The position numbers were made by a program, and so were the translations under genes. 64,000 bases of DNA from an uncultured bacterium (GTDB lineage: Bacteria; Lernaellota; Lernaellaia; JACKCT01): positions 6,333 to 70,332 of the forward strand of contig CAZQAE010000023.1 of NCBI GenBank assembly GCA_964591275.1, given 5' to 3'. Below are positions 1-64,000 of this stretch, piece after piece. Each line of letters opens with the position of its first letter. Within the stretch, counting starts at the first letter, position 1. Below the pieces are notes generated by a model. That model was not told the origin of the DNA. It searched no databases and worked only from the letters and a program-made list of their open reading frames with translations.

Positions 1-1288
1 AGAATATGTTCTTCAGCACATCGAGCGCCTTGATGCCGTTCTCACCACCGATCTCGATTCGAGACTGGGGGACCGATGCCACAACGAGTGTCCTGGGAGC
101 AGCCTTTGCGGCCTCGGTCAACGCCTGAGCAAAGCTTCCCTGTGAGTCGAATGTACCCGCTGGCAGATCGTTCTTGTCGAAGAGCTGCCGTGCATAAGCT
201 ACCCACTCATCGATGAGAATAAGGCAGGGACTGTAAGCACGAAAGAGCTTGCTCAAGGTATCTGAACCAGGGCTGGTTCCATTTTTATCGGAGTCAGCGA
301 CCATCGCGTAGCCCGGGGCTTTCCCGAGTTGCCATGCCATCTCACCCCAGATGGTGCGAACTTCGGTGCCATCAGACTTTACCGATACTTCTCCGGGTGA
401 AAGCGCCGTGCCCACAAGCACCGCACGGTTGGCTTTGGGAGCGACGTTCACTCCCGCGTCTGAAAGAACCGGTTCAATGCCTTCCAGGCTTCCAGTCTCC
501 ACCCCGCTGAAGAGGTGAAAGAGAGCGAGCATGGAGTGCGTCTTTCCGCCTCCGAAGTTGGTTTGAAGTTCAAGCACGGGGTCACCCCCGGAATCATTCA
601 TGCGTTGTAGAGCTCCGGCCAGGAGGTCCCGCAAACCGATTGTTATGTAAGTTCGGCGATAGAACTCGTGCGGATCGAGGTACTCCTCTGATCCCCGGTC
701 CTGGTAAACCTGCGCCAGGTCCGCCGCGAATTCAGCCTGCATATACTGTCCCGAGGCCACATCTTTGTGAGGGCTGATGATCTCCCGCCAAGGTTTCAGC
801 CCGGCCTGCGGCATCCCATCCAGATTTAGCTGCTGATAGCGCGTCTTGTTACGAGCTTGCTCCTGGAAAACCTGCCTCTGGAGGTCCACTCGCAGCGTGC
901 CGAGCTCTTCGGCAGGGTCAAAGGCGGAAACGGCCTGCAAGAGCCTTTGCATGGTATCGAGAGCGCGGTAGACATCATCTGAATTGAAGGGCTTTTCGTG
1001 TGCCCACTTGTTGCGGACCTCAATCAGCTCACCCACATAGGATCGCTCAACGTGCCCGAGCACATAGCGGAACACACTCTGCCAGTTGCCAGTCATCGCC
1101 ACGAAGAGCGCTTGAGTGTCCCAATGGATGCTATCTCCATCGCGCCTGATGCCTCGGATACGATTTGTGACATCATCAACCCAATAGCTGCCGAGCTTTG
1201 ACTTCAACTCTCGCTCAACAAAGGGGGTCAGCCCAGTTTTGGTATGGTCGAGTCCTTTGCGGATTCGGTCCCTGTTACTCATGGTCAT
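1..1288 (-). CDS. DUF499-family P-loop ATPase with N-terminal Swt1-like HEPN domain. This is the 5' 429 codons only; the gene runs off the window start.
   Basis: I translated the minus strand by hand from ATG at 1288-1286 (MTMSNRDRIRKG...). It has an Rx4H HEPN motif (EVRNKWAHEKPF) near residue 85 and a Walker A motif TNFGGGKTHS near residue 245. It lies 12 nt downstream of the methylase stop. It is absent from the ORF track because it has no stop inside the window. Confidence 0.7.
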   Translation of the reverse strand, partial: MTMSNRDRIRKGLDHTKTGLTPFVERELKSKLGSYWVDDVTNRIRGIRRDGDSIHWDTQALFVAMTGNWQSVFRYVLGHVERSYVGELIEVRNKWAHEKPFNSDDVYRALDTMQRLLQAVSAFDPAEELGTLRVDLQRQVFQEQARNKTRYQQLNLDGMPQAGLKPWREIISPHKDVASGQYMQAEFAADLAQVYQDRGSEEYLDPHEFYRRTYITIGLRDLLAGALQRMNDSGGDPVLELQTNFGGGKTHSMLALFHLFSGVETGSLEGIEPVLSDAGVNVAPKANRAVLVGTALSPGEVSVKSDGTEVRTIWGEMAWQLGKAPGYAMVADSDKNGTSPGSDTLSKLFRAYSPCLILIDEWVAYARQLFDKNDLPAGTFDSQGSFAQALTEAAKAAPRTLVVASVPQSRIEIGGENGIKALDVLKNIF

Positions 1289-1300
1289 TGTTCAATTCCC

Positions 1301-4150
1301 TCAATCAAAGAGTTCAGCCTGCGTGCCGGATGTAGACGTGGATTCGGTTTTACTGGCAAGCTTCTCCAACTCCGGCCATGCGATAACCAGGCCGTTGTAA
1401 GCACGAGCTTCCTCAGCCCACTTGTTGCGCTCGCAAGTAGTGTAGAGACGGTAGGCAAGGTTCCGCGCCTGCTCCGCCATTGGGCCAAGCTTCTTCAAAA
1501 GCGTTGCTGCGGCCTCCTCGCCGTCTTCTTCCAGTCGTTTGATAAGATGCTGGGTCGCCTCCCAGACCGTAAGACGCTTGTCGGCCTCCGGGTCCCAATC
1601 TTTGGGCAATTCTGCTCGTGTGAAGAGCCGGACCTTGCCTGCGGCGGAGTGAAGGACGCCTGCCTCTTGCACACCCTGCACGGATACGTTTCGGGCACGA
1701 GCAAGATTATCGGCCTCTCCGAAGGGACCGGCCTGGTATTGGTGGGTCTCGAACCAGGTCACGGCAAAGCGGGTGTCACCGTCGAGTGCGCCCTCTTCAG
1801 CACCCAAAGATTCGTCGAGCACCTGGTTGATAAGTTGGAGGGCACTTCGAACCGTCATAGCCGAGCCGTCGGCCTCGATGACTTTCTTGTACTTGGAGAA
1901 AACCGCCATGCCTGGGCCGATGGAGGATTGAGCGAGGTCAACGGGAGCAATGTTGCTCTTCTGGAGGTTTTGGAGTGCGCTGGGAAGCTCGGCGCGAAGA
2001 GTACGAATGAAGTCGCGGCGGGTTGTTATCGGTGCGTCCTCTGGGCGCTTGCGGCAGACGAGCACGATGCTAGAAGCAAGCACATTGCTCCCAGTCTTCA
2101 AACCTTGGTCGCGCTCCGTGCGTATGGGCCATGTACCAATTATGTTTAATCCAGCCTCTATGACAGCATCTAGGAAAGTTTCCCAACCAGTGCTAACAGT
2201 GCCTTCATCTTTTTTGCTTTCAGATTGCTTAAAGGCGTAGTAGATGGTCACAGGAAAAGCAGGGTGAGCTTGTTCTGCGATCCGTTGCATCGCCGAAGTC
2301 ATCCCACCCATGAAAAATTTCTCAGCTTGTACTTTTCCACCATGACGATGGGCAGCCGACACCAGTTCCTCAGACTTGGGAACCACTATGGTACTGAGTA
2401 GTTTTGGATATATATCCTTAAGGCAGGGTCGAAGCCAAACATAAAAGAAGTCTGATAGCTCTGCGTACCCAATATTATCGAAGTATGGTGGATCCGTAGA
2501 AACAATCCGCCTTTTACTTTGAATTTGCTTTTGTGCGTCCATTTGGACAGCAATACCAACCTGCGAAGCAGGTAAGGAAGTTTCAAGCACTTTGCAAATC
2601 CAGTTGATTGCACCCGACCAGTTGCCAGTCGAATCTGAAAACGGATTTGCTTCAGCATGGTCCCACACCATCCGAAGTGCGTTACGTCCAAATGTCTGTA
2701 CGATAAAATTGCCTGCCCATGGTGTTAGAGAAGACCAATAGTTGACACTACGTCCAACACCGAGTCCAGTGTAGGTAGCGATTGCATCAGCATAATCATG
2801 AGCAAAACTATCAGCGTCACTGTATCCCAATCGCGGAGCGCGATAAAAGTCTATTGCTGCATCTTTCCGCACCTTCTTCCAACACTCTCGCACTAACTCA
2901 CTAAACGTGACGAGTGCAGTTTGCTGTCGGGAAGTAAATGCATCACCCCATTGAAACATTCCGTACATCGGCAACCTATCGACATCATGGCATTTTGTTG
3001 GAACTGGAATGTTGGGCTTCCCAATAGGCTCTGGCGGAAAAGCCAAGGACTCCGATTGACTCTGTGGATCAAGAAAAACACGCTCCGACCTACCTTCCGC
3101 AATTATCGCTAAAAGGCGTCGCCCCATTCTTCCTGCCTGAGCTTCGGAACGAATGTATGCAGTATTGATAACAGAGCCAGATATTAGACATTGAAAAACT
3201 CCACGGCCTGTCTTAGTACCAGATTTAGAGATCATTGGGTGGAGTGGTACTCTGCGTCGTATTCTAAATAAATAAACGCTGCCATTAACGATTGGTTCAA
3301 CATAGGCTTCTTTCCCTTTTATTGTACTGAGTATAAAAGTAGAAATCAATGGCACGTCCACCTGACTAAACGCTGGATTTGGACTCTTCACCGTCCTTGC
3401 CCAAAGCCAGGCAATCACCGTAAGTTCTTGCCCGCGATATTTCTCAAGATCAGGACGCTCGGTGACCATTTCATTCGTGATTTTAACTTTTGGGTATAAG
3501 TGTCCAATTCGCTCATCAGCCTCGTCTCGCATCCACTCGGCATAATAGCGAACGTCCTCGGCAAGACCACCCGCACTCTTCCACTCCTTTTCAATGAGTG
3601 ATTTCTTACTGTGAGCTTCGAGGTTCACGGGCGGCATCCCTGCAAACTTGGGGGGGATTTCAATCATTGCCTTGTTAATAAGTACTGCAACCGGGTTCAG
3701 GTCTGATGCGCAGGACTCCAATCCCAATCGTTGAGCTTCCAAAGGTAATGTGCCACCGCCTGCAAAGGGGTCGTGGAAGGCGGGAAGCTTTTCTGGATCT
3801 TCCCCCGTCTCCTCACAAGTTCGTGCCCATGATTTCTTGATCTCGGCCCGAGCCTGATTGAGCACCTCTTCGTTGTTGGTGTTCTCCCACTTCACCAGTT
3901 CACGAATCAGATCAAAGAGGCGTTCTCGCTCTTTCACTACTTCTTCATCGCTGAGTCCCGGAATGGAGCCTGGATCGTCCACCATCTGGGCAAAGATAAC
4001 AGCTCGTGCTGCTGCGAGAGGGCGCCGTGCCCACCACAGATGCAGGGTGCTTGGGTGACCATGCCGAATTGACTTTTCGCGTTTACAGGCGGCGTTGATA
4101 TCATCAAGAGGGAGCGCCACCTCAATCAGCTTCTTTCGAGAAGTACTCAT
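1301..4150 (-). CDS. DUF1156 (COG1743) DNA methyltransferase, N6-adenine/N4-cytosine type, 949 aa
   Basis: The N-terminus (KKLIEVALPLDDINAACKREKSIRHGHPSTLHLWWARRPLAAARAV) matches the DUF1156 signature. SAM motif I is DPFAGGGTLPLEA and catalytic motif IV is STDPPYFDNIGY. Confidence 0.85.
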   Translation of the reverse strand: MSTSRKKLIEVALPLDDINAACKREKSIRHGHPSTLHLWWARRPLAAARAVIFAQMVDDPGSIPGLSDEEVVKERERLFDLIRELVKWENTNNEEVLNQARAEIKKSWARTCEETGEDPEKLPAFHDPFAGGGTLPLEAQRLGLESCASDLNPVAVLINKAMIEIPPKFAGMPPVNLEAHSKKSLIEKEWKSAGGLAEDVRYYAEWMRDEADERIGHLYPKVKITNEMVTERPDLEKYRGQELTVIAWLWARTVKSPNPAFSQVDVPLISTFILSTIKGKEAYVEPIVNGSVYLFRIRRRVPLHPMISKSGTKTGRGVFQCLISGSVINTAYIRSEAQAGRMGRRLLAIIAEGRSERVFLDPQSQSESLAFPPEPIGKPNIPVPTKCHDVDRLPMYGMFQWGDAFTSRQQTALVTFSELVRECWKKVRKDAAIDFYRAPRLGYSDADSFAHDYADAIATYTGLGVGRSVNYWSSLTPWAGNFIVQTFGRNALRMVWDHAEANPFSDSTGNWSGAINWICKVLETSLPASQVGIAVQMDAQKQIQSKRRIVSTDPPYFDNIGYAELSDFFYVWLRPCLKDIYPKLLSTIVVPKSEELVSAAHRHGGKVQAEKFFMGGMTSAMQRIAEQAHPAFPVTIYYAFKQSESKKDEGTVSTGWETFLDAVIEAGLNIIGTWPIRTERDQGLKTGSNVLASSIVLVCRKRPEDAPITTRRDFIRTLRAELPSALQNLQKSNIAPVDLAQSSIGPGMAVFSKYKKVIEADGSAMTVRSALQLINQVLDESLGAEEGALDGDTRFAVTWFETHQYQAGPFGEADNLARARNVSVQGVQEAGVLHSAAGKVRLFTRAELPKDWDPEADKRLTVWEATQHLIKRLEEDGEEAAATLLKKLGPMAEQARNLAYRLYTTCERNKWAEEARAYNGLVIAWPELEKLASKTESTSTSGTQAELFD

Positions 4151-4614
4151 GTGGATGCCTTCTTCAGTTTAAATGATGATTTGGCACAAAGGAACTTCTC
4201 GCCTGGACCAGACAAGTAGAGAAAGCTCTGTGGTGGATGGAATCGACCCGCTTCGCTAAGCTTACGAAGCCCTTGAGGAGTGGAAGCATGTTCGTAGGCA
4301 CCCAAGACAAATACACCTAGTGTTTCACAGTTTGCACAATAGCTTTTGACTTCTTCTCTCGAAAGACAGAAGAGCTTATGTTGCTGCAGAGCCTCATCTC
4401 TCGTGATCGCACCAATCTTGATTATCGGTGCTCTTCCAACGATGGCTGAAACAGGTGCCTTCGCCCAAAGATATATCCAATCGGGCGTACCTGTGCGTGG
4501 ATATCGTTTCCTAATCACTCGTTTTAATGAACCGTTGCTGATCTTCTCCAGGTCGGTGGGAGAAAAGGAAACGACAACAGAACATAAACGCGATTCTGCT
4601 TTGAAAGTGATCAT
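4147..4614 (-). CDS. Small (155 aa) PUA-like/ASCH-like protein, occupying the slot usually taken by DUF3780 in DUF499/DUF1156 cassettes
   Basis: It overlaps the methylase start (4147-4150) and the helicase stop (4611-4614) by 4 nt each, so it is translationally coupled. The segment ISNGSLKRVIRKRYP...IVGRAPIIKIGAI resembles the ASCH beta-barrel N-terminus (IlsGkKtiEiRk). The family assignment is tentative. Confidence 0.45.
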   Translation of the reverse strand: MITFKAESRLCSVVVSFSPTDLEKISNGSLKRVIRKRYPRTGTPDWIYLWAKAPVSAIVGRAPIIKIGAITRDEALQQHKLFCLSREEVKSYCANCETLGVFVLGAYEHASTPQGLRKLSEAGRFHPPQSFLYLSGPGEKFLCAKSSFKLKKAST

Positions 4615-7600
4615 GCGGGTGTCGCTCCATGATTCAGTAGATCATCCAGCTTGTAGGCCGTTGCTACTTCGCCAAACCCGGGTTCTTTGAATGGGAAGGC
4701 GCGGATGTAGGTCAGCTCGGATACTGCATCCCCATAGATTATGGCTACTGCCAGAATGAACTGGTCGGGCGCGTTCACAGCACACCGTACTTCGTTAGTA
4801 GTCAGCGTGACCTTATCTGCACCCTTGGCTCTGCCCTTCACCTCAATGAAGCGAAGTGTGCCTTCGGCGTCCTGGGACTCAATGTCGTAGCCAATACCTT
4901 TTGTGGCGCTCACGTCTTTAGGAACGCAGTCCAGAGAGCGCTCAGCCTCCATAACCGCTGCCATCGCCAACGCCTCAACCCGCTTACGTGCCTCAGCATC
5001 TACTCCGTCATCAGGCGAAACCGGTGCATGGCCCTGGTGCTTCAGCAAGAGTCCCGCGGGGATAATGAGCGCGCCACCTTTGACCTGCGGTGGACCCGCC
5101 ATGATCTGCCTCTCCTTTTGCAGCTCATCCAGTCGTGACTGGAGCCGGTCAGCGAGCTTGTCGGCGCGTTCCTGCGCAACGTGGGCAGGTAGTCGAGTGT
5201 TCTTGCCGGCACGTTCCTTGTGTTTGAGCATCTGGGCGCGGTGATCCCAATGGTTGATCTCTTTTGTGAGCCGAGCCTTGACCTGCTGCTCCACGCGATC
5301 GGTCTGCTCCATACGCTGTGCTTTGATCTCATTTACATGCTCAGGGATCACATCGGTGATGGCGTATCCCATGACCTCGTTGTCCCAGTCTTGCCGCAGC
5401 CACTGCGCGTCCAACTCGGCTTCAATCAAGGAGTGTTCGTTTTCGGCCAAAGGACGGTAATCAAGATAGGGCGCTGCGCCTGCTGATCGGTAGTTGCCGT
5501 CGGGTCCAACCTCAACAAACTGAAGGCGCTTGGAGATGGTCAGGAAGTCCCCGTCTCGACCCCGACGACCATCATGGATTTCGTGCTCCAGGTAGAAGAG
5601 TATTCGTGGCGTCTCACTCGCGTCAGCTTCATCCACCAAGACAGCACCACGCTTCATCAGCTCGCCGTGCTTTTCTAGGACGAGGTCGATGGTGGCATCA
5701 AGAAGCGGGCTGCCAGGGCAGACCAGTTCGGCGCGAGGCTGCTGGTCAACCATGTCTTTCTCGAAACATATGCGCTCGTAACGTTCACCAAGCGGGGCGC
5801 CCATTCCTATCTGCCGATCCCGGCGACGCAGAGCTACAGGGACACGGGAGACCTCCCATCGGCCCGACTCACGGCGGTGGACCTTACCACCCAGGCGGGG
5901 GAAGGCATCGAGGAAGAAGGCTTGAATGAAGTGAGGCTGGAGTCTGCGGGCATGGGCGCGTTCCATCTCCTCTCGGATGCTCTGAATGTGCGTGGTGTCC
6001 ATCGAGTCGTTGACCAAAGCCCTTTCATCGAGAATCTCCAGGAGATGGTCATGGTTGATGACGCCGTCTACCGCTTCGTTGAGGCGTGCCTTGACCTCGG
6101 GGTCGTTGCCGTAGCAAATCGCATCCATGAGCATCTCACGAAGGGCTTTCTGATCGAAGAGCCTGCCGAGTACGTCGTAGACCTTGCCGCCGAGGGCTTC
6201 ACGCTCGGCTTCGAGCTTCTCCAGCAGGCGGACGTATACATCGCCCTCACGGGTATCTTTGGCGATCAAGTTCCACAAGTGACAGACCTCGGCCTGGCCG
6301 ATGCGGTGAATGCGACCGAAGCGCTGTTCCAGTCGGTTAGGATTCCAGGGCAAATCGTAGTTCACCATCAGGTGCGACCTCTGGAGGTTCACACCTTCGC
6401 CCGCGGCATCGTTGGCGACCAACACCAGGACTTCGGGGTCGTTCATGAACCCATTGACGATACTGCGTCGCTCTTCTCGGGTTACGGACCCGTGTATCTC
6501 TACGACGGCCTTGTCCCGCCCGAGCCGGTTTCGGATACGTCTGCCAAGATAAAAAAGGGTGTCCTTGAACTCACTGAAGATGACCAGCTTTCGACGGTTC
6601 CCGTCATCATCTGTCATCAATGGATCATCAAGGATTGTACTGAGTTGGTTCCACTTGGCATCTTGGCCTGAGCGCACCACCGTCCGGGCAAGCCCTTCCA
6701 GTCGTTTGAGTGTCTCGATCTCAATCTGAAGTTCTTCGATGGTCGCCGCTGCTGTAGCGTTGTCGATGAGTTGGGTCTCAAGATCCTCCCGCTCCTCCTG
6801 GGGAGCCTCATCGTAGGCATCATCAAAGTTGTCCTCAGTTATACCATCGAGCACAGAGTCAGAAAACTCCAGCTTAGCCTTCTCACCCTTGAGCAGGATG
6901 CGCGCCTCACGCAGGCGGCTCTCCAGCTTCTCGTGACGGCGCTTGAGTGATCTATAGATAGACTCAGGAGACGAAGCCAGACGACGTTGGAGGATCATCA
7001 AGGCAAAGCCCACGTTGACACGCCGTGTCCCTTCTCCTTCAGCGAATCGCTCGGCCCGGTTCATCTCCTCGCGAACGTAGTCCGTTACTTCTGTATACAG
7101 AGCCGCCTCGGGCGCCGACAGGTCATACTGAACAGTGTAGGAACGGCGCTCGGGGAAGAGAGGTTTGCCGTCGAACTTGTAGAGGTCCTCTTTGACCAAG
7201 CGGCGCATTAGATCTGAGGGGTCAGGCGTATGGACACCATCACGGAATTTGCCCTCGAAACGATCGCTATCCAACAGGGCGAGGAAAATCTGAAAGTCCT
7301 CGTTCTTCCCATTGTGCGGGGTTGCTGTCATCAGAAGAAAGTTCCGACAGTGTCTACCAACCAACTGGCCCAGCTTGTATCTCTTGGTGAGTTTGACCTC
7401 GTTGCCGAAGTAATGGCCGCTCATCCGATGGGCTTCATCAACGATGATGAGATCCCACTCGGTGGCGTGTATAAACTTTTCCTGCAGATCTTCGTTGCGG
7501 GAGAGTTGGTCCATCCGAGCGATGAGGTAGTTGTTGTGGTCGAAAGGGTTGGCCGTGCGTGAGCTTTGAATCATTTCTCGGTTAAGCAGATCGAAGTTCA

Positions 7601-8129
7601 GCCCAAACTTTTCATATAGCTCGTCTTGCCATTGATCCGTAAGGGACCCGGGAGAGATAATAAGGCATCGCTTGAGGTCACCCCGAACCATTAGCTCCTT
7701 GATGAGGAGTCCGGCCATGATGGTCTTACCGGCGCCAGGATCATCTGCGAGAAGAAAGCGCATCGGCTGACGAGGCAGCATCTCTTCATAGACTGCTGAT
7801 ATTTGATGCGGCAAGGGCATGATGATGCTGGTGGTGATCGCAACATATGGATCAAACAGCCAAGCAAGATTGATCCGATACGCTTCTGAGACAAGACGAA
7901 GGAGCGCACCGTCCCCATCAAAGGACCAGGGCTTACCGCCGGCGACAACCTCGATGCCCGGTTCATCGTCACGATAGATGAGGCGTTCTCCATACTGGCC
8001 AGAGGAGTCCTTGTAGACAAGCTTCATTGCCTGGTCTCCGATCCACTCTGCCGAGACGACGGTCGCAACACCAGTGGGCGAGATGCCGCTCATCCGCGCT
8101 CCAGCAGTCAATTCCTCTAGCTTCGCCAT
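4611..8129 (-). CDS. SNF2-family DNA helicase (1172 aa) with C-terminal DUF3883-like (NO VEIN-type) domain
   Basis: Helicase motifs present are I (LLADDPGAGKT), II (IIVDEAHRM), V (VANDAAGEGVNLQ) and VI (QRFGRIHRIGQ). The C-terminal approximately 120 aa (GYDIESQDAEGTLRFIEVKGRAKG...) is typical of DUF3883 appended to defence helicases. Confidence 0.85.
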   Translation of the reverse strand: MAKLEELTAGARMSGISPTGVATVVSAEWIGDQAMKLVYKDSSGQYGERLIYRDDEPGIEVVAGGKPWSFDGDGALLRLVSEAYRINLAWLFDPYVAITTSIIMPLPHQISAVYEEMLPRQPMRFLLADDPGAGKTIMAGLLIKELMVRGDLKRCLIISPGSLTDQWQDELYEKFGLNFDLLNREMIQSSRTANPFDHNNYLIARMDQLSRNEDLQEKFIHATEWDLIIVDEAHRMSGHYFGNEVKLTKRYKLGQLVGRHCRNFLLMTATPHNGKNEDFQIFLALLDSDRFEGKFRDGVHTPDPSDLMRRLVKEDLYKFDGKPLFPERRSYTVQYDLSAPEAALYTEVTDYVREEMNRAERFAEGEGTRRVNVGFALMILQRRLASSPESIYRSLKRRHEKLESRLREARILLKGEKAKLEFSDSVLDGITEDNFDDAYDEAPQEEREDLETQLIDNATAAATIEELQIEIETLKRLEGLARTVVRSGQDAKWNQLSTILDDPLMTDDDGNRRKLVIFSEFKDTLFYLGRRIRNRLGRDKAVVEIHGSVTREERRSIVNGFMNDPEVLVLVANDAAGEGVNLQRSHLMVNYDLPWNPNRLEQRFGRIHRIGQAEVCHLWNLIAKDTREGDVYVRLLEKLEAEREALGGKVYDVLGRLFDQKALREMLMDAICYGNDPEVKARLNEAVDGVINHDHLLEILDERALVNDSMDTTHIQSIREEMERAHARRLQPHFIQAFFLDAFPRLGGKVHRRESGRWEVSRVPVALRRRDRQIGMGAPLGERYERICFEKDMVDQQPRAELVCPGSPLLDATIDLVLEKHGELMKRGAVLVDEADASETPRILFYLEHEIHDGRRGRDGDFLTISKRLQFVEVGPDGNYRSAGAAPYLDYRPLAENEHSLIEAELDAQWLRQDWDNEVMGYAITDVIPEHVNEIKAQRMEQTDRVEQQVKARLTKEINHWDHRAQMLKHKERAGKNTRLPAHVAQERADKLADRLQSRLDELQKERQIMAGPPQVKGGALIIPAGLLLKHQGHAPVSPDDGVDAEARKRVEALAMAAVMEAERSLDCVPKDVSATKGIGYDIESQDAEGTLRFIEVKGRAKGADKVTLTTNEVRCAVNAPDQFILAVAIIYGDAVSELTYIRAFPFKEPGFGEVATAYKLDDLLNHGATPA

Positions 8130-8344
8130 TCGTAAAATTCCTTTCCCATCCCTGGGGCGGGAGAAAGTAAATAGTACACATCAACATGGTCTGGGTTCAG
8201 GGGGAATTCGCGAACCGCCACGCCTTTAGTGGTGTGAAGATTCATCACGTCACGATTCTGGACAATCCACCCTGTCATGCCGAGCATCCCATCAATGACA
8301 ATGCGGGCTTTCTCTTCCGGAGTTTTAGCGCCGGGAGCGTTCAT
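8117..8344 (-). CDS. 75-aa ORF resembling the N-terminus of an HsdR-type restriction subunit (HSDR_N motif); probably a gene remnant
   Basis: EEKARIVIDGMLGMTGWIV resembles the HSDR_N consensus (ea.tR..IDp.L...GW.v). It overlaps the helicase start by 13 nt in another frame. It is too short to be a functional nuclease domain. Confidence 0.25.
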   Translation of the reverse strand: MNAPGAKTPEEKARIVIDGMLGMTGWIVQNRDVMNLHTTKGVAVREFPLNPDHVDVYYLLSPAPGMGKEFYEWRS

Positions 8345-8900
8345 AAATTTCCCCGTCAGTTTCGCTCAATCTGATAACCCGGCCAATCGAAGGGATACAA
8401 TGAATCCAGATTTCACATAACCTTCAAACGCGCCTGACATTAAAGCGATTTCAGATCATAGGCCTCCGGCGATTCAACGTCAACGCGCAGCGCCGATACT
8501 CCGCACACAAAAATCCGTACGCACGGTCAATTTCCACACACCGGAAAAAATAATACACCGACCGGCATTTCACCGGCTGAGTGGGTCCCCTTTAAGGCGA
8601 GCCGAAGTCCCGGGGCCTTGCTTTGTCAGCCCAGAGGTTCAGACGGTAGGTCGGAAGTATGCGGGCGGTTTCTCATCCCGCGACCCAACAGGGAGCTGGT
8701 CGAGCACGACGAGGAGGAGGCCGAGAGCGAAGACACCTTGAAGTGGACTGTGCCTATAACCGTGCCCAGAATAATGGCCCATAACGGGAACTAACCGGAA
8801 GTATCCGGAAGTAACGAGAGGTGCGTGGAATGCATAAAAGCGAGATAATGCAAGGGAAGCGCCGTAATCTCGCATAGTTAGATGTTTCCGTTCGTTAGGG

Positions 8901-8923
8901 TTCGAACCCCGTCGCCCGCTAAA
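8901..8923 (+). repeat. Copy 1 of a perfect 23-bp direct repeat TTCGAACCCCGTCGCCCGCTAAA (tRNA T-loop-like GGTTCGAACCCC)
   Basis: There is an exact match to 12763-12785. An imperfect TTTTCTCATTT(T) motif also occurs in both regions: at 8968-8979 (about 45 nt downstream of copy 1) and at 12741-12750 (about 12 nt upstream of copy 2). Confidence 0.8.
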
Positions 8924-8964
8924 TGAAAGATGGTCCATAAGGCATTGTTTTTGCGGGCCTTTTC

Positions 8965-9339
8965 TCATTTTACAAGCCTCAAATGACTGGATCTTTCAGG
9001 CCGTTGACAGATTTCTTGACAACTTTCTTGCTTTTCAAGCCCAGGGAGCAGGCGATCTACGGCGTCTTTCGCTGCCTGACCAGGGCTGTGCGTGTACCTC
9101 ATCGTGACACGAATATCGGAATGGCCAAGGATTTTTTGTACGACTTCAAACGAAGTCCCATTCAGAACGAGCAGCGAAGCGAAGGAATGCCGAATGTCGT
9201 GAAAGCGAATGCGCTTCAATCCCGCCTTCACGCAAACTCGATGAAAGGGTTTACGAAATGAATATGCCGTCACTTGGTGCCCCTCTGGACTCACAATTGG
9301 TGCTAAACGCCTATCAGCATCAGAGGATGATTCTCCCAA
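8965..9339 (-). pseudogene. Tyrosine recombinase (phage integrase family) C-terminal catalytic fragment, 124 codons; 5' part of gene missing
   Basis: It contains the HxxR box (HDIRHSFAS) and the catalytic Tyr region (VTMRYTHS). There is no N-terminal core-binding or arm-binding domain. The upstream DNA is occupied by the start of the 9404 gene. Confidence 0.7.
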
Positions 9340-9403
9340 TTTGCTATTTCATGTTTTTAAGTTCACCATTCGTTGAGAATTTTCAAATTGACGGGGATAA
9401 TAA

Positions 9404-12400
9404 ATGCGAACGCCGGTAATTTTTTGGACTTTGCTTTTGGCTTGCCTGCTTTCTTTTTCTATTTCGTGCGGCGGAGGCGGAGACGACGATGATTCCGATG
9501 ATGACGATGCTGGGGAAAGCGAATACGGGGCCTGCTGCGTCGATGGCGCCTGCTCAGTGACAACATACGCTGATTGTTCCGGTTCCTGGCAGGGACCGGG
9601 CACGAATTGCGATCCTAATCCGTGCGTTGACGACGACGTGGATGATGACGTTGACGACGATGTTGATGACGACGCGGATGATGACGTTGACGACGATGTT
9701 GATGACGACGCGGATGATGATACGGACGACGACACAGACGATGATGCGGACGATGACGTAGATGATGATGACACAACGGAGCCGACAACAACGACGACTG
9801 TCGAACCAACGACCACAACGACGCAGGAGCCGACCACGACGACCACGGTTGCACCGACGACAACAACGACGCAGGAGCCAACCACGACGACCACGGTTGC
9901 GCCAACAACCACAACGACGCAGGAGCCGACCACGACGACCACGGTTGAGCCAACAACCACAACAACCACGCAGGAACCGACCACAACGACAATTGTCACA
10001 ACAACTTCGACAACAACCACGACAGGGAATCCCGACGCCGAGGAAGTTATCGTGCCTGCAGGTACTTTTTGGATGGGTTGCGAACCGGACGACTCTGAAT
10101 GTGAATTAAATCCGAACGAACATCCTCGACACGAAGTAGAAATGTCGGAATACTACATTGACGTGTTTGAAGTAACCAATGAGAAATACGCCCAATACAT
10201 GAACCTGCATAATCCTTTGAATGATTGCTATGACTACACATGTGTGGAATCGTCTCATAAGGCCAGTAGCAAAGGGATATATGAGGAAAGCGGAGTCTGG
10301 ATGGTTGACGAAAGATATGAGTCTCGTCCTGTAGTTGGCGTAACATGGTATGGTGCGTTAGCGTATTGCGAAGCACAGGATAAGTCTTTGCCGACAGAAG
10401 CGCAATGGGAAAAAGCGGCAAAAGGTGGAGATGAGCATTACATCTATCCCTGGGGTAATACATGGAACTATTATTCGACTAACTGGGCCAATCAGATGGA
10501 CGAATATGAAAGAATTTCAGAGTTGCCGAAGACAACTCCAGTGGGTTATTTTAATGGCGACATTTATGATGAAGGTACTATGTGGGAATACCAAACCATG
10601 GATGGACGCAGTCCTTACGGAGCACATGACATGCTCGGCAATGTTGACGAATGGGTCTATGATAGCTATCAAGCTGATTACTATTCTCAAACGCCCGCTG
10701 GAGGTTGGGTAGATCCTGTTGGCCCGGATGAAGTCAACCGCAAGGTATTTAAGGGAGGTAACTGGAATAATTCAAATCCAAGCTGGGAACAGAGAAACAG
10801 CCTTAGAGAAAATGAGCTTTCTTTTGATTCCAATGGTAGAATCGGTTTTCGATGTGCATTTGCCTCACCAACGACTACTTCCACAACAACGACTACGATT
10901 GCACCAACAACGACAACCACGGTTGCACCGACGACCACAACCACGCAGGAACCGACCACGACAACCACGGTTGCGCCAACAACCACAACGACGCAGGATC
11001 CAACCACGACGACCACGGTTGCGCCAACAACCACAACGACGCAGAATCCGACCACAACAACTATCGAGACTACAACGACGACGGTTGCGCCGACCACGAC
11101 CACGACGACCACGTCCACAACGACAACAACGGCGTGTCCGGGATGTTACATTGGAGAGACTTGTTTGGCGGAAGATGAGGTTAATCCCGACAATATCTGC
11201 GAAATATGCAAACCCGATCAGGATCGCTTCGACTGGTCCTCAAACGACGGCGAATTGTGTGACGATGAAGAATTCTGCAACGGAACGGATGCCTGCCTGG
11301 AGCGCACTTGTTCCGATCATTCAGGCGACCCCTGCCCGGATGATGGCTTATGGTGCACCGGTGTGGAAGGCTGCAACGACATTCTTGAAGAATGTGAGCA
11401 GCTCAACATCCCGGAATGTCCTGATGACAACCTGTTCTGTACCGGAAATGAATTCTGCGACGAGGTAAATGATCTGTGCGACAGCGAAGGCGATCCATGC
11501 GAAGATGGAACGATTTGCGATGAAGAGAACAATGTTTGCGTGACGACAACGACGACGACAAGCACATCCACTTCGACAACGACAACCGTTGAAACTACAA
11601 CAACCACGACCCAGGAACCAACCACGACGACTACAGTAGAACCGACCACAACAACCACGACAGGGAATCCCGACGACGAGGAGGTTTCCGTGCCCGAGGG
11701 CGCATTCCAGATGGGTTGCGAGCCGGAGGATGAAAATTGCTCAAATAATGAATCGCCCCGCCACGAGGTCTGGTTGTCCGCGTATTCCATCGATACATAC
11801 GAAGTGACCAACGAAAGTTACGCGGAGTTTCTGACTTGGCACGGCAACGTCTGCGAGGGGTACGGGTGCGTGGGTGCGGATTCTTCTTCTCTGCGCCTCA
11901 GCGAATCCGACGGCGTCTGGTCAGTCGATTCCGGTTATGAAGATCATCCTCTGGTAGAAGTGACTTGGTACGGCGCAAGGGCTTATTGCGAGTCGCAAGG
12001 CAAGCGTTTGCCGACGGAAGCCGAGTGGGAAAAGGCCGCCAAGGGCGCTGCGGAACACTACATCTACCCTTGGGGCGACACGATGATCACCAATGCCGCA
12101 AATTACAGGGACTCCGGCGACCCCTACGATAATGATACGACGCCGGTTGGATACTTCGACGGCAGCGACCACGGCGGCGCGTATCAGACAACTGATGGAC
12201 GCAGTCCTTATGGCGCGCACGATATGGCTGGCAATGTGTGGGAATGGGTGAACGACTGGTACTCGTCAACCTACTATTCCACCAGCCCATCAACCGATCC
12301 TCCGGGACCGGTTTCCGGTGGGTACCGTGTTTTGCGCGGCGGTTGCCGGGGCTATGGTTTCATGTACCTGCGTGCGTCGGACCGGGCCTCGGGCGTCCCT

Positions 12401-12445
12401 CGCAACACGTACGGCTACTACGGGTTCCGTTGTTCCCGGGACTGA
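9404..12445 (+). CDS. 1013-aa secreted lipoprotein with a polyAsp linker, three Thr/Pro mucin-like repeat blocks, a Cys-rich module and two SUMF1/FGE-sulfatase-fold domains
   Basis: Signal/lipobox is LLSFSISC followed by GGGGDDDDSDDDD. Repeats are (EPTTTTTV/APTTTTTQ)n. FGE-fold motifs occur twice: PAGTFWMGCEP...RHEV...VTWYGALAYCEAQDKSLPTEAQWEKAAKG...YPWGN...GAHDMLGNVDEWV...FRC, and again around 11690-12440. Confidence 0.75.
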   Translation: MRTPVIFWTLLLACLLSFSISCGGGGDDDDSDDDDAGESEYGACCVDGACSVTTYADCSGSWQGPGTNCDPNPCVDDDVDDDVDDDVDDDADDDVDDDVDDDADDDTDDDTDDDADDDVDDDDTTEPTTTTTVEPTTTTTQEPTTTTTVAPTTTTTQEPTTTTTVAPTTTTTQEPTTTTTVEPTTTTTTQEPTTTTIVTTTSTTTTTGNPDAEEVIVPAGTFWMGCEPDDSECELNPNEHPRHEVEMSEYYIDVFEVTNEKYAQYMNLHNPLNDCYDYTCVESSHKASSKGIYEESGVWMVDERYESRPVVGVTWYGALAYCEAQDKSLPTEAQWEKAAKGGDEHYIYPWGNTWNYYSTNWANQMDEYERISELPKTTPVGYFNGDIYDEGTMWEYQTMDGRSPYGAHDMLGNVDEWVYDSYQADYYSQTPAGGWVDPVGPDEVNRKVFKGGNWNNSNPSWEQRNSLRENELSFDSNGRIGFRCAFASPTTTSTTTTTIAPTTTTTVAPTTTTTQEPTTTTTVAPTTTTTQDPTTTTTVAPTTTTTQNPTTTTIETTTTTVAPTTTTTTTSTTTTTACPGCYIGETCLAEDEVNPDNICEICKPDQDRFDWSSNDGELCDDEEFCNGTDACLERTCSDHSGDPCPDDGLWCTGVEGCNDILEECEQLNIPECPDDNLFCTGNEFCDEVNDLCDSEGDPCEDGTICDEENNVCVTTTTTTSTSTSTTTTVETTTTTTQEPTTTTTVEPTTTTTTGNPDDEEVSVPEGAFQMGCEPEDENCSNNESPRHEVWLSAYSIDTYEVTNESYAEFLTWHGNVCEGYGCVGADSSSLRLSESDGVWSVDSGYEDHPLVEVTWYGARAYCESQGKRLPTEAEWEKAAKGAAEHYIYPWGDTMITNAANYRDSGDPYDNDTTPVGYFDGSDHGGAYQTTDGRSPYGAHDMAGNVWEWVNDWYSSTYYSTSPSTDPPGPVSGGYRVLRGGCRGYGFMYLRASDRASGVPRNTYGYYGFRCSRD
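9771..10025 (+). repeat. Tandem 48-bp coding repeats (Thr/Pro-rich linker block 1)
   Basis: Reiterated ccgaccacgacgaccacggttgcgccaacaaccacaacgacgcaggag units. Block 2 lies at about 10863-11135 and block 3 at about 11540-11665. Confidence 0.8.
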
Positions 12446-12482
12446 TTTACCCTTGAGCTCTTTTACCCTTTGAAAGGGGTTT

Positions 12483-12503
12483 CCAAAGGGGTATCCCCTT
12501 TGG
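12483..12503 (+). other. Perfect 9-bp-stem hairpin CCAAAGGGG-TAT-CCCCTTTGG, 38 nt after the stop of the 9404 gene; no U-tract follows
   Basis: Read directly from the sequence. A second near-palindrome, CCCTTTGAAAGGGG, lies at 12466-12479. Confidence 0.6.
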
Positions 12504-12619
12504 TGGGACTTGGGGCGAAGATGAGAATCTTCATTTCAAGGGCGATGCCCGCCCCTACGGCGCAGCCTGGGACATTGGCGCTGATGAATGGACGCCGTGA
12601 TGGGTTTCTTTTTGCAGTT

Positions 12620-12631
12620 TGTCAATTGACA
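12620..12631 (+). promoter_or_regulatory. Perfect 12-bp palindrome TGTCAATTGACA (candidate dimeric protein-binding site)
   Basis: It is self-complementary and located in the non-coding stretch between the hairpins and repeat copy 2. Confidence 0.3.
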
Positions 12632-12762
12632 GATTTTCGGCGAATTTTCGTGCATTGAAACAAATTTTCCGGCACTGAAAACAACTTTGAAAGCGCCGTA
12701 AGTGATTGAAATAGTGGCAATGTGGCGTAATACCAGAGTTTTTCTCATTTCATCGATTCGCT

Positions 12763-12785
12763 TTCGAACCCCGTCGCCCGCTAAA
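12763..12785 (+). repeat. Copy 2 of the 23-bp direct repeat TTCGAACCCCGTCGCCCGCTAAA
   Basis: There is an exact match to 8901-8923. It is flanked by TTTTTCTCATTT (12740-12751) and TTTTTCTTATTTT (12826-12838). Confidence 0.8.
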
Positions 12786-12913
12786 GCGAAAAGGCCGGTA
12801 ACTACTGAAAGTTGCTGGCTTTTTCTTATTTTGCCCTTCGGAAACCTGTTGGTTTGCAACGAGTTTTCTACTAAAGTCGGCGATACTGACTCGCCGCCGC
12901 GATCACCGTCGAG

Positions 12914-13396
12914 TTGCGGCATTATATTCCGCAGGTCCGTCGCGTCATCGATCAGGCCGAACGCCGCGTACTCAAGGGTGAGACCCTCCCGCCCGCGGAG
13001 AAGCTCGTCTCCATCTTCGAGCCGCATACCGACATTATCGTCAAGGATCGGCGGGATACATACTTCGAACACAAGGTCGTGCTCACCGGCGGCGCTTCGG
13101 ATCTGCTCACCGATCTCGTTGTCGAAAAAGGCAATCCGGCGGACTCAAGTCTGGCCGAAAAGATGATCGTTCGGCAAAAAGAGATTTACGGACGTGCGCC
13201 GCGTCAGGCCGCCTTCGACGGCGGCTTTGCCTCCAAGGACAACCTGAAGGACATCAAGGCGCTCGACGTCAAAGACGTCGCCTTCCACAAGAAACGGGGA
13301 CTGAAGATCGACGACATGGCGAAGAGCGCCTGAGTCTATAAGCGCCTGCACAATTTCCGCACCGGAATCGAGGGCAAAGCTGCACGCAAAGCATGA
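12914..13396 (+). pseudogene. IS4/IS5-superfamily DDE transposase fragment, with no N-terminal third and an in-frame TGA at 13331
   Basis: The DxG(F/Y) box is AAFDGGFASKDNLKDI. After the internal stop the same frame continues as VYKRLHNFRTGIEGK, resembling the C-terminal YK..R..IE signature. Confidence 0.6.
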
Positions 13397-13622
13397 ATCC
13401 AATAGGGAGATGGCGCACCGGCAAGGCTCAATCAACGATTATTGCGCCTCATGCGACAACCGCATCAGCCAATCGGACTGCCCGGTCGCTCGAAAACCCC
13501 CATTACGGGACAGGAACTTATTAATTTTTTCTTTTCACAATTCTTTTGCTTTCGGGTATAATTTCGATGGCTCACGGTGAAAATTGTCTGTTGTGAATAT
13601 TTCACTCGGAGGTGATTGCGTT

Positions 13623-14522
13623 ATGAGTCCAAACCCTGCTCAGTTCCTTAACCTGGAACCTGAATTCACCAATCCAAAATTGGCCCAAACGGTTATTCTG
13701 CCCGTTCCTTACGAGGGAGGCGCCTCGCATGGAAAGGGCGCAGCGAACGGTCCGAGGGCCATTATCGAGGTTTCACGCAATATTGAACTCTACGATGAAG
13801 TCTACGGAAAAGAGATTCACACTGGCGGTATCGCAACATTAGCGCCTGTCGATACATCAGGAGATCCCCGGACAGTTATGGAAAATATCCGGGCGGAGGC
13901 GGCGAAGTGGATGAAAAACGGTAAATTCCTTATCGGTATCGGCGGAGATCATTCTGTCACCTTCGGCCTGTTTGGCGGCGTTCAAGAAGCGCATCCTGAC
14001 ATAGCGTGCATCCAGATCGATGCCCGCCCGGATTTGCGTAATATCTATGCGAATGATCCGCTCAGCCATGTCTGCGTGATGTCGCGGATTCGCGAACTTA
14101 AGGCCCAGACTCTTCACCTCGGCATTCGAAGCATGAACGCCGCTGAAGCGCAGCGTATTAAAAACGAGAAAATCGAAACCGTACGAATGCAGGAGTTCTA
14201 TCAGAAAAAAGTGGATATCGGAAGAATCCTGGCCACGATCGGCGAGCGGGTTTATCTCACTATTGACTTGGGTTGCCTGGATTGGTCGGTTATCCGCTCA
14301 ACCGGCACGCTGGAGCCGGGAGGCTTCACCTGGCGTGAAATGCTTGAGCTTCTCGATATGATTTTCAAAGACAAGAATGTTGTGGCCTGCGACGTGATGG
14401 AACTGGCTCCAAAAGAAAACGACGTCAACTCGGCCTTCGCCGCTGCCCGGCTCGTTTTCAAGCTCATCGCCATGAAGCACAGTATCGAGCACATTGTCCG
14501 CATGGATGGCCTGGTCATTTAA
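13623..14522 (+). CDS. Arginase/agmatinase-family ureohydrolase
   Basis: The manganese-ligand motifs GGDHSVT and DARPD are present, with an RBS GGAGGTGA 11 nt upstream of ATG 13623. The track ORF starts at 13584. Confidence 0.8.
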   Translation: MSPNPAQFLNLEPEFTNPKLAQTVILPVPYEGGASHGKGAANGPRAIIEVSRNIELYDEVYGKEIHTGGIATLAPVDTSGDPRTVMENIRAEAAKWMKNGKFLIGIGGDHSVTFGLFGGVQEAHPDIACIQIDARPDLRNIYANDPLSHVCVMSRIRELKAQTLHLGIRSMNAAEAQRIKNEKIETVRMQEFYQKKVDIGRILATIGERVYLTIDLGCLDWSVIRSTGTLEPGGFTWREMLELLDMIFKDKNVVACDVMELAPKENDVNSAFAAARLVFKLIAMKHSIEHIVRMDGLVI

Positions 14523-14631
14523 AGCGTCCGAAAAATAGCGAGGGCATCTCTTTTCACTTTGGGTCATGGCATAATTCTGTCTGTTCATGTATAGGCAAAT
14601 ATGGTTTGAATTGCTTTCCAGGAGTCTTCAT

Positions 14632-15879
14632 ATGTCCAATCCTTTACAACTCGACAAATCTCAGGCGCTTTACACGCAGGCCAAAAACTTGATTCCCGGC
14701 GGCATGCTGGGCATTCGTCGCCCGTATAATTTCGTGCCCGATGAATATCCCGTCTTCATCGCCTCGGGCAAAGGCGGTCGCGTGACGGACGTGGACGGCA
14801 ACGAATACGTCGATATGCTTTGTTCCTACGGCCCGATCATCCTCGGGCATTGTGAAAAAGAGATCGACGACGCGGTCATTGAGCACATCCGATCAAGCGG
14901 TTTCTGCTTTTCCCTCGTTCACGAATCCCAGAATCGCCTGGTCGAAACCCTGCGTCGCGTCATCCCATGCTGCGAAATGGGCATCATCGTCAAAACAGGC
15001 TCGGACGCCACAACGTGCGCGGTGCGCATTTCCCGCGGATTTACGAAAAAACTCAAGGTGCTGCGTTGCGGCTATCACGGCTGGCACGACTGGTGCGTCG
15101 AAGTGAAAGGCGGCGTCCCGCCAAAACTTTACGAGGACACGCACGAGTTTCCTTACAACGATCTGGACGCCCTGGAGGCGCTCCTGAAAGAACATTCGGG
15201 CGATGTGGCGTGCGTGATTATTACTCCCGTCGGCCATCCTTTGGCGCGGCCGGTCGAAGCGCCGAAACCGGGTTATCTCGAAGGCGTCCGCGAACTGGCC
15301 GACCGGCACGAGTGCGTCCTCGTGTTCGACGAAATCCGCACCGGTTTCCGGGCCGCTTTGGGCGGGGCGCAGGAGCGTTACGGCGTGACGCCGGATTTGG
15401 CCACGGTGGGCAAAGCTATGGCCAACGGCTATCCCATCGCGGCGGTGGTGGGCAAATCGGATATCATGCGCATCGCCGAAAAAGAGGTCTTCATTTCCAG
15501 CACGTATTTCCCCAACAGCACCGAGACGATCGCCGCCCTCAAAACAATAGAAATCCTCGAACGTGAGAACGTCATGGATGGCATCTGGCGACGCGGCGAG
15601 GATTTCCTGAATCGCTTGCGCGCCATCGCGGAAGGCAGCGCAACAGACGCGCATGTTTCGGGAATACCGCCAATGCCCTTCGTGACCTTCCCGTCGAAGC
15701 AAGACAAGTCCCATAAATGGCAACGAAAAACTTTTTATACAGAGTTGATCCGGCGCGGCGTCTTCATGCAGCCCTTTCACCACAGCTACATCGCCTGGCG
15801 GCATACGGATGCGGATCTTGAGCAGGTGCTGGGCGCGGCGGAAGAAGCGCTGAAAGTTGTGGCAAAAGGGCATTCGTAA
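14632..15879 (+). CDS. Class-III (PLP) aminotransferase, glutamate-1-semialdehyde 2,1-aminomutase (HemL)-like
   Basis: The N-terminus (AKNLIPGGMLGIRRP...GGRVTDVDGNEYVDMLCSYGPIILGH) and the PLP lysine region (ATVGKAMANGYP) fit this family. An RBS AGGAG lies 7 nt upstream of ATG 14632. Confidence 0.8.
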   Translation: MSNPLQLDKSQALYTQAKNLIPGGMLGIRRPYNFVPDEYPVFIASGKGGRVTDVDGNEYVDMLCSYGPIILGHCEKEIDDAVIEHIRSSGFCFSLVHESQNRLVETLRRVIPCCEMGIIVKTGSDATTCAVRISRGFTKKLKVLRCGYHGWHDWCVEVKGGVPPKLYEDTHEFPYNDLDALEALLKEHSGDVACVIITPVGHPLARPVEAPKPGYLEGVRELADRHECVLVFDEIRTGFRAALGGAQERYGVTPDLATVGKAMANGYPIAAVVGKSDIMRIAEKEVFISSTYFPNSTETIAALKTIEILERENVMDGIWRRGEDFLNRLRAIAEGSATDAHVSGIPPMPFVTFPSKQDKSHKWQRKTFYTELIRRGVFMQPFHHSYIAWRHTDADLEQVLGAAEEALKVVAKGHS

Positions 15880-16048
15880 GATGGATTTGTTAGCCGACCT
15901 TAACTATTAAACACCGTCATTTTGATCATCGTTGATCCTGGTTGAAAAAAGTTGCCTTTGCCGACAACCGCTTGGTTTTCACTTTCGAAATCCTGTGCTA
16001 TGAGTTAGCGGTGTACCGAATTCAATAATTTAAATCGGGCGGGGAAAA

Positions 16049-17095
16049 ATGGCTGAGAAGATCAAACTTGGCGGGATTCTTTTAGACGCCGGCATCATTC
16101 AAGAAGATCATATCGAGAAAGCATTGGCGAAGCAGAAAGAGTTGGGCCTCCGTTTCGGCGAAGCCCTTCTGAAGCTCGGCGCCATTAAAGCCGAAGACAT
16201 TGCCTGGGCTTTGTCGCAGCAACTCGATATTCCACTGATTCACGTGAGCGCCTCATCAGTTGATATCAATGCCGTTGCCCTGGTTCCGATTGAAATCGCC
16301 AAAAAGCATACACTCGTTCCCTACCTGTTGATGGAAGACGAACTGACCATCATCATAGACGATCCTTTCAAGGAAGATGCCGTAAAGGATGTTCAAGCTG
16401 TCAGCCGTCGCAAGGTGAATCTGGCCGTTGGCATGGCCGACGAAATTCTGGCGATCCTTGATGAAGTCTATGAAATGGCTTCATCTCATTTTGCCGATTC
16501 GGCTGCGCCCGGGCAGGCTGCCAAGCCGCGGATCAACATCGACAAGATCGTCAACGAAATCATCGAAAAGCCCGTATCCATGATCGATCTCGACCAGGAA
16601 GGCATGAGCGAGGCCATCGGCGAATTGGGTCAACGCAAACCTGAAGGAATATCCACCAAGCTTTCGGAAATATTTTTTGCCGAACCCAAACTCAGGATCG
16701 CCGTTGTGAAATCTCTGGCGCGAATAGGCGACAAAGTATCCGAAAAAATCCTCATCCCCGCCGCTAAATTCCAGGAAAACTTTACTTCCATGGGTCACAT
16801 CGTCAGCGCCTACAACAGGGATTACGAACTGCGCGACGCGGCATTGAAGGGCCTTGGGAATTTGGGGACAAAAAACGCCCGCTCAACCTTAAAATTAATG
16901 ATCCGCTGCTGGGCTTTCCCCTTATTCAGAATCTTCATGTTCCCGATTTTCAAATTGGGCAAAGTCCGTCCCATGATCGATACCGCGCGCAACTCATTGG
17001 TGCGCGTTGAAATGCGCTTGAATGAAGCCAAAGTGGCAAAAGACGAAGAGACGACTGACCCGAGAATGGGCGACGACAATTCTTCCAAGGAGTGA
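16049..17095 (+). CDS. MshEN (T2SSE_N)-domain protein with C-terminal HEAT-like repeats; a putative c-di-GMP receptor
   Basis: Two consecutive 24-residue MshEN-type motifs are present: KLGGILLDAGIIQEDHIEKALAKQ and RFGEALLKLGAIKAEDIAWALSQQ. HEAT-like repeats include AVVKSLARIGDKVSEKILIPAAK. The stop lies 4 nt before the pilT start. Confidence 0.7.
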   Translation: MAEKIKLGGILLDAGIIQEDHIEKALAKQKELGLRFGEALLKLGAIKAEDIAWALSQQLDIPLIHVSASSVDINAVALVPIEIAKKHTLVPYLLMEDELTIIIDDPFKEDAVKDVQAVSRRKVNLAVGMADEILAILDEVYEMASSHFADSAAPGQAAKPRINIDKIVNEIIEKPVSMIDLDQEGMSEAIGELGQRKPEGISTKLSEIFFAEPKLRIAVVKSLARIGDKVSEKILIPAAKFQENFTSMGHIVSAYNRDYELRDAALKGLGNLGTKNARSTLKLMIRCWAFPLFRIFMFPIFKLGKVRPMIDTARNSLVRVEMRLNEAKVAKDEETTDPRMGDDNSSKE

Positions 17096-17098
17096 TTA

Positions 17099-18195
17099 AT
17101 GCCTGTTATTGACCGATATTTTAAATTCGTCACCGAAAGCAATGCGAGCGATTTGCACCTCACAACGGGTTCTCCGCCCATGGTGCGTGTTCATGGCGAG
17201 TTGAAAAGCATCAACCACCCGCCTTTCAAAAACGAAGATCTGTATAAAATCATTACAGAGATAATGAATGATCGCGTGAGAAAGGAATTTGAGGAAAAAA
17301 ACAGGCCGACTTCATATATGTCCTTGGAGACGCGGGCCGATTTCGCTGCAACGCTTTCACGCAACGCGTTGGCGTCGGGTTTGTCTCACGACTGATTCCG
17401 AGCAAGGTTCTGAGCATGACGGACCTGAATATGCCCAAGGCCCTTTACGGATTCACCAAACTCACCAAAGGGCTCGTGGTCGTGACGGGACCCACGGGGT
17501 CGGGGAAATCGACGACCCTCGCCGCCATCATCAACGAAATCAACGAAAACCGGTGCGATCACATTCTTACTGTCGAGGATCCGATAGAATTCGTTCACAA
17601 GAACAAAAAGGCTTTGGTGAACCAGCGGCAAATCGGCGAAAATGTCGACTCGTTCAGCGACGCGCTCCGGGCCGCCTTGCGCGAAGACCCCGACATAATC
17701 CTCGTCGGCGAGATGCGTGATCTGGAAACAATTTCCCTGGCCATCTCCGCCGCGGAAACGGGCCATCTGGTTTTCGGAACCCTGCACACCAGCAGCGCCG
17801 TGAAAACCGTGGACCGCATCATCGATGCTTTTCCCGCAGACATGCAAGAGCAGATTCGGGTGATGCTTTCTGAGTCGCTCAAAGGCGTTGTGGCGCAGGT
17901 CCTTCTTCCAACGGCGGACGGCAAAGGGCGCATAGCCGCCCTGGAAATTCTCATGTCCACCCCGGCGCTGGCGAACATCATACGCGATAAAAAGTCTTTC
18001 CAGATTCCTTCGCTGATTCAGACCAGCAAGAGTATCGGCATGCAGCTCATGGACCAGGCGCTGACGGATCTGCTCGAAAGAAAGAAGATCCATGGCCTCG
18101 ACGCCTACATGGCCGCCGTGGACAAAAAGTCTTTCGTCCGCTTCCTGACTCCACAGGAAAAAGATCAAATCGGATTGAAGCCGGAGTTGAGCTAG
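17099..18195 (+). CDS. pilT: Twitching-motility ATPase PilT, interrupted by a single-base frameshift in an A7 run (17294-17300) and therefore split into two track ORFs
   Basis: The N-terminal ORF (SDLHLTTGSPPMVRVHGEL...IMNDRVRKEFEE) and the C-terminal ORF (VVVTGPTGSGKSTT...LVGEMRDLETI...GHLVFGTLHT) together cover full-length PilT. In frame 1 upstream of 17416 the reading is GKKQADFIYVLGDAGRFRCNAF...LIPSKVL, which is continuous with PilT. Confidence 0.85.
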
Positions 18196-18242
18196 CGCTG
18201 ACCGTGTTTTTTCTGCCAAACATCGAAGCTTGTTTGGTTAAT

Positions 18243-21200
18243 TCACAAATTCAACGATCTCTGTATTTCAAGATCGATTTTCGGTGATTTTCGCATCTCA
18301 GGCAAAACCGGCGGCAATTCATCTTCTGTGAACAGCGGTCCAGCGAGTATCTCCTCAAGAAGTTTCCGCTGCCTGGAATATGTGTTCACCGTTTCATCCA
18401 AAATGGCCAACAACTTGAGTAATTCCGTCGTAAAATCCGGCGTCCAGGATTCAGGACCAATGTCATCCAAAGGGGAAGATTTTCTGCCTCTGGGCGTTTT
18501 CATACGATTCGCCAACCATGACTGGACAACTTTCAAACCCGAAACTTTGAACTCCCAGACTTCCCTCCTTACGGGTGCAAACTCGCCTTCGCCCACTCGC
18601 AGCACTTCCGTGGACTCGTTATATCCGAAATCGTCCGGGCATTTGGCGGGAGAATTCGGCACATGTTTTGTGCATCGAATTTTTCCACGCGGAATTGCAC
18701 CCTTCTTTCGACCCTGTCCAGAGAATCGCTCACCGTATGTGTGGAGCCATATCAAACGCCGACCGATCTTTTTCATCTTTTCAAACAGTTCCCGATTTTT
18801 CGTCAACGGTACTCGTATTTCCTGTTTTCCCAACTCATCCCAAAACCGTTTGGCATATCCTGGATGCGCCAGAACACCGTAAAGATAAGCCGAAAAGTCT
18901 TCAGGTTTTATTTTGCGTGCGAAATCGTAATGTTGAGTCAGCAGTCCGAGAACCCCAATATTAATATTTGGGGATTTTAAATCTCGGTCCCGGTATAAGG
19001 GGACAACATCTTTAGCGCCTCTGCCGCAAAAGAAATGCAAATCAGGGGGAGCCGCAGCTACCGTCAGCGCGGGGCCAGCGCCAATAGGCTGAGTAAAAAC
19101 ACTCGCAAAATACAGTTGCTTTTCACTGTGACAAAGCCATATTGCCGGCCTTGGTCGAGAAATCAATCGACCATCTGCAATTATTTTTTGGTTATCAAAC
19201 GATCTATATGAATAATCCATCAAGGGAGGTATTGATGCATTTCGCGGTTCTTTTGCGATCGGAATAGTCCGGTTATTTTCTGTGAGACGTACACAATAGC
19301 TTTGATCAATTTTTCGATCCCCAGATTCTTTAAAAGCGATTCCTCGATTGTCGGCCCTTAATAGGCTATCCCATCTGTGTTTAAGTATTTCCTCATCAGG
19401 CGCAATTGGCCATTTGCGCTTCATTTGCACACCCGAATGTTGCCAGGGCATTAGGTCCGTTAAAAGCGGCCAGGAGAAGAATTTTCCCGTACCGTTAGGT
19501 TTGAAATTTCCCTGCCATTCTTCCGGGCACTTACGCCACTTAAGGGGCTTGAAGCCGGATATGGAGTCCAAAGCGTCGAGCTTATCCTTTTTTGACCCTC
19601 TGATACGGACGTAGCGCGTTGTTGCAGGCTCTTCTTTTTTCTCCGACGCATTCCTGAGCGCAATACAGATTGCCACCGGCGTCTGAATCGCAAAGATATT
19701 TTTCCCCTTTCGGGTTCCTCTTCCTTCTCCCCCAAGATCGATTATCCATATTTCGTCGCAGGTGCGGCGCATGTGCTCTCGCATACCGGAAAAAGCATCG
19801 CCCTCAAGATACGATGATGCGGAAATGAAAGAGACGATTCCCGGACCTTGGGAAGTCATATGCTCAAGAACCTTCCACAACGCCCAACGCCAGAAATATA
19901 TATAAAGGTTGTAGAGATTTTTTATATCTCCGCCATGTCCTGCTTTGACCGCGGGTTCAATGAAGTCTTTTAAGATCGGCTTTTCGCCCGGACGATTTTC
20001 ATCGCCATACCGGACCCAGCCGCCCGTGCGGACTTTATAATGAGGATCTGAATTATCCGCCGCATCGTGACGATCATAGGGCGGATTTCCAAGGCAAACG
20101 AAAACCGGAACCTTCTCCTTTACCCTTAATGCCAAACGATGCTGATTGCTGATTTCCCTGAGGATGGTTGTCAACTGAATCGGCTTGGCAAAAGGAGATT
20201 CCAGCGTGTCAGTCAAATACACTCCGAGGCCGTCTTTGGGAAGCGATGCCCCTCGGTCGATCAACGCGCGGCTGACCCGTAATTCCGAAACGGAGTAAGG
20301 GCCGACCATAATTTCAAAACCAAACAGGTTTTTTGCCAGGATCGAAGCACGCCCAGGGACAGCCCCTTTCCCTTCTTCGTCTTCAACACGATCCAGGGCG
20401 TGATCAATGACTCCAAGCAGGTATGTGCCCGTACCGACGGCGGGATCAAGCGTTATGACATCATTATCCGCGAAACCCGTCTGTTTATCGAATCTCTCCC
20501 GAAGCAACTCGTCAACCAAGCGTACCTGCGCGCGAACAACCTCAACAGGCGTATAGTAAACTCCAGAGTCTTTTCGCATCTTCGGATCGTAAACGGCGAG
20601 AAAATCCTCGTAGAAATACAGCCAGGGGTCTTCCTTTTTCCCATTGGCCATCACCTTTTCCGGAATGGCGTTCACGACGCGTTGAAGCAATTTCAACGAC
20701 GGTGGTATTTCCTCCCTGGCCAACGGGTCAGTCAGAATTTCCAACGCCTTTGAAAGCAATGTATGCTTGGCATATAGCTTCTTGACGGCATCATCGATGT
20801 CGGTGACCGCGGCGCCTTCGGATTTTGCCAAAAGAAGCGCAAAGGTCACTGTCTGTGCGTATGCGTCGGCGAAACGCGCGTTGCTTGCGTCTGGAAATAA
20901 AAGCTGTCGCCAGTCATTGGCAATGGCTGTGAGTGGAGATGAGTTATCGGTGAGGGCATCCGTCACATCGTCGCGCAGCATACGGCATAATGGAGCCAGA
21001 AGGGCGGCCAGTCCCTCCGGTTCATCCGGCGCTATTGGATTCCAAGTGATAAAATCCGTAATAAGCCGAGCCAGGGCAAGGGCGTCATTTTTCTGAATCG
21101 CTTTCTTGCCGTCGCTTGCGATGTCGCCTGAAAGACGAACCGCGCGACCGACACGTTCCCCATTTCTATAAAGCACCCAGTCATTCCCATCGCAATATAT

Positions 21201-21563
21201 TAGGTTTGGTATGGCCTTAAAGCGCATCCATTGATTTTTGTCATGTCCTCTATAACGAGCCGGATCGACGCCCTTTCCTGTTTCCTTCAATTCCATGTAA
21301 CCCTGAAGCACTCCGTCGAGCAAAACCGCATAATCAGGAATGCCAAGCCTGTGTAGCTTTGATTCTCCTTTTGCAATTATCTCCTGAGAGGTCGCCTGGC
21401 CAACCTCTTTCAGAAATATTTCAAGGGGCGAACGCAGTTGGTCCTCCGGGTGACCGTCAACCAATGCAGACATTTTCTTATGCACCGTCTCTGCAAATGA
21501 CTGCAATGCCTTATACACTGCTGTTTCAAGCGGCGTCATTTTTTGAATTGTCATTTTGCACAC
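18243..21563 (-). CDS. Single-chain restriction-modification enzyme of MmeI-like Type IIL (or Type IIG) organisation, 1106 aa
   Basis: The N-terminal PD-(D/E)xK-like element is IPDYAVLL...YMELKETG. Gamma-class N6-methyltransferase motifs are VYYTPVEVV, DPAVGTGTYLLGVI and CLGNPPYDRH. The C-terminal approximately 450 aa fits a target-recognition domain. The G+C content is lower than in the surroundings. Confidence 0.65.
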   Translation of the reverse strand: MCKMTIQKMTPLETAVYKALQSFAETVHKKMSALVDGHPEDQLRSPLEIFLKEVGQATSQEIIAKGESKLHRLGIPDYAVLLDGVLQGYMELKETGKGVDPARYRGHDKNQWMRFKAIPNLIYCDGNDWVLYRNGERVGRAVRLSGDIASDGKKAIQKNDALALARLITDFITWNPIAPDEPEGLAALLAPLCRMLRDDVTDALTDNSSPLTAIANDWRQLLFPDASNARFADAYAQTVTFALLLAKSEGAAVTDIDDAVKKLYAKHTLLSKALEILTDPLAREEIPPSLKLLQRVVNAIPEKVMANGKKEDPWLYFYEDFLAVYDPKMRKDSGVYYTPVEVVRAQVRLVDELLRERFDKQTGFADNDVITLDPAVGTGTYLLGVIDHALDRVEDEEGKGAVPGRASILAKNLFGFEIMVGPYSVSELRVSRALIDRGASLPKDGLGVYLTDTLESPFAKPIQLTTILREISNQHRLALRVKEKVPVFVCLGNPPYDRHDAADNSDPHYKVRTGGWVRYGDENRPGEKPILKDFIEPAVKAGHGGDIKNLYNLYIYFWRWALWKVLEHMTSQGPGIVSFISASSYLEGDAFSGMREHMRRTCDEIWIIDLGGEGRGTRKGKNIFAIQTPVAICIALRNASEKKEEPATTRYVRIRGSKKDKLDALDSISGFKPLKWRKCPEEWQGNFKPNGTGKFFSWPLLTDLMPWQHSGVQMKRKWPIAPDEEILKHRWDSLLRADNRGIAFKESGDRKIDQSYCVRLTENNRTIPIAKEPRNASIPPLMDYSYRSFDNQKIIADGRLISRPRPAIWLCHSEKQLYFASVFTQPIGAGPALTVAAAPPDLHFFCGRGAKDVVPLYRDRDLKSPNINIGVLGLLTQHYDFARKIKPEDFSAYLYGVLAHPGYAKRFWDELGKQEIRVPLTKNRELFEKMKKIGRRLIWLHTYGERFSGQGRKKGAIPRGKIRCTKHVPNSPAKCPDDFGYNESTEVLRVGEGEFAPVRREVWEFKVSGLKVVQSWLANRMKTPRGRKSSPLDDIGPESWTPDFTTELLKLLAILDETVNTYSRQRKLLEEILAGPLFTEDELPPVLPEMRKSPKIDLEIQRSLNL

Positions 21564-21656
21564 CTTTCAGATAGCCGGTCAATGCGACTTGAACTATCGT
21601 ACTTTTATAACGAATAGACAACAACTCGGAGCTTTTCATGTTTTCAAAGCTCCACA

Positions 21657-22100
21657 TTGGAGTTAAGCTCTAGCAGGATTAATCGGGGCTATGCTATGAA
21701 CAAAATAAATCAATTGAAATGGCTGATGCGAATTCTGTCGCTGGCGATGGGGAGCGGCTTCGGATTGTCGCACCTGTTTTTCCCTGCCGCTTATTTCGGT
21801 TTTCTAAGCCAGACGCAATTCGACCCCGGCGATCCCTTTCAGATATTCCTCGCCAACATGGTGGGCGTCGTCGTCATAGCGCTGTGCGTCGGTTTTTGGA
21901 TTGCGGCGCAAGATCCGATAAAATACCGCGTGGTCATCATCCAGTTCTTCGTTTGCGCCGGCCTGACGATTCCCGTATTCTTCTTTCACCTGGTCACCGG
22001 CACACTGCGCGGATGGGAATGGCTGAACCTGGCCGCCCTTATCGCCGCAACCTGGGCCGTGTACGCCCTTTACCCATGGAAAGCCGACAAAAACTCATGA
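21657..22100 (+). CDS. Small integral membrane protein with four predicted TM helices
   Basis: It has hydrophobic segments, and its stop overlaps the rlmD start as ATGA. Confidence 0.5.
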   Translation: MELSSSRINRGYAMNKINQLKWLMRILSLAMGSGFGLSHLFFPAAYFGFLSQTQFDPGDPFQIFLANMVGVVVIALCVGFWIAAQDPIKYRVVIIQFFVCAGLTIPVFFFHLVTGTLRGWEWLNLAALIAATWAVYALYPWKADKNS

Positions 22101-23413
22101 CAATCAAAACCGATCCGCCTTATAAAAAAGGCGACATTATTGAAGTGCAATTTGAAACTATGGCCTTGGGAGGCGCCTGCAAGGGCACGCCCGTCGGCAG
22201 ACACCCCGGCTTCATGAGCGTCTTCGCCTCGTCCGCGGCGCCGGGCGATGTGGCCCGCGTCCGCGTTGATTCCGTCGTCAAACGCTATATCAACGCCGAG
22301 ATCGAGGAGATCATCACCCCTTCGCCGCAACGCGCAACGCCGCAATGCCCGATTTTCAACGAATGCGGCGGTTGCGACTGGCAACATCTTTCTTACGAGG
22401 CGCAATTGGCGCAATCGGACGATATCGCCGCTTACTCCATTAAGCGCCTTGGCAACATCGATTCTTTTGAGCACATTCTCGAACCAACGCACGGGGCGCC
22501 CTCCCCTTACGGCTATCGCGTGCGTGGAGATATGGCGGCGCGTGCGTCCGGCGGCGAAGTTGAACTGGGTTTCCGGCGCAAAAACAGCCGTCGCATCATC
22601 GAGACGACATCATGCCCCATCATGAAGCCCGCGTTATCCGCAGCGCTGCCCGCGGTCAAAGAGGCGTTGGTCATAGCAGGTCTTATAGAGGGCGAAGACT
22701 ACCGGATTCGCGTCGTGCTCGACGAAATCCAGGGACTCGTGGCCGCCATACCGGTTCCCATGACGCGTTTTCAATCCGGTCCCATCGAGGGTTGGATCAT
22801 CGACACACGCGACAACAAGGCGAAACCCGTCCAGAAATTCGGTGATTTCACCACCTCGGTCAGCGGCCTCGACTTGAGCCACCACCCCTCAGCCTTTACG
22901 CAGGTCAATCCAGAGGTGAACCGCATCCTGGCGGATTACGTTGCCGCCTCGCTCAAACCATCCGAGCGCGACGTTGTTCTGGAACTTTATGCGGGCATCG
23001 GCAATTTCACCATCCCGATTTCATCTCGCGTGAAGCGAATGATCGCCGTTGAGTCTTTTTCCCCGGCCCGTGAAAATATTCGATCAAACGCGCGGAAACA
23101 TCGCCGGGAAAATATTGAGCATGTCAGCGATTCCGCGTTGCATGCCTGCGGCAATATCGTCCACGCAAAGCGCCCCATCGACAAGATTTTGACCGATCCA
23201 CCCCGGAAAGGAATGGGGCATAACGTCTGTGTCTCGATCTCGAAGATCGCGCCCCGGCGCATCGTTTACCTGTCCTGCGATATCGATTCGCTCAGAGACG
23301 ACATAAAAATATTGCACAAAGGCGGATTCATTCTCCGCGCATTGACGCCTTTCGATATGTTTCCGCAATCCTGGCACAAGGAATATCTCGCCGTTTTGGA
23401 CCTTTGCAAATGA
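22097..23413 (+). CDS. RumA/RlmD-family 23S rRNA (uracil-C5)-methyltransferase with TRAM domain and Fe-S cysteines
   Basis: The TRAM N-terminus is DIIEVQFETMALGGACKG. The Cys cluster is CPIFNECGGCDWQH. The C-terminal Rossmann-fold methyltransferase region is LELYAGIGNFTIP. The track ORF (21719) is over-extended at its 5' end. Confidence 0.75.
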   Translation: MTIKTDPPYKKGDIIEVQFETMALGGACKGTPVGRHPGFMSVFASSAAPGDVARVRVDSVVKRYINAEIEEIITPSPQRATPQCPIFNECGGCDWQHLSYEAQLAQSDDIAAYSIKRLGNIDSFEHILEPTHGAPSPYGYRVRGDMAARASGGEVELGFRRKNSRRIIETTSCPIMKPALSAALPAVKEALVIAGLIEGEDYRIRVVLDEIQGLVAAIPVPMTRFQSGPIEGWIIDTRDNKAKPVQKFGDFTTSVSGLDLSHHPSAFTQVNPEVNRILADYVAASLKPSERDVVLELYAGIGNFTIPISSRVKRMIAVESFSPARENIRSNARKHRRENIEHVSDSALHACGNIVHAKRPIDKILTDPPRKGMGHNVCVSISKIAPRRIVYLSCDIDSLRDDIKILHKGGFILRALTPFDMFPQSWHKEYLAVLDLCK

Positions 23414-23667
23414 GTTCACCAGCGAGTGCGTGCGCCTTGGCGAATGCACAAAAAAAAAGCCGGCCGCGTATTGCTGACCGACTCTCCAGTGTGACGGGTC
23501 TAAGTTTAGATCAAAAACACGTTCATATGCTTGCGGCATATTTCCCTGTGTTTAAGATCGGGTCTGACCCCCACGAAAACCGTTTCATCCGGTAGGCGAA
23601 GATCCTTTCGCCGAGGGGATGACGCGGTTTGCGTTATGCAATTCAATTGTCAAAGCTGGCGCCGTGT

Positions 23668-24168
23668 CTATGCTTCGGTGCCTTCATCTATGGGCGTTGT
23701 GTCTTCGTCGTCGATATCGACGCCCCCGCCAGACTCGGCGCTGCCGTTAGGATCCCCTTCCCAGAAATCCACCGACACGATGACCTGCATGGACTTGTAC
23801 GTGGCGACGACGGCCGAGTAACCCGCTGTTCCGGTGGCACTCAAAGCCGTCACGGCAACCCCGTCCACATCCGTTTCCATTTTGTTTTCCGAAAGCGCGC
23901 CGATGGTGGAAGTGACCACGATGTCAGCCCTTTCAATGGCCGAGCCGTCCGGCGCGTATAGCTCGACCAACACCGTGCAGGCGCCGCCCGAAAAAACGTC
24001 AAGATTGTCGGGTGAAACCGTGAGCTTTAAGGTCTGCCCCGCGTCATTGGTCATAACGGCCGATTCGGTTGTGAGAAAATCATCCTCGCAACTAAGAAGA
24101 GGCATCGCTATCAGCACGGCAAAAATTATGATTCCAACAAAACGCATTCTGGCTCCCGGTTTTCTCAC
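23668..24168 (-). CDS. Small secreted lipoprotein with acidic C-terminus
   Basis: The signal peptide and lipobox are ...AMPLLSC, followed by EDD. Confidence 0.5.
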   Translation of the reverse strand: MRKPGARMRFVGIIIFAVLIAMPLLSCEDDFLTTESAVMTNDAGQTLKLTVSPDNLDVFSGGACTVLVELYAPDGSAIERADIVVTSTIGALSENKMETDVDGVAVTALSATGTAGYSAVVATYKSMQVIVSVDFWEGDPNGSAESGGGVDIDDEDTTPIDEGTEA

Positions 24169-24500
24169 GATACTGGATTAAGCAAGGGCCATGCCAACAG
24201 GTGGCGCGCTTGGGCGGGAAGCTATAATATGTATTATTATCAGCCGCTTAGGAGTTGATCATTAAAGTAACTACGATGCGTATTAGTGCTAATCCACGAG
24301 GCAATTCCAACCAGCATTAAAGGTGAGCATCGGGAAAAATTTGCCTGTCAGCGGCAGGATCACCGGGCAAGATATTCAAATTATTGAAGTAACGAGGGTG
24401 TTGATAAGCGCTATTTTAGAAAAGAGATAGTCGCACAGTAATTTCAGGCGATCCCGTTTAGGCGCGACAAGTATTCCCGATTTTATGACAAGCAGCTTTC

Positions 24501-27032
24501 CTATGGCGCCAGTTGATTCTCATACACTTCATATTGCCGGCACGGCTGGCCGCGAAGCGCATGGCATTCGGGCAGGGCCGTCGGCACGTCGATTCCGGGA
24601 ATGACCGGAAAAACGATACTGGACGGAAAGGCTTCGTGATGAGAAATGATATTTGTCGGCGGCGTATCGAAATCCAAAAGCAAAAACCGCCATCGGGCCA
24701 TGCTGTCTCCAGGAGTGTCCACGGTTAACCGAATGCGGGAACCGGCTCTGAAAATATGGAGTATAGGCATAAATTCCACTCGCACTTCGTTCCACTGCCC
24801 GGCCTCAAGTGGAATAATATCCTCCTCATAGTGGGAAGAAATGGGGCGAAGCTCGGTGCTTTCTTCGAACAAGGTCCTGTGGCTGGCGCGAAGCCACCCG
24901 CTTTGGACGTATGACTCAAAATCATCCGGCCTCACTTCGGAAAGATTCACCTCCAGGTCCGCATCGTTGGCCGTGGACTGAAACCAAAGATCTACGCTTG
25001 CAGATCCCACGAGAACTACATCTTCTTCAAGGGGCGCTGTTAAAAAACTCACCGCCTTGCCGGGCACGGGTTGGCGGTAGTCCCAATTTGGTTGGAGATG
25101 ATTTACGGAGCCGCTGGCCAGATTCACTCTCTCCCCGGCTTCCGGATCGTGTTCGAATTCACAGGCCCCTCCATCTGTAGGAGGCAAATCTTCAGAAAGA
25201 CTTCCATCGGGTTGAAAATATAATCTTGTGGGCACTGTCGACGGGATAGGCCATTCGGGAAATTTCACTTCAAATGTGCCCACCGGCGCTCCGGGTTCCA
25301 CATCGGGGTGGGCGCCGGATTCGAAAATCACCCGTACCTCGTCTTCGGCTTCGTAATCGGCTTTCGCCTGCTCAAAATTCGTATAGGAAGCAAATCGATC
25401 CGGCCCGAAATCCATACCCTGTGAGCTTTCAAAGACATCTTCCATGAAAATTGGCACCAATAATCTGACCAGAAGGGGGATTCGGGGGATTTCGCCGGTG
25501 AGGTAAAATGACTGAAAATTGTGCCACTCCGTCAGGTTCTGCGGCGAATACCCGTCCATATGCACGCCGTTTGTTACGGTGAACCGAGTAACTGGAGCGC
25601 TTGTGAATTTATCGAACAGGGCTGGGGAATGGGGTCCGGTTTGTTCATCCTGCATCTGTCCTGCCATAAATACGGGAACGTTAATATTTTGAACAAACTT
25701 GCTGGGGTCCAGCGGCGCCGCTACCTCATCAGTGTAAAATGGATTTTCCAGCGCTTTTTCAATGGCATCCAGCAGTTGGCTGTGTAGAAGCTGATTTTCC
25801 TCGCAAATCGTGTCCCCGGCATCAACCAGTTCGGTTATCCAATCGTGAGCGTAGGGTTCTGCCTTGTTTAGAACCATTTCGATCCAGTCAAAGGCAAAGC
25901 CGTTGTTGTATATGCCTCCGGGAACCAGCGTGGAGGACACGGTGTCGGCAATGACTGAAAAAGGCGATATGGAAGCCAGGCTCGGCGGATTGATGGAGGC
26001 CACGAAAAGTTGCGTTATGCCGGGGTAAGACAAGCCCACCATAGCCACCTTGTGGTCAAAAACCCATTCCTGCGCTGCGATGGTTTCAATAACATCGTAT
26101 CCGTCAAGAAGCTGCAGCATCTCAAAATAATCGTAAGCCCCGCCGCTGCAACCAGTTCCGCGAATATTGACGCCCACTGTTGCGTAGCCGAGCACGTTGC
26201 CGATTATTCCGTAGGGGTGGTCGGGCGCATTGCAGAGCACTGGATACAGCCAGCAGAAGTTCTCGGCATCGCCGCCCACGCTTTGTCCGGGTCTTGAAGG
26301 CGTATATCCGGACAGATTTAACAAAGTTGGGTATGGCCCATCCTCCACTGGCCCGGGAAGCGAAACGAAAATCGAAAGCTGCGTGCCGTCGCGTGTAGTC
26401 AGGTAGCCGTAGCCGATATCCAAAACCTGACGATCGTAGAATGTTTGACGGGGTAGGCTTTCCTCCACTGACATGACGGTGAGTCGGTCAGTGTAATCTT
26501 CGTGATCTTCGGCAAGGCGAACAACATACCCCGCACCAGGTTCAAGTTCCCGAACGACCAGACTGCCCTGGTAATCGGTGGGTGATGAAAACACCACAGC
26601 GCCGCTCGGATCGACAATTTCAATCTCGGTGTCCGGCTCGCCGTTCCAGATATGAAGTTGCTCAACGCTTTTCCTGACTGAAAAGCTGCCTGAGACATGG
26701 GGAAATTTATCGATGCTGACGTCGTAATCATCGTCGATGTCATCATCGACATCGTCGTCCACGTCATCATCGACATCGTCGTCCGTATCATCATCGACAT
26801 CGTCGTCCGTATCATCATCGACATCATCGTCCGTATCATCGTCGACATCATCGTCCGTATCATCATCGGGCAATGGAGCGTTGTCGTCATCGTCAATGTC
26901 ATCGTCCGAGCCTCCGCCTGAATCGGAATCATCATTGTCATCGTCGTCACCGCATCCGGTCGACGTCAAAAGCAAGGCAAGCATGATCAGTATGAGGAGA
27001 ACTACGCTTTTCATCTGCATTTTCCATTTCAT
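24501..27032 (-). CDS. Secreted CocE/NonD (X-Pro dipeptidyl-peptidase, S15)-family alpha/beta hydrolase with lipoprotein polyAsp N-terminal linker
   Basis: The start at 27032 (MKWKMQMKS...LLTSTGCGDDDDNDDSD) is preferred over the track start 27101. The nucleophile elbow is VGLSYPG, with upstream NIRGTGCSGG. Confidence 0.65.
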   Translation of the reverse strand: MKWKMQMKSVVLLILIMLALLLTSTGCGDDDDNDDSDSGGGSDDDIDDDDNAPLPDDDTDDDVDDDTDDDVDDDTDDDVDDDTDDDVDDDVDDDVDDDIDDDYDVSIDKFPHVSGSFSVRKSVEQLHIWNGEPDTEIEIVDPSGAVVFSSPTDYQGSLVVRELEPGAGYVVRLAEDHEDYTDRLTVMSVEESLPRQTFYDRQVLDIGYGYLTTRDGTQLSIFVSLPGPVEDGPYPTLLNLSGYTPSRPGQSVGGDAENFCWLYPVLCNAPDHPYGIIGNVLGYATVGVNIRGTGCSGGAYDYFEMLQLLDGYDVIETIAAQEWVFDHKVAMVGLSYPGITQLFVASINPPSLASISPFSVIADTVSSTLVPGGIYNNGFAFDWIEMVLNKAEPYAHDWITELVDAGDTICEENQLLHSQLLDAIEKALENPFYTDEVAAPLDPSKFVQNINVPVFMAGQMQDEQTGPHSPALFDKFTSAPVTRFTVTNGVHMDGYSPQNLTEWHNFQSFYLTGEIPRIPLLVRLLVPIFMEDVFESSQGMDFGPDRFASYTNFEQAKADYEAEDEVRVIFESGAHPDVEPGAPVGTFEVKFPEWPIPSTVPTRLYFQPDGSLSEDLPPTDGGACEFEHDPEAGERVNLASGSVNHLQPNWDYRQPVPGKAVSFLTAPLEEDVVLVGSASVDLWFQSTANDADLEVNLSEVRPDDFESYVQSGWLRASHRTLFEESTELRPISSHYEEDIIPLEAGQWNEVRVEFMPILHIFRAGSRIRLTVDTPGDSMARWRFLLLDFDTPPTNIISHHEAFPSSIVFPVIPGIDVPTALPECHALRGQPCRQYEVYENQLAP
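26737..26880. repeat. Tandem 24-bp coding repeats (DDDTDDDV)n within the hydrolase gene
   Basis: The unit catcgtcgtccgtatcatcatcga is reiterated about six times. Confidence 0.8.
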
Positions 27033-27360
27033 ATTGTAAATTTGACTCCCTTGGCTATCTTTTTTAGGAAAAAGGGCAAAGCCCGTCCAGGCGGATTGCA
27101 AAAAAACTCTTCGGGAAGCTTTTTAAACTTTGAAAAGCATAAAGTAAAAAACAGTGGAATGCCATACGGTACGATTTCTCTAAAAAATGCGAATCGAAAA
27201 AGATCGCCTGCGATAATTCGAACAACCACTTGAGCCTCGCCCTTTTATAAAAAAACTTCGCGCCGGTTCAGATGACATGAGTCGCGGCTCAGAACCACGT
27301 GGGCTTGCTTTATGGTGATGACCAAATCATCATGCAATCTGAAAAACTCGGAGGCCAACA

Positions 27361-28014
27361 ATGAAATACCACTTCGCCAATGATTATCGAGATATTTACG
27401 ATGCCTCGCAGCTTCGAAGCCTTTTCGCCTTCGAAACATTCCGCGTTCAGGGCGATTCCGTCGTCGGATTCGTTTCGCCTTGCCACATCACGGTGGAAAA
27501 ACTCATCGACCGGGACGACGCCGTCAACAATCGACCGATCCACGCCGAATCGCAGGTGCACTACGTGGTGGAAATGTTCGGCGTCGATCTGAAATTCGGC
27601 GTCATGGCCCAGCGCCTGCTCAACGGCTGGATGGAACGCGGGGCGAAGCTTTTTAAATCCCCGGATGTCCATTGCCTTATTGAGCTTTCGGGCAATGATG
27701 TTTACGCGCTTTTCCCGGACGAAATCCAACTGGACGCAGGCCAAGACATCAGCGCCTTCATCCGATCCGGCGGATTTCATTACGATATCCCGGGCTGCCG
27801 GAAGCTGTCGGTGTCCATTGCCACTTTGAGTCCGGTCAGCGCCCTTATCCACGCGGGAATTAACGTGTCGACCGAGGGCACTCCCGTGCAGACCGCCAGT
27901 CTGGAAATGCTCGGAATCGATCCCGTCGAATACACGAACTGGGTAGGCGACAACTTCGCGAGAGATTTTGAGAAGGTTCTTATGGCTTGCACAAAAGCGA
28001 AGCCGACACCCTGA
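27361..28014 (+). CDS. Hypothetical cytoplasmic protein (217 aa)
   Basis: It is a long ORF with host-like codon usage and no recognisable motifs. Confidence 0.4.
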   Translation: MKYHFANDYRDIYDASQLRSLFAFETFRVQGDSVVGFVSPCHITVEKLIDRDDAVNNRPIHAESQVHYVVEMFGVDLKFGVMAQRLLNGWMERGAKLFKSPDVHCLIELSGNDVYALFPDEIQLDAGQDISAFIRSGGFHYDIPGCRKLSVSIATLSPVSALIHAGINVSTEGTPVQTASLEMLGIDPVEYTNWVGDNFARDFEKVLMACTKAKPTP

Positions 28015-28074
28015 GAACGCCGGTTATCGCCGGATGATTAATAGGAATCAGGCTCACACGGCGCGCGAAGGCCG

Positions 28075-28917
28075 TCAGCGATAATACTTGCCGCGTCCAA
28101 ATCCCAGGCCGACCCGGAGATAGGGCCCCATGAATCGGTCCAGAACCGGCCTTTCCAGCCGACCGTGCTTGATCTGCCAGAAGTAGGTGATCAATTCCCC
28201 CTGGTATCCGATTTGAATGAACAGTGGAATATTCGTCGCCTTGCGATAATAGTCGTCTTTGGATTTCCAAAGGGGATTTTGCAGCTCGAACCCAATCCCC
28301 ACGTCTCCCGGCACTCCCTCCTTAGCCCCGGCAAAATCGGGAAAAGAACCCCGGTCCTTGCAGATTCCCGGATCGTCGATATTGCTGTAAATCGTGCCCT
28401 CTGAACTCAGGTTGTAGGGCACGCAACGCTCGTCTCCGTTGACCACGAAATTCGTGTATGACCAACCCAATCCAAAAAATGGATAAACGAGATAGCGACG
28501 CTGAACGATGTTGTAGCCCACGTGAAAAAGCAAATGAACGCCGGAAAGCATGGCGCCGGTATCAGGCCCTTTCCGTAATTGTTTATAGTATTGGAGCATA
28601 ATATCGCCCATGAAGGACTTTTGCGTGTAGGCTAGGCGAATCCCCGAAACAGGAGTAGCTCGCTGAAGATATCCTTCGCCGTTGGGATATCCGAAATCCT
28701 CGACGCGCCCCTGCCCGATGTAGTTGTTGATATCGGAATGATCGATAAAATGAACGGAGGTGAATGCCTGCAAACTCACCAGCGAGCTGGGACGCCAGGG
28801 AGCATGATTGTCCGCTTCTTCTTTGGCCTCCACCTCATCGGCAACGGCGTATTCAGCCGAAAGCAGCATGGTCATGGCAAGGCAGGCCGTAACCGCAATG
28901 TACAACGCATATTTCAT
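28075..28917 (-). CDS. Secreted, possibly outer-membrane, protein (280 aa) with signal peptide
   Basis: The N-terminus is MKYALYIAVTACLAMTMLLSAEYAVA. It is Gly/Tyr-rich and beta-strand-like. Confidence 0.45.
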   Translation of the reverse strand: MKYALYIAVTACLAMTMLLSAEYAVADEVEAKEEADNHAPWRPSSLVSLQAFTSVHFIDHSDINNYIGQGRVEDFGYPNGEGYLQRATPVSGIRLAYTQKSFMGDIMLQYYKQLRKGPDTGAMLSGVHLLFHVGYNIVQRRYLVYPFFGLGWSYTNFVVNGDERCVPYNLSSEGTIYSNIDDPGICKDRGSFPDFAGAKEGVPGDVGIGFELQNPLWKSKDDYYRKATNIPLFIQIGYQGELITYFWQIKHGRLERPVLDRFMGPYLRVGLGFGRGKYYR

Positions 28918-29112
28918 AAATCAGCACCCTCCGTCTTCGGACAGGAATATTTTATCACAGGATTTGTGCAAAAAGGGAAGTGCTATTCCCTCTAAAACGA
29001 GCATTTTGTTCATTGGAGGCTTCTTAGGACCATGGACGGTCCGGCGCATTGATTGACGAACGCAGTTCCCATCGCTAATGTTTGCCCCTGTTTTCTTATG
29101 GGATATTCAGGC

Positions 29113-30072
29113 ATGTTCGATAAAAGGCTACTTTTCATAACCGGCAAAGGCGGCGTCGGCAAAACCACCATCGCGGCATCCATTGCCATCGCTGCCAAGG
29201 AGTTGGGCTTAAAGACTTTGCTGGTGGAGATCGGGATCACGCAGAATCTGGAGCAGATTTTCAGAAAGTGGCTCCCCGTTTATGACATCACACATATCGA
29301 AGACGGGCTCCACGTCATCCGCATCGATCCACTCCGGGCTTTGGAAGAATACATTGCATTATCGCTCAAGATGCAATGGGCGGCCAAGAAGTTCATGGAC
29401 ATGGAAATGATCCGATATCTCCTGCAATTTCTTCCCGCCTGGCGCGACCTGATGATCCTCGGAAAGATATGGAAATTGGAGCAGGAGCTTGAAAAGGGCA
29501 AAGGCGGCCATCCAAAATGGGATTTGATTGTCGTGGATTCTCCAGCAACGGGGCACGGCATCAACTTCTTTCGCATACCGCAGGTCATCCTCGACACCTT
29601 GAGGACAGGGACGCTGCGCAAGCAGACGGAAGCCGTGCATAAGATGATGACCGATCCGGCGCGCACGCAGATCAACGTTGTGAGCCTGGCCGAAGAAATG
29701 CCCATCAATGAATCCATCGAAATCCATCAGGCCACGATTGAAACGCTGAAAATGCCCTTCGGCCGAGTGTTCATTAATATGATGCCCCCGAAAATCCTGG
29801 GCGACAAACAGCTCAAGATCATCGACGAAATGAAAAAGGACAAAAAGGCGCTCAAAGTCCTCAACAGCTTTTTCCCCGGCGGTCATCAGAGATTAATCAC
29901 AGCCGCTCGGCAGCAATCAGCCCGTCGCAAACTCGCCGAAAGCTACGTCGCTGCCGGTCGCGAAAAAATCGATGCCGAATTCATTGAACTGCCCCATGTT
30001 TTCCGCGAAACAATGGACCGTGAAGGCTTGGGACTGCTCGCCCGCGAAATCATCGACCGAGTTAACCAGTGA
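29113..30072 (+). CDS. ArsA/GET3-family P-loop ATPase
   Basis: A deviant Walker A GKGGVGKTT lies at the N-terminus, and there is an ArsA-like switch region (DSPATGHG). Confidence 0.7.
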   Translation: MFDKRLLFITGKGGVGKTTIAASIAIAAKELGLKTLLVEIGITQNLEQIFRKWLPVYDITHIEDGLHVIRIDPLRALEEYIALSLKMQWAAKKFMDMEMIRYLLQFLPAWRDLMILGKIWKLEQELEKGKGGHPKWDLIVVDSPATGHGINFFRIPQVILDTLRTGTLRKQTEAVHKMMTDPARTQINVVSLAEEMPINESIEIHQATIETLKMPFGRVFINMMPPKILGDKQLKIIDEMKKDKKALKVLNSFFPGGHQRLITAARQQSARRKLAESYVAAGREKIDAEFIELPHVFRETMDREGLGLLAREIIDRVNQ

Positions 30073-30149
30073 TTCGGATCAGTATAGGAGCGGTTTGTAA
30101 CCGCGATGCAAAAAACCGCCATCCCCGCGCACATCTGTCAGCGTAGTCT

Positions 30150-32126
30150 CTATTGCAGATAGCCTAATGAACGCAGCCTATTAATCGTTTCATCGTCCAA
30201 TCTTAGCGTCGTGCCTTCTTCGATACGCGAAGCGAATTTTTCATTTTCCTCGGCGATGACTTTATCCAGGGCGGCGGCGGCTTCCGGAGTATGGATGTTG
30301 CTCTTTTCCCCCGGATCATTGGCCAGGTCGAAAAGAAGCCAATCGTGTCCGAATTTCTCCATCGCATTTTCATTGGGATGATATGGCTCAAGCAGTTTAT
30401 GCGTGGTCGTTCTGGCGCTGAAACGATGCGCTCCCTGATGTTCGCTGATCCATGAAAACTGGGTTTCTGAAAAGACAGGCCCCGTCGCGGCAAGCTTTTC
30501 CAAAAGTTCCGGCACTCCTCGCTCCCCGCATGACAGGCGCAGGTTCATCTCCGGCGTCTGCCCAGCCACCGACATTATCAGGTCCGCAATCGCTTTGGAT
30601 GGAATCGAACGGTCCGAGAGCCTTGCGCCCGCGCACGCGCCACGAGGAAATTTGACGATAAGGGGAACACGGATGCTTTCGTCGAAAAGATGTTGGGAAT
30701 GACCCCACGCGCCGTGTTCGTAGAATTCCTCACCGTGGTCGGATACGACAACGATCATGGCGTTGTCGTATCGCCCCGCTCTTCTTAACATCTCAAAAAA
30801 CCGCCCCAGAACAAAATCCACGGAAAGTATCAGTTCATCGTAACGATCAATGGAAGAGCGTGCGGCGTGTTCGGGCGCGCCATTCGCCCACCGGAGGAAA
30901 TCCCCGAAATCGCTGCCAATCTCGGCATTGAGAAAAGGCGTCGGCGGTCCGAAATGCGTGTAAAGCTCCGGCGGTGGTTTGTAGGGATAGTGGAGATCGA
31001 AGAGATGAAGAAAAAGAAAGCTCGGTGCGTTTTCCGCGAGAAACCAGCCGGCGGCTTCCCGTGTTGTCGTTGCGGCGTCTTGAGAATCCTTAAAGGAAAA
31101 AACATCGAAACCGCTGTCGAAACCGAATTTCTGGGACACAAGGATTCCCGTCACGTAAGCGGCGGTTCGATACCCCTTTTGCTTAAGCAGTTCCGGGAAA
31201 ACGGTCATTTTCGGATCTATCGACGAAAGCGGCTCCACGGCGCCGTGTTCATAGGGCAAAAGACCCGTGAACATGGAGGCGTGGCTCGGCAAGGTCCACG
31301 GCGCATGCGCGATGAAGTGCTCCGCAAGAACACCCTCTTTGGCCAGTAGATCAAGATTCGGCGAGGTGTTTCTCTCATATCCATAGCTGGATAAATGATC
31401 GGCCCGCAAGGTATCGATGCTGATAAAGATGATCTCGGGCGAATCATATGGGAGCATTTCCGTGGCGCTGCGGCCCAGCGTCGTCATGAAGATCAATATC
31501 AGAACAAGAGAAACGGGAACGGCAATTCGCGAAGGTTTTCCGCTTTGCCAAGCTGCGGATTTTCCGCCAGGGAAGAGCTTCGCGACAAGATGGAGAATCA
31601 CCAGAAGGATTAAGCTGACAATTCCGAAGAAGGTTATTGCCGTGGCGCGAAAACGAAGAGGCTCTTGTTCCAGGCCAAAGGAGATGATCGACTTTAACAA
31701 CTGCCCGGCACCGGCCCACCTGACGATAATCCGGGCGCCGAACAAGGCTCCATTCGTTTCAAAAAACATCAGCGCCAGATGCAACAGAGGCGTCGCAATA
31801 ATCCATATGGCGGCTAAAATCCCCAGTTTCAGCCGATGCCTTCCTCCCAGGACCCGCGCGATTGTGGCTATGATCGCCAGCCACAGACCGAAGATCAAGC
31901 CGTTTGCGAGCACCGGACCAAGCTGCGCCTGCACCATCGCCAATAGAACGCCGGGGAGGTCTCGCTCCATATACTGATGCGGCCCGGCCTTCCCTAAACC
32001 GACAACAACTCCGCCAATGCCGAATAGAGCCGCGACGACAAGCCAGACATTGAGAAAGCGCAGCACTGAATCAAGGCTTAATCCCCTGCCTGATTCGGCT
32101 TGATTTTTCTGGTCTTGCTTTGGCAT
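30150..32126 (-). CDS. Membrane-anchored sulfatase-like (alkaline-phosphatase superfamily) phosphotransferase of the LtaS/MdoB/EptA type, not a formylglycine sulfatase
   Basis: An N-terminal block of multiple TM helices is followed by metal-site motif IIFISIDTLRADHL. The nucleophile region APWTLPSHASMFTG has Thr and His where true sulfatases have C-x-P-x-R. Confidence 0.7.
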   Translation of the reverse strand: MPKQDQKNQAESGRGLSLDSVLRFLNVWLVVAALFGIGGVVVGLGKAGPHQYMERDLPGVLLAMVQAQLGPVLANGLIFGLWLAIIATIARVLGGRHRLKLGILAAIWIIATPLLHLALMFFETNGALFGARIIVRWAGAGQLLKSIISFGLEQEPLRFRATAITFFGIVSLILLVILHLVAKLFPGGKSAAWQSGKPSRIAVPVSLVLILIFMTTLGRSATEMLPYDSPEIIFISIDTLRADHLSSYGYERNTSPNLDLLAKEGVLAEHFIAHAPWTLPSHASMFTGLLPYEHGAVEPLSSIDPKMTVFPELLKQKGYRTAAYVTGILVSQKFGFDSGFDVFSFKDSQDAATTTREAAGWFLAENAPSFLFLHLFDLHYPYKPPPELYTHFGPPTPFLNAEIGSDFGDFLRWANGAPEHAARSSIDRYDELILSVDFVLGRFFEMLRRAGRYDNAMIVVVSDHGEEFYEHGAWGHSQHLFDESIRVPLIVKFPRGACAGARLSDRSIPSKAIADLIMSVAGQTPEMNLRLSCGERGVPELLEKLAATGPVFSETQFSWISEHQGAHRFSARTTTHKLLEPYHPNENAMEKFGHDWLLFDLANDPGEKSNIHTPEAAAALDKVIAEENEKFASRIEEGTTLRLDDETINRLRSLGYLQ

Positions 32127-32134
32127 GAAAGTCG

Positions 32135-32509
32135 CTATTCAGCGGGTTGCGTGGATGGTTCTTCGCTCGGCTTTTCAGTCTCCGAGTTTTCCGATGCGTC
32201 GTCCGCGCTTTCGTCTTCAGGCATTTCTGGCCACTTGTCCCAATCGACATCGCCCGCTTCATTGTCTTTCGGTGCATCGGGGGGCGTGGCGAAATCTTGC
32301 GGGTCTCCTATGGTCTTTTCGCCGTAAAGATCGAGTATTTCCTTTTCGTCCGCTTCTGGCCTGGGCTTTGGAGCGCCAATTCCCACAACCGGCTTCCGGC
32401 CCTCTTTCACCAGTTCGGGCGCAACAGGCTCTGTTTTTAAACCACAATGCACGCAGAAAAGAAGCAACGTAAATGTCACGGCAACGCAGAATGATTTGAA
32501 TTTTTTCAT
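32135..32509 (-). CDS. Small acidic lipoprotein, 8 nt upstream of the LtaS-like gene start (same operon)
   Basis: It begins MKKFKSFCVAVTFTLLLFCVHCG and has an Asp/Glu-rich tail. The start at 32509 is preferred over the track's 32614. Confidence 0.55.
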   Translation of the reverse strand: MKKFKSFCVAVTFTLLLFCVHCGLKTEPVAPELVKEGRKPVVGIGAPKPRPEADEKEILDLYGEKTIGDPQDFATPPDAPKDNEAGDVDWDKWPEMPEDESADDASENSETEKPSEEPSTQPAE

Positions 32510-32646
32510 CAGACCTTTACTCTTCTCGCTTGCCGAGCCTTTCAGGATATGCAAGCTGCCGGTCAGAAAAACGACTTGGCATATATTGCAGATAAAACTG
32601 GCAATATCCAACAATTACTTTTATACTTGCATCAAGGAGTTTTGCC

Positions 32647-33100
32647 CATGCCCGGCACAGAGACATTTACAGATTTCTTGAAGCGCAGGAAAGAGGAGTT
32701 CAATAAGGAACCCTCGGTCGATTGGGATAAAGAAAAAGAGGATTGGATTGCTTCCGTTGATGCGCTATATAAAAAAATTGAACGGTGGCTCAAGCAGGCG
32801 CAAGACGAGGATTTGCTGAAAATTCAATATGAAGATGAGGAATTGTCAGAAGAGAGATTGGGAAGCTATAAAATTCGCTCGATGCATATCGATTCGGAGT
32901 TCATTCGTGTGAAAATCCGTCCGGTGGCACGCATTGTCATCGGCGGCAAGGGACGCCTTGATATGATCTGCGGATCAAAGAAAATGATGATTGTTCGTAG
33001 TGATGATAAGTGGAAATTCGCGATTAGAACGCCCAAGTTTGAGTCCTGGCCTCTTAACAAAAAATCGTTCACGGAAATTTTACAAGAAATGATGGAATGA
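32647..33100 (+). CDS. Hypothetical protein (151 aa), first gene of a low-GC two-gene insert
   Basis: An RBS AAGGAG lies 8 nt upstream of ATG 32647. The stop overlaps the next start as ATGA. The track ORF starts at 32549. Confidence 0.5.
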
Positions 33101-33681
33101 CGCGCAAGAAGATTCCCTTGAATCCTGACCGACCGCGCGTCAGGGAAATATGGGATTATTACGCGGCATCGACAAAAGCGCTGAAGCTTTATCAGAAAGA
33201 ACTTCTCGATTCTCTGGCAAACGAGAATGTTCAATCCGATTCGAATGAAGCCCGCTTTATGCCAAAAAGTGAAGTTTTCGACCTTTTGGAGAGTTATTAT
33301 ACGGAACTCTCACAAGAAGTGGTGCTCACCCTAAGTTCCATTTTTGAAGCCGAATTGAGACTGGATTATCAACACAGAGTTCGCAATCGCTTTAAGGACG
33401 ATATCAGCAAAAGTTTTCGGGTGTTGCATAAGAAACATGGCGAGAGAATACGCATGGAAACATTGCTGAACGTCTGGAAAAAACGATACTCCGAGTGCGG
33501 ACGTCACATCAGTCTTTTCGAAAGACTTATACTATTCAGACATTGGCTGGCTCATGGAAGATATTGGATTAATAAGTCCGATGAATTTACGCCGGAACTT
33601 TCGCTGACTTGCGCCGATAATCTTTTCACATCGTTGCCCAACTTTGATACGTGGGAATCAATCGATCAGCCGAATACCTAA
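33097..33681 (+). CDS. HEPN-like (Abi-type) protein, 194 aa
   Basis: The C-terminal helix carries an Rx4H motif (ERLILFRHWLAHGRYW). It is translationally coupled to the upstream gene, and the G+C content is lower than in flanking genes. Confidence 0.45.
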   Translation: MTRKKIPLNPDRPRVREIWDYYAASTKALKLYQKELLDSLANENVQSDSNEARFMPKSEVFDLLESYYTELSQEVVLTLSSIFEAELRLDYQHRVRNRFKDDISKSFRVLHKKHGERIRMETLLNVWKKRYSECGRHISLFERLILFRHWLAHGRYWINKSDEFTPELSLTCADNLFTSLPNFDTWESIDQPNT

Positions 33682-33780
33682 TCAATTGAAATCGCTCCCT
33701 CCACCATGACATCGACAAAACCGCGACCTTGAATTGACGCGGCGCGACTCAATGGATATTGTTTGTTTTCTGGAGCGACC

Positions 33781-35376
33781 ATGACGCATGAATGTGACTA
33801 TTTAGTAATCGGTTCGGGCATTGCCGGACTTTCGTACGCGCTCAAAGCCGCGGCCTGTGGCCCTGTCATTATCGTCACGAAATGCGGGCCGGAAGAAACG
33901 AACACAAAATACGCGCAGGGCGGAATTGCCTCCGTCTTTTCCGACCAGGACGATTTCGACCTGCATGTTCGGGATACTTTGGAAGCGGGCGCCGGACTGT
34001 GCCACGAAGATGTTGTACGTATGGTGGTGGAATCAGGCCCCGCCAGGATACGCGAACTGATCGATTGGGGCGTTGAATTCACGCGCAACGAGCAAGAGGG
34101 AAAGGGCTACGATCTGCATTTGGAGGGCGGCCACAGCCGGAAGCGCATCCTGCATGCCGCGGACCTGACCGGAGCCGCCATCGAAAAGGCGCTGCTGGAA
34201 AGAGTGCGCGAACACCCAAATATCAAAATCCTCGATCACCACATGGCCGTTGATCTGATTATGAAGCGAAAAATCGACGGCGACATCGAAAACGACCGAT
34301 GCCTGGGCGCCTACGTACTCAACACAAAATCCGGCAAAATTCCCACCTACGTCGCAAAAACAACGCTCCTGGCGACCGGCGGCATGGGGAAAATTTATCT
34401 GGTCACATCGAACCCCGACATCGCCAGCGGGGACGGAATCGCCATCGCGTTTCGCGCGGGTGCCGCTGTCGCCAACATGGAATTTATGCAGTTCCACCCC
34501 ACGTGCCTCTTTCATCCGCTAGCAAGGAATTTTCTCATCACCGAGGCCCTGCGCGGCGCCGGAGCCGTTCTCGTGGATAAAAACGGCCATGAGTTCATGC
34601 AGCGCTATGATGAGCGCGGCAGCCTTGCGCCCAGAGACATCGTCGCTCGCGCCATCGACAGCGAGATTAAAAAAAGCGGCAGCGAGTGCCTGTACCTCGA
34701 CATCACGCACAAACCGGCCAGCGAAGTGAAAACCGAATTTCCCAACATTTACCAAAGATGCCTTGGTTTTGATATCGACATCACAAAGGCACTGATCCCT
34801 GTTGCGCCCGGCGCCCATTACCAATGCGGCGGGATCCTCGTGGACAAGGACGGAAAAACGACGACCCCGAACCTCTACGCCATCGGGGAGGTCAGTTGCA
34901 CCGGAATGCACGGCGCCAATCGGCTTGCCTCAAATTCACTTCTGGAAGCCGCCGTTTACGCACACAGAGCCGCCGGCAGTTCCACAAGCGAGGATGCAAA
35001 GATCATTAATCCGAATCTGGTCAAAGCCTGGGACCCCGGGCACGCAACGGATTCGGACGAGATGGTCGTGGTCACGCACAACTGGGACGAAATCCGGCGA
35101 CTCATGCAGAACTACGTGAGTATTGTGCGAACGGATCGTCGCCTGGAGCGAGCGAAGACCCGGATTGACAACTTGAAGCGGGAAATCAGACAATATTTTT
35201 GGGATTTCATCATCACGCAGGATCTTCTGGAACTGCGCAACCTCGCCGAATCCGCCGACCTCGTCATCCGTTGCGCCATGGCCAGGCGCGAATCACGCGG
35301 ACTGCATTACAGTCTCGACTGCCCAGGGGTCGGCAAAATCGAACACTCAAAAGACACAATCATAACGAAGCATTGA
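33781..35376 (+). CDS. nadB: L-aspartate oxidase
   Basis: The FAD-binding N-terminus is DYLVIGSGIAGLSYAL. The flavoprotein motifs AQGGIA and RPGDIVA-like ones are present, and the length is 531 aa. Confidence 0.85.
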   Translation: MTHECDYLVIGSGIAGLSYALKAAACGPVIIVTKCGPEETNTKYAQGGIASVFSDQDDFDLHVRDTLEAGAGLCHEDVVRMVVESGPARIRELIDWGVEFTRNEQEGKGYDLHLEGGHSRKRILHAADLTGAAIEKALLERVREHPNIKILDHHMAVDLIMKRKIDGDIENDRCLGAYVLNTKSGKIPTYVAKTTLLATGGMGKIYLVTSNPDIASGDGIAIAFRAGAAVANMEFMQFHPTCLFHPLARNFLITEALRGAGAVLVDKNGHEFMQRYDERGSLAPRDIVARAIDSEIKKSGSECLYLDITHKPASEVKTEFPNIYQRCLGFDIDITKALIPVAPGAHYQCGGILVDKDGKTTTPNLYAIGEVSCTGMHGANRLASNSLLEAAVYAHRAAGSSTSEDAKIINPNLVKAWDPGHATDSDEMVVVTHNWDEIRRLMQNYVSIVRTDRRLERAKTRIDNLKREIRQYFWDFIITQDLLELRNLAESADLVIRCAMARRESRGLHYSLDCPGVGKIEHSKDTIITKH

Positions 35377-35572
35377 TTCTGACGATTCACGAGCCACAGC
35401 TTGTGACTTTTTCTTTAAAAACGGGTATTTTTACCAAACCCCATTGTCATGACATTTGTGAACGTGTAAAATGCAAATCTAGAGAAACCCAGTCTGCTCG
35501 TTCCACCGTACGAGCCGACGCAGACCCTACCGTTTCAATGAACGCTCCACCAATATCCGGGAGATCACGGCG

Positions 35573-36991
35573 ATGAGAAGTCCGACCTTAATAATTTCAA
35601 TTTCTGTTTTCATGATTTTTGTCGGCGCATTCGGCGCGGATATTTCCTCGGCATCGCCTTCGGTGAAAGGTGAATTCCAGATCATCGACGGCATTCGCGT
35701 GCTGCATGTGTGGGGCTCACATTACGAAATGGGCTACGCACACGGCTATTTGCTGGCCGATGATATTGTTGAGTTGTTTGACAAAATTTTAGTGCCATTA
35801 ATCGGCAACGCCGAAGGCATGGAAGAAAACCGAGTGCTCTTTCGCGACCGCTACGCCATGCCCGCGTGGCACATGGAAGAAACCCAGGGGATTATCGACG
35901 GTATCGCCGCATCAAGCGCCGGCCTTTTCGTACCGGTTTTGGGCCGGGATCTGGACGCGGATGATTTGGGGACAATGGATTCATTGTCCGACATACGCAC
36001 GGTGTACGAATGCTCATCGTTCGCCGCATGGATTGAATCTACAACATCGGATGCCGTGTTGCTTGGCGAATCGGCGCTTGCGCGCAATCTCGACTGGTTT
36101 GCGCCCTTTGGTCGTCCATACATGCTGGCGAAAAATACTCTTGTCATAGGTCGTGAACCGGATGACGCCCGCGCTACATTGACGGTCAGTTTTTCCGGAT
36201 TAACGGGTTGTTATTCGTGCATGAACGAAGCCGGCGTCGCCACGACGCGAATGATGTCCAATCACGGCACGCCGGGATGGCAGATGGATTTTTCCCGTCC
36301 CTTTACTCCCCTCAACATTGTCATGCGCGACGCTCTGCAGGCGCAAGACGTGGACGGAGACGGCGCCTCAACGGTGGCCGACCTGGCATTAGCGCTTTCG
36401 GAGTCGGTGCGTTCTTCGGCATACAACATCATGATCGTCGGTCCAACCAGCGCCGGACACGAACCGGTTGTCGCCGAAATCAACCACAAAGAGTTCGCTT
36501 TGCGTAGCGGTGCGGATAATACGGAACTGCCATCCAGCGTTCTGGCTTCGGTCAATAATATGCGCAAGTTGTACCCGCCGTATCCCGATGGTCGCTACAA
36601 CGCCATGAAGCGCGATGTCCTGGGCTGGAACGGCGAGATTACTTTGTCGCGGATGTGGGAGGTCCTACAGAGTATGAGCGACCAGTGGATGGCGACGCAG
36701 GCCATGATCTTCGTACCTTTCAACCGTAGTCTGGCCATTTCGTATACGGATGCCGAAGGACTGGCGCCCTTCAAATCACCCGTCTGGCTCGCGTGGGATG
36801 ATGTATTTGACCTTGGAGGCGATGACGACGACGTGGATGACGATGTTGATGATGACGACTCGGACGACGACGATTGGTTGCCCGATGACGATTCAGATGA
36901 CGATGACGCCAATGATGATGACAGCGAAGCAATGGATAATTCCATTGAAACCGACGAGGGGGATTCCGCAGGCAGAGGCTGCGGGTGTTAG
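35573..36991 (+). CDS. Secreted Ntn-hydrolase (peptidase C45 / acyl-CoA:6-APA acyltransferase-like) with C-terminal polyAsp tail ending GCGC
   Basis: It has a signal peptide. A putative autoproteolytic Cys lies in YECSSFAAW. The C-terminus is ...DDDDVDDDVDDDDSDDDDWLPDDDSDDDDANDDD...DSAGRGCGC*. Confidence 0.5.
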   Translation: MRSPTLIISISVFMIFVGAFGADISSASPSVKGEFQIIDGIRVLHVWGSHYEMGYAHGYLLADDIVELFDKILVPLIGNAEGMEENRVLFRDRYAMPAWHMEETQGIIDGIAASSAGLFVPVLGRDLDADDLGTMDSLSDIRTVYECSSFAAWIESTTSDAVLLGESALARNLDWFAPFGRPYMLAKNTLVIGREPDDARATLTVSFSGLTGCYSCMNEAGVATTRMMSNHGTPGWQMDFSRPFTPLNIVMRDALQAQDVDGDGASTVADLALALSESVRSSAYNIMIVGPTSAGHEPVVAEINHKEFALRSGADNTELPSSVLASVNNMRKLYPPYPDGRYNAMKRDVLGWNGEITLSRMWEVLQSMSDQWMATQAMIFVPFNRSLAISYTDAEGLAPFKSPVWLAWDDVFDLGGDDDDVDDDVDDDDSDDDDWLPDDDSDDDDANDDDSEAMDNSIETDEGDSAGRGCGC

Positions 36992-37265
36992 GAACGGCGA
37001 ATTGAAATGAAGCCCGCGAAGGATTCACGAATACCATAGCGTAATGCGCCATGCACCGCCCTATACGCTGCTTTTCCAAAACTTCGGGCTGTGGGCCGCC
37101 GCAGGCTACACAAAAGCCCCCTTTTTTCTCCCCTATGCCAATTTCGGATTGACGCATGGACCATGACTTGGTTAATATTAAGATCCTTGGTGGGTCTCAA
37201 AAATGAATGACAGGTGGATTTTTCTCCTGCGGAGCTAAGGCGTACGTGTTTGCCGGTCAAACGGA

Positions 37266-37493
37266 ATGGGGGCACTGATGAAATGCAAGGCGACAACAAA
37301 ATCAGGAAATCCGTGTAAGGCAAACGCCATGCATGGATCGGATTACTGCGTAACTCATGCAAGGATAACGAGCGGCGAAAAGAAAGCCGAAGAATCACCG
37401 CCAAAACCAATTGACGAGTCGAAAACGTCCGGTGCAACAAAAGCACAGACACAAAATATTTCAATGAAAACAGGGGGGGGTTGGCATGGATGA
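37266..37493 (+). CDS. Small (75 aa) protein with N-terminal CxxxxxxGxxCxxxAxxGxxYCxxH zinc-ribbon-like motif
   Basis: The motif is CKATTKSGNPCKANAMHGSDYCVTH. It overlaps the next gene by 8 nt. Confidence 0.4.
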   Translation: MGALMKCKATTKSGNPCKANAMHGSDYCVTHARITSGEKKAEESPPKPIDESKTSGATKAQTQNISMKTGGGWHG

Positions 37494-37971
37494 AAGAAGA
37501 AAAAACGTTAGTCTGATTTCCGGCGTGGCTCTTCTGCTGGCCATTGCCGCAATTCTGATGTTCGGTTGGAGCCAAATGGCATATTCGCCCTTTCAGCAGG
37601 AAGATCAGGATATGATCAATGGCAAGCTCGACCACCTCGGCAACGGTCTTCACAAACTCGAGGATCAGCTCAACGAGCTCAATAATGTCGACAAAAATGC
37701 ATGGCAGTTGTACCAGCTGAAAAACCTGCAGAACACAGTGGACTTTCTCAGCGCGGCCGGCGCCGACGATTACAAAGCCGACTACAACAAAATCCAGGGC
37801 GATGTTACGGCGCTGATTGCAAAGATCGGAGGCCGGAAAGCCGCTTTAAAAGGAAGCAATCCGAAAGCGACTCTGAAGGGTGATTGCCCCATGGCCAAAA
37901 AGGGTGATTGTCCGAAAGCCGGCGCCCTTAAAGCTAAAGCAGAAAAGGCTAAGGCCAAAGCAAAGAAATAA
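37486..37971 (+). CDS. Single-pass membrane coiled-coil protein with Lys/Ala-rich tail (161 aa)
   Basis: The TM helix is VALLLAIAAILMF. There are heptad-like segments, and the C-terminus is AKAEKAKAKAKK. Confidence 0.45.
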   Translation: MDERRKNVSLISGVALLLAIAAILMFGWSQMAYSPFQQEDQDMINGKLDHLGNGLHKLEDQLNELNNVDKNAWQLYQLKNLQNTVDFLSAAGADDYKADYNKIQGDVTALIAKIGGRKAALKGSNPKATLKGDCPMAKKGDCPKAGALKAKAEKAKAKAKK

Positions 37972-38258
37972 CGCCGATTGCGTAAATAGCTCATACGATC
38001 AAAAATCCCCGCGATCACATTGTGATGGCGGGGATTTTATTTAAAGTGGGGTGATCGGTTAGCGCCACATATGCTCAGGCATCCTGATCTATGGGAATTA
38101 TGGGAATTAAAGTGGGACAATACGAATTTTCCTTCGCTTTCGAAAAGTCCCGCAGGGACAGCTGAAAATAACCCGTCGATTCATCGGCGGGATTACGGAT
38201 GGTGCAGAAATTTTCGTCCTGTAGGGACGATTGAAATCAACCGGAGGTATGAATCACG

Positions 38259-39018
38259 TTATTTTTGCGAATAATATTCTTCGCTTCCTTCCTTGAAGGT
38301 GGGCTGGCTTCCGGTCCGCGCCATCATCCGGCGAAGGCCCGGCGTCCGGGTGGTGTCTACAACGTCCAGTTCCTCGTCTCCGGGGTAGCGTGTTTCCCCG
38401 CAGGAAGGACAAACGAACATCGAACGCGAATATGACACAGGGCCGAGGATCGACAACAAGGGCTTGCTTTGAAGTCCCTGGCTTCCCATTCGGCGGCCGC
38501 AGGAGCAGAGCACCGGCTCGGTCCGCCTGCCCGAACCGATTTTTCTCAGCAGGTCCGACAGCATTTTGGCGCCGGCTGTATGGACGGCGGCGCGTATGGC
38601 GCTCTCCCACGCCTCCAGGTCGGCGTTTCCCGCCTTCGACGGCTTTTCGAGAATGCGCTTTACTTCTTTGTCTTGCTCAATGGCGACCTGCGCCGTTTTT
38701 TTTCGACGGGTTCTTTAGAGCTTCACATAAGGCCTCTCCAATTTCCCGCAATTCCTTTGTCAATTTCTCAAAACGCCTGAAGTTGTCGATCTGCTGTTGA
38801 TATTTGGCGACTTCCTTCAGGCTCTTGAGCCTTTTGGAGACGGTCTTTCCTCCTTCCTTGAAAGTGTAGAGGGGGTAAGGCCCGCGCCGCACCATCTCGC
38901 CTTCCTTGTTTTTGCCCTCCCTATACTGCTGGACAATACTTCCCCGTCTCATGCGATCCAGATTCGCTAATTCGGACAGGATGTCTTTGCGCCTTGCCGT
39001 GAGATCTTTTGAAGCCAT
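38259..39018 (-). pseudogene. Transposase remnant: an N-terminal DUF6788-like segment plus a downstream CxxC...CxxC segment, frameshifted and truncated to about 250 codons
   Basis: The N-terminal segment RRGSIVQQYREGKNKEGEMVRRGPYPLYTFKEGGKTVSKRLK matches the pattern RGS...GPY..L....GKT.S that precedes several IS transposases. A second frame (38259-38564) carries a zinc-ribbon. Confidence 0.4.
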
Positions 39019-39203
39019 TTCACCCTTCGCATGTAGTACGCAAAACTACATTACCACAGGCAAAAAAAAGAGTAAGAAAAAAAAACCGGTTTTATGTCGC
39101 AGGCCCTTGACAGTTCTGTATTTTTTTTGCTAGCCCATAAGAAGATGAGAATCATGAGGGGGATTAATTTTTTACGCTCAACAAACAGGGAAAAGGAGGT
39201 CGC

Positions 39204-40067
39204 TTGATGCAAAAATTTTGTTTGATTTCAGTTTTATCAATCTTATTGCTGCTCGTAGCAGCGCAAATCCTTAACGCCAGGGAATCGGCGGAACTCGTCG
39301 TTAATACATGGAGTGACGATTGCTGTGCAAGTTGCGATGCATTACCGGGTTTCAACAACATGGTCGGACATTGGTTCAATGAAGTACGAGATGGCTCACA
39401 TGGATCAAGAGCCTTTGATGATTACTCCAAATGGCGAATCGACGGACATTTCACTCAAGATCTTTTGACTGATGGCACATATGAACAATACGCGGCGGAT
39501 TCGTCCTGGATAGACTATGTCGATGTGGCAATTGTAGCATTGCATGGCACAAGAAGAAATTCTAATCATCATTGGGGTGCAAGGGTTAGAAGTCAAAACA
39601 TCAATGATGAGTGCATTGCTGACCCAGATGAAATGGAAGTTGGGGACTATAACAATGAAAACTTAGTCCTTGTTTCATGTTATTCTGTAAATAAAAACTA
39701 CTTCTCACATTGGAGTGAATGGAAACAAATGTTCGGAGGGATGCAAGCGCTTAATGGTTTTCATGGCAAGGCCTGGTTGGCGGATTGGTTGCACGACGAT
39801 TATGAAAACTTCGCTGATGATGGTTTCGATGTGCCTTTAAAAACGGCCTTTATGGATAACCTCTATGAGTCGAATGCGTTCAACGATGGTGGAACCATTG
39901 TTGATCAATGTCCGGTAACTGTTTCGGCAGGTTCATCTTCGACGGAAGCACGCAGCTACAGAGATAATTACTATTACTATACATGGGGCTCAGACCCATC
40001 AGGGAATTCAAATTGGGCAAGATGGGGCGTTATAGGTTGCGATCCCGGCGGCGAAGGCGCATACTAA
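39204..40067 (+). CDS. Secreted Cys-containing protein (287 aa) with a possible His-Gly ... Ser-Cys dyad arrangement reminiscent of clan-CD peptidases
   Basis: It has a signal peptide. Candidate dyad residues are VAIVALHG and NLVLVSCYS. The region is AT-rich. Confidence 0.3.
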   Translation: MMQKFCLISVLSILLLLVAAQILNARESAELVVNTWSDDCCASCDALPGFNNMVGHWFNEVRDGSHGSRAFDDYSKWRIDGHFTQDLLTDGTYEQYAADSSWIDYVDVAIVALHGTRRNSNHHWGARVRSQNINDECIADPDEMEVGDYNNENLVLVSCYSVNKNYFSHWSEWKQMFGGMQALNGFHGKAWLADWLHDDYENFADDGFDVPLKTAFMDNLYESNAFNDGGTIVDQCPVTVSAGSSSTEARSYRDNYYYYTWGSDPSGNSNWARWGVIGCDPGGEGAY

Positions 40068-40080
40068 TAAATGAAAGGAC

Positions 40081-41010
40081 ATGGTCATGAAAAGGCAACA
40101 TTTAATCAGTTTTGTTCTCATTGCGCTCATCCTTCTTGTGCAAACCATCCAAGTCAGGGCCGACGAGGAGGACAATACATCGGAAAAATACTTCGGAGGT
40201 AAAAGAGTACTGGATTACAATGCAATTCTCGATGAAATATCTCAAAAGGAACAGAAAATCGATGAAACGATTACCCAGAGTATGAGAAAATGCGAATCCT
40301 CTGTCGCCTCGTTTTCCAATGAGGATATTTCCGAATGGTATGAAGCGGGGAAAGCATTTACACGATCCACTTTCCGTAATGGAAAAAAACTTCGAGATGA
40401 AAACGAAGATTTAATCATTAAAAGAAAGCTAGGATATTTGAGAATAATTGAGAAAAGAGGCATCGAGGAATCGAGAAACATCGCTTCGAGGTCCAATAAA
40501 ACTTTAGACATCAGCAAAGAGGATGCGTTGGAAAGCGCTCTTGTATTTTCAGACTACATCGGAATTGAAAGAGATCAGATATGGGATGTCGATATTAAGG
40601 TTGTCGCCGGAGAAAGCGGAGGAGAAAACGGCGTTGTTGAGGAAAAAGTGGAAGCGGAGTATCTTGTGACAATATATCGCTCGATAAACAACACACCCGT
40701 TGCCGACAGCCGCGTACGTTTGGCGATCAGCGATAGTGGGATTGTAACAAGAGTGCTTGCTCAATGGCCGATTCTTGAGGCTCAACCGGTTACTAAGCAG
40801 AAAGTGGATATTTCCCGGGTGGCGCTGAAAGTTTACGATCAATTGGACGCCATATACTATAAGAATCCGAAGGTAAGCTATGGCCTTTACCCCGTCATTG
40901 TCCATCAGGAAGACGGCGATGTCATTCGCGCCATGCCCGCTTTGCGCGTCATGGTGGTTCGTTCCGAGCAGGGACCTGTTATAGGATTCGATATTAACTT
41001 GGTGGAATAA
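40081..41010 (+). CDS. Secreted hypothetical protein (309 aa)
   Basis: It has a signal peptide ISFVLIALILLVQTIQVRA and lies in the same AT-rich block, 13 nt after the previous gene. Confidence 0.45.
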   Translation: MVMKRQHLISFVLIALILLVQTIQVRADEEDNTSEKYFGGKRVLDYNAILDEISQKEQKIDETITQSMRKCESSVASFSNEDISEWYEAGKAFTRSTFRNGKKLRDENEDLIIKRKLGYLRIIEKRGIEESRNIASRSNKTLDISKEDALESALVFSDYIGIERDQIWDVDIKVVAGESGGENGVVEEKVEAEYLVTIYRSINNTPVADSRVRLAISDSGIVTRVLAQWPILEAQPVTKQKVDISRVALKVYDQLDAIYYKNPKVSYGLYPVIVHQEDGDVIRAMPALRVMVVRSEQGPVIGFDINLVE

Positions 41011-41037
41011 ATCCCCTAACGGGAAGGAGAAAAGGAA

Positions 41038-41478
41038 ATGAGGAATTTTAAGATATTCAACAGGCTGCCCTTCGCGTTGCTGCTTGTCATTCTCGTGGCA
41101 TTACCCATTGCGCTGATGGCCTTATCCTGCGGCGATGATGATGACGATGATGATTCGGATGACTCTCAAACCCAGACATGTCAACATAGCTATGAAGATG
41201 CATGCGAGTTCATTACCGATATCCAAGCTCCGAATGATTCGGATTTGAATTGTGTTGATGCTTTTGAATTCGGATTTGAAACGGTGAAGGAATGCCATGA
41301 AAACATTATCGAACCTCTCCTTGATTCCGAGAATCCCTGTGAAGTATTGGCCGGTGAATGCTTAAATACGATGAGTGAGATTGACGAAGAATGTAGTGAA
41401 GTGACGCCGACCAGTTGCGAAAACGCCTGGGAAATATGGAGCGAATGTCTGGTGATCGCCGAGCAAGAGGATTGCTGA
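41038..41478 (+). CDS. Small Cys-rich acidic lipoprotein with polyAsp linker
   Basis: The lipobox is LMALSC followed by GDDDDDDDSDDS, and the mature part has 12 cysteines. Confidence 0.5.
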   Translation: MRNFKIFNRLPFALLLVILVALPIALMALSCGDDDDDDDSDDSQTQTCQHSYEDACEFITDIQAPNDSDLNCVDAFEFGFETVKECHENIIEPLLDSENPCEVLAGECLNTMSEIDEECSEVTPTSCENAWEIWSECLVIAEQEDC

Positions 41479-41796
41479 TCGACTTTTGACCGATTCGATA
41501 ACGAGGTTGCCTAATAAACAGCCTCGTTTTTCTTCACCAAGGCTTAAGTAGTCGTCCCTGCAAAATGTCCTGACATATTGAAAAAAATTTTGCCAGGCAA
41601 GAGAGTGTGGTACAGCCTATCGAGAGCCTCAAGGTCGAGCGATCGCCCTCGACCGTGATCCTTGGCAACATTCCTCAAACGCGGACGTATTTGGTTGGGA
41701 GCGTAAATCAAGCGCTTGTCAAACAATCACCCGATCACTCAGTCGTCGCCCGCTCACTCATCGGCGACGTACGCTCACTTGGCTTCGTGTCTTGAC

Positions 41797-42267
41797 TTAG
41801 CGAAGAATAACCCTTGCGTCGGCTATGACAGCCCTTAGCGGCGAAGCGATAACCGGATTGAGATCAATGGATTCGATAACTTCACGCATTTGATAGGCCG
41901 CTTCGGAAAAATCAGCAATCAATTGCGCCACGGATTCGACATTGATGGCTGCGGCGCCGCGGAGCCCTTCCAGAAGCGGACGTCCTTTGAGCATGCGAAG
42001 CGCCGAAAGGGCTTCCCCTTCCGATACAGGCGCCATGCGAATGACCACATCCTTATAAACTTCCACCGAAGTGCCTCCGATGCCGACAACAACCACGACA
42101 TCGAATTGGGGATCGGTTTTTGCGCCGACGATAAGTTCCAATCCCGGCGGCAGCATTTCGTCCAGCAATACGCCCGCGAAGCCTTTAAGACCGGAGAACT
42201 TTTTGAATATCTCCCGCAGGTGCTTGAGTGTTATGTGGATTTGAGAAACTATGCAGGGGTGGTCCAA
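41797..42267 (-). pseudogene. C-terminal approximately 150 codons of an NDP-forming acyl-CoA synthetase (ATP-grasp, AcdB-like); the 5' part of the gene is absent
   Basis: The segment ELIVGAKTDPQFDVVVVVGIGGTSVEVYKDVVIRMAPV...ESIDLNPV matches the C-terminal half of the ATP-grasp domain of ADP-forming acetyl-CoA synthetases. No N-terminal nucleotide-binding part lies upstream. Confidence 0.45.
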
Positions 42268-42563
42268 TGGTCGGGGGTCTCATCAGTTCAACAATACTGA
42301 TCTTAATCATACTTCCGGCAGTTTATTTGCTTTATAAAAAGGGAGATGAACCGACGCTTTTTCAGTCAAACGAAAAAAGAAAGCAGCAAGCCTTCAAAAA
42401 GGCTTTTGAAAACGAATAAACACGATAGAAATGCGGGGGAATAAAAATGACGGACTTAAAAAATGAACTTGATGCGGAAAAAGAATGGCGAAAATATGCT
42501 GATTATGGGTACCGATCCGAGCAAATAGGAAAAGCCAACAGATCGAAAAAGAGGTCAAATACC

Positions 42564-42863
42564 ATGAAAGACTTGTTCATACTTCTCATCGCGACTGTTT
42601 TTGTGCTCGCCATCGCCTCGGTCAGTTTCGCCTGCGACGAAAATTCCGATGTCTCGGCAAAGGCGGATACGACGACGGCGGCGCCGAAAGTGTTCGACAA
42701 GGCACAGACCGTCGGGACGCAAGTCACCTGCCCTGTCATGGGCACTGTCTTTGCCATTGAAAAAGACACGATTCACAAAGAGTACAAAGGCAAGCACGTG
42801 TATTTGTGCTGCCAGGGATGCATTGAAAAGTTCAAGGCCGATCCGGGAAAGTATACAAAATAA
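42564..42863 (+). CDS. YHS-domain lipoprotein (putative Cu/metal binding)
   Basis: The lipobox is SVSFAC. The YHS/TRASH-like motif is TCPVMGTVFAI...HVYLCCQGCIEKFKADPGKY. The start at 42564 is preferred over the track ORF 42447. Confidence 0.65.
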   Translation: MKDLFILLIATVFVLAIASVSFACDENSDVSAKADTTTAAPKVFDKAQTVGTQVTCPVMGTVFAIEKDTIHKEYKGKHVYLCCQGCIEKFKADPGKYTK

Positions 42864-43169
42864 GCTCATCTCTCTTTCCTAAAATGACACCAAGAGCTTC
42901 TTGCCAAACACGGCAAGAGGCTCTTTGTCTGAAAGGGTAAAGAAAGAAGGCGGAAAGAGGTTCTCTTTCGTTTCAGAAAGAAAATTATTTCTCCCAATTA
43001 CCGCATTTTCGTTGACTACAGAGACATTGGAGAATTTCTCAACTTTTCCTTTTATCTTGACTTTCCAGAAGCAATTGACTATGGACGGAGGTCGCGAACC
43101 GTAAGTGTTCGCAGCTTTATTTTGCGCACTGCGCAGGGAAATATTCGGGGCTTGGTCTTTGAATCGGTA

Positions 43170-44534
43170 ATGAGAAAAGGAGAATGCAAAGTGAAAAATG
43201 CGTCGATTATCATTCTATTTGTCGTCATCTTTGCGGCATCAGCCCAGATGACTCCATCCTACGCCCTGGACATCGCCGAACTCCAAAAATCGATTGACGA
43301 AAAAGGCGCCGAGTGGACAGCCGGCGAAACAAAGTTTTCGCACCTAAGCGCCGAAGGGTTCGCGCAAATGCTTAACTATCCGCTGGAAACCCCCGTTTTG
43401 CCGGAAGGAAAGATTCTCCACGAGTGGAACGGCGAAGTTAAAGATGATCCCCCCGATCAGCTCGACTGGAGGGATTATAACGGCAAGAACTTCCTGACCT
43501 CGATCAAGGACCAGCATCCCTGCGGTTCGTGCGCCACCTTCAGCACCGTCGGCTGCCTGGAATCCCACATCAAGATCGTCATGGACAATGAATTCATCGA
43601 GCCGAATCTGGCTGAGCAGCTTGTATGGTCTTGCTCAGGCGGGATAATGCCGCCAGCCACTTTTTTTCATACTCTGGGATGGCTGCAAAGCGAGGGAACC
43701 GCGGATGAGGCTTGTTTTCCCTACGATGCCGAGGAGCAATGCGCCGACAGTTCCCTGGGCCGCGTCGATTGCGCGGAGCGTTGCGAGGATTGGGAAAACC
43801 GGACATACGGCATTGATGAATATCAATTTTTTATGTTCCAGCAGCCGGAAACCTTTATCCAACCTCTGCAAAGCGGCCCCATCGTCGCGGGCTTCATGGT
43901 CTTCGAGGATTTCCAGGACTACACCGAAGGCGTTTACGATCACACCACGGGAGCGATGCTGGGAGGCCACGCCGTGCTTATCGTAGGATACGACGCGCAG
44001 GAAGAGTACTGGATCTGCAAGAACAGTTGGGGAGCCGACTGGGGTGAAAACGGCTACTTCCGCGTTCGCTGGGGCGACGGCCTGCTCGACTTCGGCTACC
44101 AGGCCGCACACATGGACGTCAGCTTTGAAAGTGTTTGCGGCGGCAATGAAGCGCCCGCCATCAGCGATCTGGTCGTTTCCGGCAAAGCCGAAGGCGAATC
44201 CGAGATTCTCTTCAATTATGAGGATTTGGACGCCAATCTGGCCGGCGCCGAACTCTTTTATTCCATTGATGGCGGCGACTTTGTCCGTTTCGACTCCCCG
44301 ACCACGCAGCTCGTTGGCCTAAGCGGCGAAGCGTCATTTATCATTGCGGATGAATTTTCCTCCATCCAGGTTTACGTCAAGGACATCTGCGGCGTTGAAA
44401 GTAATCAACTCAATGTCGGCGAGCAAGTCGATGATGATGACGATGACACAGCCGATGACGACGCGGCTGACGATGACGAAGCCGACGGCGACGACGATGA
44501 CGACGATGATGACGACAGCGGATGCGGCTGTTAA
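43170..44534 (+). CDS. Secreted papain-family (C1A) cysteine peptidase with C-terminal beta-rich domain and polyAsp tail ending GCGC
   Basis: The active-site Cys box is DQHPCGSCATFS. The His region is GGHAVLIVGYD, and the Asn/Trp region is NSWGADWGENGY. The C-terminus is ...DDDDDTADDDAADDDEADGDDDDDDDDDSGCGC*. Confidence 0.8.
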   Translation: MRKGECKVKNASIIILFVVIFAASAQMTPSYALDIAELQKSIDEKGAEWTAGETKFSHLSAEGFAQMLNYPLETPVLPEGKILHEWNGEVKDDPPDQLDWRDYNGKNFLTSIKDQHPCGSCATFSTVGCLESHIKIVMDNEFIEPNLAEQLVWSCSGGIMPPATFFHTLGWLQSEGTADEACFPYDAEEQCADSSLGRVDCAERCEDWENRTYGIDEYQFFMFQQPETFIQPLQSGPIVAGFMVFEDFQDYTEGVYDHTTGAMLGGHAVLIVGYDAQEEYWICKNSWGADWGENGYFRVRWGDGLLDFGYQAAHMDVSFESVCGGNEAPAISDLVVSGKAEGESEILFNYEDLDANLAGAELFYSIDGGDFVRFDSPTTQLVGLSGEASFIIADEFSSIQVYVKDICGVESNQLNVGEQVDDDDDDTADDDAADDDEADGDDDDDDDDDSGCGC

Positions 44535-44560
44535 TTTTTAGTTCCTTTAATTAAACCAAA

Positions 44561-44595
44561 GGGCGGGCCTTAAAAGGGCGCCGCCCTTTTTCTTT
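44561..44595 (+). terminator. Rho-independent terminator after the papain-like gene
   Basis: A GC-rich hairpin GGGCGGGCC...GGGCGCCGCCC is followed by TTTTTCTTT. Confidence 0.6.
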
Positions 44596-44638
44596 ATGAA
44601 AACTGACTCATCCGAACAAGCCTCAATATTGCATTGCG

Positions 44639-44953
44639 ATGGCGTTGATACTATCCACGAGGGCGCTTTATCAGTGGGTTATTGATGGCGAGGAAAAAAT
44701 CCCCTCGGACGCCGCGCGTCGCAATTATCGACGGCTGCCAAAGTGCGGCCCTCGTTGTCGAGACAGGCATGCGTGCAAAGCGCGGGCTGTTTGGAATGAC
44801 GAATTAGACGAACCGCGCAACGGACGTTGTAGAATGCACGGTGGCCTTTCTTGCGGTCCTGGCAGGGATTCCATTGCACAATATCAGCGGCGGCGGTGGA
44901 AACTGTATCGACTTGCCAAGGCAATCAACCGGGCGGCGCTTCCTTGCGAATAG
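44639..44953 (+). CDS. Small Cys/Arg-rich protein (104 aa) with a CRMHGG element
   Basis: Cysteine motifs are PKCGPRCRDRHAC and GRCRMHGGLSCGPG. Coding status is uncertain. Confidence 0.3.
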   Translation: MALILSTRALYQWVIDGEEKIPSDAARRNYRRLPKCGPRCRDRHACKARAVWNDELDEPRNGRCRMHGGLSCGPGRDSIAQYQRRRWKLYRLAKAINRAALPCE

Positions 44954-45355
44954 CGAACCTGACATAATGGTAACTTACTAAAAGCAGGAGGAATCCATGA
45001 AGGCCTTGAAAACCACGTTGGTGGTAGCCTGGTTGCAGGCTTAGCCTAGTGCTTTGCGCTGGCGTTATCTTACGGCGACGATGATGATGCCGGACGTTCC
45101 TTCCCTCGAAAGCCTGCGATGGATGACAACGAACTACTTCTTTAATGCATAAATTATGTTATAGTGTTTTAATTGGAGGAATTTGGTCACTATCTTGAGG
45201 ATGCCTCAGGGCTTCGGCAAAGTCGCGACAAACCCTTGATGTTCCTCAAAGCGCATTTTGGCCCCCCCGAATTTTTCAAGGCGTGTCCTCGGACTTTTCC
45301 GAGGCCTTGAGAGATGCTTTCAACCGTTGGCGGCAAGCCGAATAAAGAGGGAGTC

Positions 45356-46063
45356 ATGGTTCCGCAAATAGCTGAAAACTTTGAACTCGTCAGCGAAAAA
45401 AAGACGGTCGCGTTGCTTAAGGAAGCCTGCGATCTCAAGCTGAGAATAAAGTTGTATCGGACGGCTGATGAAACACCTGCTTACTCCAACCTTTTAGGGA
45501 TAAACGAAAGCCATTTGATCCTGGCCGGCCTTCAACCCAAGGAACTGGAAGAATCCTTCGTCCAGCCCTGCTCCATTGAGGCGGATTTCAAGATGGCGGA
45601 CAAGGGTGCCTTTTCCTTTAACACCACTGTCCAGGGTGTTCGGGTGGGCAAGGAATATCAATTCTACACGGATTGGCCGTCATCGCTCCGGGTTTATCAG
45701 CGGCGGAAATATTTTCGCGCCCACCCAACTCAGGAATTGCCGGCGACCTGCGTTTCGATCAGCAAACGTAACACGGTGGGTCGGGTGCGCGTGGAAAACA
45801 TCAGCCTTGACGGCGCTTTGCTCACCTTTTCCAGCACAGCCGACATCAGTGTGGGAAAAATCCTGAAGAATATCCGTCTGCGCCTGGCGAGCGAGGGGGA
45901 ATTGAACGCGGACGGCATCGTCCGGCTTGTGATGCCCGGAGAGAAAGGGGGCTGCTGCCTCGGCATTCAGTTTGACGTGCTGGACAGGGAAACCCACAAA
46001 CGTCTCACTGCCTACATCATCAAATGCCAGAAACAGATGATTCGGCGAAAAGTCGACGTCTGA
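45356..46063 (+). CDS. PilZ-domain c-di-GMP receptor (YcgR-like, two-domain)
   Basis: The RxxxR element is RRKYFR, and the (D/N)xSxxG element is ENISLDGALL. An RBS AAGAGGGAG lies upstream of ATG 45356. Confidence 0.65.
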   Translation: MVPQIAENFELVSEKKTVALLKEACDLKLRIKLYRTADETPAYSNLLGINESHLILAGLQPKELEESFVQPCSIEADFKMADKGAFSFNTTVQGVRVGKEYQFYTDWPSSLRVYQRRKYFRAHPTQELPATCVSISKRNTVGRVRVENISLDGALLTFSSTADISVGKILKNIRLRLASEGELNADGIVRLVMPGEKGGCCLGIQFDVLDRETHKRLTAYIIKCQKQMIRRKVDV

Positions 46064-46531
46064 GCGGCGATCCCTCCGTCCTGGTTCATCGTCCTGCCTG
46101 AAATTGTTCACGCCCAGAAAGCCGTGTGCGATGTACAGCGGCTCAGGGTTTAATGAGAACCGATTCAATCGACCTTGTCCCGCTTTTTGGACTTCCTCTG
46201 TATTCACGGACCGCGACTGCGTGGGGTGCCTCTCTTCCATTGTGGGTCTAGTTTACTACCAACCTCTCAAATCTCTCCTCTCTTCGCGCTACGTCCGTTT
46301 TCCGCTCCACCCATCATAGCAACATATAGAAGGTCAAAAAGCGAACCGGGGCTTTATTATTATCCGAAGCAATCAAGAAAATGCGTCGGTGAACCCTTCC
46401 ATAAATCGAATAGGCGACAACGGCTCCGGGCGGTGTAGCCCAAGCAATCAACGGAGCGGCGGCTTCCCTTCCAAAACCGAGCGGCCTATAGTGGCGACAG
46501 CTTAAGAAAATCAAAAACAAGGATCGGGATT

Positions 46532-47173
46532 ATGAATATCTGGAAAAGCGCCATTCTTATCGCCCTGGTTTTGAGCTTGGTCTTGGCCGTAGCTTGTGGC
46601 GACGACGACGATGATAACCAGGGTTCCCCTTACCTTGACGACGATGCGGATGATGACGCCGACGATGATGATTTTTATGACCCCGCCTTTTCGTGTTCCG
46701 GCGAAGTCTGCACGGACCCGGCGGTGGGGTTGATGTGGCAAAATGAAGACACGGACAGGAAAACAGGTTGGAATGAATCCATTGATTATTGCCACGATCT
46801 TGACATGGGTGATGGCTTCGGCGGGTTTCACGGCTGGCGGCTGCCGACGATATCGGAGCTTCGCAGCTTGATCCGGGGATGCCCCGAAACGGTAACGGGC
46901 GGCGAATGCGCCGTTGCGGACGATTGCCTTTCATGGGGCGAATGCTGGGATGATTCGTGCCGTAGTTGTGAAGTGTTTGGCGGGCCTGGTTTGGAGGGGC
47001 GATACTGGCCCGAAGGCATGGAGGGCACGACAACCTTCCATTGGTCCGCGTCGGAAACCGATTATCCAGAAGATGAAAATGCGTGGCATGTTGTATTTGC
47101 CAATGGGTCAATAAGTAGGTCTGGAAAATCAGGTGCTATTGATTGCGGCACCCGCTGCGTTCGTGACCTCTAA
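46532..47173 (+). CDS. DUF1566 (Lcl C-terminal domain) lipoprotein, paralogue 1
   Basis: The lipobox LAVACG is followed by DDDDD. The DUF1566 core is GWRLPTISELRSLIRGCPE...RCVR. Confidence 0.75.
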   Translation: MNIWKSAILIALVLSLVLAVACGDDDDDNQGSPYLDDDADDDADDDDFYDPAFSCSGEVCTDPAVGLMWQNEDTDRKTGWNESIDYCHDLDMGDGFGGFHGWRLPTISELRSLIRGCPETVTGGECAVADDCLSWGECWDDSCRSCEVFGGPGLEGRYWPEGMEGTTTFHWSASETDYPEDENAWHVVFANGSISRSGKSGAIDCGTRCVRDL

Positions 47174-47202
47174 ATGACCGGCGTGGACAACGAAGGGGGA
47201 AA

Positions 47203-47841
47203 ATGAAGACTTGGAAAAGCGCCTTTCTTATCGCCCTGGTTTTGAGCTTGGTCTTGGCCGTAGCCTGCGGCGATGATGACGATGACCGTGGCTCACCCTA
47301 CCTTGACGACGACGCGGATGATGACGCCGACGATGACGATTTCTACCACCCCGCCTTTTCATGTTCCGGCGAAGTCTGCACGGACCCGGCGGTGGGGTTG
47401 ATGTGGCAAAATGAAGACACAACTTCATACACTAGGTGGGAAAGCTCCATTGATTATTGCGAAAGCCTTGACGCCGGGGATGGCTTCGGCGGGTTTCACG
47501 GGTGGCGACTGCCGACGATATCGGAACTTCGCAGCTTGATCCGAGGTTGCCCCGAAACGGTAACGGGCGGGAAATGCAACGTGACGGATGATTGCCTTTC
47601 GTGCGGCGAATGTTGGGGTGATTTGTGTTGGAATTGCGAACAGTTTGGCGGACCCGGCCCCGAAGGGCGCTACTGGCCGGAAGGTATGGAGGGCACGACC
47701 TATTGTTATTGGTCATCGTCGGAGCGTACGGATTCGGAATCAGCGAGTGCGTGGTATGCCAATTTTGCTATTGGATCAATAGACAGGATGGACACTTCCG
47801 GCTCTCAAGGCTTCGGCACGCGCTGCGTTCGTGGCCTCTAG
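47203..47841 (+). CDS. DUF1566 lipoprotein, paralogue 2 (about 85% identical at the 5' end to paralogue 1)
   Basis: The signal peptide, polyAsp linker and DUF1566 core are nearly identical to paralogue 1. The upstream region GGCGTGGACAACGAAGGGG-AAAATG is also conserved. Confidence 0.75.
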   Translation: MKTWKSAFLIALVLSLVLAVACGDDDDDRGSPYLDDDADDDADDDDFYHPAFSCSGEVCTDPAVGLMWQNEDTTSYTRWESSIDYCESLDAGDGFGGFHGWRLPTISELRSLIRGCPETVTGGKCNVTDDCLSCGECWGDLCWNCEQFGGPGPEGRYWPEGMEGTTYCYWSSSERTDSESASAWYANFAIGSIDRMDTSGSQGFGTRCVRGL

Positions 47842-47870
47842 GCAACCGGCGTGGACAACGAAGGGGAAAA

Positions 47871-49049
47871 ATGAAGACTTGGAAAAACGCCTTTCTTATT
47901 GCTCTGATTTTGAGCTTGGTCTTGGCCGTAGCCTGCGGCGACGATGATGATGATGATGACAGAGGCGGCGATGCTTATGTGCCGTCGGACGATGATGACG
48001 GTGGAAATGACGATCTCAATGATAACCAGGATGATGATGCAGACGATGACACAGACGATGATGACGAGCCAACGTGGACTGATCCAGATACCGGCCTTAT
48101 GTGGCTAAATCCGGGCCTCGCAGGCGTAGGGAGACTTTGGAATCAAACTTGGGAAGGGGCAAAACAAGCTTGTAATAATCTTACTTATGCCGGTTACAAC
48201 GATTGGTGGTTACCAACAATATCTGAATTGAGAACACTGGTACGTGGATGCCCGGATACAGAGACGGGCGGCAACTGCGAAATCACCGATGAATGTGGAA
48301 ACGATTGTGGCTCCCTTTGGTGTCGTACTTGTGACGAAAGTGACGCTCCTTTTGTAGGTTGTTTTTGGCCACATGGAATTGCAAACCTTGATATTGAGTT
48401 GAGCCTCTCTACTTGCGATGCTCATTGGTCTTCTACGCCAGTGTATGGTGATTACAGTTTAGCATATTATCTAAATTTCAGAGATGCATCTGTGGATTAT
48501 ATTTCAAAAACAAGGGAATATGCCACTCGTTGCGTTCGTAATGCCGACTCGGATGACGATTTGGATGATGACTCGGATGATGACTCGGATGACGATGGCC
48601 CCTGGACGGACCCTTCTTCAGGCTTGACTTGGCAAAACCCACATGATGAGCTTCTGCTTCCTCAAAATGGAGCGCATGATTACTGTTGGAGCTTGAGTCT
48701 TTTAGGCCAGGACGACTGGCGTCTACCTACGATCAGCGAACTGCGGTCACTAATCCGCGGCTGCGACCAAACCGAACTGGACGGCTCCTGCGGTGTAACG
48801 GATGCATGCTTGAGTCTGAGTGATTGTTGGAGCTATTCGTGCGATGGCTGTTACTATCTGAGCGGTCCTGGATCAGGTGGAGCTTATTGGCCTGATAGCA
48901 TATCAGGTAATATCGATTGGCATTGGTCAATTTCGCCGAATCCAGATGGCATTTTTGTTGGCCTTGGTTGGATCATCAATTTCACTGACGGTTCCGTTCA
49001 CAGTAATCGTGACGACAACGGCAGCTATGTTCGCTGCGTCCGTCCTTAG
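47871..49049 (+). CDS. DUF1566 lipoprotein, paralogue 3, with two tandem DUF1566 domains (392 aa)
   Basis: It has the same signal and lipobox. Domain 1 is WWLPTISELRTLVRGCPD...RCVRN and domain 2 is DWRLPTISELRSLIRGCDQ...RCVRP. The track ORF (47625) is over-extended. Confidence 0.75.
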   Translation: MKTWKNAFLIALILSLVLAVACGDDDDDDDRGGDAYVPSDDDDGGNDDLNDNQDDDADDDTDDDDEPTWTDPDTGLMWLNPGLAGVGRLWNQTWEGAKQACNNLTYAGYNDWWLPTISELRTLVRGCPDTETGGNCEITDECGNDCGSLWCRTCDESDAPFVGCFWPHGIANLDIELSLSTCDAHWSSTPVYGDYSLAYYLNFRDASVDYISKTREYATRCVRNADSDDDLDDDSDDDSDDDGPWTDPSSGLTWQNPHDELLLPQNGAHDYCWSLSLLGQDDWRLPTISELRSLIRGCDQTELDGSCGVTDACLSLSDCWSYSCDGCYYLSGPGSGGAYWPDSISGNIDWHWSISPNPDGIFVGLGWIINFTDGSVHSNRDDNGSYVRCVRP

Positions 49050-49140
49050 ACCGTGATTTTTGGTGATTTGGTCCGGTGCGGTGATTTTCCTGACTGACAT
49101 TTTGACAGCAAATTTGACAGCAACCCAGGCGAACGTGCGT

Positions 49141-49603
49141 GAATGACAATTACTTTGCTTTAGTTTTTCCTCTTGCCCTTCATCTTCACAACCTCTCCGG
49201 TTGCCTCATGCTTTCCGAACATCCCGTGAAGATCGCTAAAGGCTTCCGGCGCAAGGTGCGCGTATCTTTGAGTCATCTTTTGATCGGCATGGCCCAGAAT
49301 TTTTTGCAGTTTGAAAAGATCGCCGTTGCAAAGAAAGCATGGACATCTTGACCCTTTCCCTGCGTGGCATTAAGTAAGCCTCTTATATCGGATTCTGAGC
49401 GCAAATAGGCATAGTCCTGGACGTGTAGGCGGGGCTTTTTGATTTTTGGCGAATGAAAGATAATATCCAATTCTTGCGCGTAATGCTAAAATCCCTGAAA
49501 GGCAAGCGAGAATGTTGCGAATTGTATTTACAGCAAAACCCTTTGCAAAAAGCTCAACCTTTAACTTCTCGATTTTTTCCGTCGAAATGTGATTTAACTG
49601 CAC
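49141..49603 (-). pseudogene. Degraded tyrosine integrase (three frames, about 150 codons in total) adjacent to tRNA-Lys
   Basis: The core-binding-like N-terminal piece is LNHISTEKIEKLKVELFAKGFAVNTIRNILACLSGIL. The C-terminal piece, which I translated by hand from the minus strand, is GDLFKLQKILGHADQKMTQRYAHLAPE and includes the catalytic Tyr box. Confidence 0.65.
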
Positions 49604-49814
49604 ATTTTCGAATGCGGGATAAAGATGATTTCTCCATATGGATTTGTTATCTTGCTAAGAGCGGAGTGGCGCGTTGATCTTTTTTGGCCGTTCTTTTTTC
49701 TTGCCATGATAACCCCCTTTTTTATGCGAAATCGGGCGCCAGTAGCCGAAAAAAGCCGAAATCCGTGGAGCACCTAAAATAAAAAAGCGCTCCAGGTCAT
49801 TGAAATCATTTAAA

Positions 49815-49887
<73 letters not shown>

Positions 49888-49998
49888 GCGCAGCGGATTG
49901 GATTCGTAACCGAGTTTCAGGTACCTTGTCAAGCTCTATGGTCTTCCCATGTCGTTTTGCGTAGTATGGGTCATAGTGGAAAATGGAGGGGGCAGGCT

Positions 49999-51894
49999 AT
50001 GCAACACATTGATCCAGACTGGAAAAGCAAGGCGATTTCGCCCGAAGAGGCGCTGTCGCGAATCGAGCCGGGCATGCGCGTGTTCATTGGTACGGGCCTG
50101 TCCGAGCCGCGCACGCTCGTGCATACGCTGATGAACTCGCAGCAGGTGAACCTGCAGGACCTGGAACTGATCCAACTCGTATCATTGGGCGACGCCATTT
50201 CGCTCAAGCAATTGCATTTTCAAAAATTCCGTCTAAGAACATTTTTCTCCGGCTGGATCGCCTCCGACGCCATCGCAGATGGGCGCGTCGATCTGACGCC
50301 ATGCCGATTTTCCCGTGTGCCTGCACTTTTCAAATCCGGCGCCGTGCCTCTCGACGCCGCCATTGTGCAAATCACGCCGCCCGACGAGGCGGGGTATTCG
50401 AGCCTCGGCGTTTCCCTGGACGTGGCGCAGCAGGCCATTGACCGGGCCACCCTGGTTATCGGCGAGGTCAATGAGGAAGTTCCCCGCACGCAGGGCGACA
50501 CCTTCGTCCACGTCTCAAAATTTGACTGCCTCGTTGAGGCAACCGAGAAGCCGATTTACTTCCAGCGGTGGAAATCCGACGATGCATTCGATCGCGTAGC
50601 CGCCAACGTAGCGTCGCTCATTGAAGATCGCAGCTGCCTAACCTATTCCCTCGGCCCGCTCTTCGAAGCCCTGACGCCGCACCTTTCACGCAAGCGCGGC
50701 TTGGGCATTCATTCACCCCTTTTCACCGATGCTCTAATGGATCTCGTGAAATCCGGTGCCGTAACAAACCGCCACAAAGACAGCTTCCTGGGCAAATGCG
50801 TGACCTGCTACGCCATGGGCACAAAAGATTTGATGAACTGGTTGCACCGCAATCCATTGATCGAGTTCCAGGCTCTTGACGTTGTGGCGAATCCACTGAA
50901 CGTTGCACGCAACGACCGTTTCATGGCCATCGTCCAAGTGCGCAAAGTGGACCTGTCGGGGGGCTTCGCTTTTCACTTCGGCAAAAGCAGTCTGCTGACG
51001 GGACTCGGCCTGGGCGAAACGCATGACATGTTCACTTCCGCCGCCCTGTCCAAAGGCGGTCGAACGATCCTGGCCCTGCCCAGCCGCAATCTGGAAGGCC
51101 AGCCGAATATTCTCCCTTCCGTGGAACATATGCCCAATCTTTTCCTCAACTCGGAAGTGGTGGATATGGTCGTCACCGAATACGGCGTCGCCTATCTTTC
51201 GGAGCGCACCTATCGGGAGCGTGCGCAGGCGCTCATCGACATTGCCCATCCGGATGATCGGAAGAACCTCGTCGAAAAAGCCAAAGAGATGAAGGTCCTG
51301 TACCCGGACCAAATATACCTGCAGAGCAGCGGCAAGACCTATCCTCACGATATAAACGTCCGCCGCACATTCAAAGGCGGGCTGGATGTACATTTCCGCC
51401 CCCTGAAGCCCAGCGACGAAGAGTCCATGCGGCGGTTGTTTTATCAATTCTCCGACCAGTCCGTGTATTACCGCTACTTCAGCCCGATCAAGACAATGCC
51501 GCACCGGAAGATGCAGGAGTACACGAACGTGGATTATACGAGCATCATGCCCATCGTCGGGCTTATCGGCGAACTGGGCAAGGAGAGAATCATCGCCGAA
51601 GGCCGCTACGCACGCAAAAAAGACGACCCCTTTGCGGCGGACATTGCTTTCATCGTGGATGAAGGACACCAGGGCCTTGGCATTGCGACCTTCCTTTTGA
51701 AAATGTTGACACGGCTGGCCAAGGAGCGCGGCGTGAAGATGATCACCGCCGATGTCCTGACCTCCAACAAGGCCATGATGAAGGTATTCGAGCGTAGCTG
51801 CGAGGATATGAAGCTAAAGGTCAGCAGCGGTGTTTATGAGTTATGCATACCCATCGTCAATACCGACAAAAAGGTTAAGTTTAAGGGATGCTGA
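49999..51894 (+). CDS. Acetyl-CoA hydrolase/transferase-family protein fused to a C-terminal GNAT acetyltransferase domain
   Basis: The N-terminal approximately 430 aa fit the AcetylCoA_hydro N and C domains. The C-terminal approximately 180 aa carry the GNAT motif A (VDEGHQGLGIATFLLKMLTRLAKERG). Confidence 0.65.
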   Translation: MQHIDPDWKSKAISPEEALSRIEPGMRVFIGTGLSEPRTLVHTLMNSQQVNLQDLELIQLVSLGDAISLKQLHFQKFRLRTFFSGWIASDAIADGRVDLTPCRFSRVPALFKSGAVPLDAAIVQITPPDEAGYSSLGVSLDVAQQAIDRATLVIGEVNEEVPRTQGDTFVHVSKFDCLVEATEKPIYFQRWKSDDAFDRVAANVASLIEDRSCLTYSLGPLFEALTPHLSRKRGLGIHSPLFTDALMDLVKSGAVTNRHKDSFLGKCVTCYAMGTKDLMNWLHRNPLIEFQALDVVANPLNVARNDRFMAIVQVRKVDLSGGFAFHFGKSSLLTGLGLGETHDMFTSAALSKGGRTILALPSRNLEGQPNILPSVEHMPNLFLNSEVVDMVVTEYGVAYLSERTYRERAQALIDIAHPDDRKNLVEKAKEMKVLYPDQIYLQSSGKTYPHDINVRRTFKGGLDVHFRPLKPSDEESMRRLFYQFSDQSVYYRYFSPIKTMPHRKMQEYTNVDYTSIMPIVGLIGELGKERIIAEGRYARKKDDPFAADIAFIVDEGHQGLGIATFLLKMLTRLAKERGVKMITADVLTSNKAMMKVFERSCEDMKLKVSSGVYELCIPIVNTDKKVKFKGC

Positions 51895-52012
51895 TTTTTT
51901 AAGGAAGTGGCGAAATCGATTTCTAAAAATTGACAAGCCGGTCGATTGTCGTGGAGGGATTGTCTATTTCGCCTTCGGCTTTATCGTTCTTACACTCGGC
52001 AAGGCTTTGCCC

Positions 52013-52777
52013 TCAGCCGGCGTCGGGAATTTCCACATCCATATTTTTTAAAACACGTTGAATGACGTATGAGGCGACCCGCTCCGCATAGGCGCCCGGT
52101 CCGAAACCGGCGTCAAATCCCAATTCCAGAGCCAGCATGTGGTCGATGCGCGGTCCGCCGCAGATGAAAAAAAAGCGCTCGCGCAGCCTGGAGGCCTCGG
52201 CCAGTTCAATCAATTTCGTCAGGTTCAGCCGATGGAGGTCATTACCCGTAACGATCTGGCTAGCCAAAACAGCGTCGGCATTATATTCCCGCGCTTTTTC
52301 GAGGAGCATTTCCGGCGGAGTTTGCGCTCCCAGATTATAGGCTTCCACCATCTGATAGCGCTCAAGGCCGTAGTGCCCGTTGAAGCCTTTCATGTTCATG
52401 ATGGCGTCTATGCCCACGGTGTGCGCGTCGGTTCCAATGCAGGCACCGACCATGACCAACTTCCGACCGATTTTCTCTTTGATGATCCGATCGCAAGTCT
52501 CCCGATCCCAGACATGGACATCAACGCGGGGAATATTCAGCGCGGCCACATCAACATAAGTTTCGCTTTTCCCATAAACAATGAAGAAGCTAAATCCTCC
52601 CAGGTCAGCCTGATGAACAACACTGACATCTTTTAGCCCAAGCTTCTTTGCCCAGGCTTTGGCGGCGTGCGAAGCCTTTTCATCGCACGGAATCGGCAGC
52701 GTGAATGATAGCTGCACCGCACCGTCATTGAGTTTATCCCCGTAGGGTCTTATTTTTTTCATATCGATTTCAGTCAT
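52013..52777 (-). CDS. B12-binding beta-subunit-like protein of the lysine 5,6-aminomutase (KamE) / D-ornithine aminomutase family
   Basis: The N-terminus is KIRPYGDKLNDGAVQLSFTLP. The cobalamin DxHxxG motif is GTDAHTVGIDAIMNMKG. Further motifs are FICGGPRI and GFDAGFGPG. No alpha subunit is adjacent. Confidence 0.6.
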   Translation of the reverse strand: MTEIDMKKIRPYGDKLNDGAVQLSFTLPIPCDEKASHAAKAWAKKLGLKDVSVVHQADLGGFSFFIVYGKSETYVDVAALNIPRVDVHVWDRETCDRIIKEKIGRKLVMVGACIGTDAHTVGIDAIMNMKGFNGHYGLERYQMVEAYNLGAQTPPEMLLEKAREYNADAVLASQIVTGNDLHRLNLTKLIELAEASRLRERFFFICGGPRIDHMLALELGFDAGFGPGAYAERVASYVIQRVLKNMDVEIPDAG

Positions 52778-53020
52778 TTTTTCACCACGCTTGTTCCACC
52801 GTAATCTTACCTGAAAAGCCCTTCGGCGTTCAAGTCCCGTGGCCGCGAAGGATAAAAATCAGTATTGAAATTACAAAAGAAATTTTACCCCCGTGGCAAA
52901 GATGAATTCAGGACCCCCATTTACCCATCATCCTTTTCTATTTTCAAGTCGCTTGAACTAAAGCTGTGCGACTGCTAATAAGCAGCTAATAATTTCGGCA
53001 TCAATCCGCAAGAGGACCTG

Positions 53021-54814
53021 ATGGAAGACAAAAATTTAGCCCATATGTTTTTGAATCGCAGTCGCTCTCATAAAAAGAACCCTTTTATTTTGAGCTATCG
53101 AAAAGATAACTGGAATGTCCTGTCCTGGCGCTATGCCAGGCGAACAGTTCGAAAACTCTGCCTTGGCTTCATTTCTCTGGGAGTTAAACCGGGCGATCGG
53201 GTAGCTTTGCTGTCGACAAACCGAGCCAAGTGGGTATTTTGCGATCTCGCAATTCTCTCTGCGGGCGGAGTTGTCGTCCCGATTCAACACAACAGCACCC
53301 CCGGCCAAATCCGCCACATTGTCCGGGATTCCAAGAGCCGATTTTTGATTATTGCGGATTATAAGCAGCTTCGAAAGTTCACCACCAACGGCGAAGAATA
53401 TCCCGATGTTGAGAAAATCATCGTCATGGAAATGGTGTCGGGGATAAAAGAGGGCGACAAACTCATTACCAGCTTTTCCGAAATCCAAATGCGGGGCAAG
53501 AGCCATCATCGATCCCATACTTTTGAGGAGCACATCGATCAAATTGACATGGATGATCCCGCCACAATCAACTACACGACGGATGTTGAAGGCGAGGTCA
53601 AAGGGATCATTCTAACCCATGGCAATATATACTCGAATTTGAAAGCGATAGGAGATATTCTCAGTGGGTCCGAGGAAGATATCACCTTGCATTCCCTACC
53701 CTTGACATATGGTCCCTGCCGTTTATTTGGATATTTTTCTCCCATATATTCCGGCGGCACCATGGTGATTGCCGACAAAGCCGACATGGAAGAAAAGCTT
53801 TTTCAGAGCACGAAACCGACTATCGCCCTGGTTGTGCCGCGAAACCTGGAAAGTATCCGTAGAAAAATCATCGTGAAGGTGGAAAGCGGCGGCGCGCTCA
53901 GAAGAAAATTGTATCCCTGGGCTTTGGAAGTTGGCAAACGGGTCCTGGAAAACAAGACTGCGGGGAAAGATCTTTCCTTTTCAGAATCGATAAGACATTT
54001 CATTGCGAACCTTTTTGTGTTTAAAAAAATCAGATCTGATTTCGGCGGTAGGATGAAATTCTGCATTTGTTCGGGCGCTCCGCTCGTGTACAAGCTGGCG
54101 GAGTTTTTCCATATCATTGGCATGCCCGTTTTCGACGCATACGGCATGACCGAATCAAGCTACCTGATTGCCATGAACCGTCCGGATGATTTCAAGTTGG
54201 GAACCGTGGGCAAGGCGATCCCAGGCGTTAAGATTCGTTTATCGAAAAATGGCGAAATTCAGTGCCATGGCGCAAACATCATGAAAGAATTTCTCGACGA
54301 TGAACAAAAGACGATTCAAGCAGTGCCGGGACACTGGCTCAGCAGCGGCGACCTGGGCGAGATCGACGAAGACGGTTTTTTAAAAATCACCGGGCGCGAA
54401 AAAGATGTCATCATCACCAGCGGAGGCGAAACCATCGCGCCCAAGGTTATTGAACACGCGCTGACAATCAACAGGCACATCAAACAAGTCAGCATTATAG
54501 GCAACGATAGAAAGTATATTACGGCGATTATCGTCCCCGATTTGGAGGAATTGCGCGCTTACGCAAAAGCCAATGGTTTTCATTTCACGGACATGACCGA
54601 CCTGTTGTATTCCGATGAAGTCAGAACGCTTCTTGAGCAGGCTGTCTCCGAAGTCAACAAGGACCTCATTAAACATGAAGCTCTAGTGGATTTCATTATT
54701 GCTGAAAGTGACTTTACAACGGCCAATAACATGTTGACGGCGGCGCAGCGAAACAATCGGAGCGTTATCGAAAAATATTACGCGACGCAGATCGAAAGAA
54801 TGTATGAATCTTAG
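53021..54814 (+). CDS. AMP-dependent acyl-CoA synthetase/ligase (long-chain fatty acid--CoA ligase-like)
   Basis: The AMP-binding box region is YTTDVEGEVKGIILTHGN. The adenylation core is YGMTES. The C-terminal lid region is TITGREKDVIITSGGETIAP. Confidence 0.75.
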   Translation: MEDKNLAHMFLNRSRSHKKNPFILSYRKDNWNVLSWRYARRTVRKLCLGFISLGVKPGDRVALLSTNRAKWVFCDLAILSAGGVVVPIQHNSTPGQIRHIVRDSKSRFLIIADYKQLRKFTTNGEEYPDVEKIIVMEMVSGIKEGDKLITSFSEIQMRGKSHHRSHTFEEHIDQIDMDDPATINYTTDVEGEVKGIILTHGNIYSNLKAIGDILSGSEEDITLHSLPLTYGPCRLFGYFSPIYSGGTMVIADKADMEEKLFQSTKPTIALVVPRNLESIRRKIIVKVESGGALRRKLYPWALEVGKRVLENKTAGKDLSFSESIRHFIANLFVFKKIRSDFGGRMKFCICSGAPLVYKLAEFFHIIGMPVFDAYGMTESSYLIAMNRPDDFKLGTVGKAIPGVKIRLSKNGEIQCHGANIMKEFLDDEQKTIQAVPGHWLSSGDLGEIDEDGFLKITGREKDVIITSGGETIAPKVIEHALTINRHIKQVSIIGNDRKYITAIIVPDLEELRAYAKANGFHFTDMTDLLYSDEVRTLLEQAVSEVNKDLIKHEALVDFIIAESDFTTANNMLTAAQRNNRSVIEKYYATQIERMYES

Positions 54815-54830
54815 CTTCACTTCGCCGTAG

Positions 54831-55964
54831 TTATTTTGAATCTTCAACAGCGACCAAAGCCGTTCGAAGCCGCAATATCACGCCGATAACATCTTCTTTG
54901 GATATTTCGGGATAGATGGGAAGAGATATCAATTCCCGAGCCGCTTTTTCCGTGACCGGCAGCGCGCTATGAACCGAGCCTAAGGCCAGGAAAGCTTCCT
55001 GGCGATGTACAGGAACAGGATAGTGGATTGAGGCGGCCACGCCCGACTCACGCAGTTTTTTCAAAACGACGTCTCTGTGCGCTATTCTGACGGCGTAAAT
55101 ATGATAAACAGGCGTGCAGCTTTCACCAATGGCGGTCAGTTTCAAACCCCGAATATCGCGCAATCCCTCTTCGTATATTGCGGCTTTGGCGCGCCGACCT
55201 TCGTTCCATGAATCCAGGTATGGCAGTTTAACGCGTAATACGGCGGCCTGGAGATCGTCAAAGCGACTGTTTTGCGATGCAAATTCGTGCTTGTGCTTTT
55301 GGCTTCTCCCGTGGTTTCGGGCTTTTTGGAGCCAGGAGGCCAGCTCCTTGTCATGGGTTGTAACAGCGCCGGCGTCGCCATAAGCGCCCAAGTTCTTGCT
55401 GGGATAAAAACTAAATGCTGCCGCGTCTGCGAAACTTCCGGCGCGGCGGCCTTTGTATTTCGCACCATGCGCCTGCGCGGCATCCTCTATCACACGCAAA
55501 CTGCGTCGCCCGGCGATCTCCATCAAAGGGTCCATATCCACCGTCTGGCCGTAAAGATGCACGGGAATGACGGCTTTTGTGCGCGGTGTAATTGCCGCTT
55601 CGACCTTTGAGACATCCATCAGGAGCGTGTCGTCGCGAACATCGACAAACACCGGCACAGCGCCGACAAGAAGTATTGCCTCCGCCGTGGCAATAAAAGT
55701 GTGCGCCACCGTAATGACTTCGTCGCCCGGACCGATACCGAAACCACGCAATGCCAGGGCGAGAGCATCCGTACCGTTCGCGCATGCCACGCAGTGCTCG
55801 ACGCCGCAATAACCAGCAAATTCCCGCTCGAAGGCCGATGTTTCGGGCCCAAGGATGAAAGCGCCGTTTTGAAGCACCCTTCGAATACCGTCATCGATCT
55901 CGTCTTTGATGGATTCGTATTGCGCCGCCAGGTCAACGAAAGGTATCGCCGAATTCTGCGTCAT
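54831..55964 (-). CDS. DegT/DnrJ/EryC1/StrS-family PLP sugar aminotransferase (WbpE-like)
   Basis: The N-terminus IPFVDLAAQY is typical of this family. It is clustered with a Gfo/Idh/MocA dehydrogenase and a hexapeptide acetyltransferase. Confidence 0.8.
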   Translation of the reverse strand: MTQNSAIPFVDLAAQYESIKDEIDDGIRRVLQNGAFILGPETSAFEREFAGYCGVEHCVACANGTDALALALRGFGIGPGDEVITVAHTFIATAEAILLVGAVPVFVDVRDDTLLMDVSKVEAAITPRTKAVIPVHLYGQTVDMDPLMEIAGRRSLRVIEDAAQAHGAKYKGRRAGSFADAAAFSFYPSKNLGAYGDAGAVTTHDKELASWLQKARNHGRSQKHKHEFASQNSRFDDLQAAVLRVKLPYLDSWNEGRRAKAAIYEEGLRDIRGLKLTAIGESCTPVYHIYAVRIAHRDVVLKKLRESGVAASIHYPVPVHRQEAFLALGSVHSALPVTEKAARELISLPIYPEISKEDVIGVILRLRTALVAVEDSK

Positions 55965-56611
55965 GGCCTGCGCTCCCCATAAATGAGGCGACCCGTTTTT
56001 GCATCACGCAGTTGCTGTGTTTCGCCGATCACGCGAGCCGGGTTTCCCGCAACAACGACACCGGGCTGGACATCCGATGTGACAACGGAACCTGCGCCGA
56101 CCAGAGCCCCTTCCCCAATGATAATGCCCGGCAGAATCACGGCGCCGGCGCCCACAATGGCGCCTTTTTTTACTCTAACACCCTTCAAGTTTCTTTTTAC
56201 ATCCGGCGAAGCCGGGTATTTGGCGTTGGTGAGCGCTACGCCGGGGCCTATCCAGCAGTTGTCTTCGAGATGGCAAAACTCCGGAACAAACACGTTTGAG
56301 TGCAGCCTGACATTGCAGCCGATTTCGACCAGAAATTCCACAACGGATCCGCTGCCGATGCTGCAATCGTCTCCGATTTTAGCGCCCTGTCTTATCAAGA
56401 CGTGATGACCGGTTTGGAATCCATGGCCGATATGCGCTCCGGCGTAAATAACCGTATGGGAACGGATGAGGACTTCGTTTCCCAAACTCGTGGTAAAATC
56501 ACTCGGCGAAATTCCTTCGGGCGGTCTGCCGAGAATGACGAAAGGATCAATCCGCGCTCCCGGTCCAATCGAAACATTCGGATAGATTATTATGTTGTCT
56601 TTGTCTGGCAT
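55961..56611 (-). CDS. Left-handed beta-helix (hexapeptide-repeat) sugar N-acetyltransferase (WbpD/PglD-like)
   Basis: Repeated [LIV]G hexapeptides are present (VEIGCNVRLHSNVFV...IGPGVAL...GAIVGAGAVILPGIIIGEGALVGAGSVV). The start at 56611 (MPDKDNIIIYP) is preferred, and the track ORF is over-extended to 57220. Confidence 0.75.
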   Translation of the reverse strand: MPDKDNIIIYPNVSIGPGARIDPFVILGRPPEGISPSDFTTSLGNEVLIRSHTVIYAGAHIGHGFQTGHHVLIRQGAKIGDDCSIGSGSVVEFLVEIGCNVRLHSNVFVPEFCHLEDNCWIGPGVALTNAKYPASPDVKRNLKGVRVKKGAIVGAGAVILPGIIIGEGALVGAGSVVTSDVQPGVVVAGNPARVIGETQQLRDAKTGRLIYGERRP

Positions 56612-56615
56612 AGAT

Positions 56616-57662
56616 TCAACCACGGTCGCGTCCGGGATAACCCAATCTGACCTCGGAATGCGTGGCGGCGGCTTGATATATGGCCTCCACGAGTTCCACG
56701 GATTTTCGCTCTTCCATGCCGTCAAGCATGTGCCGTCCTTTCGCCCTGATGCTTTTGACGACATCTTTATAAAATTCCTGGTGGCCATAGGCGCTGATGC
56801 CGAGAGGATTGCAAACGTCGTTCCCAACCTCGTCAATTCCTGAGGCCGAATCGACGAAACTCCAGGTTTTGAGTTTGTCCATACAAAAACCTTCGATGAC
56901 CACGGCTCCCTTTTCACCAAGGATGGTGATGCCGCCTTCCAAGTCGTCGGGCCTTGTGGCTGTTGTCGCCTCGATGACGCCCAGAGCGCCGGATGTGAAT
57001 CTGAGGATTGCCACGCCGACATCTTCGGTTTCGATGTCCACGAGCCGCCGGGCCGTATAAGCCTGCACGCTTTGAACCGGGCCCATAAGATGCTGCAGGA
57101 GATCGACGAAATGGTTGGCCTGGTTGGCAAAGAGTCCGCCGTCGTCCTTGACCGTCCCACGCCAGGGATCCGAATTATAATAGCCCTGCGTCCTTCGCCA
57201 ACGCAGGCGAACCGAGCCAAGCGTTAGTTTGCCCAAGCGACCGGACTGGGCGGCCTCCCGCAATTTGACCACGGGCCGGTTATAACGATTCTGTTTGACG
57301 ACAAAAATCGAAACCGCATTTTTCTCGCAGGTCTCCAACAGGTGGTCCGCCTCGTGCAGCGTTAGAGTCATGGGCTTTTCAATCACCAGATGACGGGTGT
57401 AAGGCGCCGCAGCGCACGCTACCGCGCAATGCGAACCGCTTTCGACCAAAACAACCGTGATGTCGGGTCTCAATTCGCTGAGCATGGCCGTTGCGTCGTC
57501 GAAGGCCCGAACGCCGTTTGGCTCGGCCCGCCTTTTTGCCTGCTCCATTTTTCGATCACATACGCCCACAAGATCAATATTTTCGATCCGCGCAATGACA
57601 TCGAGATGTTTTTTCGAAACCTTGCCGCAGCCTATCAGGGCAACGCTTAAGGAGCTGGTCAT
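56616..57662 (-). CDS. Gfo/Idh/MocA-family NAD-dependent sugar-nucleotide dehydrogenase (WbpB-like)
   Basis: The Rossmann N-terminus is VALIGCGKVSKKHLDV, and the family core is EKPMTLTLHEADHLLE. Confidence 0.75.
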   Translation of the reverse strand: MTSSLSVALIGCGKVSKKHLDVIARIENIDLVGVCDRKMEQAKRRAEPNGVRAFDDATAMLSELRPDITVVLVESGSHCAVACAAAPYTRHLVIEKPMTLTLHEADHLLETCEKNAVSIFVVKQNRYNRPVVKLREAAQSGRLGKLTLGSVRLRWRRTQGYYNSDPWRGTVKDDGGLFANQANHFVDLLQHLMGPVQSVQAYTARRLVDIETEDVGVAILRFTSGALGVIEATTATRPDDLEGGITILGEKGAVVIEGFCMDKLKTWSFVDSASGIDEVGNDVCNPLGISAYGHQEFYKDVVKSIRAKGRHMLDGMEERKSVELVEAIYQAAATHSEVRLGYPGRDRG

Positions 57663-57697
57663 TGAAACTCCACTTATCTTTTACGACGCCGCGTCCA

Positions 57698-58696
57698 TCA
57701 GCGATCCACGTGGCGCTGGTCCTGTTCCTTTAGAGCCTCGGCCATATCGTGATCCACCATCAAAGCCACCAAATCCTCGAAGGAGGCCTTTGGCTCCCAA
57801 CCGAGAACTTTGCGTGCTTTGGATGCATCTCCGACCAGAACATCCGCCTCCGTCGGACGGAAATATCGCGGATCAATCTCAACGTATTGTTCCCAGTCCA
57901 AATCCAATCGCCCGAAACTCAATTCCAGAAACTCCCGGACGCTATGCGTTTCCCCGGTGGCGACCACGTAATCATCCGGCTCATCATTTTGCAGCATCAG
58001 ATACATCGCCTCGACATAATCGGCCGCAAAACCCCAGTCACGTCTTGTATCAATATTGCCTAAAAGCAACTTCTTTTGCGTGCCAAGCTTGATGCGGACG
58101 GCGGCGCGCGTGATCTTGCGCGTTACAAAGTTTTCGCCCCGCCTGGGCGACTCATGATTGTAGAGGATGCCGCTGCAGGCGAACATGCCATAGGCCTCGC
58201 GATAATTAACGGTTTGATAGTGCGCGTAGACCTTCGAGCAGGCGTAGGGATTGCGTGGATGAAAACAGGTCTTTTCGTTTTGCGGAACCTTTCCTCCCTT
58301 GCCGAACATGTCGCCGGAGGAGGCTTGAAAAAATTTCACCTTTTTGTCGAGATTTCTGACGGCTTCCAGAAGCCGTATCGTACCGAGAGCGTTAATATTC
58401 GCCGTGAGTACAGGCTGCTCAAAGGACGTTCCCACGTGGGACTGCGCTGCCAAGTTATACACTTCGTCAGGTTGGATTTTTTCAAACAACGTTGTGAAGT
58501 TCGATCCATCGGTCAGGTCGCCCTCGTGAACAAAGAGCCTTTTTTTTTCCTCAATCAGTTTCCTGTCGAGATAGCCCCCGCTGGAAACTCCGGCGGGAAG
58601 GTCAATGCCGTGAACTTCGTAGCCCTTTGTGAGCAGAAACTCGGCCAGATAGCTTCCGTCCTGTGCTGTGATTCCTGTGATCAGTGCGCGTTTCAT
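57698..58696 (-). CDS. gmd: GDP-mannose 4,6-dehydratase
   Basis: The N-terminus is MKRALITGITAQDGSYLAEFLL. The SDR catalytic YxxxK is ACSKVYAHY. The length is 332 aa. Confidence 0.85.
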   Translation of the reverse strand: MKRALITGITAQDGSYLAEFLLTKGYEVHGIDLPAGVSSGGYLDRKLIEEKKRLFVHEGDLTDGSNFTTLFEKIQPDEVYNLAAQSHVGTSFEQPVLTANINALGTIRLLEAVRNLDKKVKFFQASSGDMFGKGGKVPQNEKTCFHPRNPYACSKVYAHYQTVNYREAYGMFACSGILYNHESPRRGENFVTRKITRAAVRIKLGTQKKLLLGNIDTRRDWGFAADYVEAMYLMLQNDEPDDYVVATGETHSVREFLELSFGRLDLDWEQYVEIDPRYFRPTEADVLVGDASKARKVLGWEPKASFEDLVALMVDHDMAEALKEQDQRHVDR

Positions 58697-58706
58697 TGCT
58701 GATGCC

Positions 58707-59849
58707 TTATTTCAATATCAGCGCTTCAATGACGGATTCGGTGACGTGTTGGATTTCATCCGAGGAAAGCTCCGGAAAAACAGGGAGGCTCAAAACCTCT
58801 GCGGCCGCGGCTTCCGACACCGGCATGTCCCCCTTTTTGTATTCAAGATGCTTGAAACAATCCTGCAGGTGCAGGGGCAAAGGATAGTATACGGCAGCGC
58901 CAATTTTCTTTGAATATAGATGATTCAGCACTTTATCCCGACCACCATTTTTAATCCGAACGGTGAACTGGTTGTAAATATGCCGACGTTGCGGCAACAC
59001 TCGCGGGCAAAGGATGTCCGGATGGCCCATCTCATCGAAGACTTCGCGGTATATATCTGCATTAGCCTTCCTGGCCTCCGACCATGCGTCGAGCTTTGGC
59101 AGTTTCACGCGCAATACCGCAGCTTGTATTTCGTCGCAGCGAAAATTCCCGCCGATGAAGTGATATTGGTACTTTGGGCTTTGCCCGTGGTCGCGCATGA
59201 TTCTAAGGTGCTCAGCCAGCGCGCTGCTGTCCGTGGTGATCAGCCCGCCGTCTCCCATGGCACCCAGGTTTTTGCTCGGAAAAAAGGAAAAGCATCCGTA
59301 CCGACCCATGGACCCGGCCCGCTGCTGCTTGTACTCGGCGCCGATGGCCTGTGCTGCGTCCTCAATAACCGCCAGCCCGTGCTTGTCGGCAATTTGCGTG
59401 ATGATGTCCATCTCCGCGCATTGACCATAAAGATGCACCGGGATAATAGCCTTCGTTTTTTCCGTGACTGCGCTTTCGATTTTCGCGATGTCGATGTTGC
59501 AACCGTCCGGCTCGATGTCCACGAAGACCGGGCGCGCGCCGACGCGTTCAATAACCCCGGCAGTCGCGAAAAAAGAAAAAGGAACCGTGATGACTTCATC
59601 GCCAGGTCCGACATTTTCCGACAAAAGCGCCATGAAAAGGGCGTCGGTGCCGCTGGAAACGGCGACGGCATGCGCAGAGCCGCAGTAACTGGCGGCTTCG
59701 GTCTCAAATGCCTTGATCTCGGGTCCGAGAATATAGCGCCCTGATCGAGCGCAACGGAGAAGCGCCTGTTCAAGCTCTTCCTGAATGGGGGCGTGATGAC
59801 GCTGCAAATCCAGCATGGGAACTTGATTTAGTTTTTTCTTTTTTGCCAT
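58707..59849 (-). CDS. Second DegT-family aminotransferase; because of the adjacent gmd it is plausibly a GDP-4-keto-6-deoxymannose aminotransferase (perosamine synthase-like)
   Basis: Family motifs (VPMLDLQRHH..., PLP lysine region FSFFPSKNLGAMGDGG) are present. The start at 59849 (MAKKKKLNQ) is preferred over the track's 59948. Confidence 0.7.
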   Translation of the reverse strand: MAKKKKLNQVPMLDLQRHHAPIQEELEQALLRCARSGRYILGPEIKAFETEAASYCGSAHAVAVSSGTDALFMALLSENVGPGDEVITVPFSFFATAGVIERVGARPVFVDIEPDGCNIDIAKIESAVTEKTKAIIPVHLYGQCAEMDIITQIADKHGLAVIEDAAQAIGAEYKQQRAGSMGRYGCFSFFPSKNLGAMGDGGLITTDSSALAEHLRIMRDHGQSPKYQYHFIGGNFRCDEIQAAVLRVKLPKLDAWSEARKANADIYREVFDEMGHPDILCPRVLPQRRHIYNQFTVRIKNGGRDKVLNHLYSKKIGAAVYYPLPLHLQDCFKHLEYKKGDMPVSEAAAAEVLSLPVFPELSSDEIQHVTESVIEALILK

Positions 59850-60084
59850 TTTTCTTTCCTCATCGCCTAGGCTTTGCGCGACAATCGGCAAAAGCACGCC
59901 AACAGTCAAGACTTTTGGCGCATCGGTGAGCAGTTTGGACAAGGCCAAAACCGCGAAAAGGCGGAAAAGGCATAACTTTCCTGGTCAGGAAGCACCGAAA
60001 TTCGGGTCTAAAATACTTGGATTTTTTGTCTTGACCAATGGTCATTCCGCGTCCACCCTACGCACCGGTTTGGAAAGGACAACC

Positions 60085-61929
60085 ATGACAGACAATCAAC
60101 AAGTACGAATGCCAGAGAAAATCCGCAACATCGCCATCATCGCCCATGTCGATCATGGGAAAACGACGCTGGTCGATAAAATGCTCGCGCAATCCGGCAG
60201 CTTCCGGCGCGGCGAAAGCGACATCGAACAAGCTATGGATTCCGGCGAACTGGAGCGCGAGCGCGGCATCACTATTCTCGCCAAGTTCACCTCGCTGGAT
60301 TATGAGGACTTGCACATCAACGTGGTGGACACGCCGGGCCATGCCGATTTCGGCGGCGAAGTCGAGCGCGTGATGCGCATGGTCGACTCTGTGCTGCTGC
60401 TGGTCGACGCCTTCGAAGGAGCGATGCCGCAAACGCGATTCGTCACCAAAAAAGCCCTCGCGTGCGGCCTGCGCCCGATTGTTGTGATCAATAAAATTGA
60501 TCGCCCCGGCTGCGACCCCATCGCCGCCGCCGACTCGGTGCTAGACCTGTTCATTTCGCTGGACGCCACCGATGAGCAGTGCGATTTTCCCCTCATCTAC
60601 GCATCGGCTAAGCACGGTTACGCCGTGAACAACCTGGACGACGAGCGGGCTGACCTGATGCCCCTGTTTCGCCTGATCGGCGAGTACGCGCCGCCGCCCG
60701 TGGTGGACCTAAACGATGTCCCGGCCTTGCAGGTCATTACTTTCAACCACGACGAATACCTGGGATCCATGGCCATCGGTCGTATGGAATCAGGCACTTT
60801 CCATACCGGCGACCGCGCCCTGCTGGTGCATCGCGATGGCAGCCGCGACGAGTTTCGCATCAACACCATTCTCGGCTTTCGCGGTCTTCACCGCTTCGAA
60901 ATGGAACAGGCCATGGCCGGCGACATCATCGCCCTGACCGGCATGGAGGAATTGGACGTCGGCGAAACAATCACTTCGGTGGAAAACCCCAAGGTGTTGC
61001 CGCTGCTCGAGGTTGATGCGCCCACGGTCAGCATGACCTTTATGATCAACACCTCGCCCACCGTAGGTCGCGAGGGCAAGTACATCACCAGCGCCAAGCT
61101 CAGCGAACGCCTGACTCGCGAGAAGAAATCCAACGTCTCACTGCGCGTTGAGCATACCGCCTCGACCGATTCATTCATTGTCAGTGGACGCGGCGAATTG
61201 CACCTTTCGGTGCTGATCGAAACCATGCGGCGCGAGGGCTATGAGTTCATGGTCTCGCGCCCCAAGGTCGTTTTGCGCAAAAACGACAACGGCGCCACAC
61301 TCGAGCCTTACGAAATCGTCATCGTCGATGTCGAGTCCATACACGCCGGCACGGTCATTGAGTCGTTGAACCAACGCTTCGGTCGCATCACCAATTTGCG
61401 CGAAGTGGGCATGGGGCGCTCCCGTGTCGAATTCGTCATCCCCACGCGCGGCCTTATCGGCTATCGCCCAAGATTCATGACCCAAACGCACGGAACCGGC
61501 GTCATCAACGCAGTCTTTCACGAGTACGGCCCCTGGGCCGGCGACATCAAAGACCGACCGGTCGGAGCGCTGGTCGTGCTGGACCCGTGCACTTCCGTGA
61601 TCTATGCGCTGTGGAAACTGGAAGACCGCGGCATATTTTTTATTGGACCGGGTGAAAAAGTTTATGCGGGGCAGGTCATCGGCGCGCACACACGCAATAG
61701 AGACCTGGTCGTCAATCCCGGCAAAACCAAAAAGCTGACCAACGTCCGCGCGGCGGCCACCGACGAAAAGAATGTATTCAAGCCGCATAAGGTGTTGACG
61801 ATTGAAGAAGCCCTCGATTTCATCAACGACGATGAGTTGGTCGAATTTACGCCGCAATCCATTCGCCTACGCAAACGGATTCTGGATCACAACGACCGCA
61901 AGAAAGCCGAGTCGGTCGTCAATGCCTAA
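60085..61929 (+). CDS. typA: Translational GTPase TypA/BipA
   Basis: The GTPase motifs are [29 protein letters not shown] and NKIDR. The length of 614 aa and the C-terminal domain are typical of BipA. Confidence 0.85.
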
Positions 61930-62036
61930 GCGCCGGAAACAAAGGCTCAAATAGCATCCCCAAAAATATCCTGTGAAAAATGCTCCGAATTTTCTTGCGA
62001 ACGAACTATAGCGTAGGCGAAAAAGAAAAATCCGGG

Positions 62037-63641
62037 CTAGTGGCTCGATTTCATCTCGACAAGAAAAGACGGATTTTCCGATGCATCGCAGCGTAGCCCC
62101 GCAAGCTGCCCGAAAAGCCGTTCGCCGTTCGCAGCCAGCGTGGCGCATGCGCCGGTTAGTACAAGATTGATCGGCCGGAAAGTCGGCGAGGTCCAGAGCG
62201 TCGCTGGCGCGGATGCGGTTTCCGCGACGACAACTACATTGCTCACAGTCGGCCCAACCACGTGCACTTCGTATCCCATCTGATCGCCGCTGACTTTGAG
62301 TTCTATAGTCGCGCCGCTTTCCCCGCTCGCCAGGGCAAACAGGTTCGCGGCGGCAGGCTCTTGCCAATTGGCCAGCAACGTGGATCCGGGCGTCGTCACA
62401 CCCATGGAATCGACGGTCCCGCCGCCAATCCCCTGCGCCGCCACGCGAAAAATCACCGCAGGGGCATCCGTCATGCCGAGCGCTTCATCGAAGGAAAGAT
62501 CAAGAGATACGATCCTTTCACTCTCCGCGCCAAAAGCTCCGACAAAAACCGGCGGCCCCAGGCGATTGGGCTGACCGTCCACTGTTTCCACGTACCCCGC
62601 CGGCGCGTAGCCCCGCGCGTTTTCATCCATAAAGACATAGGCAGGTTTGTGCTCCGAGCCCACCATCTCCATGTTCAGCGCGCAGTTTGAAACGCCTGAC
62701 CGGAAGCCGTCGAAGAGATCGTAGTTGCCGTTAAAGATCCGCCCCGATGTATAGATCCGCGTCAGCCGCTGCGCCATGCGATTGGCCGTGTGCGCGGCAA
62801 TATCGTCCAACGCTTCTTCGCCGTCGTTAGTGAAATGCCCATCGCCTCCGAGCTGAAAAAAGGAAGGCGTCTGTGAAAATACCGAGCTTCCCGTTTCAAG
62901 AGCCAGCTTTCCCCGCATTTCAGCGATCGAGGGATAGCCCAGGACCTGCGCCAGTTCTATTAGAGGCAGCGCTGCAATTTCAAGCCTCGTCGCTTCATCC
63001 AATGCCGCAGTCATCTCCCGCACCCAGTCGGCAAGGGAGAAAAGTGGGCCTGCATCCGAAACCGGCGACGGTCCGACAAGAAACTCGTCGATAAGGGCGT
63101 TGAACTCATTCATAGTCGCCTCGTCGCTTCCGACGCCCCATTGAAAACCCACGACGATCATCTCGTGGTCCGCGTGCGTGTCGGACCACCAGCGAAGGTT
63201 CCGCAACATGCTCGAAAGCCGAACACTTTGCGTCGTTTCCGAATGGTTCACCCAGAAATCGCCGTCCTCGGTTTTGCTTGTCACATCGATTTCCAGAAAG
63301 AGCTGCCCCAGGTTTAGAGCGCGGATCAGGCCGAGGCTGGCAACCAGCGTGGTCGGTCCTCCCGGAGGACCGCGCCAGATGAAAGTGTTGTGGGAGGCAG
63401 CCATGTGCCAGGCGTTGATCGGCAAAGACGGACGCACGAACAGCGGCGCATATGAATCGTCGTCGCCCGTGTCGTCATCGTCGGCGTCGTCATCGGCATC
63501 ATCGTCGCCCGTATCGTCATCGGCATCATCGCCGTCGGTGTCGTCATCGTCAGCGCCATTATCATCATCGTCATCGCCAACGCAGCCGGGAAAGCCAACA
63601 GTCAAAAGCATTGCAACAAGCAGGAAAATCCAGCTCTTCAT
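62037..63641 (-). CDS. Secreted lipoprotein with long polyAsp linker and a TIM-barrel phosphodiesterase-like (PI-PLC X-like?) domain
   Basis: The start at 63641 (MKSWIFLLVAMLLTVGFPGCVGDDDDDNGADDDD...) is preferred, as the track ORF is over-extended. The segment AWHMAASHNTF is weakly PLC-X-like. Confidence 0.4.
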   Translation of the reverse strand: MKSWIFLLVAMLLTVGFPGCVGDDDDDNGADDDDTDGDDADDDTGDDDADDDADDDDTGDDDSYAPLFVRPSLPINAWHMAASHNTFIWRGPPGGPTTLVASLGLIRALNLGQLFLEIDVTSKTEDGDFWVNHSETTQSVRLSSMLRNLRWWSDTHADHEMIVVGFQWGVGSDEATMNEFNALIDEFLVGPSPVSDAGPLFSLADWVREMTAALDEATRLEIAALPLIELAQVLGYPSIAEMRGKLALETGSSVFSQTPSFFQLGGDGHFTNDGEEALDDIAAHTANRMAQRLTRIYTSGRIFNGNYDLFDGFRSGVSNCALNMEMVGSEHKPAYVFMDENARGYAPAGYVETVDGQPNRLGPPVFVGAFGAESERIVSLDLSFDEALGMTDAPAVIFRVAAQGIGGGTVDSMGVTTPGSTLLANWQEPAAANLFALASGESGATIELKVSGDQMGYEVHVVGPTVSNVVVVAETASAPATLWTSPTFRPINLVLTGACATLAANGERLFGQLAGLRCDASENPSFLVEMKSSH

Positions 63642-63997
63642 TTGGCGCCTCCATCTATCCGCCAAATGTAGACGTAGTAGCTCCTGATTCCCGGGTTGAG
63701 ATGATGAACCGTTTCCAAGGCGCCCGAAATCACCATTCCATCGCTCAGGATTTTGGAAAAATTCCCTTCCTGCGTGACATCTATGGAAGCAAGGACGCCC
63801 GGCGCCGATCCGATTTGAAAGGTAGCGGCATTGTCGCTGTGGCAAAATGGGTGTTCGCCGGACGCCGCGCTGATCGTTTCCGAACCGTCGCACTGGCCGA
63901 TCATCACCTGTCCGGGCGCTGCAACATTGACCAGGAAAACCATCCCCGGCTGGTCGGCCCTCGCGCTGCTTGCAATGACCAGTCCCACGCATAACAA
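63638..63997 (-). CDS. Small secreted protein (119 aa) whose stop overlaps the downstream lipoprotein start as ATGA
   Basis: The signal peptide is MLCVGLVIASSARA. The gene start is 3 nt from the window end. Confidence 0.4.
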   Translation of the reverse strand: MLCVGLVIASSARADQPGMVFLVNVAAPGQVMIGQCDGSETISAASGEHPFCHSDNAATFQIGSAPGVLASIDVTQEGNFSKILSDGMVISGALETVHHLNPGIRSYYVYIWRIDGGAK

Positions 63998-64000
63998 AAT

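Follow-up and report, generated by a model that had tools for sequence, protein, structure and literature searches.

Which defence system is encoded by the four co-oriented genes at the start of this DNA from an uncultured bacterium, and what is the small gene that lies second among them? The whole stretch analysed here, hereafter the window, comprises 64,000 nucleotides (GCA_964591275.1 CAZQAE010000023.1:6333-70332). An earlier note had read the genes as a restriction-modification (RM)-like DUF499/DUF1156/SNF2-DUF3883 defence operon, which is borne out by Pfam and PADLOC matches, and had taken the system to be one that was predicted only computationally and had not been named. The latter view does not hold. 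An operon coding for HEPN-DUF499, methyltransferase (MTase) and SNF2-DUF3883 proteins was first noted in 2013 (Anantharaman et al., Ava_2192 family, PMC3710099), it was named Hma by Payne et al. in 2021 (PMC8565338) and renamed Type-1 BREX-related (BR) system by Rakesh & Krishnan in 2026 (PMC12839542), and an HmaA homologue has been characterised. The locus described here is a new copy of this already named anti-phage operon, and its sole unusual feature is a small and rare ASCH-fold gene.

Gene order and core proteins

An ORF scan yielded four co-oriented minus-strand genes in the order hmaA, a 155-aa gene, hmaB and hmaC, and no further minus-strand ORFs of similar length. The genes and domains are:

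8129..4611, minus strand: hmaA, 1172 aa, Swi2/Snf2 helicase with a C-terminal PD-(D/E)xK domain (Pfam SNF2-rel_dom, Helicase_C, NOV_C/DUF3883)
4722..4979, minus strand: predicted NOV_C/DUF3883 nuclease domain of HmaA, aa 1051-1136 (Pfam NOV_C, E=4e-20)
4614..4147, minus strand: stand-alone ASCH-fold (PUA-like) gene, 155 aa (profile search, AlphaFold2, Foldseek)
4150..1301, minus strand: hmaB, 949 aa, DUF1156-type DNA methyltransferase (Pfam DUF1156, E=9e-29)
1..1288, minus strand: 5' part of hmaC, the first 429 of 1100 aa, the rest lying beyond the window start; HEPN-fused DUF499 AAA+ ATPase
926..1258, minus strand: Swt1-like HEPN domain of HmaC, aa 11-121 (Pfam HEPN_Swt1, E=1e-33)

The four genes had been described as translationally coupled. 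Their common orientation stands, but only two of the three junctions, hmaA/155-aa gene and 155-aa gene/hmaB, are ATGA stop/start overlaps, whereas hmaB and hmaC are 12 nt apart. In the PADLOC definition of Hma, the genes share one orientation and neighbouring hma genes may be separated by up to three embedded ones. The layout found here agrees with this: the strand is the same throughout, hmaA and hmaB enclose a single embedded gene, and hmaB is followed directly by hmaC. The PADLOC profiles for HmaA, HmaB and HmaC were all matched at very high scores, HmaC in full by way of a near-identical metagenome contig (L001), which shares 99.5% identity with positions 1-14746 of the window and is the sole source of a complete hmaC. 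Inspection of the catalytic motifs of the three proteins found all of them intact.

HmaA matches the PADLOC HmaA profile (PDLC00659) with 1637 bits over positions 1-1169 of 1176 and contains the motifs GAGKT (132-136), DEAH (231-234) and QRFGRIHRIGQ (602-612). According to the earlier note, no PD-(D/E)xK endonuclease was visible in the operon; this is wrong, as the DUF3883/NOV_C tail of HmaA is a domain of this kind and looks active as a nuclease, with D1082 (in GYD), E1096 and K1098 (in IEVK) intact and E1113 likewise kept. These four residues correspond, as matched by motif and not by alignment, to D1084, E1104, K1106 and E1121 of the Halomonas HmaA protein, which protects Escherichia coli against T4 (Liu 2024, PMC11232893). 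Defence by the Halomonas protein is abolished by an R610A substitution in helicase motif VI as well as in a quadruple mutant of the four nuclease residues, and its C-terminal domain nicks supercoiled plasmid in the presence of Mn2+ (PMC11232893). Type-1 BR helicases have been described to possess an N-terminal TUDOR domain, an internal inactive REase domain and a C-terminal active PD-(D/E)xK REase domain, and the DUF499 ATPases of these systems carry an N-terminal HEPN endoRNase in the major variant and a C-terminal RRM (PMC12839542). Judging from the full-length profile coverage, it is likely that HmaA contains the TUDOR and inactive REase domains and HmaC the RRM.

The 429 residues of HmaC encoded in the window, which are identical to those of HmaC from L001, match PADLOC HmaC from aa 164 with 381 bits as well as the start of Pfam DUF499, and the complete 1100-aa protein matches positions 3-940 of 941 with 1025 bits. 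A Walker A motif (GGGKT, 246-250), a Walker B motif (LILIDE, 356-361) and, in the HEPN domain, an Rx4H motif (RNKWAH, aa 92-97) are present. HmaC is an ORC/Cdc6-like AAA+ ATPase of the DUF499 family that carries a Swt1-type HEPN domain at its N-terminus. The fourth gene had correctly been called a DUF499 P-loop ATPase, although only 429 aa of it lie inside the window. Most of the domain calls made for the four genes likewise agree with Pfam, the exception being the N-terminal HEPN domain, which was left out of the gene list and floated only as a possible restriction activity. In a survey of 80 metagenomic hmaB loci, HEPN was present on 43 of 64 HmaC proteins, consistent with the published occurrence in 1370 of 2446 taxa, and the fusion of HEPN to the DUF499 ATPase is a common form of Hma/Type-1 BR.

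HmaB matches the PADLOC HmaB profile (PDLC00660) with 1395 bits. Its motif I (FAGGG, 129-133) precedes motif IV (DPPY, 553-556), with a variable region in between, and both GC content and conservation are low across residues 200-650; compared with the rest of the operon, GC is reduced in the ASCH gene as well as in central hmaB. The hypervariable region of HmaB appears target-recognition-like, as would be expected for a modification enzyme that determines specificity.

We consider it very probable that the locus is an Hma, that is, a Type-1 BR system in its HEPN-fused form, with one embedded accessory gene and a proposed RM-like mechanism. It shares with these systems the A-B-C order on one strand, three full-length core proteins, a HEPN-fused DUF499 ATPase, an Snf2 helicase with a PD-(D/E)xK tail and a gene embedded at the hmaA-hmaB hotspot, and differs in having a stand-alone ASCH gene at this position. 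The order A-(ASCH)-B-C together with a HEPN-DUF499 protein was also found in five further loci (L004, L013, L017, L018 and L077), whose HmaA, HmaB and HmaC proteins are 44-75% identical to those of the window. The earlier note had named assignment by HMM searches to an already characterised system as an outcome that would speak against its reading. Our Pfam and PADLOC searches go halfway in this direction, as the system is already named and, with the protection of E. coli against T4 by an HmaA homologue, partly characterised, HmaB and HmaC having proposed roles only.

The neighbourhood cited in the earlier note is that of the Type-2 BR system, which combines DUF499, a DUF1156 MTase, DUF3780 and an HKD/PLD-Snf2 helicase. 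The window operon resembles it in its homologous ATPase, methyltransferase and helicase core and in the presence of a small fourth gene, but possesses a C-terminal PD-(D/E)xK domain in place of an HKD nuclease. DUF3780 is specific to this sister system, where in some cases it is joined to ASCH/PUA reader domains; it had been proposed as a search model for the four proteins, none of which matches it. PLD_Helicase and NCBIfam phospholipD_antiphage match only the helicase core of HmaA (106-171 bits, cut-off 1100), and the likewise Type-2-like NCBIfam models DUF1156_antiphage and DUF499_antiphage reach 107 bits (cut-off 1000) and 64 bits (cut-off 1200), respectively. Type-2 BR was rejected on the lack of a DUF3780 match and of an HKD/PLD nuclease and on profile scores far under the cut-offs. 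For the same reasons, and with an intact PD-(D/E)xK nuclease present, it is very improbable that the operon is an uncharacterised DUF499/DUF1156/DUF3780/COG0553 system of the Makarova type without an identifiable nuclease, even though DUF499, DUF1156 and a COG0553-type helicase are all there.

Two further systems were considered. Type-3 BREX (BrxC, PglXI, BrxHII, PglZ, BrxA, BrxF) has a homologous ATPase, methyltransferase and Snf2 helicase, whereas the operon described here differs from it by a predicted active nuclease on the helicase and a DUF1156 N-terminus on the methyltransferase. It was rejected because PglZ, BrxA and BrxF are absent beside the operon in the window and in L001, and because the BrxHII profile scores 302-315 bits as compared to 1637 bits for HmaA. 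DISARM was rejected as well: NCBIfam DISARM_DrmD reaches 369.7 bits (cut-off 610), and the other Drm genes are absent.

Flanks of the operon

Three features were noted upstream of hmaA:

8344..8117, minus strand: 75-aa ORF that overlaps the hmaA start by 13 nt and is called as a gene on L001; its membership in the operon is uncertain
8455..8483, minus strand: weak sigma-70-like promoter match (TTGACG-17-TATGAT, 10/12 positions), ~325 nt upstream of hmaA
9339..8965, minus strand: remnant of a tyrosine recombinase, truncated to the C-terminal catalytic part (Pfam Phage_integrase, E=3.5e-18, positions 97-168 of 172)

The 75-aa ORF, which we leave unassigned, has no match in Pfam, PADLOC or the PDB, related loci do not have it in front of hmaA, and the idea that it is an N-terminal HsdR fragment was rejected on these grounds. 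In a promoter and terminator scan, promoter-like sites were not above expectation in this region (6 versus 5.2 in shuffles).

The recombinase fragment lies ~840 nt upstream of hmaA and has a stop codon upstream of it; a plus-strand gene starts at 9404, upstream of the fragment. The truncated gene is a relic of mobility, and the decayed mobile DNA previously reported next to the operon amounts to this fragment and nothing more except two short ORFs that could not be assigned. One might ask whether the helicase and the ATPase are parts of a transposon, an integrative element or a conjugative module, given the presence of the recombinase fragment and the co-occurrence of phage integrases with 19% of hma loci. 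This origin, raised in the earlier note as a possible refutation, is extremely improbable: the recombinase is only a C-terminal fragment, the flanks examined yielded no genes for a transposase, a relaxase or type IV secretion, and HmaA, HmaB and HmaC each match, in full length, a profile specific to defence. The setting had also been called typical of a defence island. It is not a dense one, as the L001 flank and most neighbours are housekeeping genes; a Type IIG RM gene is located ~10 kb from the operon. The neighbourhood is rich in sulfatase genes.

The embedded ASCH-fold gene

The 155-aa protein has no match in Pfam even at E<=10, the Pfam ASCH model included. A profile built from 103 homologues, however, matches the ZmASCH structures from Zymomonas mobilis (PDB 5GUQ/5GUS) with E=1.3e-15, and an AlphaFold2 model of the protein (pLDDT 95.2) has ZmASCH as its top Foldseek matches (TM 0.77-0.86, E=1e-10), followed by TTHA0113, the TRIP4 ASCH domain, EVE and YqfB. 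The modelled structure identifies the protein as an ASCH (PUA-like) fold, with a predicted beta-barrel and flanking helices. It shares with ZmASCH the fold and the PPQS and R/Y motifs, but the two are only 22-24% identical. ZmASCH degrades ssRNA in vitro, for which the cleft residues Y47, K53 and S128 are required in RNA binding and cleavage; the corresponding residues here are W50, S56 and S130, so that two of the three differ and only the serine is kept. Most of the ASCH homologues have a tyrosine at the first cleft position, and the lysine is not conserved.

An insert at the hmaA-hmaB junction was present in 47 of 60 loci of the survey, in agreement with the published 62.7-66.5% of systems with embedded genes, whereas an ASCH gene was found in just 1 of the 73 sampled hmaB loci. 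The ASCH gene is therefore an uncommon accessory in a hotspot already known for insertions; in Hma, 434 embedded protein families have been reported (Payne et al. 2021, PMC8565338). We found no description of a stand-alone ASCH gene as an embedded gene in the Hma/BR literature searched. A search with a 12-sequence ASCH alignment yielded seven genomic loci, the closest being a Planctomycetota MAG; our impression, and no more than that, is that the sulfatase genes around the operon agree with such a relationship.

The position of the gene with respect to the methyltransferase is more regular. All 11 close ASCH homologues sampled (ten from ranks 1-100 of the homologues listed, down to E=2e-9, plus that of L004) lie directly upstream, and in the same orientation, of a gene for either HmaB or the type-3 BREX methyltransferase PglXI, the latter in L021, L023 and L024, and the stop and start codons often overlap. 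No description of this pairing was found in the literature on ASCH with Hma, BREX and PDC-M11, of which our coverage is incomplete. A comparable arrangement is known from archaeal COG1743 MTase - DUF499 - SWI2/SNF2-nuclease - EVE operons (Bell, Wolf & Koonin 2020), in which a stand-alone PUA-superfamily protein also accompanies the same three-gene restriction-like system; ours comes from a bacterium, has ASCH in place of EVE and carries the gene between those for the helicase and the methyltransferase.

We tentatively propose, at slightly less than even confidence, that the ASCH protein is an accessory module for binding nucleic acids or modified bases, which would work together with the methyltransferase. 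As a distinct possibility, though one we would not favour, it could be an independent cargo gene at the hmaA-hmaB hotspot, coding for a ZmASCH-like RNase or toxin-like effector or for a leftover B component of PDC-M11. The frequent occupation of the junction by other inserts, the many embedded families and the RNase activity of ZmASCH all fit this explanation, as do a weak match of the 155-aa protein to PADLOC PDC-M11B (E=5e-10) and the PDC-M11A GNAT-EVE genes that neighbour more distantly related homologues in L007-L010. PDC-M11 ((PIN)-GNAT-EVE plus ASCH) indeed has ASCH relatives as its B component, but no PDC-M11A match was found with PADLOC in the operon or its flanks, leaving the protein without a GNAT-EVE partner.

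The phylogenetic data also touch on this alternative. In a neighbour-joining tree of 85 HmaB sequences, with long branches and without support values, ASCH-positive loci appear in at least three places, and there is thus no clean ASCH-positive HmaB clade. Pairwise ASCH and HmaB identities are uncorrelated in a mirror-tree comparison (rho 0.02; 6 loci, 15 non-independent pairs), from which it follows that ASCH may be an independent embedded gene; the value for ASCH and HmaC (rho 0.68) comes from the same 6 loci and 15 non-independent pairs and is too weakly based to interpret. Against a cargo role stand the largely replaced RNA-cleavage residues and the location of 11 of 11 homologues in front of one methyltransferase family in two systems, which is unexpected of a free-standing gene.

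Returning to an accessory module, a more specific version, which we regard as somewhat unlikely, is that ASCH is a dedicated partner of the HmaB/PglXI family common to Hma and type-3 BREX. Such a partner would sense how DNA is modified (m6A or hypermodified phage bases) and gate methylation or the nuclease. In two loci with HmaA and HmaC proteins that are ~84% identical, the ASCH and HmaB proteins are only 35-48% identical. If ASCH were a dedicated partner, ASCH and the methyltransferase would make up a rapidly evolving module for specificity, framed by conserved hmaA and hmaC genes. The position upstream of the methyltransferase in two systems, the divergence of ASCH and HmaB and the low GC content together make a concrete hypothesis, and none of them alone is a discovery.

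Proposed mechanism and implications

As shown for the homologue, in which motif VI and the D/E/K residues are needed for this step, HmaA would translocate on invading DNA and nick or cut it with its C-terminal nuclease. HmaB may use its variable central region to recognise a sequence, at which it would methylate adenines and thereby mark host DNA as self. HmaC could assemble or load the complex on DNA and aid recognition of the invader, while its HEPN RNase might serve as a back-up effector that cuts RNA if restriction fails.

The DNA of T4 is already hypermodified, which makes this phage a weak test of escape through methylation by HmaB. In the sole published test of HmaB protection, T4 grown with over-expressed HmaB did not escape HmaA defence (Liu 2024, PMC11232893). 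The same study, which is the single experimental one, reported that HmaA alone is sufficient for defence and is not toxic without HmaB. For these three reasons, methylation-based discrimination between self and non-self remains a proposal.

These findings also fit an operon that acts mainly by abortive infection or dormancy, in which nicking by HmaA and the HEPN RNase of HmaC would arrest the cell and the methyltransferase would have a regulatory or other role. HEPN domains are typical suicide RNases. A non-canonical Abi-like phenotype has been described, with protection at an MOI of 0.2-2 and collapse at an MOI of 10 (Liu et al., PMC11232893). Nevertheless, we think this unlikely: hmaA and hmaB occur together in 85% of loci, the DPPY motif of HmaB is intact and its hypervariable region resembles one for target recognition, HEPN is absent from a third of HmaC proteins, and the escape test is weak for the reason given above.

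Taken together, the locus is one more example of Hma (Type-1 BR), which PADLOC would label automatically. It provides a compact natural test case for the roles of the methyltransferase and the HEPN-DUF499 ATPase in Hma/BR systems, and also for the question of whether PUA-like 'reader' proteins, here ASCH, are functional parts of these systems.

Architecture and identity of the operon

Four minus-strand genes lie at positions 1-8129 of the window, and the earlier note's description of a four-gene cassette was in this respect largely right:

8129..4611, minus strand: hmaA, 1172 aa
4614..4147, minus strand: small (ASCH) gene, 155 aa
4150..1301, minus strand: hmaB, 949 aa
start at 1288, continuing past the window start, minus strand: hmaC, 429 aa visible

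The hmaA/ASCH and ASCH/hmaB junctions are ATGA stop/start overlaps, and hmaB and hmaC are separated by a 12-nt spacer with GAGGG located 5' of the hmaC ATG. The full HmaC length of 1100 aa was read from L001, an ENA metagenome contig of 77.7 kb that is 99.5% identical to window positions 1-14746; the 429 HmaC residues in the window are identical to those of L001.

Pfam domains SNF2-rel_dom, Helicase_C and NOV_C (the former DUF3883) were found in HmaA, DUF1156 in HmaB, and HEPN_Swt1 (E=1e-33) followed by DUF499 in HmaC. The PADLOC-DB profiles assign all three large proteins over their full length, HmaC via L001: HmaA scores 1637 bits over residues 1-1169, HmaB 1395 bits, and HmaC 381 bits on the window fragment and 1025 bits on the full L001 protein, with the HmaC match beginning at residue 164, past the HEPN domain. 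The expected catalytic motifs form a complete set across the three proteins, namely GAGKT (132-136), DEAH (231-234), QRFGRIHRIGQ (602-612) and a PD-(D/E)xK triad, D1082 / E1096-x-K1098, plus E1113 in HmaA; FAGGG (129-133) and DPPY (553-556) in HmaB; and the HEPN motif RNKWAH (92-97), Walker A GGGKT (246-250) and Walker B LILIDE (356-361) in HmaC. Other identities were rejected: DrmD reached 370 bits against a cut-off of 610, BrxHII about 300 bits, far under the HmaA score, and the Type-2-like models (PLD-helicase, DUF1156_antiphage and DUF499_antiphage) 64-171 bits against cut-offs of 1000-1200. Judged by its sequence, the locus is a new instance of Hma, a known system that already has a name and has been characterised in part.

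An operon combining HEPN-DUF499, a methyltransferase and SNF2-DUF3883 was on record by 2013 (Anantharaman et al., PMC3710099). An operon of a COG1743 methyltransferase, DUF499 and a SWI2/SNF2-nuclease, together with stand-alone EVE proteins, has been seen in archaea (Bell et al., 2020). The system was named Hma in a study that found 1,638 instances in 26 phyla (Payne et al., 2021, PMC8565338), and embedded genes, belonging to 434 families, occur in 62.7% of Hma systems (Payne et al., 2024). It has since been reclassified as Type-1 BREX-related, with HEPN-fused ATPases in 1370/2446 taxa and a helicase fused to an REase in 79%, whereas DUF3780 and the HKD-helicase belong to a separate Type-2 system (Rakesh and Krishnan, 2026, PMC12839542). 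The earlier interpretation thus had the right kind of system but was outdated, and two of its points fail: a PD-(D/E)xK nuclease, reported as not visible, is present as the triad in the HmaA NOV_C domain, and the DUF3780 neighbourhood that it cited is a property of the sister system.

Surroundings of the operon

The following features lie upstream of hmaA or deeper in the window:

8117-8344, minus strand: 75-aa ORF sharing 13 nt with the start codon region of hmaA; a called gene on L001
9339..8965, minus strand: C-terminal fragment of a tyrosine recombinase
9404-12445, plus strand: 1013-aa protein with C-terminal FGE-sulfatase domains
18243-21563, minus strand: single-polypeptide Type IIG / Type ISP-like RM enzyme, 1106 aa, N6_Mtase and Type_ISP_C

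The 75-aa ORF, which could be a gene remnant or leader peptide, gave no match in Pfam, PADLOC or PDB and lacks a conserved counterpart in front of hmaA at other loci; a 109-aa ORF upstream of hmaA likewise gave no matches. The FGE-sulfatase-domain protein has an internal repetitive region with self-similar segments at ~9780-11055, and since it measures 1013 aa in the window and 969 aa in the 99.5%-identical L001, the repeat number is polymorphic. The Type IIG enzyme (PADLOC REase_MTase_IIG, 1169 bits) is encoded ~10 kb off the Hma operon with housekeeping genes between them. Deeper in the window are arginase, aminotransferase, MshEN-domain protein, peptidase and sulfatase genes, and beyond hmaC, as seen on L001, an FMN oxidoreductase and other non-defence genes.

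The locus is one inserted operon beside a recombinase relic, with a second RM gene ~10 kb off, and is not a dense defence island. The decayed mobile DNA described in the earlier note comes down to this single relic, accompanied by the two unmatched ORFs. Such a sparse neighbourhood agrees with the finding that Hma does not usually lie near other defence systems (Payne et al.).

The ASCH protein and the neighbouring methyltransferases

The 155-aa protein has no match in Pfam or NCBIfam and only a weak PADLOC match, to PDC-M11B (E=5e-10). An exhaustive HMMER search gave 286 representative homologue clusters at E<=1e-3, nearly all of them stand-alone proteins of 130-200 aa. A profile built from 103 homologues matches ZmASCH crystal structures (E=1.3e-15), and the AlphaFold2 model obtained with the same alignment (pLDDT 95.2) has ZmASCH as its best Foldseek match (TM 0.77-0.86), followed by other ASCH, EVE, YTH-like and McrB-N PUA-superfamily domains. 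The small protein therefore has an ASCH fold and is not DUF3780. ZmASCH is an Mg-dependent ssRNA nuclease in vitro that needs Y47, K53 and S128; as the corresponding residues here are W50, S56 and S130, RNase activity cannot be inferred.

In all 11 loci sampled (P0003, P0004, P0005, P0006, P0008, P0012, P0020, P0040, P0070 and P0100, from ranks 1-100 of the ASCH homologues, plus genomic locus L004), the ASCH gene is directly upstream of a large methyltransferase gene in the same orientation. The methyltransferase is the type-3 BREX PglXI for P0020, P0070 and P0100, and HmaB for the others (P0003, P0004, P0005, P0006, P0008, P0012, P0040, L004), where the preceding gene is hmaA wherever the contig extends far enough upstream. 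The simple order is broken in L004, where hmaA and ASCH are separated by additional embedded genes, and in P0005, a rearranged locus. In L024 (1-14631), type-3 BREX includes two PglXI genes that flank ASCH (BrxC - PglXI - ASCH - PglXI - BrxHII - PglZ), which suggests duplication or acquisition of an ASCH-methyltransferase module. Other results speak against ASCH as a part of the system. Of 80 metagenomic hmaB loci sampled, 73 extend far enough upstream, and only 1 of these contains ASCH; a different insert occupies the hmaA-hmaB junction in 47/60 loci. In an NJ tree, the HmaBs that accompany ASCH do not group together, pairwise identities among ASCH proteins do not track those of HmaB, and distant ASCH homologues (26-30% identity) adjoin PDC-M11A GNAT-EVE genes. 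We read ASCH as an accessory that is rare but truly favours the HmaB/PglXI methyltransferase family, and a functional link to the methyltransferase is plausible.

The related loci L013 and L018 share 83.6% identity in HmaA and 83.5% in HmaC, but only 47.7% in HmaB and 35.4% in ASCH; the window compared with either gives 72-75% for HmaA and HmaC, 52-54% for HmaB and 36-44% for ASCH. GC content in the window is 0.56 in hmaA and hmaC, whereas it dips to 0.464 in the ASCH gene and to 0.41-0.49 over HmaB residues ~200-650, where identity is 31-45% across most 50-aa blocks. This low-GC region falls between methyltransferase motifs I and IV, where the target-recognition insert has been sited (Rakesh and Krishnan, PMC12839542). 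The pattern fits, though it does not prove, a specificity module that evolves rapidly or is exchanged.

Two further observations concern related loci. The chimeric L016 (1-2880) contains an hmaB 3' end and a 61-aa hmaC 5' fragment (HEPN start) directly abutting a 94-aa hmaA 3' fragment, followed by ASCH and another hmaB. Recombination between two Hma operons seems to have moved the hmaA 3' end, ASCH and hmaB as a block. In the Planctomycetota locus L004 (7129-10459), a Schlafen/AlbA_2-HATPase_c_4 gene, a ParA-like AAA_31 gene and a 166-aa fragment with a DUF1156 N-terminus lie between hmaA and ASCH-hmaB. This fragment is an incomplete duplicate of hmaB, perhaps left behind when a cassette was inserted.

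Proposed mechanism

The only experiments on Hma are those with the Halomonas proteins (Liu et al., 2024, PMC11232893). HmaA alone protected E. coli from T4, and defence was abolished by R610A (motif VI) and by D1084A/E1104A/K1106A/E1121A; with Mn2+ present, the HmaA C-terminal domain nicked supercoiled plasmid, HmaA showed no toxicity when HmaB was absent, and HmaB-grown T4 did not escape. The same HmaA residues and motifs are intact in the window and the operon architecture is conserved. We propose that HmaA would provide defence dependent on its Snf2 motor and PD-(D/E)xK site through DNA nicking, as shown for the homologue. Going by family knowledge, HmaB (DPPY) may be an N6-adenine methyltransferase that marks self DNA, the ORC/Cdc6-like AAA+ protein HmaC might load or scaffold the complex and sense the invader, its HEPN domain could act as a back-up RNase, and ASCH might act together with the methyltransferase by binding nucleic acid or a modified base. 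The main conflict for this model is that, in the only experimental test, HmaA was sufficient and HmaB had no protective effect on T4 (Liu et al., 2024). As a small lead, the association of ASCH with the methyltransferase merits targeted experimental work.

What the first reader, a model, noticed from the sequence alone, without database searches (positions are those of the whole stretch)
8901..13396. Decayed integrative element: 23-bp perfect direct repeats bracketing an integrase fragment and a giant secreted-protein cargo, abutted by an IS pseudogene
TTCGAACCCCGTCGCCCGCTAAA occurs exactly twice (8901-8923 and 12763-12785), with additional TTTTCTCATTT motifs in both flanks. The repeats contain a tRNA T-loop-like GGTTCGAACCCC, so they look like attL/attR duplications of a tRNA or tmRNA 3' end. 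Between them lie only a 124-codon integrase C-terminal fragment and the 1013-aa lipoprotein gene. A DDE transposase pseudogene with an in-frame stop lies just outside the right repeat. Together this looks like a fossil genomic island whose cargo gene has been retained.
Basis: seen in the sequence. Interest (0 to 1): 0.55.

Follow-up and report, generated by a model that had tools for sequence, protein, structure and literature searches.

The report
Decayed integrative island at tRNA-Gly
The two 23-base repeats are leftover 3' ends of a glycine tRNA gene, the footprints of a mobile element that inserted there and has since lost most of its integrase, which is an ordinary and well-known kind of genomic scar.

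Summary
TTCGAACCCCGTCGCCCGCTAAA occurs exactly twice in the window (8901-8923 and 12763-12785).

Its first 20 bases are the exact 3' end (T-loop to discriminator) of tRNA-Gly, mostly tRNA-Gly(CCC), in many phyla. It does not come from tmRNA.

Just inside the left copy lies the last 110 codons of a tyrosine integrase. Its full-length relatives sit convergently next to intact tRNA-Gly(CCC) or tRNA-Asp genes. One intact 9-kb relative is flanked by a perfect 23-bp repeat covering the same tRNA positions, 54-76.

So 8924-12762 is a degraded integrative element. It keeps both ends but has lost about 72% of its integrase, and its only intact gene encodes a 1013-aa protein with two FGE-sulfatase domains.

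- Neither copy adjoins a tRNA, and there is no tRNA-Gly in the 16.6 kb to the left.
- The left neighbour is compositionally foreign DNA carrying an Hma defence system.
- The right copy is followed by the conserved left-end sequence of another element of the same kind, which is cut off by an ISNCY transposase fragment.

The locus is best read as the decayed distal part of a tandem array of islands at tRNA-Gly(CCC). This is a known phenomenon, so interest is low.

The parts
1..8129 (-). Left neighbour: Hma anti-phage system. HmaC N-terminal part is at 1-1288 and runs off the window, HmaB is at 1301-4150, a PDC-M11B-like small gene is at 4147-4614, and HmaA is at 4611-8129. The region is compositionally foreign. 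It may be the cargo of a newer element X.
   Evidence: PADLOC HmaA scores 1637 bits, HmaB 1395 bits and HmaC 1025 bits, all full length. Tetranucleotide correlation with the core is 0.56, against 0.91-0.97 for core pieces of the same size. Further left on the same contig lie a Rad52-like gene, a PD-(D/E)XK nuclease and an HTH repressor.
8130..8897 (.). Non-coding stretch left of copy 1. It holds the upstream region of the Hma operon and possibly the right end of element X. It is not a tRNA or tmRNA body.
   Evidence: No Rfam match even at E<=10. ARAGORN finds nothing at its default or 80% score thresholds; at the 70% threshold it draws only low-quality tRNA-like candidates, one of them at 8839-8921. 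No similarity to the tRNA-Gly 5' part, p=0.64.
8898..8923 (+). Copy 1: tRNA-Gly positions 51-73 plus AAA. The exact 23-mer is 8901-8923. It is the left attachment junction of element Y.
   Evidence: There is a 26-nt exact match to the intact tRNA-Gly(CCC) of L127. Homology to the L128 tRNA-integrase junction stops at 8898.
8924..8964 (+). Left end of element Y: a degenerate hairpin and T-run between the tRNA end and the integrase stop codon. It runs into the TTTTCTCATTT motif (8960-8970), which extends six bases past this interval across the integrase stop codon (8965-8967).
   Evidence: The 44-nt gap compares with 45 nt in L127 and 42 nt in L128. Similarity of the 62 nt after the tRNA end to L128, L129 and L133 gives z 6.5-8.0.
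8965..9339 (-). Tyrosine integrase remnant. Homology covers 8968-9297, the last 110 of about 397 residues, and keeps the HxxR and the C-terminal His/Tyr region. The N-terminal ~287 residues are missing.
   Evidence: Pfam E 3.5e-18. 67% identity to P0212 residues 288-397. 53% identity to the 426-aa L127 integrase.
9404..12445 (+). The only intact gene of element Y: a probable lipoprotein with two FGE-sulfatase domains (51% identical to each other), Asp-rich and Thr-rich linkers and a Cys-rich middle. A promoter-like site lies at 9373-9401.
   Evidence: Repeat-length polymorphism against the ENA contig.
12504..12762 (+). Right end (arm) of element Y, with TTGACAGATTT at 12626 and TTTTCTCATTT at 12740. 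Each has its only other copy in the window at the left end of Y (9004 and 8960).
   Evidence: Two shared 11-mers arose in 0 of 20000 shuffles, and 0 of 88 real control segment pairs shared even one.
12763..12785 (+). Copy 2: tRNA-Gly positions 54-73 plus AAA. It is the right attachment junction of element Y.
12786..12892 (+). Vestige of a further element Z: a conserved terminator hairpin (12788-12825) and T-run, then about 65 nt with only faint resemblance to integrase C-terminal tails.
   Evidence: Terminator scan. Window 12763-12827 is 97% identical to the sequence that follows the intact tRNA-Gly and precedes the integrase in L127. Similarity to L128 gives z 10.4 and to L129, which sits at tRNA-Asp, z 7.2. 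Weak tail matches such as KLVANQ.
12893..13396 (+). ISNCY-family transposase pseudogene fragment. Homology covers 12911-13378, with an in-frame stop at 13331-13333. It lacks about 246 N-terminal and about 40 C-terminal residues.
   Evidence: NCBIfam NF033593 positions 247-405 of 444, E 1.3e-52. Translation.
13527..15865 (+). Start of the conserved region (arginase-family and aminotransferase genes). This is the right limit of the mobile-element debris.
   Evidence: 93-95% nucleotide identity to L121 begins exactly at 13527.

Best explanation
The segment 8924-12762 (element Y) is the remnant of an integrative element. It belongs to a family whose tyrosine integrase recombines a 23-bp core matching positions 54-76 of a tRNA gene, here tRNA-Gly(CCC).

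Integration duplicated that core, giving the two 23-bp repeats. The integrase gene lay at the element's left end, transcribed towards the tRNA. A short hairpin and T-run lay between the two and would terminate both the tRNA and the integrase transcripts.

Later a deletion or replacement removed the first ~287 codons of the integrase and any other element genes. What remains is the integrase tail, a gene for a probable lipoprotein with two FGE-sulfatase domains and its own promoter, and both element ends with their paired 11-mer motifs. These motifs are inferred to be arm-type integrase binding sites.

The element can no longer excise on its own.

It is one unit of a tandem accretion array. An older element Z, of which only the left-end hairpin survives, lay to its right and was destroyed in an event involving an ISNCY insertion sequence. 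The DNA to its left, carrying the Hma defence system and phage-like recombination genes, most likely arrived later by insertion into the regenerated tRNA-Gly. That pushed copy 1 away from the tRNA gene, which should then lie beyond the left end of the contig.

Shown:
- the identity of the repeat
- the integrase homology and its geometry
- the family-wide 23-bp att core
- the conserved left-end sequence after both copies
- the foreign composition of the left neighbour

Inferred:
- the order of events
- the arm-site function of the 11-mers
- the existence and position of the intact tRNA
For: The repeat and its origin:
- Exactly two copies in the window.
- The 20-mer is the 3' end of tRNA-Gly in more than 100 genomes of many phyla.

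Relatives with an intact tRNA:
- L127 has an intact tRNA-Gly(CCC) followed by AAA and a hairpin that is 97% identical to copy 2 and its downstream sequence. A full-length 426-aa integrase follows.
- L128 has an integrase 67% identical to the fragment, convergent with tRNA-Gly(CCC). Window 8898-9264 is 73.7% identical in nucleotides to that junction.
- L130 carries an intact 9.08-kb relative flanked by a perfect 23-bp repeat of tRNA-Asp positions 54-76.

The junction architecture:
- The gap between tRNA end and integrase stop is 42-45 nt in L127, L128 and the window.
- The hairpin and T-run are conserved across the family, including members at tRNA-Asp.

The ends of Y:
- Two 11-mers are unique to the two ends of Y.

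The surroundings:
- No tRNA and no tRNA-like 5' part adjoins either copy, and none lies in the 7.7 kb beyond the window.
- The left region is a compositional outlier carrying Hma and phage-like genes.

Precedent:
- Tandem arrays with one tDNA fragment per island are documented (PMC4383910, PMC3146451).
Against: - The intact tRNA-Gly of this genome was not found, so the array model is not closed.
- In the related element of L129, the Rad52 and PD-(D/E)XK genes are transcribed towards the integrase and tRNA end. On this contig the homologous pair points the other way relative to where element X's integrase should be. The left region may therefore be more than one element, or may be rearranged.
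- The integrase vestige of Z rests on weak matches.
- Hairpin and T-run similarity could be inflated by the general shape of terminators, because the null was a mononucleotide shuffle.
- With its repeats removed, Y has only borderline atypical composition: r 0.75 against 0.77-0.93 for core pieces.
Confidence: 0.8

Rival explanations
1. This is a single island whose left junction lost the tRNA. Copy 1 was once the 3' end of an intact tRNA-Gly(CCC). A later deletion or insertion, for example the arrival of the Hma-bearing DNA by another route, removed tRNA positions 1-50. On this view there is no array to the left and this tRNA-Gly(CCC) gene is gone from the genome.
For: - There is no tRNA within 16.6 kb to the left.
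- The three extra bases GGG at 8898-8900 match tRNA positions 51-53, as expected if they are the tRNA's own.
- The orientation of the Rad52 and PD-(D/E)XK genes does not fit a canonical element X.
- From general knowledge, tRNA-Gly(CCC) is dispensable when tRNA-Gly(UCC) is present.
Against: - The breakpoint would have to fall by coincidence within 3 nt of the crossover region used by this integrase family.
- The analogous junction at copy 2 clearly has an element end on both sides. That shows accretion did happen at this site at least once.
Confidence: 0.3
2. This is a simple intact-site island as first proposed. The repeats would be attL and attR of one island inserted in a tRNA or tmRNA gene that is still present beside the left repeat, with native chromosome to the right of the right repeat.
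For: - A 23-bp perfect direct repeat is present.
- The integrase fragment lies adjacent to the left copy.
Against: - No tRNA or tmRNA is found by ARAGORN at its default or 80% thresholds (only low-quality candidates at 70%) or by Rfam at E<=10.
- The upstream sequence is unrelated to tRNA-Gly.
- The sequence downstream of copy 2 matches the element-borne hairpin found next to integrases at both tRNA-Gly and tRNA-Asp.
Confidence: 0.03
3. The two 23-mers are a chance repeat or copies of a dispersed repeat, unrelated to site-specific recombination.
For: None beyond the fact that the whole genome could not be searched.
Against: - No matches were expected in shuffles.
- The sequence is an exact tRNA-Gly 3' end.
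- A homologous integrase lies at the canonical distance.
- A scan of JGI metagenomes for the 23-mer found only copy 1 of this organism and one intact tRNA-Gly gene.
Confidence: 0.02

Closest known systems
tDNA-integrated genomic islands with a T-stem/T-loop crossover (Islander database; Williams 2002 sublocation classes, cited from PMC4383910)
   Same: - A tyrosine integrase is involved.
- The target is the 3' part of a tRNA gene, starting in the T-loop.
- A displaced 3' tDNA fragment marks the far end of the island.
- The integrase gene lies next to the tRNA-side junction.
   Different: - The integrase is reduced to its last 110 codons.
- The regenerated tRNA gene is not beside the island.
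- Only one intact gene remains.
Tandem (accretion) arrays of islands at one tDNA, for example the Dehalococcoides ssrA islands with repeated 20-bp ssrA 3' fragments (PMC3146451) and the Islander tandems (125 arrays of two or more islands, PMC4383910)
   Same: - Successive short direct repeats of the tDNA 3' end are present, each followed by the left end of an element.
- Some units are decayed and lack a working integrase.
- The cargo is accessory genes and defence genes.
   Different: - The target is tRNA-Gly(CCC), not ssrA.
- The integrase is a tyrosine recombinase, whereas the Dehalococcoides one is a serine recombinase (DsiB).
- The head of the array, meaning the intact tDNA, is not on the available contig.
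Intact relatives found here: the L130/L131 element at tRNA-Asp (9.08 kb, integrase P0137), the L128 element (integrase P0212) and the L127 element, both at tRNA-Gly(CCC)
   Same: - The integrases belong to the same family, 51-67% identical over the surviving part.
- Integrase and tRNA are convergent in all of them.
- A hairpin and T-run lie between them.
- The direct repeat is 23 bp and covers tRNA positions 54-76.
   Different: Element Y is 3.84 kb rather than about 9 kb or more. It lacks the integrase N-terminus, the excisionase-like HTH gene and the replication or recombination genes.

Membership tests
tRNA-targeting tyrosine-integrase genomic island (Islander definition) | A direct repeat that is a fragment of a tRNA or tmRNA gene, in the same orientation as the gene | tested here: met
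   The 20-mer equals tRNA-Gly positions 54-73 in more than 100 genomes. Both copies are on the + strand.
tRNA-targeting tyrosine-integrase genomic island (Islander definition) | An intact, regenerated tRNA gene at one end of the island | tested here: not met
   No tRNA is found at either copy or within 16.6 kb to the left. This feature is expected to be missing for an inner unit of a tandem array.
tRNA-targeting tyrosine-integrase genomic island (Islander definition) | An integrase gene inside the island, next to the tRNA-side junction | tested here: inconclusive
   The gene is present only as a C-terminal remnant of 110 out of about 397 residues. Its position and orientation are correct.
tRNA-targeting tyrosine-integrase genomic island (Islander definition) | An empty site in a related genome | tested here: inconclusive
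   The closest relative found (L121) shares only 13527-15865 and has a different left flank. L127 and L128 have the tRNA-Gly locus, but it is occupied by other elements.
Integrase clade of P0212, the L127 integrase, P0137 and P0139 | Sequence homology through the catalytic C-terminal domain | tested here: met
   67%, 53-57%, 51% and 52% identity to those four respectively, with E values from 1e-24 to 5e-52.
Integrase clade of P0212, the L127 integrase, P0137 and P0139 | A 23-bp att core covering tRNA positions 54-76 | tested here: met
   The L130 repeat TTCGAGTCCCGTCAACCCCGCCA occurs twice, 9077 bp apart. The window repeat has the same length and the same tRNA coordinates.
Integrase clade of P0212, the L127 integrase, P0137 and P0139 | Recombination activity on these sites | not testable with these tools
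   This needs an excision or integration assay.
Tandem accretion array at one tDNA | Each unit has its own tDNA fragment followed by an element left end | tested here: met
   Both copies are followed by the family's conserved hairpin and T-run.
Tandem accretion array at one tDNA | An intact tDNA heads the array | not testable with these tools
   The contig ends 16.6 kb left of copy 1.
tmRNA (ssrA) target | A tmRNA gene body upstream of the repeat | tested here: not met
   ARAGORN in tmRNA mode at relaxed thresholds and Rfam at E<=10 find nothing in 8200-9100.
ISNCY insertion sequence | A full-length DDE transposase | tested here: not met
   Only model positions 247-405 of 444 are present, with an internal stop. 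It is a pseudogene fragment.

The most novel reading that the evidence does not exclude
Element Y may not be a dead fossil. It could be a cis-mobilisable element. It keeps both 23-bp cores and both arms with their paired 11-mer motifs, so a related integrase encoded elsewhere in the genome, for example by the element at the head of the array, could still excise it and move the gene for the two-domain FGE-sulfatase lipoprotein between cells.
Probability: 0.12. Interest if true: 0.3.

Novelty: new member of a known kind. Interest (0 to 1): 0.15.

Why it matters
The result matters mainly for annotation.
- It marks 1-13526 of this window as mobile-element debris and accessory DNA rather than core genome.
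- It explains why automatic gene callers placed a spurious 109-aa ORF over a tRNA fragment.
- It assigns an uncharacterised integrase clade to a defined 23-bp target, tRNA positions 54-76 of tRNA-Gly(CCC) or tRNA-Asp. That is the kind of integrase and att-site pairing wanted by catalogues of integrases for genome engineering.

It does not reveal a new mechanism.

Tried and rejected
- tmRNA or another structured RNA upstream of copy 1. I noticed GCGGGCG at 8662, which could pair with the 3' CGCCCGC. Rfam at E<=10 found nothing, and ARAGORN found nothing at its default or 80% thresholds. At the 70% threshold ARAGORN gave only low-quality candidates. Dropped.
- A decayed tRNA-Gly body upstream of either copy. 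Local alignment to four tRNA-Gly 5' parts was no better than shuffles, p 0.64 and 0.35.
- Exact look-up of the window's FGE and arginase ORFs as I had delimited them. Neither was on record because the start codons differ. This was solved through the homologue search.
- A homologue search with the 124-aa fragment alone gave only short, weak hits. Searching with the full-length L127 integrase worked.
- Viral contigs hold no relative of the L127 integrase.
- An empty site in L121 was not available.
- I looked for this integrase family beside the 120 sampled tRNA-Gly loci. Only 2 distant hits turned up.
- I asked whether L127 is the missing head of this same array. There is no sequence overlap, and its tetranucleotide correlation of 0.92 is lower than L121's 0.98. 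Left open.
- No right-end similarity was found between Y, the putative X and L130 beyond an 11-mer.
- I did not search homologues of the FGE protein in other genomes.
Full report
**Observation**

The 23-mer TTCGAACCCCGTCGCCCGCTAAA lies at 8901-8923 and 12763-12785 on the + strand. No further copy exists in the window even with three mismatches allowed, and none was expected by chance.

A 77.8-kb ENA contig of the same organism is 99% identical overall and 100% identical over 8130-9403 and 12446-13526. It carries the same two copies and no others, including in the 7.7 kb that lie left of the window start.

The other components of the finding also hold:
- ORF 8965-9339 (-) is the C-terminal part of a tyrosine recombinase.
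- ORF 9404-12445 encodes a 1013-aa protein with a signal peptide, a lipobox-like SISC and two FGE-sulfatase domains.
- 12911-13378 is an ISNCY transposase fragment with an in-frame stop.

**What the repeat is**

In 27 of the 30 loci examined, the match is the last 20 bases of a tRNA-Gly gene, from T54 in the T-loop to the discriminator base. The anticodon is mostly CCC, sometimes TCC or GCC.

The repeat is therefore a tRNA-Gly 3' end followed by AAA where many genomes encode CCA. It is not from tmRNA. ARAGORN at its default and 80% thresholds, and Rfam down to E = 10, find no tRNA or tmRNA body next to either copy; at the 70% threshold ARAGORN draws only low-quality tRNA-like candidates, one of them at 8839-8921. 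The 80 bases upstream of each copy are no more similar to the 5' part of tRNA-Gly than shuffled sequence is.

**The integrase and its family**

A scan of JGI metagenomes for the 23-mer returned only two contigs. One is the same organism.

The other, L127, has an intact tRNA-Gly(CCC) followed by AAA and a hairpin. This stretch is 97% identical to window 12763-12827. A full-length 426-aa integrase then follows on the opposite strand and is 53% identical to the window fragment. A family-A DNA polymerase gene comes next.

Searching with that integrase found a large family. The window fragment is closest to P0212, at 67% identity over residues 288-397 of 397, reaching the C-terminus of both.

P0212 lies on a 1.47-Mb contig (L128). 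It is convergent with an intact tRNA-Gly(CCC), in a locus syntenic with L127. At the nucleotide level, window 8898-9264 is 73.7% identical to the L128 stretch made of the integrase 3' end, the hairpin and the tRNA 3' end. Homology stops at tRNA position 51.

Other family members sit in the same geometry at tRNA-Asp(GTC): P0139, P0137 and P0135.

In L130 the P0137 element is complete. It is 9.08 kb long and flanked by a perfect 23-bp direct repeat, TTCGAGTCCCGTCAACCCCGCCA, which is tRNA-Asp positions 54-76. That is the same length and the same tRNA coordinates as the window repeat.

This gives family-level evidence that the two window copies are attachment-site duplications made by an integrase of this clade.

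**Element Y (8924-12762)**

The integrase stop codon lies 44 nt from the tRNA end, compared with 45 nt in L127 and 42 nt in L128.

Two 11-mers each occur only twice in the 64-kb window. In both cases the two copies lie once near each end of Y, in direct orientation:
- TTTTCTCATTT at 8960 and 12740
- TTGACAGATTT at 9004 and 12626

Two such shared 11-mers never arose in 20,000 shuffles. None of 88 real control segment pairs shared even one. I read them as arm-type binding sites of the former attP. This is an inference.

The integrase lacks its first ~287 residues. The break lies between 9297 and 9403, next to a promoter-like site for the FGE gene. Y cannot excise by itself.

Whether the FGE gene is original cargo is open:
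- It has no paralogue in the sequences held.
- Without its repeats it is only borderline atypical in composition.
- Its Asp-rich and Thr-rich linkers vary in length between two assemblies of the same organism.

**Why this is not a single simple island**

First, copy 1 has no tRNA beside it, and there is none in the 16.6 kb to its left.

That left-hand DNA correlates at only 0.56 with the window core in tetranucleotide use, against 0.91-0.97 for core pieces of the same size. It carries a complete Hma defence system. Beyond the window it also carries a Rad52-like gene, a PD-(D/E)XK nuclease and an HTH repressor. The first two have homologues in the L129 element.

Second, the 62 bases after copy 2 are significantly similar to the sequence that separates the tRNA from the integrase in L127 (z 26.6), L128 (z 10.4) and the tRNA-Asp element of L129 (z 7.2). 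The bases after copy 1 are similarly related to L128, L129 and L133.

Because this hairpin and T-run travels with the integrase family whatever the target tRNA, it is element-borne. Copy 2 is therefore followed by the left end of another element, Z. Only about 100 bases of Z survive before the ISNCY fragment. There are also faint matches to integrase C-terminal tails.

Conserved chromosome, judged by 93-95% identity to a relative, begins at 13527.

**Model**

Elements of this family inserted repeatedly into one tRNA-Gly(CCC) gene. Each insertion regenerates the tRNA and pushes the previous junction to the right.
- Z came first and was later destroyed in an event involving the insertion sequence.
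- Y came next and later lost most of its integrase.
- The DNA to the left of copy 1 most likely came last.
- The intact tRNA should lie beyond the contig end.

Such tandem arrays, with one tDNA fragment per island, are documented: 125 arrays in the Islander survey (PMC4383910) and the Dehalococcoides ssrA islands (PMC3146451).

The main alternative is that the tRNA 5' part was simply deleted. I put this at about 0.3. A closed genome is needed to exclude it.

One observation does not fit a tidy element X. The Rad52 and nuclease pair points away from where X's integrase should be, whereas in L129 the pair points towards the integrase. The left region may therefore be composite or rearranged.

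**Verdict**

It needs correcting in detail:
- the source is tRNA-Gly, not tmRNA
- no intact tRNA is adjacent
- both neighbours are also mobile-element DNA

This is a new example of a well-known kind of locus. Interest is low.

Noticed in passing
window 1-8129 (-) and L125:12863-16165: There is a complete Hma (helicase-methylase-ATPase) anti-phage system. HmaA, HmaB and HmaC all score above 1000 bits in PADLOC. HmaC carries an N-terminal Swt1-like HEPN domain. A small PDC-M11B-like gene lies between HmaB and HmaA.
   Followed up: partly
window 9640-9675 and 9812-9907: The FGE-domain gene differs from the ENA assembly of the same organism by two in-frame indels: 36 nt in the Asp-rich repeats and 96 nt in the Thr-rich repeats. 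The proteins are 1013 and 969 aa. This is either real length polymorphism or assembly collapse in the repeats. Two short JGI/ENA contigs also break inside this gene.
   Followed up: partly
window 13527-15865 compared with L121: The arginase-family and aminotransferase genes are 93-95% identical in nucleotides to a 293-kb JGI contig, yet nothing else within 20 kb is shared. L121 has two extra genes between the pair. The module looks mosaic or recently exchanged.
   Followed up: no
window 8639-8968 (-): The public annotation of the ENA contig calls a 109-aa gene here. It runs across the tRNA-Gly fragment and has no family match, so it is probably a spurious call.
   Followed up: partly
L129:57-2063: A CRISPR-like array of 28 repeats (GTCTCCACCGCTTCTGAGTGGTGGAGTGGATTGAAAC, ~72-nt period) lies a few hundred bases from the far end of the region that holds the tRNA-Asp element genes.
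   Followed up: no
window 8924-8964 and 12786-12833; L127, L128, L129, L133: A hairpin followed by CTTTTTCT(N)ATTT is conserved between the tRNA 3' end and the integrase stop codon across this integrase family, whichever tRNA is targeted. It probably acts as a two-way terminator carried by the element.
   Followed up: partly
window 18243-21563 (-): A large gene has N6_Mtase and Type_ISP_C domains (a Type ISP restriction-modification enzyme) in the public annotation of the same contig. It is a second defence gene 5 kb to the right of the locus.
   Followed up: no
L127:7146-8846 and L128:11432-13192: The protein encoded just upstream of tRNA-Gly in both relatives is an M14 carboxypeptidase in L127 (Pfam) with a 67%-identical, 586-aa homologue in L128. 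Both end in a long Asp-rich tail followed by SNSCGC, reminiscent of the Asp-rich linker of the window's FGE protein.
   Followed up: no

Follow-up and report, generated by a model that had tools for sequence, protein, structure and literature searches.

The open reading frame at 9404..12445 (+), which starts at an ATG and encodes 1013 aa, probably specifies a non-catalytic, lipid-anchored envelope protein bearing two variable, ligand-binding heads of the formylglycine-generating enzyme (FGE) fold on long spacers. A non-catalytic binding role is the most likely one because about 25 hypervariable positions occupy the site that serves as the active site in FGE and as the variable region in proteins diversified by a diversity-generating retroelement (DGR). 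The gene lies in a 64-kb window, by which we mean the whole stretch of 64,000 nucleotides that was analysed, and the host is a Ca. Lernaellota bacterium. This uncultivated group is known solely from metagenomes, from which polymer degradation has been inferred (PMC9324843). GTDB representatives yielded no near match to the protein (best 24-31% identity), and the exact protein has no record elsewhere. A JGI sample contains P0370, a TypA showing 100% identity to that of the present organism across the 95% that aligned. The gene and its flanks comprise the following features.

8965..9339 (-): upstream flank, a tyrosine recombinase fragment from the C-terminal part (PF00589, covering just profile positions 97-168 of 172)
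9393..9397 (+): Shine-Dalgarno-like GGGGA, seen directly in the sequence, with the ATG 6 nt downstream
9404..9469 (+): signal peptide and lipobox, aa 1-22, pattern FSIS before the predicted lipidated Cys22 (codon 9467-9469)
9470..9508 (+): first acidic tract, GGGGDDDDSDDDD, immediately 3′ of the lipobox Cys
9509..9625 (+): small 6-Cys motif, aa 36-74, between two acidic tracts, with no family match
9626..9772 (+): polyAsp spacer (xDDD)n, aa 75-123, an imperfect 12/36-bp repeat
9773..10024 (+): Thr-rich spacer 1, aa 124-207, EPTTTTTV/APTTTTTQ units in an imperfect 48-bp repeat
10025..10867 (+): FGE-fold domain 1, aa 208-488, without catalytic Cys (PF03781; alignment to 6s07/2aft)
10751..10843 (+): variable-loop region of domain 1 (KGGNW...GRI), Asn- and adenine-rich, mapping to family-hypervariable columns
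10868..11131 (+): Thr-rich spacer 2, aa 489-576, beginning 4 residues past the GFRC of domain 1
11132..11539 (+): Cys-rich module, aa 577-712 (alignment with 7 homologues, 25 invariant columns)
11540..11662 (+): Thr-rich spacer 3, aa 713-753
11663..12445 (+): FGE-fold domain 2, aa 754-1013, and stop codon (best Pfam stretch 758-1010)
12299..12421 (+): variable-loop region of domain 2, with 11 codons unlike those of the nearest allele
12483..12503 (+): hairpin with a 9-bp stem, 38 nt past the stop, no T-run after it (DNA fold of 12415-12535, z=-3.3)
12914..13333 (+): downstream flank, fragment of an ISNCY-family transposase (NF033593, positions 249-389 of 444, 157.5 bits against a cut-off of 325)

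The N-terminus has the pattern of a bacterial lipoprotein, a signal peptide closing in a lipobox (MRTPVIFWTLLLACLLSFSIS directly before the Cys), and lipidation at Cys22 is predicted from it. The same signal peptide/lipobox region begins P0003 and P0004, a lipobox Cys followed by acidic residues is kept in the aligned homologues, and Cys followed by polyAsp occurs in at least 7 ORFs of the window. In Bacteroidota, acidic residues that follow the lipobox Cys serve as a signal for export to the cell surface (PMC5080379). The acidic tract found here may be likened to that signal, by analogy only, and the protein would then be exposed at the cell surface. A periplasmic location is also possible, because in E. 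coli an Asp close to position +2 keeps lipoproteins in the inner membrane. An S15 peptidase at 24501-27101 also bears the acidic tether; since enzymes of the window carry it too, the tether is uninformative on specific function. The 6-Cys motif that follows the first acidic tract was overlooked in the initial annotation.

That annotation had described a lipobox, polyAsp, Thr-rich blocks, a Cys-rich module and two FGE-fold domains, an architecture with which both the ORF and the two stretches matching PF03781 (FGE-sulfatase; E=2e-92) agree. The domains are 50% identical to each other, and the closest homologues of domain 1 reach at most 50% identity. An AlphaFold2 model of domain 2 (pLDDT 85.9, pTM 0.88) retrieved the bacterial FGE structures 2q17/6muj as its top Foldseek matches (E=1.6e-23), and it also matched structures of FGE, pFGE, PvdO, EgtB, PorK and TvpA. 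By both sequence and fold, true bacterial FGE (32-33% identity, Foldseek rank 1) is nearer to the domains than TvpA is (25%, rank 49). The best matches, S. coelicolor 2Q17/6MUJ and T. curvata 6S07 (TM 0.77), have the GNVWEW and RLPTEAEWE motifs and the AYC...GFRC cysteines, all of which are conserved here. Unlike these enzymes, the protein described here is predicted to be exported and lipid-anchored and is equipped with spacers, it lacks both Cu(I)-ligating cysteines, and no sulfatase substrate is encoded nearby. The eukaryotic paralogue pFGE/SUMF2 (PDB 1Y4J), which was matched in both sequence and structure searches, shares the FGE fold and is likewise devoid of the catalytic cysteines and of FGE activity; it differs in being ER-resident, single-domain and not a lipoprotein.

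The suggestion that neither domain has the paired cysteines of FGE was borne out when both were aligned to FGEs, as the initial annotation had proposed. At the positions of the Cu(I)-ligating residues (C272/C277 in S. coelicolor FGE, C336/C341 in the human enzyme), domain 1 has Asn and Trp. In domain 2, a 3-residue deletion is needed to bring the lone Cys onto the first catalytic one, Phe occupies the second position, and the lone Cys is not conserved, its column holding S, G, C, N or A in 45 aligned homologues. The remark that the sole sulfatase-like enzyme of the window uses Thr also stands: the only PF00884 ORF, at 30150..32126 (-), reads W-T-L-P-S-H where C/S-x-P-x-R is expected. No sulfatase gene was found in 8 related loci. 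These comparisons support the view that neither domain is a functional FGE; a so far unrecognised activity through other residues is conceivable.

The part of the domains that varies most is the stretch between RGGxW and GFRC. In an alignment of 45 homologues, entropy reaches 3.3-3.8 bits at approximately 25 loop columns, compared with 0-1.5 bits in the core, and the hypervariable columns are framed by invariant R237, R241, P246, G254, R256 and C257. As judged from the alignment, this loop surface is the most rapidly evolving part of the family. In domain 1 the loop is enriched in Asn (7/31 residues; the domain core has 5.8%; p=0.005) and contains 37.6% A. The domain 2 loop contains 11.5% A; low loop adenine was considered as a DGR signal and set aside as weak, since it is common across the family. 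Comparison of domain 2 with P0001 (L007), the nearest allele, divides its 260 codons into distinct segments. In codons 0-128, synonymous changes number 21 and nonsynonymous ones 22; codons 129-211 show no difference; all 11 changes in codons 212-252 are nonsynonymous; and the last 8 codons are invariant. The 15 nucleotide differences in codons 212-252 all fall at codon positions 1 or 2, with 0/15 at third positions (P=3.9e-5, for one sequence pair), and 9 of the 11 variable codons sit on family-hypervariable columns. The initial annotation overlooked the hypervariable C-terminal loops and their likeness to DGR variable regions.

As we envisage it, the protein would be processed by signal peptidase II and then tethered via Cys22, with the acidic and Thr-rich low-complexity spacers keeping the disulfide-rich module and the two domains, whose C-type-lectin fold is that of the FGE subtype, off the membrane. 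The last ~40 residues of each FGE-fold domain, between RGGxW and GFRC, would contact the ligand. This predicted binding surface corresponds to the location of the Cu/Cys active site in true FGE and of the variable region in TvpA-like DGR proteins. Precedent comes from TvpA, an FGE-fold protein that lacks FGE activity and for which ligand binding is presumed; the largest class of DGR targets is moreover that of the FGE-sulfatase proteins, and a target with three FGE domains in tandem is on record (PMC5758913, PMC6328139). The gene most likely arose by fusion of two adjoining single-domain paralogues; this history, like the binding function, we infer. Thousands of such proteins carry the automatic annotation 'formylglycine-generating enzyme required for sulfatase activity', which, as this case indicates, is wrong for a whole lineage-specific family from which the active site is missing. 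The members of this family resemble modular, fast-evolving envelope receptors or adhesins, and the family is a candidate means by which Ca. Lernaellota recognise particles, prey, partners or phages.

Three other accounts of the protein were weighed against a non-catalytic binding role. The initial annotation had offered two options, binding modules on a stalk or EgtB/DUF323-like oxidases, of which the former remains the best reading and the latter is contradicted by low profile scores and a missing domain. It is exceedingly improbable that one or both domains are active, whether as a sulfatase-maturing FGE or as an EgtB/OvoA/SenA/PvdO-like oxidase. The best sequence and fold matches are indeed true FGEs, and the NCBIfam matches to SenA, EgtB and PvdO are statistically significant, but the equivalog scores fall 2.3- to 8-fold under the cut-offs (EgtB, 141.6 vs 360; SenA, 143.6 vs 420; PvdO, NF051459, 66.2 bits vs 500), with OvoA at 16.3 vs 400, and the window contains no pyoverdine genes. 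Catalysis by EgtB, OvoA and SenA requires an N-terminal DinB-type iron domain; none was found with Pfam, and each domain here is preceded only by low-complexity spacers. Together with the missing Cu(I)-ligating pair in both domains, the TLPSH motif of the sole sulfatase-family ORF and the lack of a sulfatase near the eight homologous loci argue against a sulfatase-maturing role. A part in a secretion or gliding machine, like that of PorK/GldK/GldJ, lipoproteins of the type IX system (T9SS) that have the FGE fold, is highly unlikely. The protein shares with the T9SS ring component PorK/GldK a lipoprotein nature and a non-catalytic FGE fold, PorK structures match the domain 2 model, and GldK is the top NCBIfam match; the score of 149.3 bits nevertheless compares with a cut-off of 350 (TIGR03525), porL/M/N-like genes are absent from the window and related loci, and the many copies, shuffling and hypervariability of the family are not what a conserved machine component would show. 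Both the enzyme and the PorK/GldK readings fail because no sulfatase substrate, DinB domain or T9SS partner lies nearby. We also regard it as unlikely, to a strong degree, that the two-domain ORF is an assembly chimera across shared Thr-rich repeats. Exact 33-45-bp repeats common to the spacers, the want of a record of the exact protein and the mobile-element fragments on both flanks could be read in that way. However, the junction falls at the natural end of domain 1 (GFRC + 4 aa) and not within a repeat, the domain-polyThr-domain layout recurs in P0227, next to which lies a linker-less two-domain gene, and many multi-FGE proteins exist. A chimeric assembly is unlikely because such two-domain relatives exist.

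How the loops of the binding protein came to differ is a separate question, for which two explanations were considered. The domain 2 loop, and perhaps that of domain 1, may now or recently have been rewritten by a DGR acting in trans from outside the window, a reading that is quite possible without being probable. It would account for the exclusively nonsynonymous changes in codons 212-252 and the absence of third-position changes, for variable codons that mostly end in C, as expected of AAC-derived codons, for an invariant 8-codon tail resembling an IMH element, and for the coincidence of most variable codons with family-hypervariable columns. The C-terminal place and ~41-aa length agree with the variable regions of TvpA, Mtd and TaqVP as defined in PMC6328139, and targets lying over 100 kb away from the RT have been described (PMC5758913). 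Other paralogue pairs (an Lcl_C pair, L015) diverge in the ordinary way, with many third-position changes, and the adenine-poor domain 2 loop is accompanied by a domain 1 loop that is template-like in being rich in Asn/AAY. Against this, neither blastn at word size 7 nor an adenine-wildcard scan revealed a template repeat in the 64-kb window or 8 related loci, where the best non-self candidates had at least 40 non-A mismatches; a Pfam search of about 40 large window ORFs gave no RT match, and no RT lies beside 8 family genes in seven loci. An adenine-free probe, CGTGTTTTGCGCGGCGGT-N24-CTGCGTGCGTCGG, retrieved only the P0121 gene itself from JGI metagenome contigs and nothing from viral contigs. 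Loops are the same between samples within clusters (P0001=P0121; P0004=P0122=P0123), one of the inferred template codons would be TAG, low loop adenine is a family-wide trait, and the entire case is built on one sequence pair. Judged by the features that define DGR targets, the protein has a C-terminal variable region and, in that single pair, the codon-position-1/2 pattern, but no template repeat in the window, the 8 related loci, the JGI metagenome contigs or the viral contigs. A shared template among same-sample paralogues (P0002, P0003, P0022, both P0227 domains and the L015 genes) was rejected on account of loop differences at synonymous and third positions. The domain 1 loop was likewise rejected as a template for that of domain 2, from which it differs at non-adenine positions, and cluster members were rejected as a sign of ongoing variation, their loops being identical.

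The differences could instead reflect ordinary point mutation under strong diversifying selection, combined with paralogue recombination and with no retroelement involved, which we consider a real possibility, though short of likely. The gene is a mosaic, its 5′ half being ~15% diverged from P0001 and its 3′ half differing only at 15 nt; the probability of finding no synonymous change in 132 codons is 4.7e-10, which marks mosaicism in the 3′ 400 bp. P0123 and P0004 combine one and the same C-terminus with unlike N-terminal halves. In L015, third-position changes of the ordinary kind accompany a loop that changes more quickly than the core (mismatches per 150 nt, 33 vs 19-23), and no TR or RT was found anywhere accessible. 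This explanation nonetheless needs 15 substitutions in 123 bp, 4 codons being hit twice, without a single synonymous change and with the flanking 273 bp untouched, a pattern very hard to reach by stepwise mutation. On the most far-reaching reading, possible but less likely than not, the protein could be the remote target of a DGR located elsewhere in a Ca. Lernaellota genome, with two independently diversifiable lectin heads on mucin-like stalks. Stranger still, targeted mutagenesis without a recognisable nearby template may have produced changes at positions 1 and 2 only. If the DGR reading is true, it would be the first sign of DGR-type hypermutation in the uncultivated phylum Lernaellota, affecting a single member of a large shuffled family of paralogues; if the footprint holds, the protein would be a natural two-headed variable scaffold, and otherwise the gene is just a routine paralogue.

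The Treponema denticola variable protein 1, TvpA (PDB 2Y3C), is among the closest known parallels, together with other DGR variable proteins of the FGE subtype. It is a lipoprotein or envelope-associated protein with an FGE-sulfatase fold that lacks FGE activity, and it has a variable surface of ~40-45 residues at the extreme C-terminus followed by an invariant tail. Foldseek pairs the model of domain 2 with 2Y3C (E=1e-13), the sequences match as well, and the confinement of nearest-allele substitutions to codon positions 1 and 2 is a further likeness. The two differ in that identity is 25%, the present protein has two domains, polyAsp/polyThr spacers and a Cys-rich module, and the 64 kb, the related loci and the public scans yielded no template repeat, RT or Avd. 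LdtA, a DGR-diversified surface lipoprotein of Legionella pneumophila, differs in belonging to the DUF1566/Lcl_C-type class rather than to FGE-sulfatase and in having its DGR adjacent, inside an integrative element.

The protein is one ordinary representative of a large family of lipoproteins, tethered by polyAsp, in which FGE-like, Lcl_C and Cys-rich modules are shuffled. Homologues consist of a lipobox, polyAsp, a Thr-rich spacer or Cys-rich module, and one FGE-like domain. Shuffled relatives include P0256 (Lcl_C + FGE) and the uncharacterised Lernaellota-type proteins P0227 (1177 aa) and L015:7689-9569 (626 aa), each with two FGE-like domains in addition to a lipobox, polyAsp and Cys-rich repeats. 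The polyThr linker recurs between the domains of P0227, which is 62% identical over matched stretches; P0227 and the L015 protein differ from ours in module order and number. Tandem pairs of single-domain genes occur, as in L009, and many multi-FGE proteins are on record. P0123 and P0004, identical at the C-terminus, have N-terminal halves that are unlike. No gene neighbourhood is conserved across L007, L008, L009, L011, L013, L014 and L015, and alignment showed that the hairpin downstream of the stop codon is not present at the P0001 locus.

The Cys-rich module has a conserved head, CxGCxIxxxC...NPxNxCExC...W..ND, followed by repeats of the DDGxFCNGxExC...GDPC type. A Pfam search with it gave no match, and its AlphaFold2 model was unusable and was not taken to a fold search because pLDDT was 53. 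The 48-bp tandem repeats of the Thr-rich spacers, held to be perfect in the initial annotation, proved to be degenerate: TRF reports 87% matches over 4.4 copies in spacer 1 and 88% over 3.3 copies in spacer 2. Spacers 1 and 2 share a 45-bp exact match, the longest exact repeats among the spacers being 33-45 bp, and the linker/domain junction is a 28-bp exact repeat found at 10010 and 11648. Slippage polymorphism and glycosylation of the stalk, both raised in the initial annotation, may occur; the hints are that the number of Thr-rich units varies among homologues and that in L008 a PMT_2 glycosyltransferase is encoded 3 kb from a Thr-rich homologue.

The ORF at 9404..12445 (+) is intact and encodes 1013 aa, a probable non-catalytic FGE-fold envelope lipoprotein from a shuffled, lineage-specific family whose members carry the label FGE in public sources. 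Its ATG is preceded, at a distance of 6 nt, by a GGGGA motif. ORF, Pfam and sequence layout confirm the architecture proposed in the initial annotation (lipobox, polyAsp, Thr-rich blocks, Cys-rich module, two FGE-fold domains); every part listed there is present, and a small 6-Cys motif has to be added.

N-terminus: signal peptide and lipobox (…LSFSIS/C22), then GGGGDDDDSDDDD
aa 36-74, 9509-9625 (+): small 6-Cys motif, YGACCVDGAC...C...C...C, no Pfam match
aa 75-123: (xDDD)n tract
aa 124-207, 489-576 and 713-753: three Thr-rich spacers
aa 577-712, 11132-11539 (+): Cys-rich module, 136 aa
aa 208-488 and 754-1013: FGE-sulfatase domains 1 and 2 (Pfam PF03781, E=2e-92, two stretches)

Thr accounts for 18% of the protein and Asp for 11%. 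The 48-bp tandem repeats encoding the spacers had been called perfect, which is an overstatement because the arrays (4.4 and 3.3 copies) are imperfect, with 87-88% matches by TRF, and the longest exact repeats are 33-45 bp. No Pfam family matches the Cys-rich module, and its model is poor overall (pLDDT 53). Its first ~40 residues are modelled with confidence and include 12 positions invariant across seven homologues; the remainder consists of DDGxFCNGxExC...GDPC repeats in variable number. Downstream of the stop codon, 38 nt away, the DNA can form a hairpin (12483-12503, +; stem 9 bp, loop 3 nt) that no T-run follows and that is missing from the otherwise homologous 3′ flank of the gene for P0001, the nearest allele of domain 2.

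Both domains were aligned to solved FGEs from T. curvata (6S07), S. coelicolor (2Q17/6MUJ) and human (1Y1E/2AFT). At the site of the FGE GGSxxCHxSYC motif, domain 1 reads KGGNWNNSNPSW and has no Cys. Domain 2 carries RGGCRGYGFMY at the catalytic site; its single Cys fits the first catalytic Cys only with a 3-residue gap, Phe occupies the second catalytic position, and the Cys column is S, G, C, N or A in the 45-sequence family alignment. The alignment bears out the earlier claim that both domains lack the paired catalytic cysteines. In true FGE, whose structures 6MUJ and 6S07 were among the matches, Cu(I) is ligated by both cysteines, and because the pair is missing from each domain, FGE activity is ruled out for domains 1 and 2 as judged from their aligned residues.

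Domain 2 was modelled with AlphaFold2 from the family alignment, and the model has high confidence (mean pLDDT 85.9, pTM 0.88). Its best PDB matches in Foldseek are bacterial FGEs (E=1.6e-23, 32-33% identity, TM 0.77), followed by human FGE, pFGE, CalU17, PvdO, ToxD, EgtB, OvsA and PorK. TvpA, a DGR variable protein of Treponema denticola, ranks 49 (E=1e-13). NCBIfam scores fall far below their cut-offs (GldK, 149 vs 350; SenA, 144 vs 420; EgtB, 142 vs 360; PvdO, 66 vs 500; OvoA, 16 vs 400), and these matches reflect the common fold alone. EgtB, OvoA and SenA require a DinB-type iron domain at the N-terminus, and since only low-complexity spacers lie upstream of each FGE-fold domain, an EgtB-like oxidase is unsupported. 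Of the two functions offered initially, binding modules stand, and the EgtB/DUF323-like oxidase was dropped on these scores and the missing DinB-type domain.

The only sulfatase-family ORF of the window (30150..32126, -) has W-T-L-P-S-H in place of C/S-x-P-x-R, with Thr rather than Cys as first noted. Its product belongs to PF00884 and is predicted to have several membrane helices near the N-terminus. Because of the TLPSH motif and a weak similarity to phosphoethanolamine transferases, it is probably a Thr-nucleophile transferase or hydrolase, not a sulfatase.

The exact protein has no record elsewhere, and no close relative of it was found in GTDB representative genomes. Homologues of domain 2 number in the thousands; P0001 (407 aa, 87% identity) ranks first, and the others are at most 73% identical. 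Domain 1, a paralogue, has diverged further: its best matches reach at most 50% identity, and it is 50% identical to domain 2. The close homologues are small lipoproteins built of the parts found here: a lipobox, polyAsp, either a Thr-rich spacer or the same Cys-rich module, and one FGE-like domain; two of these relatives, P0003 and P0004, have a nearly identical signal peptide and carry the public label 'formylglycine-generating enzyme required for sulfatase activity'. In the related loci inspected, the close homologues have neither a conserved gene neighbourhood nor a sulfatase. An exhaustive search of representatives returned 134,805 relatives, of which many have multiple FGE-like stretches. 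One related locus, L015, has an adjacent pair of two-FGE-domain lipoprotein genes with the same signal peptide.

L015 7689-9569 (+): 626 aa, two FGE-like domains joined without a linker
L015 9699-13232 (+): 1177 aa (P0227, 62% identity), lipoprotein with polyAsp and long Cys-rich repeats

The 626-aa product has no Pfam hit on record, yet matches PF03781 at E=8.6e-99. In P0227, an FGE-like domain ending …GFRCSRDY is followed by a polyThr linker and a second FGE-like domain, the same junction as in the window protein (…GFRCAFAS, then polyThr). This locus also holds IS630 fragments and one more FGE-like gene, of 568 aa. Elsewhere, locus L009 holds a tandem pair of single-domain genes, the related protein P0256 links Lcl_C and FGE-like domains via polyAsp, and the linker/domain junction of the window gene itself occurs twice, at 10010 and 11648, as an exact repeat of 28 bp. 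Because of these two-domain relatives, tandem pairs, shuffled modules and the junction repeat, we read the window gene as a likely fusion of neighbouring paralogues in a family evolving by module shuffling. An assembly chimera could also yield a two-domain gene, but the matching junction of P0227 and the two domains of its neighbour make this unlikely.

In the 45-sequence alignment, entropy is 0-1.5 bits in core columns and rises to 3.3-3.8 bits at ~25 positions between RGGxW and GFRC; the invariant residues R237, R241, P246, G254, R256 and C257 frame these positions. The hypervariable segment is the one that bears the active site in FGE. It also corresponds to the 40-45-residue variable region of TvpA, Mtd and TaqVP, at the extreme C-terminus with an invariant tail (PMC6328139). 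Among DGR targets, no class is larger than the FGE-sulfatase proteins (19%); TvpA lacks FGE activity and is presumed to bind ligands, some targets lie >100 kb from the RT, and one has three tandem FGE domains (PMC5758913).

The DGR-like footprint in domain 2 is the one point worth follow-up. In a codon-by-codon comparison with the P0001 gene, 21 of the differences in codons 0-128 are synonymous and 22 nonsynonymous, third positions account for 29 of the 59 nucleotide changes there, and codons 129-211 show no difference. Codons 212-252 (12299-12421) differ by 11 nonsynonymous and 0 synonymous changes; the 15 nucleotide changes all spare the third position, and in four codons both positions 1 and 2 are altered. 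The final 8 codons and ~27 nt past the stop are again the same. The probability of 0/15 third-position changes is 3.9e-5, and, given the 5′ rate, that of finding no synonymous change across 132 codons is 4.7e-10. The 3′ half of domain 2 was thus recently shared with P0001 through recombination and afterwards changed at loop codons only. Control pairs (two window Lcl_C genes; L015:7689-9569 vs P0227 domain 1) show ordinary divergence with many third-position changes.

We consider a DGR a plausible but somewhat doubtful source of this pattern. In its favor are the confinement of all 15 changes to codon positions 1 and 2, each changed codon being nonsynonymous, the location of 9 of the 11 changed codons on family-hypervariable columns, and the C endings of most variable codons, as expected of AAC-derived codons. 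Adenine is 11.5% of the domain 2 loop, a weak DGR signal because low loop adenine is common across the family; the domain 1 loop is enriched in Asn (7/31, p=0.005) and has 37.6% adenine. Against a DGR, blastn (word size 7) and a template-adenine wildcard scan found no template repeat in the window or eight related loci, the best non-self candidates in the wildcard scan having at least 40 non-adenine mismatches, and no RT match was found in large window ORFs or beside eight family genes. A probe of two adenine-free loop stretches, which any template would have to match exactly, recovered only the gene of the related protein P0121 itself from JGI metagenome contigs and nothing from viral contigs. 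Loops are the same across samples inside each cluster, and same-sample paralogues have no common template. A remote DGR lying beyond these 64 kb, an event in the past or selection of exceptional strength could account for the footprint.

We propose that the protein would be lipidated at Cys22, that its acidic and Thr-rich spacers would keep it off the membrane, and that two lectin-like heads may bind ligands via their C-terminal loops. In E. coli, Asp near position +2 keeps lipoproteins in the inner membrane. The acidic export signal that lipoproteins of Bacteroidota carry (PMC5080379) suggests surface exposure, solely as an analogy. Putative O-glycosylation of the Thr-rich spacers is possible, the sole hint and lead being a PMT_2 gene (GT-C, protein-mannosyltransferase-like) at 12217-13959 (-) of locus L008, where it follows P0003, a Thr-rich homologue, 3 kb downstream. 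Two radical-SAM/SPASM genes lie directly upstream.

TypA (59926..61929) shares 77% identity with its counterpart in Ca. Lernaella stagnicola and 73% with the one in Ca. Alcyoniella australis, both of phylum Ca. Lernaellota, once FEN-1099. The phylum is known through MAGs alone, with an inferred anaerobic life degrading proteins and polysaccharides (PMC9324843). The region around the window gene is rearranged and island-like.

8965-9339 (-): truncated tyrosine recombinase (C-terminal fragment), one flank
12914-13333 (+): truncated ISNCY transposase, other flank
1301-8129 and 18243-21563 (-): defence-island content, including a type ISP restriction-modification enzyme further on

With a weak direct repeat either side (8901-8971 / 12763-12832; 71 nt, 72%), the truncated genes suggest past rearrangement. 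The gene adjoins DISARM-like defence genes, and the type ISP restriction enzyme lies ~6 kb downstream. In the defence content, a methyltransferase-like DUF1156 ORF of 949 aa, one ORF of 155 aa and a NOV_C-containing SNF2 helicase are similar to DISARM DrmD (369.7 bits, under the 610 cut-off).

A lipobox Cys followed directly by polyAsp/Glu occurs in at least seven window ORFs; an S15 peptidase is one of them, and three others encode Lcl_C proteins (PF07603, formerly DUF1566).

9404, 41038, 46532, 47203 and 47871 (+); 27032 and 24147 (-): lipobox-polyAsp/Glu ORFs
24501-27101: S15 peptidase
46532-47173, 47203-47841 and 47871-49049 (+): three tandem polyAsp lipoproteins with Lcl_C

Lipobox plus polyAsp is a lineage-wide trait, a tether or sorting signal, and the polyAsp-coding repeats cross-hybridise among many genes. 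The first two Lcl_C genes share 80% DNA identity, and their synonymous divergence is ordinary; for the third, ATG 47871 is the probable start, not the listed GTG 47625. Lcl_C is another C-type-lectin-like class known among DGR targets. A papain-family (C1) protease (43122-44534, +) has a polyAsp-coding repeat at its 3′ end; together with the S15 peptidase, a DUF6345 protein (39204-40067, +) and a C45-family hydrolase (35573-36991), it fits the proteolytic lifestyle inferred for Lernaellota. An MshEN/HEAT protein (16049-17095, +) is followed by an ORF (17416-18195, +) that covers just profile positions 138-286 of 370 of a T2SSE/T4P ATPase; a secretion ATPase gene may have been split or have decayed here.

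Follow-up and report, generated by a model that had tools for sequence, protein, structure and literature searches.

A widespread two-gene module with a divergent HEPN-like protein and a conserved upstream partner, a candidate toxin-antitoxin or abortive-infection pair, in the genome of an uncultured bacterium

The window, i.e. the whole stretch of 64,000 nucleotides analysed here, carries two overlapping genes (gene 1 and gene 2) which form a widespread pair without a name in Pfam, NCBIfam, PADLOC and PHROGs and which most likely constitute a toxin-antitoxin (TA) or anti-phage module with a novel partner protein. Gene 2 is described here as a divergent member of the HEPN superfamily and a probable RNA-cutting toxin, as judged from its sequence and a structural model. 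We regard it as moderately probable that the pair is a self-contained, horizontally mobile TA or abortive-infection module consisting of a HEPN RNase and an acidic antidote. The observation of a low-GC gene pair (a putative insert) encoding a HEPN-like protein, made in a preliminary description of this DNA, is confirmed, and its interpretation as an abortive-infection or toxin module is partly supported. HEPN RNases are the killing or growth-arresting effectors of Cas13, Csm6, RnlA, HepT and several Abi systems, and the interest of such systems lies in how each RNase is restrained. If the proposed reading is true, the catalogues of TA and defence systems would gain a new HEPN toxin/regulator pair, and hundreds of genomes could be annotated better.

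Both genes are located between a sulfatase/LtaS-like gene (PF00884) and nadB (PF00890), the site given in the preliminary description. The features of the locus are as follows.

32598..32627, forward strand: promoter-like site upstream of gene 1 (CTGGCA, 18-nt spacer, TATACT), from a consensus scan with 9/12 matches
32634..32639, forward strand: Shine-Dalgarno sequence AAGGAG, 8 nt upstream of the ATG of gene 1, read from the sequence
32648..33100, forward strand: gene 1, coding for the 150-aa partner protein, based on the open reading frame, its start, in-register homologues and an AlphaFold model
33097..33100, forward strand: ATGA start/stop overlap of gene 1 and gene 2, read from the sequence
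33097..33681, forward strand: gene 2, coding for a 194-aa all-alpha HEPN-like protein, a predicted metal-independent endoRNase (putative toxin/effector), from sequence and model
33346..33360, forward strand: E84-A-E-L-R88, acidic motif of the Ex3[KR] type, located on the long second helix of gene 2, from family alignment and model
33538..33555, forward strand: R148-H-W-L-A-H153, the predicted Rx4H catalytic motif of gene 2, from family alignment and model

The stop codon of gene 1 is the TGA at 33098-33100, and gene 2 extends from the ATG at 33097 to position 33681, so that two co-directional reading frames with an ATGA overlap are present as previously described; the overlap is consistent with translational coupling. 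Gene 1 itself was correctly recognized, but it starts at 32648, one base past the earlier claimed 32647. The starts of its homologues line up with residue 1 of the 150-aa protein; a longer open reading frame of 183 aa starting at 32549 had neither homology support nor a ribosome binding site and was rejected. The promoter-like site is considered weak, because the count of such sites in the region is not above the expectation from shuffled sequence.

The two-gene module has a GC content of 43.5%, compared to a window mean of 52.2% (SD 3.6%, windows of the same size), and only 1.6% of the same-size windows have a GC content this low. The GC3 values are 0.50 for gene 1 and 0.48 for gene 2 versus 0.54-0.67 for five neighbouring genes, in agreement with the earlier remark that the pair is AT-richer than its neighbours. 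As two further stretches of the window are equally AT-rich, the module is a GC outlier but not a unique one.

A word-indexed search delivered a single distant relative for gene 2 and no relative for gene 1; the gene 2 family emerged with an exhaustive HMMER profile search and has at least 957 clusters (50% identity), each with a protein length of about 180 aa. Conservation was counted in 92 diverse relatives sharing between 23% and 38% identity with the window protein. The segment ERLILFRHWLAHGRYW represents residues 142-157 of gene 2 and includes R148-x4-H153, encoded at nt 33538-33555. A single Rx4H motif is frequent by chance; the motif of gene 2 is considered meaningful because of its conservation across the 92 diverse relatives. 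R148 occurs in 92/92 and H153 in 91/92 of them, accompanied by W150 (92/92), G154 (92/92) and R155 (90/92), and R148 is followed at position 149 by H in 73, by N in 14 and by D in 3 of the 92. The Rx4H motif reported earlier in a C-terminal helix is thereby part of a family signature, R-[H/N/D]-W-L-A-H-G-R. The isoelectric point of gene 2 is 7.9, with a family median of 8.3. Direct scans with Pfam, NCBIfam, PADLOC and PHROG families gave no match to either window protein, which agrees with the earlier statement that no known TA or Abi family is recognisable, and an NCBIfam scan of the 92 relatives gave scattered noise only.

HEPN domains are defined by an Rx4-6H motif with a polar residue (N, D or H) after the arginine and by an acidic residue in helix 2, typically within Ex3[KR] (PMC3710099). 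All three sequence features are found in gene 2: the Rx4-6H motif, the polar residue after R and an Ex3[KR] motif in an earlier helix, of which E84 is conserved in 91/92, A85 in 85/92 and R88 in 64/92 relatives, with Q replacing R88 in 16. The AlphaFold model of gene 2 (pLDDT 93, pTM 0.88) consists of helices at residues 15-41, 57-97, an inserted pair at 102-114 and 120-130, and helices at 132-152 and 166-179. The Rx4H motif is located at the C-terminal end of helix 132-152, and E84 and R88 lie inside helix 57-97. This fits the HEPN helix layout, in which the motif ends the helix before the last core helix and a helical insert occurs, as compared by the order of secondary-structure elements. 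With R148, H153, the second acidic motif and their positions in the model fitting the HEPN definition, the earlier designation of gene 2 as HEPN-like with a conserved Arg and His is upheld.

In addition, members of the gene 2 family match four independent HEPN models, weakly. The PADLOC model RTasHEPN matches 2/92 members with a best E-value of 1.7e-5 (about 1.6e-3 when corrected for 92 proteins), two PADLOC CARF_HEPN models match members at about 5e-3, and the Pfam models HEPN_RiboL-PSP and HEPN_MAE_28990 give repeated matches in the family, usually on stretches ending in Rx4H, with scores of 12-16 bits that are far under the gathering scores of 27-28. The gene 2 protein of the window itself has zero matches to these models. 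Two members of the family bear the automatic UniProt name 'RiboL-PSP-HEPN domain-containing protein'; the current Pfam copy of PF18735 matches neither of them, and the best family scores for this model, 12-14.6 bits, do not reach its gathering threshold of 28.4 bits.

The absence of any Pfam match above threshold would also suit a reading in which gene 2 is an unrelated helical protein of different activity, with an R-x4-H that resembles HEPN by chance. Further results on the same side are those of the structure and sequence comparisons: Foldseek searches with the gene 2 model against PDB and BFVD gave no significant match to HEPN or any other fold (best PDB E-value 1.4), the HEPN structures 1jog and 3jrt were found in the noise range (E-values 3.5-5), and the sequences in PDB, searched with three profiles (A1, A3 and A6, the last centred on the motif), contained no relevant match. 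Foldseek is weak on helical bundles, which lessens the weight of its result. Four features (motif, polar residue, Ex3R, and position of the motif helix together with the insert) agree with the HEPN definition, and matches to four independent HEPN models would be very unlikely among so few marginal matches, so that a chance resemblance is considered highly improbable. Of the two findings named earlier as speaking against a HEPN protein, a missing fold match and a lack of conservation of the Arg and His, the first was obtained with Foldseek, but both residues are conserved family-wide.

Among the described HEPN groups, the RiboL-PSP-HEPN (PF18735)/AbiD-AbiF-related assemblage (Anantharaman et al. 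2013) has the motif R-[N/H/D]-x3-H-G in common with gene 2; its weak matches recur centred on this motif, and it is the group named for two members in UniProt. Scores of the gene 2 family are, however, 12-15 bits versus the cut-off of 28.4. RiboL-PSP-HEPN domains are described as fused to an endoRNase L-PSP domain or in operons with ParB (PMC3710099), whereas the gene 2 family consists of standalone proteins of about 180 aa paired with the gene 1 protein. The MAE_28990/MAE_18760-like HEPN family (PF18737) gives weak matches over the motif-bearing C-terminal half of gene 2 family members, with scores of 12-16 bits versus a cut-off of 26.8. In the literature, MAE_18760 members are described that carry at the N-terminus a fused novel domain of about 121 aa, mostly of beta structure, and two-gene dyads are described with an upstream putative antitoxin. 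The upstream partner in these dyads is a ParA/Soj ATPase, in contrast to the alpha+beta protein of 150-190 aa found here, as compared by description. The stretch R-H-W-L-A-H-G-R-Y-W of gene 2 also appears to resemble RNxxAHHxRLW, the signature of Abi_2 (AbiD/AbiF).

Gene 2 has a fixed partner in gene 1, for which the preliminary description had suggested a role as sensor, antitoxin or immunity partner. In 90/96 loci and in 11/12 viral loci the next gene upstream, in the same orientation, is a gene 1 homologue; considering loci with an intact upstream region it is present in 101/102, all exceptions but one being contig ends. The overlaps in homologous pairs are mostly 4 or 8 nt, and no third gene beside the pair is conserved across loci. 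The pairwise identities of the two proteins correlate with r=0.86 (permutation maximum 0.09), which in part reflects shared ancestry. The family medians of the isoelectric point are 5.6 for gene 1 (acidic) and 8.3 for gene 2 (basic). The pair accordingly has several traits of type II-like TA systems, namely small co-directional overlapping genes, an upstream partner, an acidic/basic pairing and a patchy mobile spread, whereas a DNA-binding domain, a further trait of such systems, is not detectable in the putative antitoxin.

In the proposed TA or abortive-infection mechanism gene 1 would be translated first and coupled to gene 2 via the ATGA overlap, and the acidic gene 1 protein would bind the basic HEPN protein and keep the RNase inactive. 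Loss or titration of gene 1, by plasmid loss, by phage shut-off of host expression or by a phage trigger, would set gene 2 free. The gene 2 protein is then expected to act as a dimer and to cut RNA without metal, with R148 and H153 as predicted active site, aided by H149 and by E84 of the second helix, and the freed RNase would cause growth arrest. We infer the toxicity of gene 2, its neutralisation by gene 1, the RNase activity and the trigger.

The gene 1 homologues (P0004-P0012) were found by profile search, for which a two-sequence profile was needed. Near-invariant residues are W33, E68, G72, Y74, P92, G99, G102, R103, D105 and W122. The isoelectric point of gene 1 is 6.7. Its AlphaFold model is a confident alpha+beta fold (pLDDT 85), in which three helices at the N-terminus are followed by a beta region of seven strands and a helix at the C-terminus. 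The earlier statement that gene 1 has no recognisable fold holds insofar as a Foldseek search of the model against PDB gave no significant match, but not with regard to the confident model itself. PH domains are numerous in the Foldseek noise for gene 1, which is a hint only. Members of the gene 1 family, scanned against Pfam, had zero matches, including none to DNA-binding domains of HTH, RHH, AbrB or Phd type; the model shows helices and a beta domain.

These properties bear on the role of gene 1. The conserved E68, Y74, R103 and D105 are unusual for a simple antitoxin, and the near-invariant set E68, Y74, P92, G99, G102-R103-x-D105 and W122 is more suggestive of a binding or active site than of a plug. 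Together with the confident globular alpha+beta fold and the missing DNA-binding domain, this suits a possible, if less probable, alternative in which gene 1 is a sensor, activator or obligate regulatory subunit of the same HEPN RNase within a defence system instead of an antidote, e.g. with a beta domain that binds a ligand or a phage protein and switches the RNase on during infection. At locus L037 just a C-terminal remnant of gene 1 is left beside an apparently intact gene 2, a state that sits uneasily with the role of an essential antidote for gene 1 and that a sensor would accommodate. The presence of the pair on viral contigs and the loci adjoining DarG, type III-B Cmr genes, ShosA or PsyrA point the same way. 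The upstream position, the overlaps of 4-8 nt and the acidic/basic pairing, however, represent the classical antitoxin-toxin layout, the occurrence as cargo of tiny ColE1-type plasmids fits addiction at least equally well, ligand binding by gene 1 is conjecture, and the neighbouring defence genes are few in raw counts. In its most specific form, a hitherto unrecognised and widespread anti-phage system in which a PH-like alpha+beta gene 1 protein senses a phage product or small molecule through E68, Y74 and the G-x-x-G-R-x-D loop and controls a new HEPN branch, this alternative is likewise tentative. If gene 1 is such a sensor, it would represent a new partner class and a regulatory mechanism for HEPN effectors other than a simple protein plug.

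Two well-described HEPN systems resemble the favoured TA or abortive-infection module in organisation. HepT/MntA (HEPN-MNT, type VII) is likewise a widespread, mobile dyad with an upstream partner and a small downstream HEPN protein with Rx4H, but gene 1 has neither the fold nor the motif of a nucleotidyltransferase; HepT (DUF86) has a length of about 130 aa, and its Pfam model and the solved HepT sequences do not match gene 2. In RnlA-RnlB/LsoA-LsoB the HEPN RNase toxin is restrained by a small protein antitoxin of its own, with an anti-phage function and a location on plasmids or chromosomes. Unlike in the present pair the toxin gene comes first, and RnlA is a three-domain protein of about 357 aa; no sequence similarity to the pair was found, and RnlB and gene 1 are not related. 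From the DefensePredictor work, four HEPN systems are reported as validated in E. coli. A literature search on the pair and on the Klebsiella accessions that carry it found no paper.

In genomes sampled at one per species, 391 loci were detected; they represent at least 12 phylum-level groups, and some MAGs have the pair twice. The 120 immediate neighbours at about 70 loci are mostly housekeeping genes such as tRNA synthetase, epimerases, methyltransferases and glycosyltransferases, and few match defence genes (DarG, 2; Cmr3/Cmr4; ShosA; PsyrA), all as raw counts. These raw counts do not demonstrate the defence-island enrichment that the preliminary description had proposed to look for, chromosomal homologues lying mostly among housekeeping genes in this sample. 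Such neighbours would fit an accessory, non-toxic complex for RNA processing or regulation, or a HEPN-like RNA- or nucleotide-binding protein with its chaperone, outside any conflict system. Some HEPN proteins, e.g. Las1 and MtlR, are in fact non-toxic RNA processors or binders (PMC3710099), and the tolerated loss of gene 1 at L037 is compatible with such a role. It is nevertheless judged unlikely, since the pair is rare (about 0.2% of species genomes), has a scattered occurrence among many phylum-level groups, with changing contexts and at times two copies per genome, is present on small plasmids and viral contigs, has a low GC content in the window and fully retains the catalytic motif, which non-catalytic HEPN domains usually lose (PMC3710099).

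The closest NadB relatives found in metagenomes, examined in a search for nadB neighbourhoods without the pair, were only about 60% identical and shared none of the flanking genes, and a search for att-like repeats flanking the pair gave short repeats at chance level only. Neither the window protein nor the family consensus had a tblastn match among plasmids and phages, and blastn of the Klebsiella module against complete E. coli genomes gave zero matches; P0166, a gammaproteobacteria-like member, was the only query that recovered the Klebsiella plasmids. The Klebsiella gene 2 protein is represented by WP_040173808, and its gene 1 partner by WP_064279389/WP_044525166. The patchy spread, the viral contigs, the small Klebsiella plasmids and the several copies in some genomes support the conclusion that the pair behaves like mobile cargo and is exchanged among bacteria, prophage-like contigs and small Klebsiella plasmids. 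If the favoured TA or abortive-infection reading is true, it would account for what the small cryptic ColE1-type plasmids of clinical Klebsiella mainly carry, and these plasmids would serve as a directly tractable model. The gene 2 family was found on 12 IMG/VR contigs and in 18 plasmid records from Klebsiella/Raoultella; in the ColE1-type Klebsiella plasmids of 3.7-4.7 kb the pair is the main cargo, alongside rop and an HTH gene.

Gene 1 and gene 2 are co-directional. Their neighbours are nadB (33781-35376) on one side and, on the other, a sulfatase/LtaS-like gene that is transcribed divergently together with a small 124-aa gene (minus strand, ending at 32509). Gene calls agree with the placement in the preliminary description, which had recognized the same overlapping ORF pair with its start off by one base.

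32648-33100, plus strand, gene 1, partner protein of 150 aa, AAGGAG 8 nt before the ATG
33097-33681, plus strand, gene 2, HEPN-like protein of 194 aa, 4-nt ATGA overlap with gene 1

A longer, 183-aa reading of gene 1 from 32549 was rejected because homologue alignments begin at residue 1 of the 150-aa form. The pair is AT-richer than its surroundings, as had been noticed: its GC content is 43.5% vs 52.2% for the window (SD 3.6% for same-size windows, 1.6% of which are at or below this value), and its GC3 is 0.50 and 0.48 vs 0.54-0.67 in neighbours. Two other stretches, 38651-41385 and 42176-43310, are as AT-rich; in the former, genes for DUF6788 and DUF6345 proteins and for two proteins lacking annotation (307 and 146 aa) follow one another, and it may be another acquired cassette. 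No convincing flanking repeats were found around the pair. An imperfect 17-nt inverted repeat (32594-32610 / 33753-33769, 82% complementary) brackets it almost exactly at the low-GC boundaries, probably by chance. No tRNA is close, the only one in the window lying at 49815, and the nearest available nadB relatives (~60% identity) share no flanking genes with this locus. Downstream of nadB, a 472-aa protein (35573-36991) with no Pfam match has a C-terminal tail extremely rich in Asp (DDDDVDDDVDDDDSDDDDWLPDDDSDDDDANDDDSE...).

Scans of both proteins of the pair against Pfam, NCBIfam, PADLOC and PHROGs gave no match, in line with the earlier statement that no known toxin-antitoxin (TA) or abortive-infection family is recognizable. 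A word-indexed search with gene 2 returned one relative (32% identity); a profile of these two proteins, searched exhaustively, matched 957 cluster representatives at E<=1e-3, of which 597 reach E<=1e-10. Of the 150 matches listed, almost all are ~170-195 aa long. Conservation was counted in an alignment of 92 members, 23-38% identical to the query.

Conservation of gene 2 residues in the 92-member alignment (window protein numbering)
R148, W150, G154: invariant (92/92)
H153: 91/92
R155: 90/92
A152: 88/92
Position 149: H in 73, N in 14, D in 3 of 92
E84: 91/92
A85: 85/92
R88: 64/92, Q in 16
E70: 90/92
D90: 86/92
R94: 84/92
W127: 85/92

Chance readily yields a single Rx4H, but not conservation of this degree. 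The motif noticed in the window protein is, judging by the alignment, the signature of a large unnamed family.

HEPN domains are defined by an Rx4-6H motif with a polar N, D or H directly after the R, and by another acidic residue in helix-2, usually within Ex3[KR] (PMC3710099). The AlphaFold model of gene 2, built on the 92-sequence alignment, is all-alpha (pLDDT 93, pTM 0.88), with helices at 15-41, 57-97, 102-114, 120-130, 132-152 and 166-179. E84-x3-R88 lies inside the second long helix and is followed by a two-helix insert; R148..H153 closes the next helix, after which one further core helix follows. Motif, polar residue, Ex3[KR] placement and helix order therefore all agree with the HEPN definition, as the proposed HEPN-like nature of gene 2 would have it. 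Among the 92 members, HEPN_MAE_28990 and HEPN_RiboL-PSP are among the few marginal Pfam matches; such HEPN matches were seen again in other members and in the consensus sequence of the family, and the matched stretch mostly ends in Rx4H. PADLOC RTasHEPN matches two members (E 1.7e-5, ~1.6e-3 corrected for 92 proteins), and two CARF_HEPN models match at ~5e-3. The members A0A327YHX9 and A0ABS1EHU4 carry the automatic UniProt name 'RiboL-PSP-HEPN domain-containing protein', a match absent with the current Pfam copy. The sequence models point weakly but consistently to HEPN; by Pfam's own thresholds gene 2 belongs to no named family. Foldseek of the model gave nothing significant against PDB (best E 1.4; the HEPN entries 1jog and 3jrt at E 3.5-5) or BFVD, and a PDB sequence search with profiles gave no match. 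Gene 2 very probably belongs to the HEPN superfamily, and we regard a non-HEPN protein as highly improbable.

A profile of gene 1 and its homologue at locus L001 found nine further relatives of 151-176 aa. Linkage was scanned at 96 loci, comprising the encoding contigs and 80 of 391 genome loci. At 90 of them gene 2 is directly preceded by a co-directional gene 1 homologue, mostly with an overlap of 4 or 8 nt; of the six loci without one, five lie at a contig end. The same order was found at 11 of 12 IMG/VR loci, the twelfth being a contig end. The one real exception, L037 from a Gammaproteobacteria MAG (2035-2953), retains a C-terminal remnant of gene 1 (ORF 2251-2430) before an apparently intact gene 2 (2399-2953) with the full motif, directly downstream of a DarG-like macro-domain gene (987-2018); an artefact of assembly, gene decay or replacement of the partner may explain this. 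No third conserved gene accompanies the pair, the largest neighbour cluster covering 4 of ~80 loci, mostly from related genomes. Pairwise identities of gene 1 and gene 2 correlate over 79 pairs (r=0.86, permutation maximum 0.09; r=0.76 below 60% identity). By these identities the two genes are inherited and diverging together, the correlation being partly due to shared ancestry.

Gene 1 thus accompanies gene 2 obligately and forms a conserved family of its own, in two length classes of ~150 and ~180 aa, the latter with an insertion of ~30 aa in the beta region. Across 42-79 diverse members W33, E68, G72, Y74, P92, G99, G102, R103, D105 and W122 are (near-)invariant. The preliminary description saw no recognizable fold; Foldseek indeed gave nothing significant, but the model (pLDDT 85) nevertheless shows seven beta strands between three N-terminal helices and one C-terminal helix. 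PH domains are numerous in the Foldseek noise and fit the order of seven strands plus C-terminal helix; this predicted resemblance is only a lead. No Pfam match or recognizable DNA-binding domain was found in gene 1.

The family is patchy, with 391 loci in 185,579 species genomes, from Planctomycetota, Myxococcota, Desulfobacterota, large sulfur Gammaproteobacteria, Bacillota, Acidobacteriota, Alphaproteobacteria, Betaproteobacteria, Bacteroidota, Latescibacterota, Gemmatimonadota, Patescibacteria and Binatia. Two copies are present in some MAGs; in three of these they lie on different contigs (L059+L064, L056+L069, L070+L075), the hosts being an Alphaproteobacterium, a Desulfomonile and a Planctomycetaceae bacterium. 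Eighteen Klebsiella/Raoultella plasmid records carry the family. In ColE1-type (ColRNAI) plasmids of 3.7-4.7 kb the pair, adjoining rop and an HTH gene, is the main cargo (188 and 183 aa, 8-nt overlap, motif FRHWLAHGRYW); the same segment also lies within IncFIB plasmids of 135-177 kb, close to IS26 and to ccdAB and relE modules. The small plasmids come from clinical Klebsiella and Raoultella, with all proteins annotated as hypothetical.

1746-2856, plasmid pair in NZ_CP092518.1 (L189)
7442-8552, plasmid pair in NZ_CP072469.1 (L190)

On chromosomes, the genes next to the pair are mostly housekeeping ones; a few match DarG (2), Cmr3/Cmr4, ShosA or PsyrA, a tally without a background rate, which does not by itself show a defence-island setting.

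For a pair of this observed anatomy, conservation, linkage and mobility, the suggested TA or abortive-infection module is plausible, and we lean slightly towards it because the partner comes first and the effector second, the overlap fits translational coupling, an acidic protein (median pI 5.6, gene 1) accompanies a basic one (8.3, gene 2), no other gene is conserved, the spread is patchy and mobile with small-plasmid cargo, and the HEPN catalytic signature is intact. By analogy with characterized HEPN enzymes, gene 2 would dimerize and cleave RNA without metal through R148, H153, the polar H149 and E84, and would be toxic; gene 1 would bind gene 2 and hold it silent until gene 1 runs short or is displaced by a trigger. 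The main rival keeps the HEPN effector and gives gene 1 the role of sensor or activator, to which the strongly conserved polar, glycine-rich loop of gene 1, its lack of a DNA-binding domain and the L037 locus point; we consider it rather unlikely, and a non-conflict role of the pair in RNA metabolism or a non-HEPN gene 2 less likely still.

The nearest described HEPN families, all matched below threshold, are RiboL-PSP-HEPN, with reported distant kinship to AbiD and AbiF (PMC3710099), and MAE_28990/MAE_18760. Their described contexts (L-PSP fusion, ParB or methylase operons, ParA/Soj dyad) are unlike the pair. HepT/MntA and RnlAB are functional analogues whose partners are unrelated to gene 1. 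No paper or defence catalogue entry on the pair was found. We regard it as a new branch of HEPN proteins whose strictly linked partner domain is likewise new, not as something categorically new: a widespread, solid unannotated module of familiar type, tractable by experiment.

Dyads of MAE_18760-HEPN with ParA/Soj ATPases are described in the HEPN literature. In the window an ArsA/ParA-like SIMIBI ATPase gene (29053-30072) lies ~2.6 kb upstream of the pair; since two opposite-strand genes keep them apart and the ATPase gene was not found as a conserved neighbour at other loci, this proximity is probably a coincidence.
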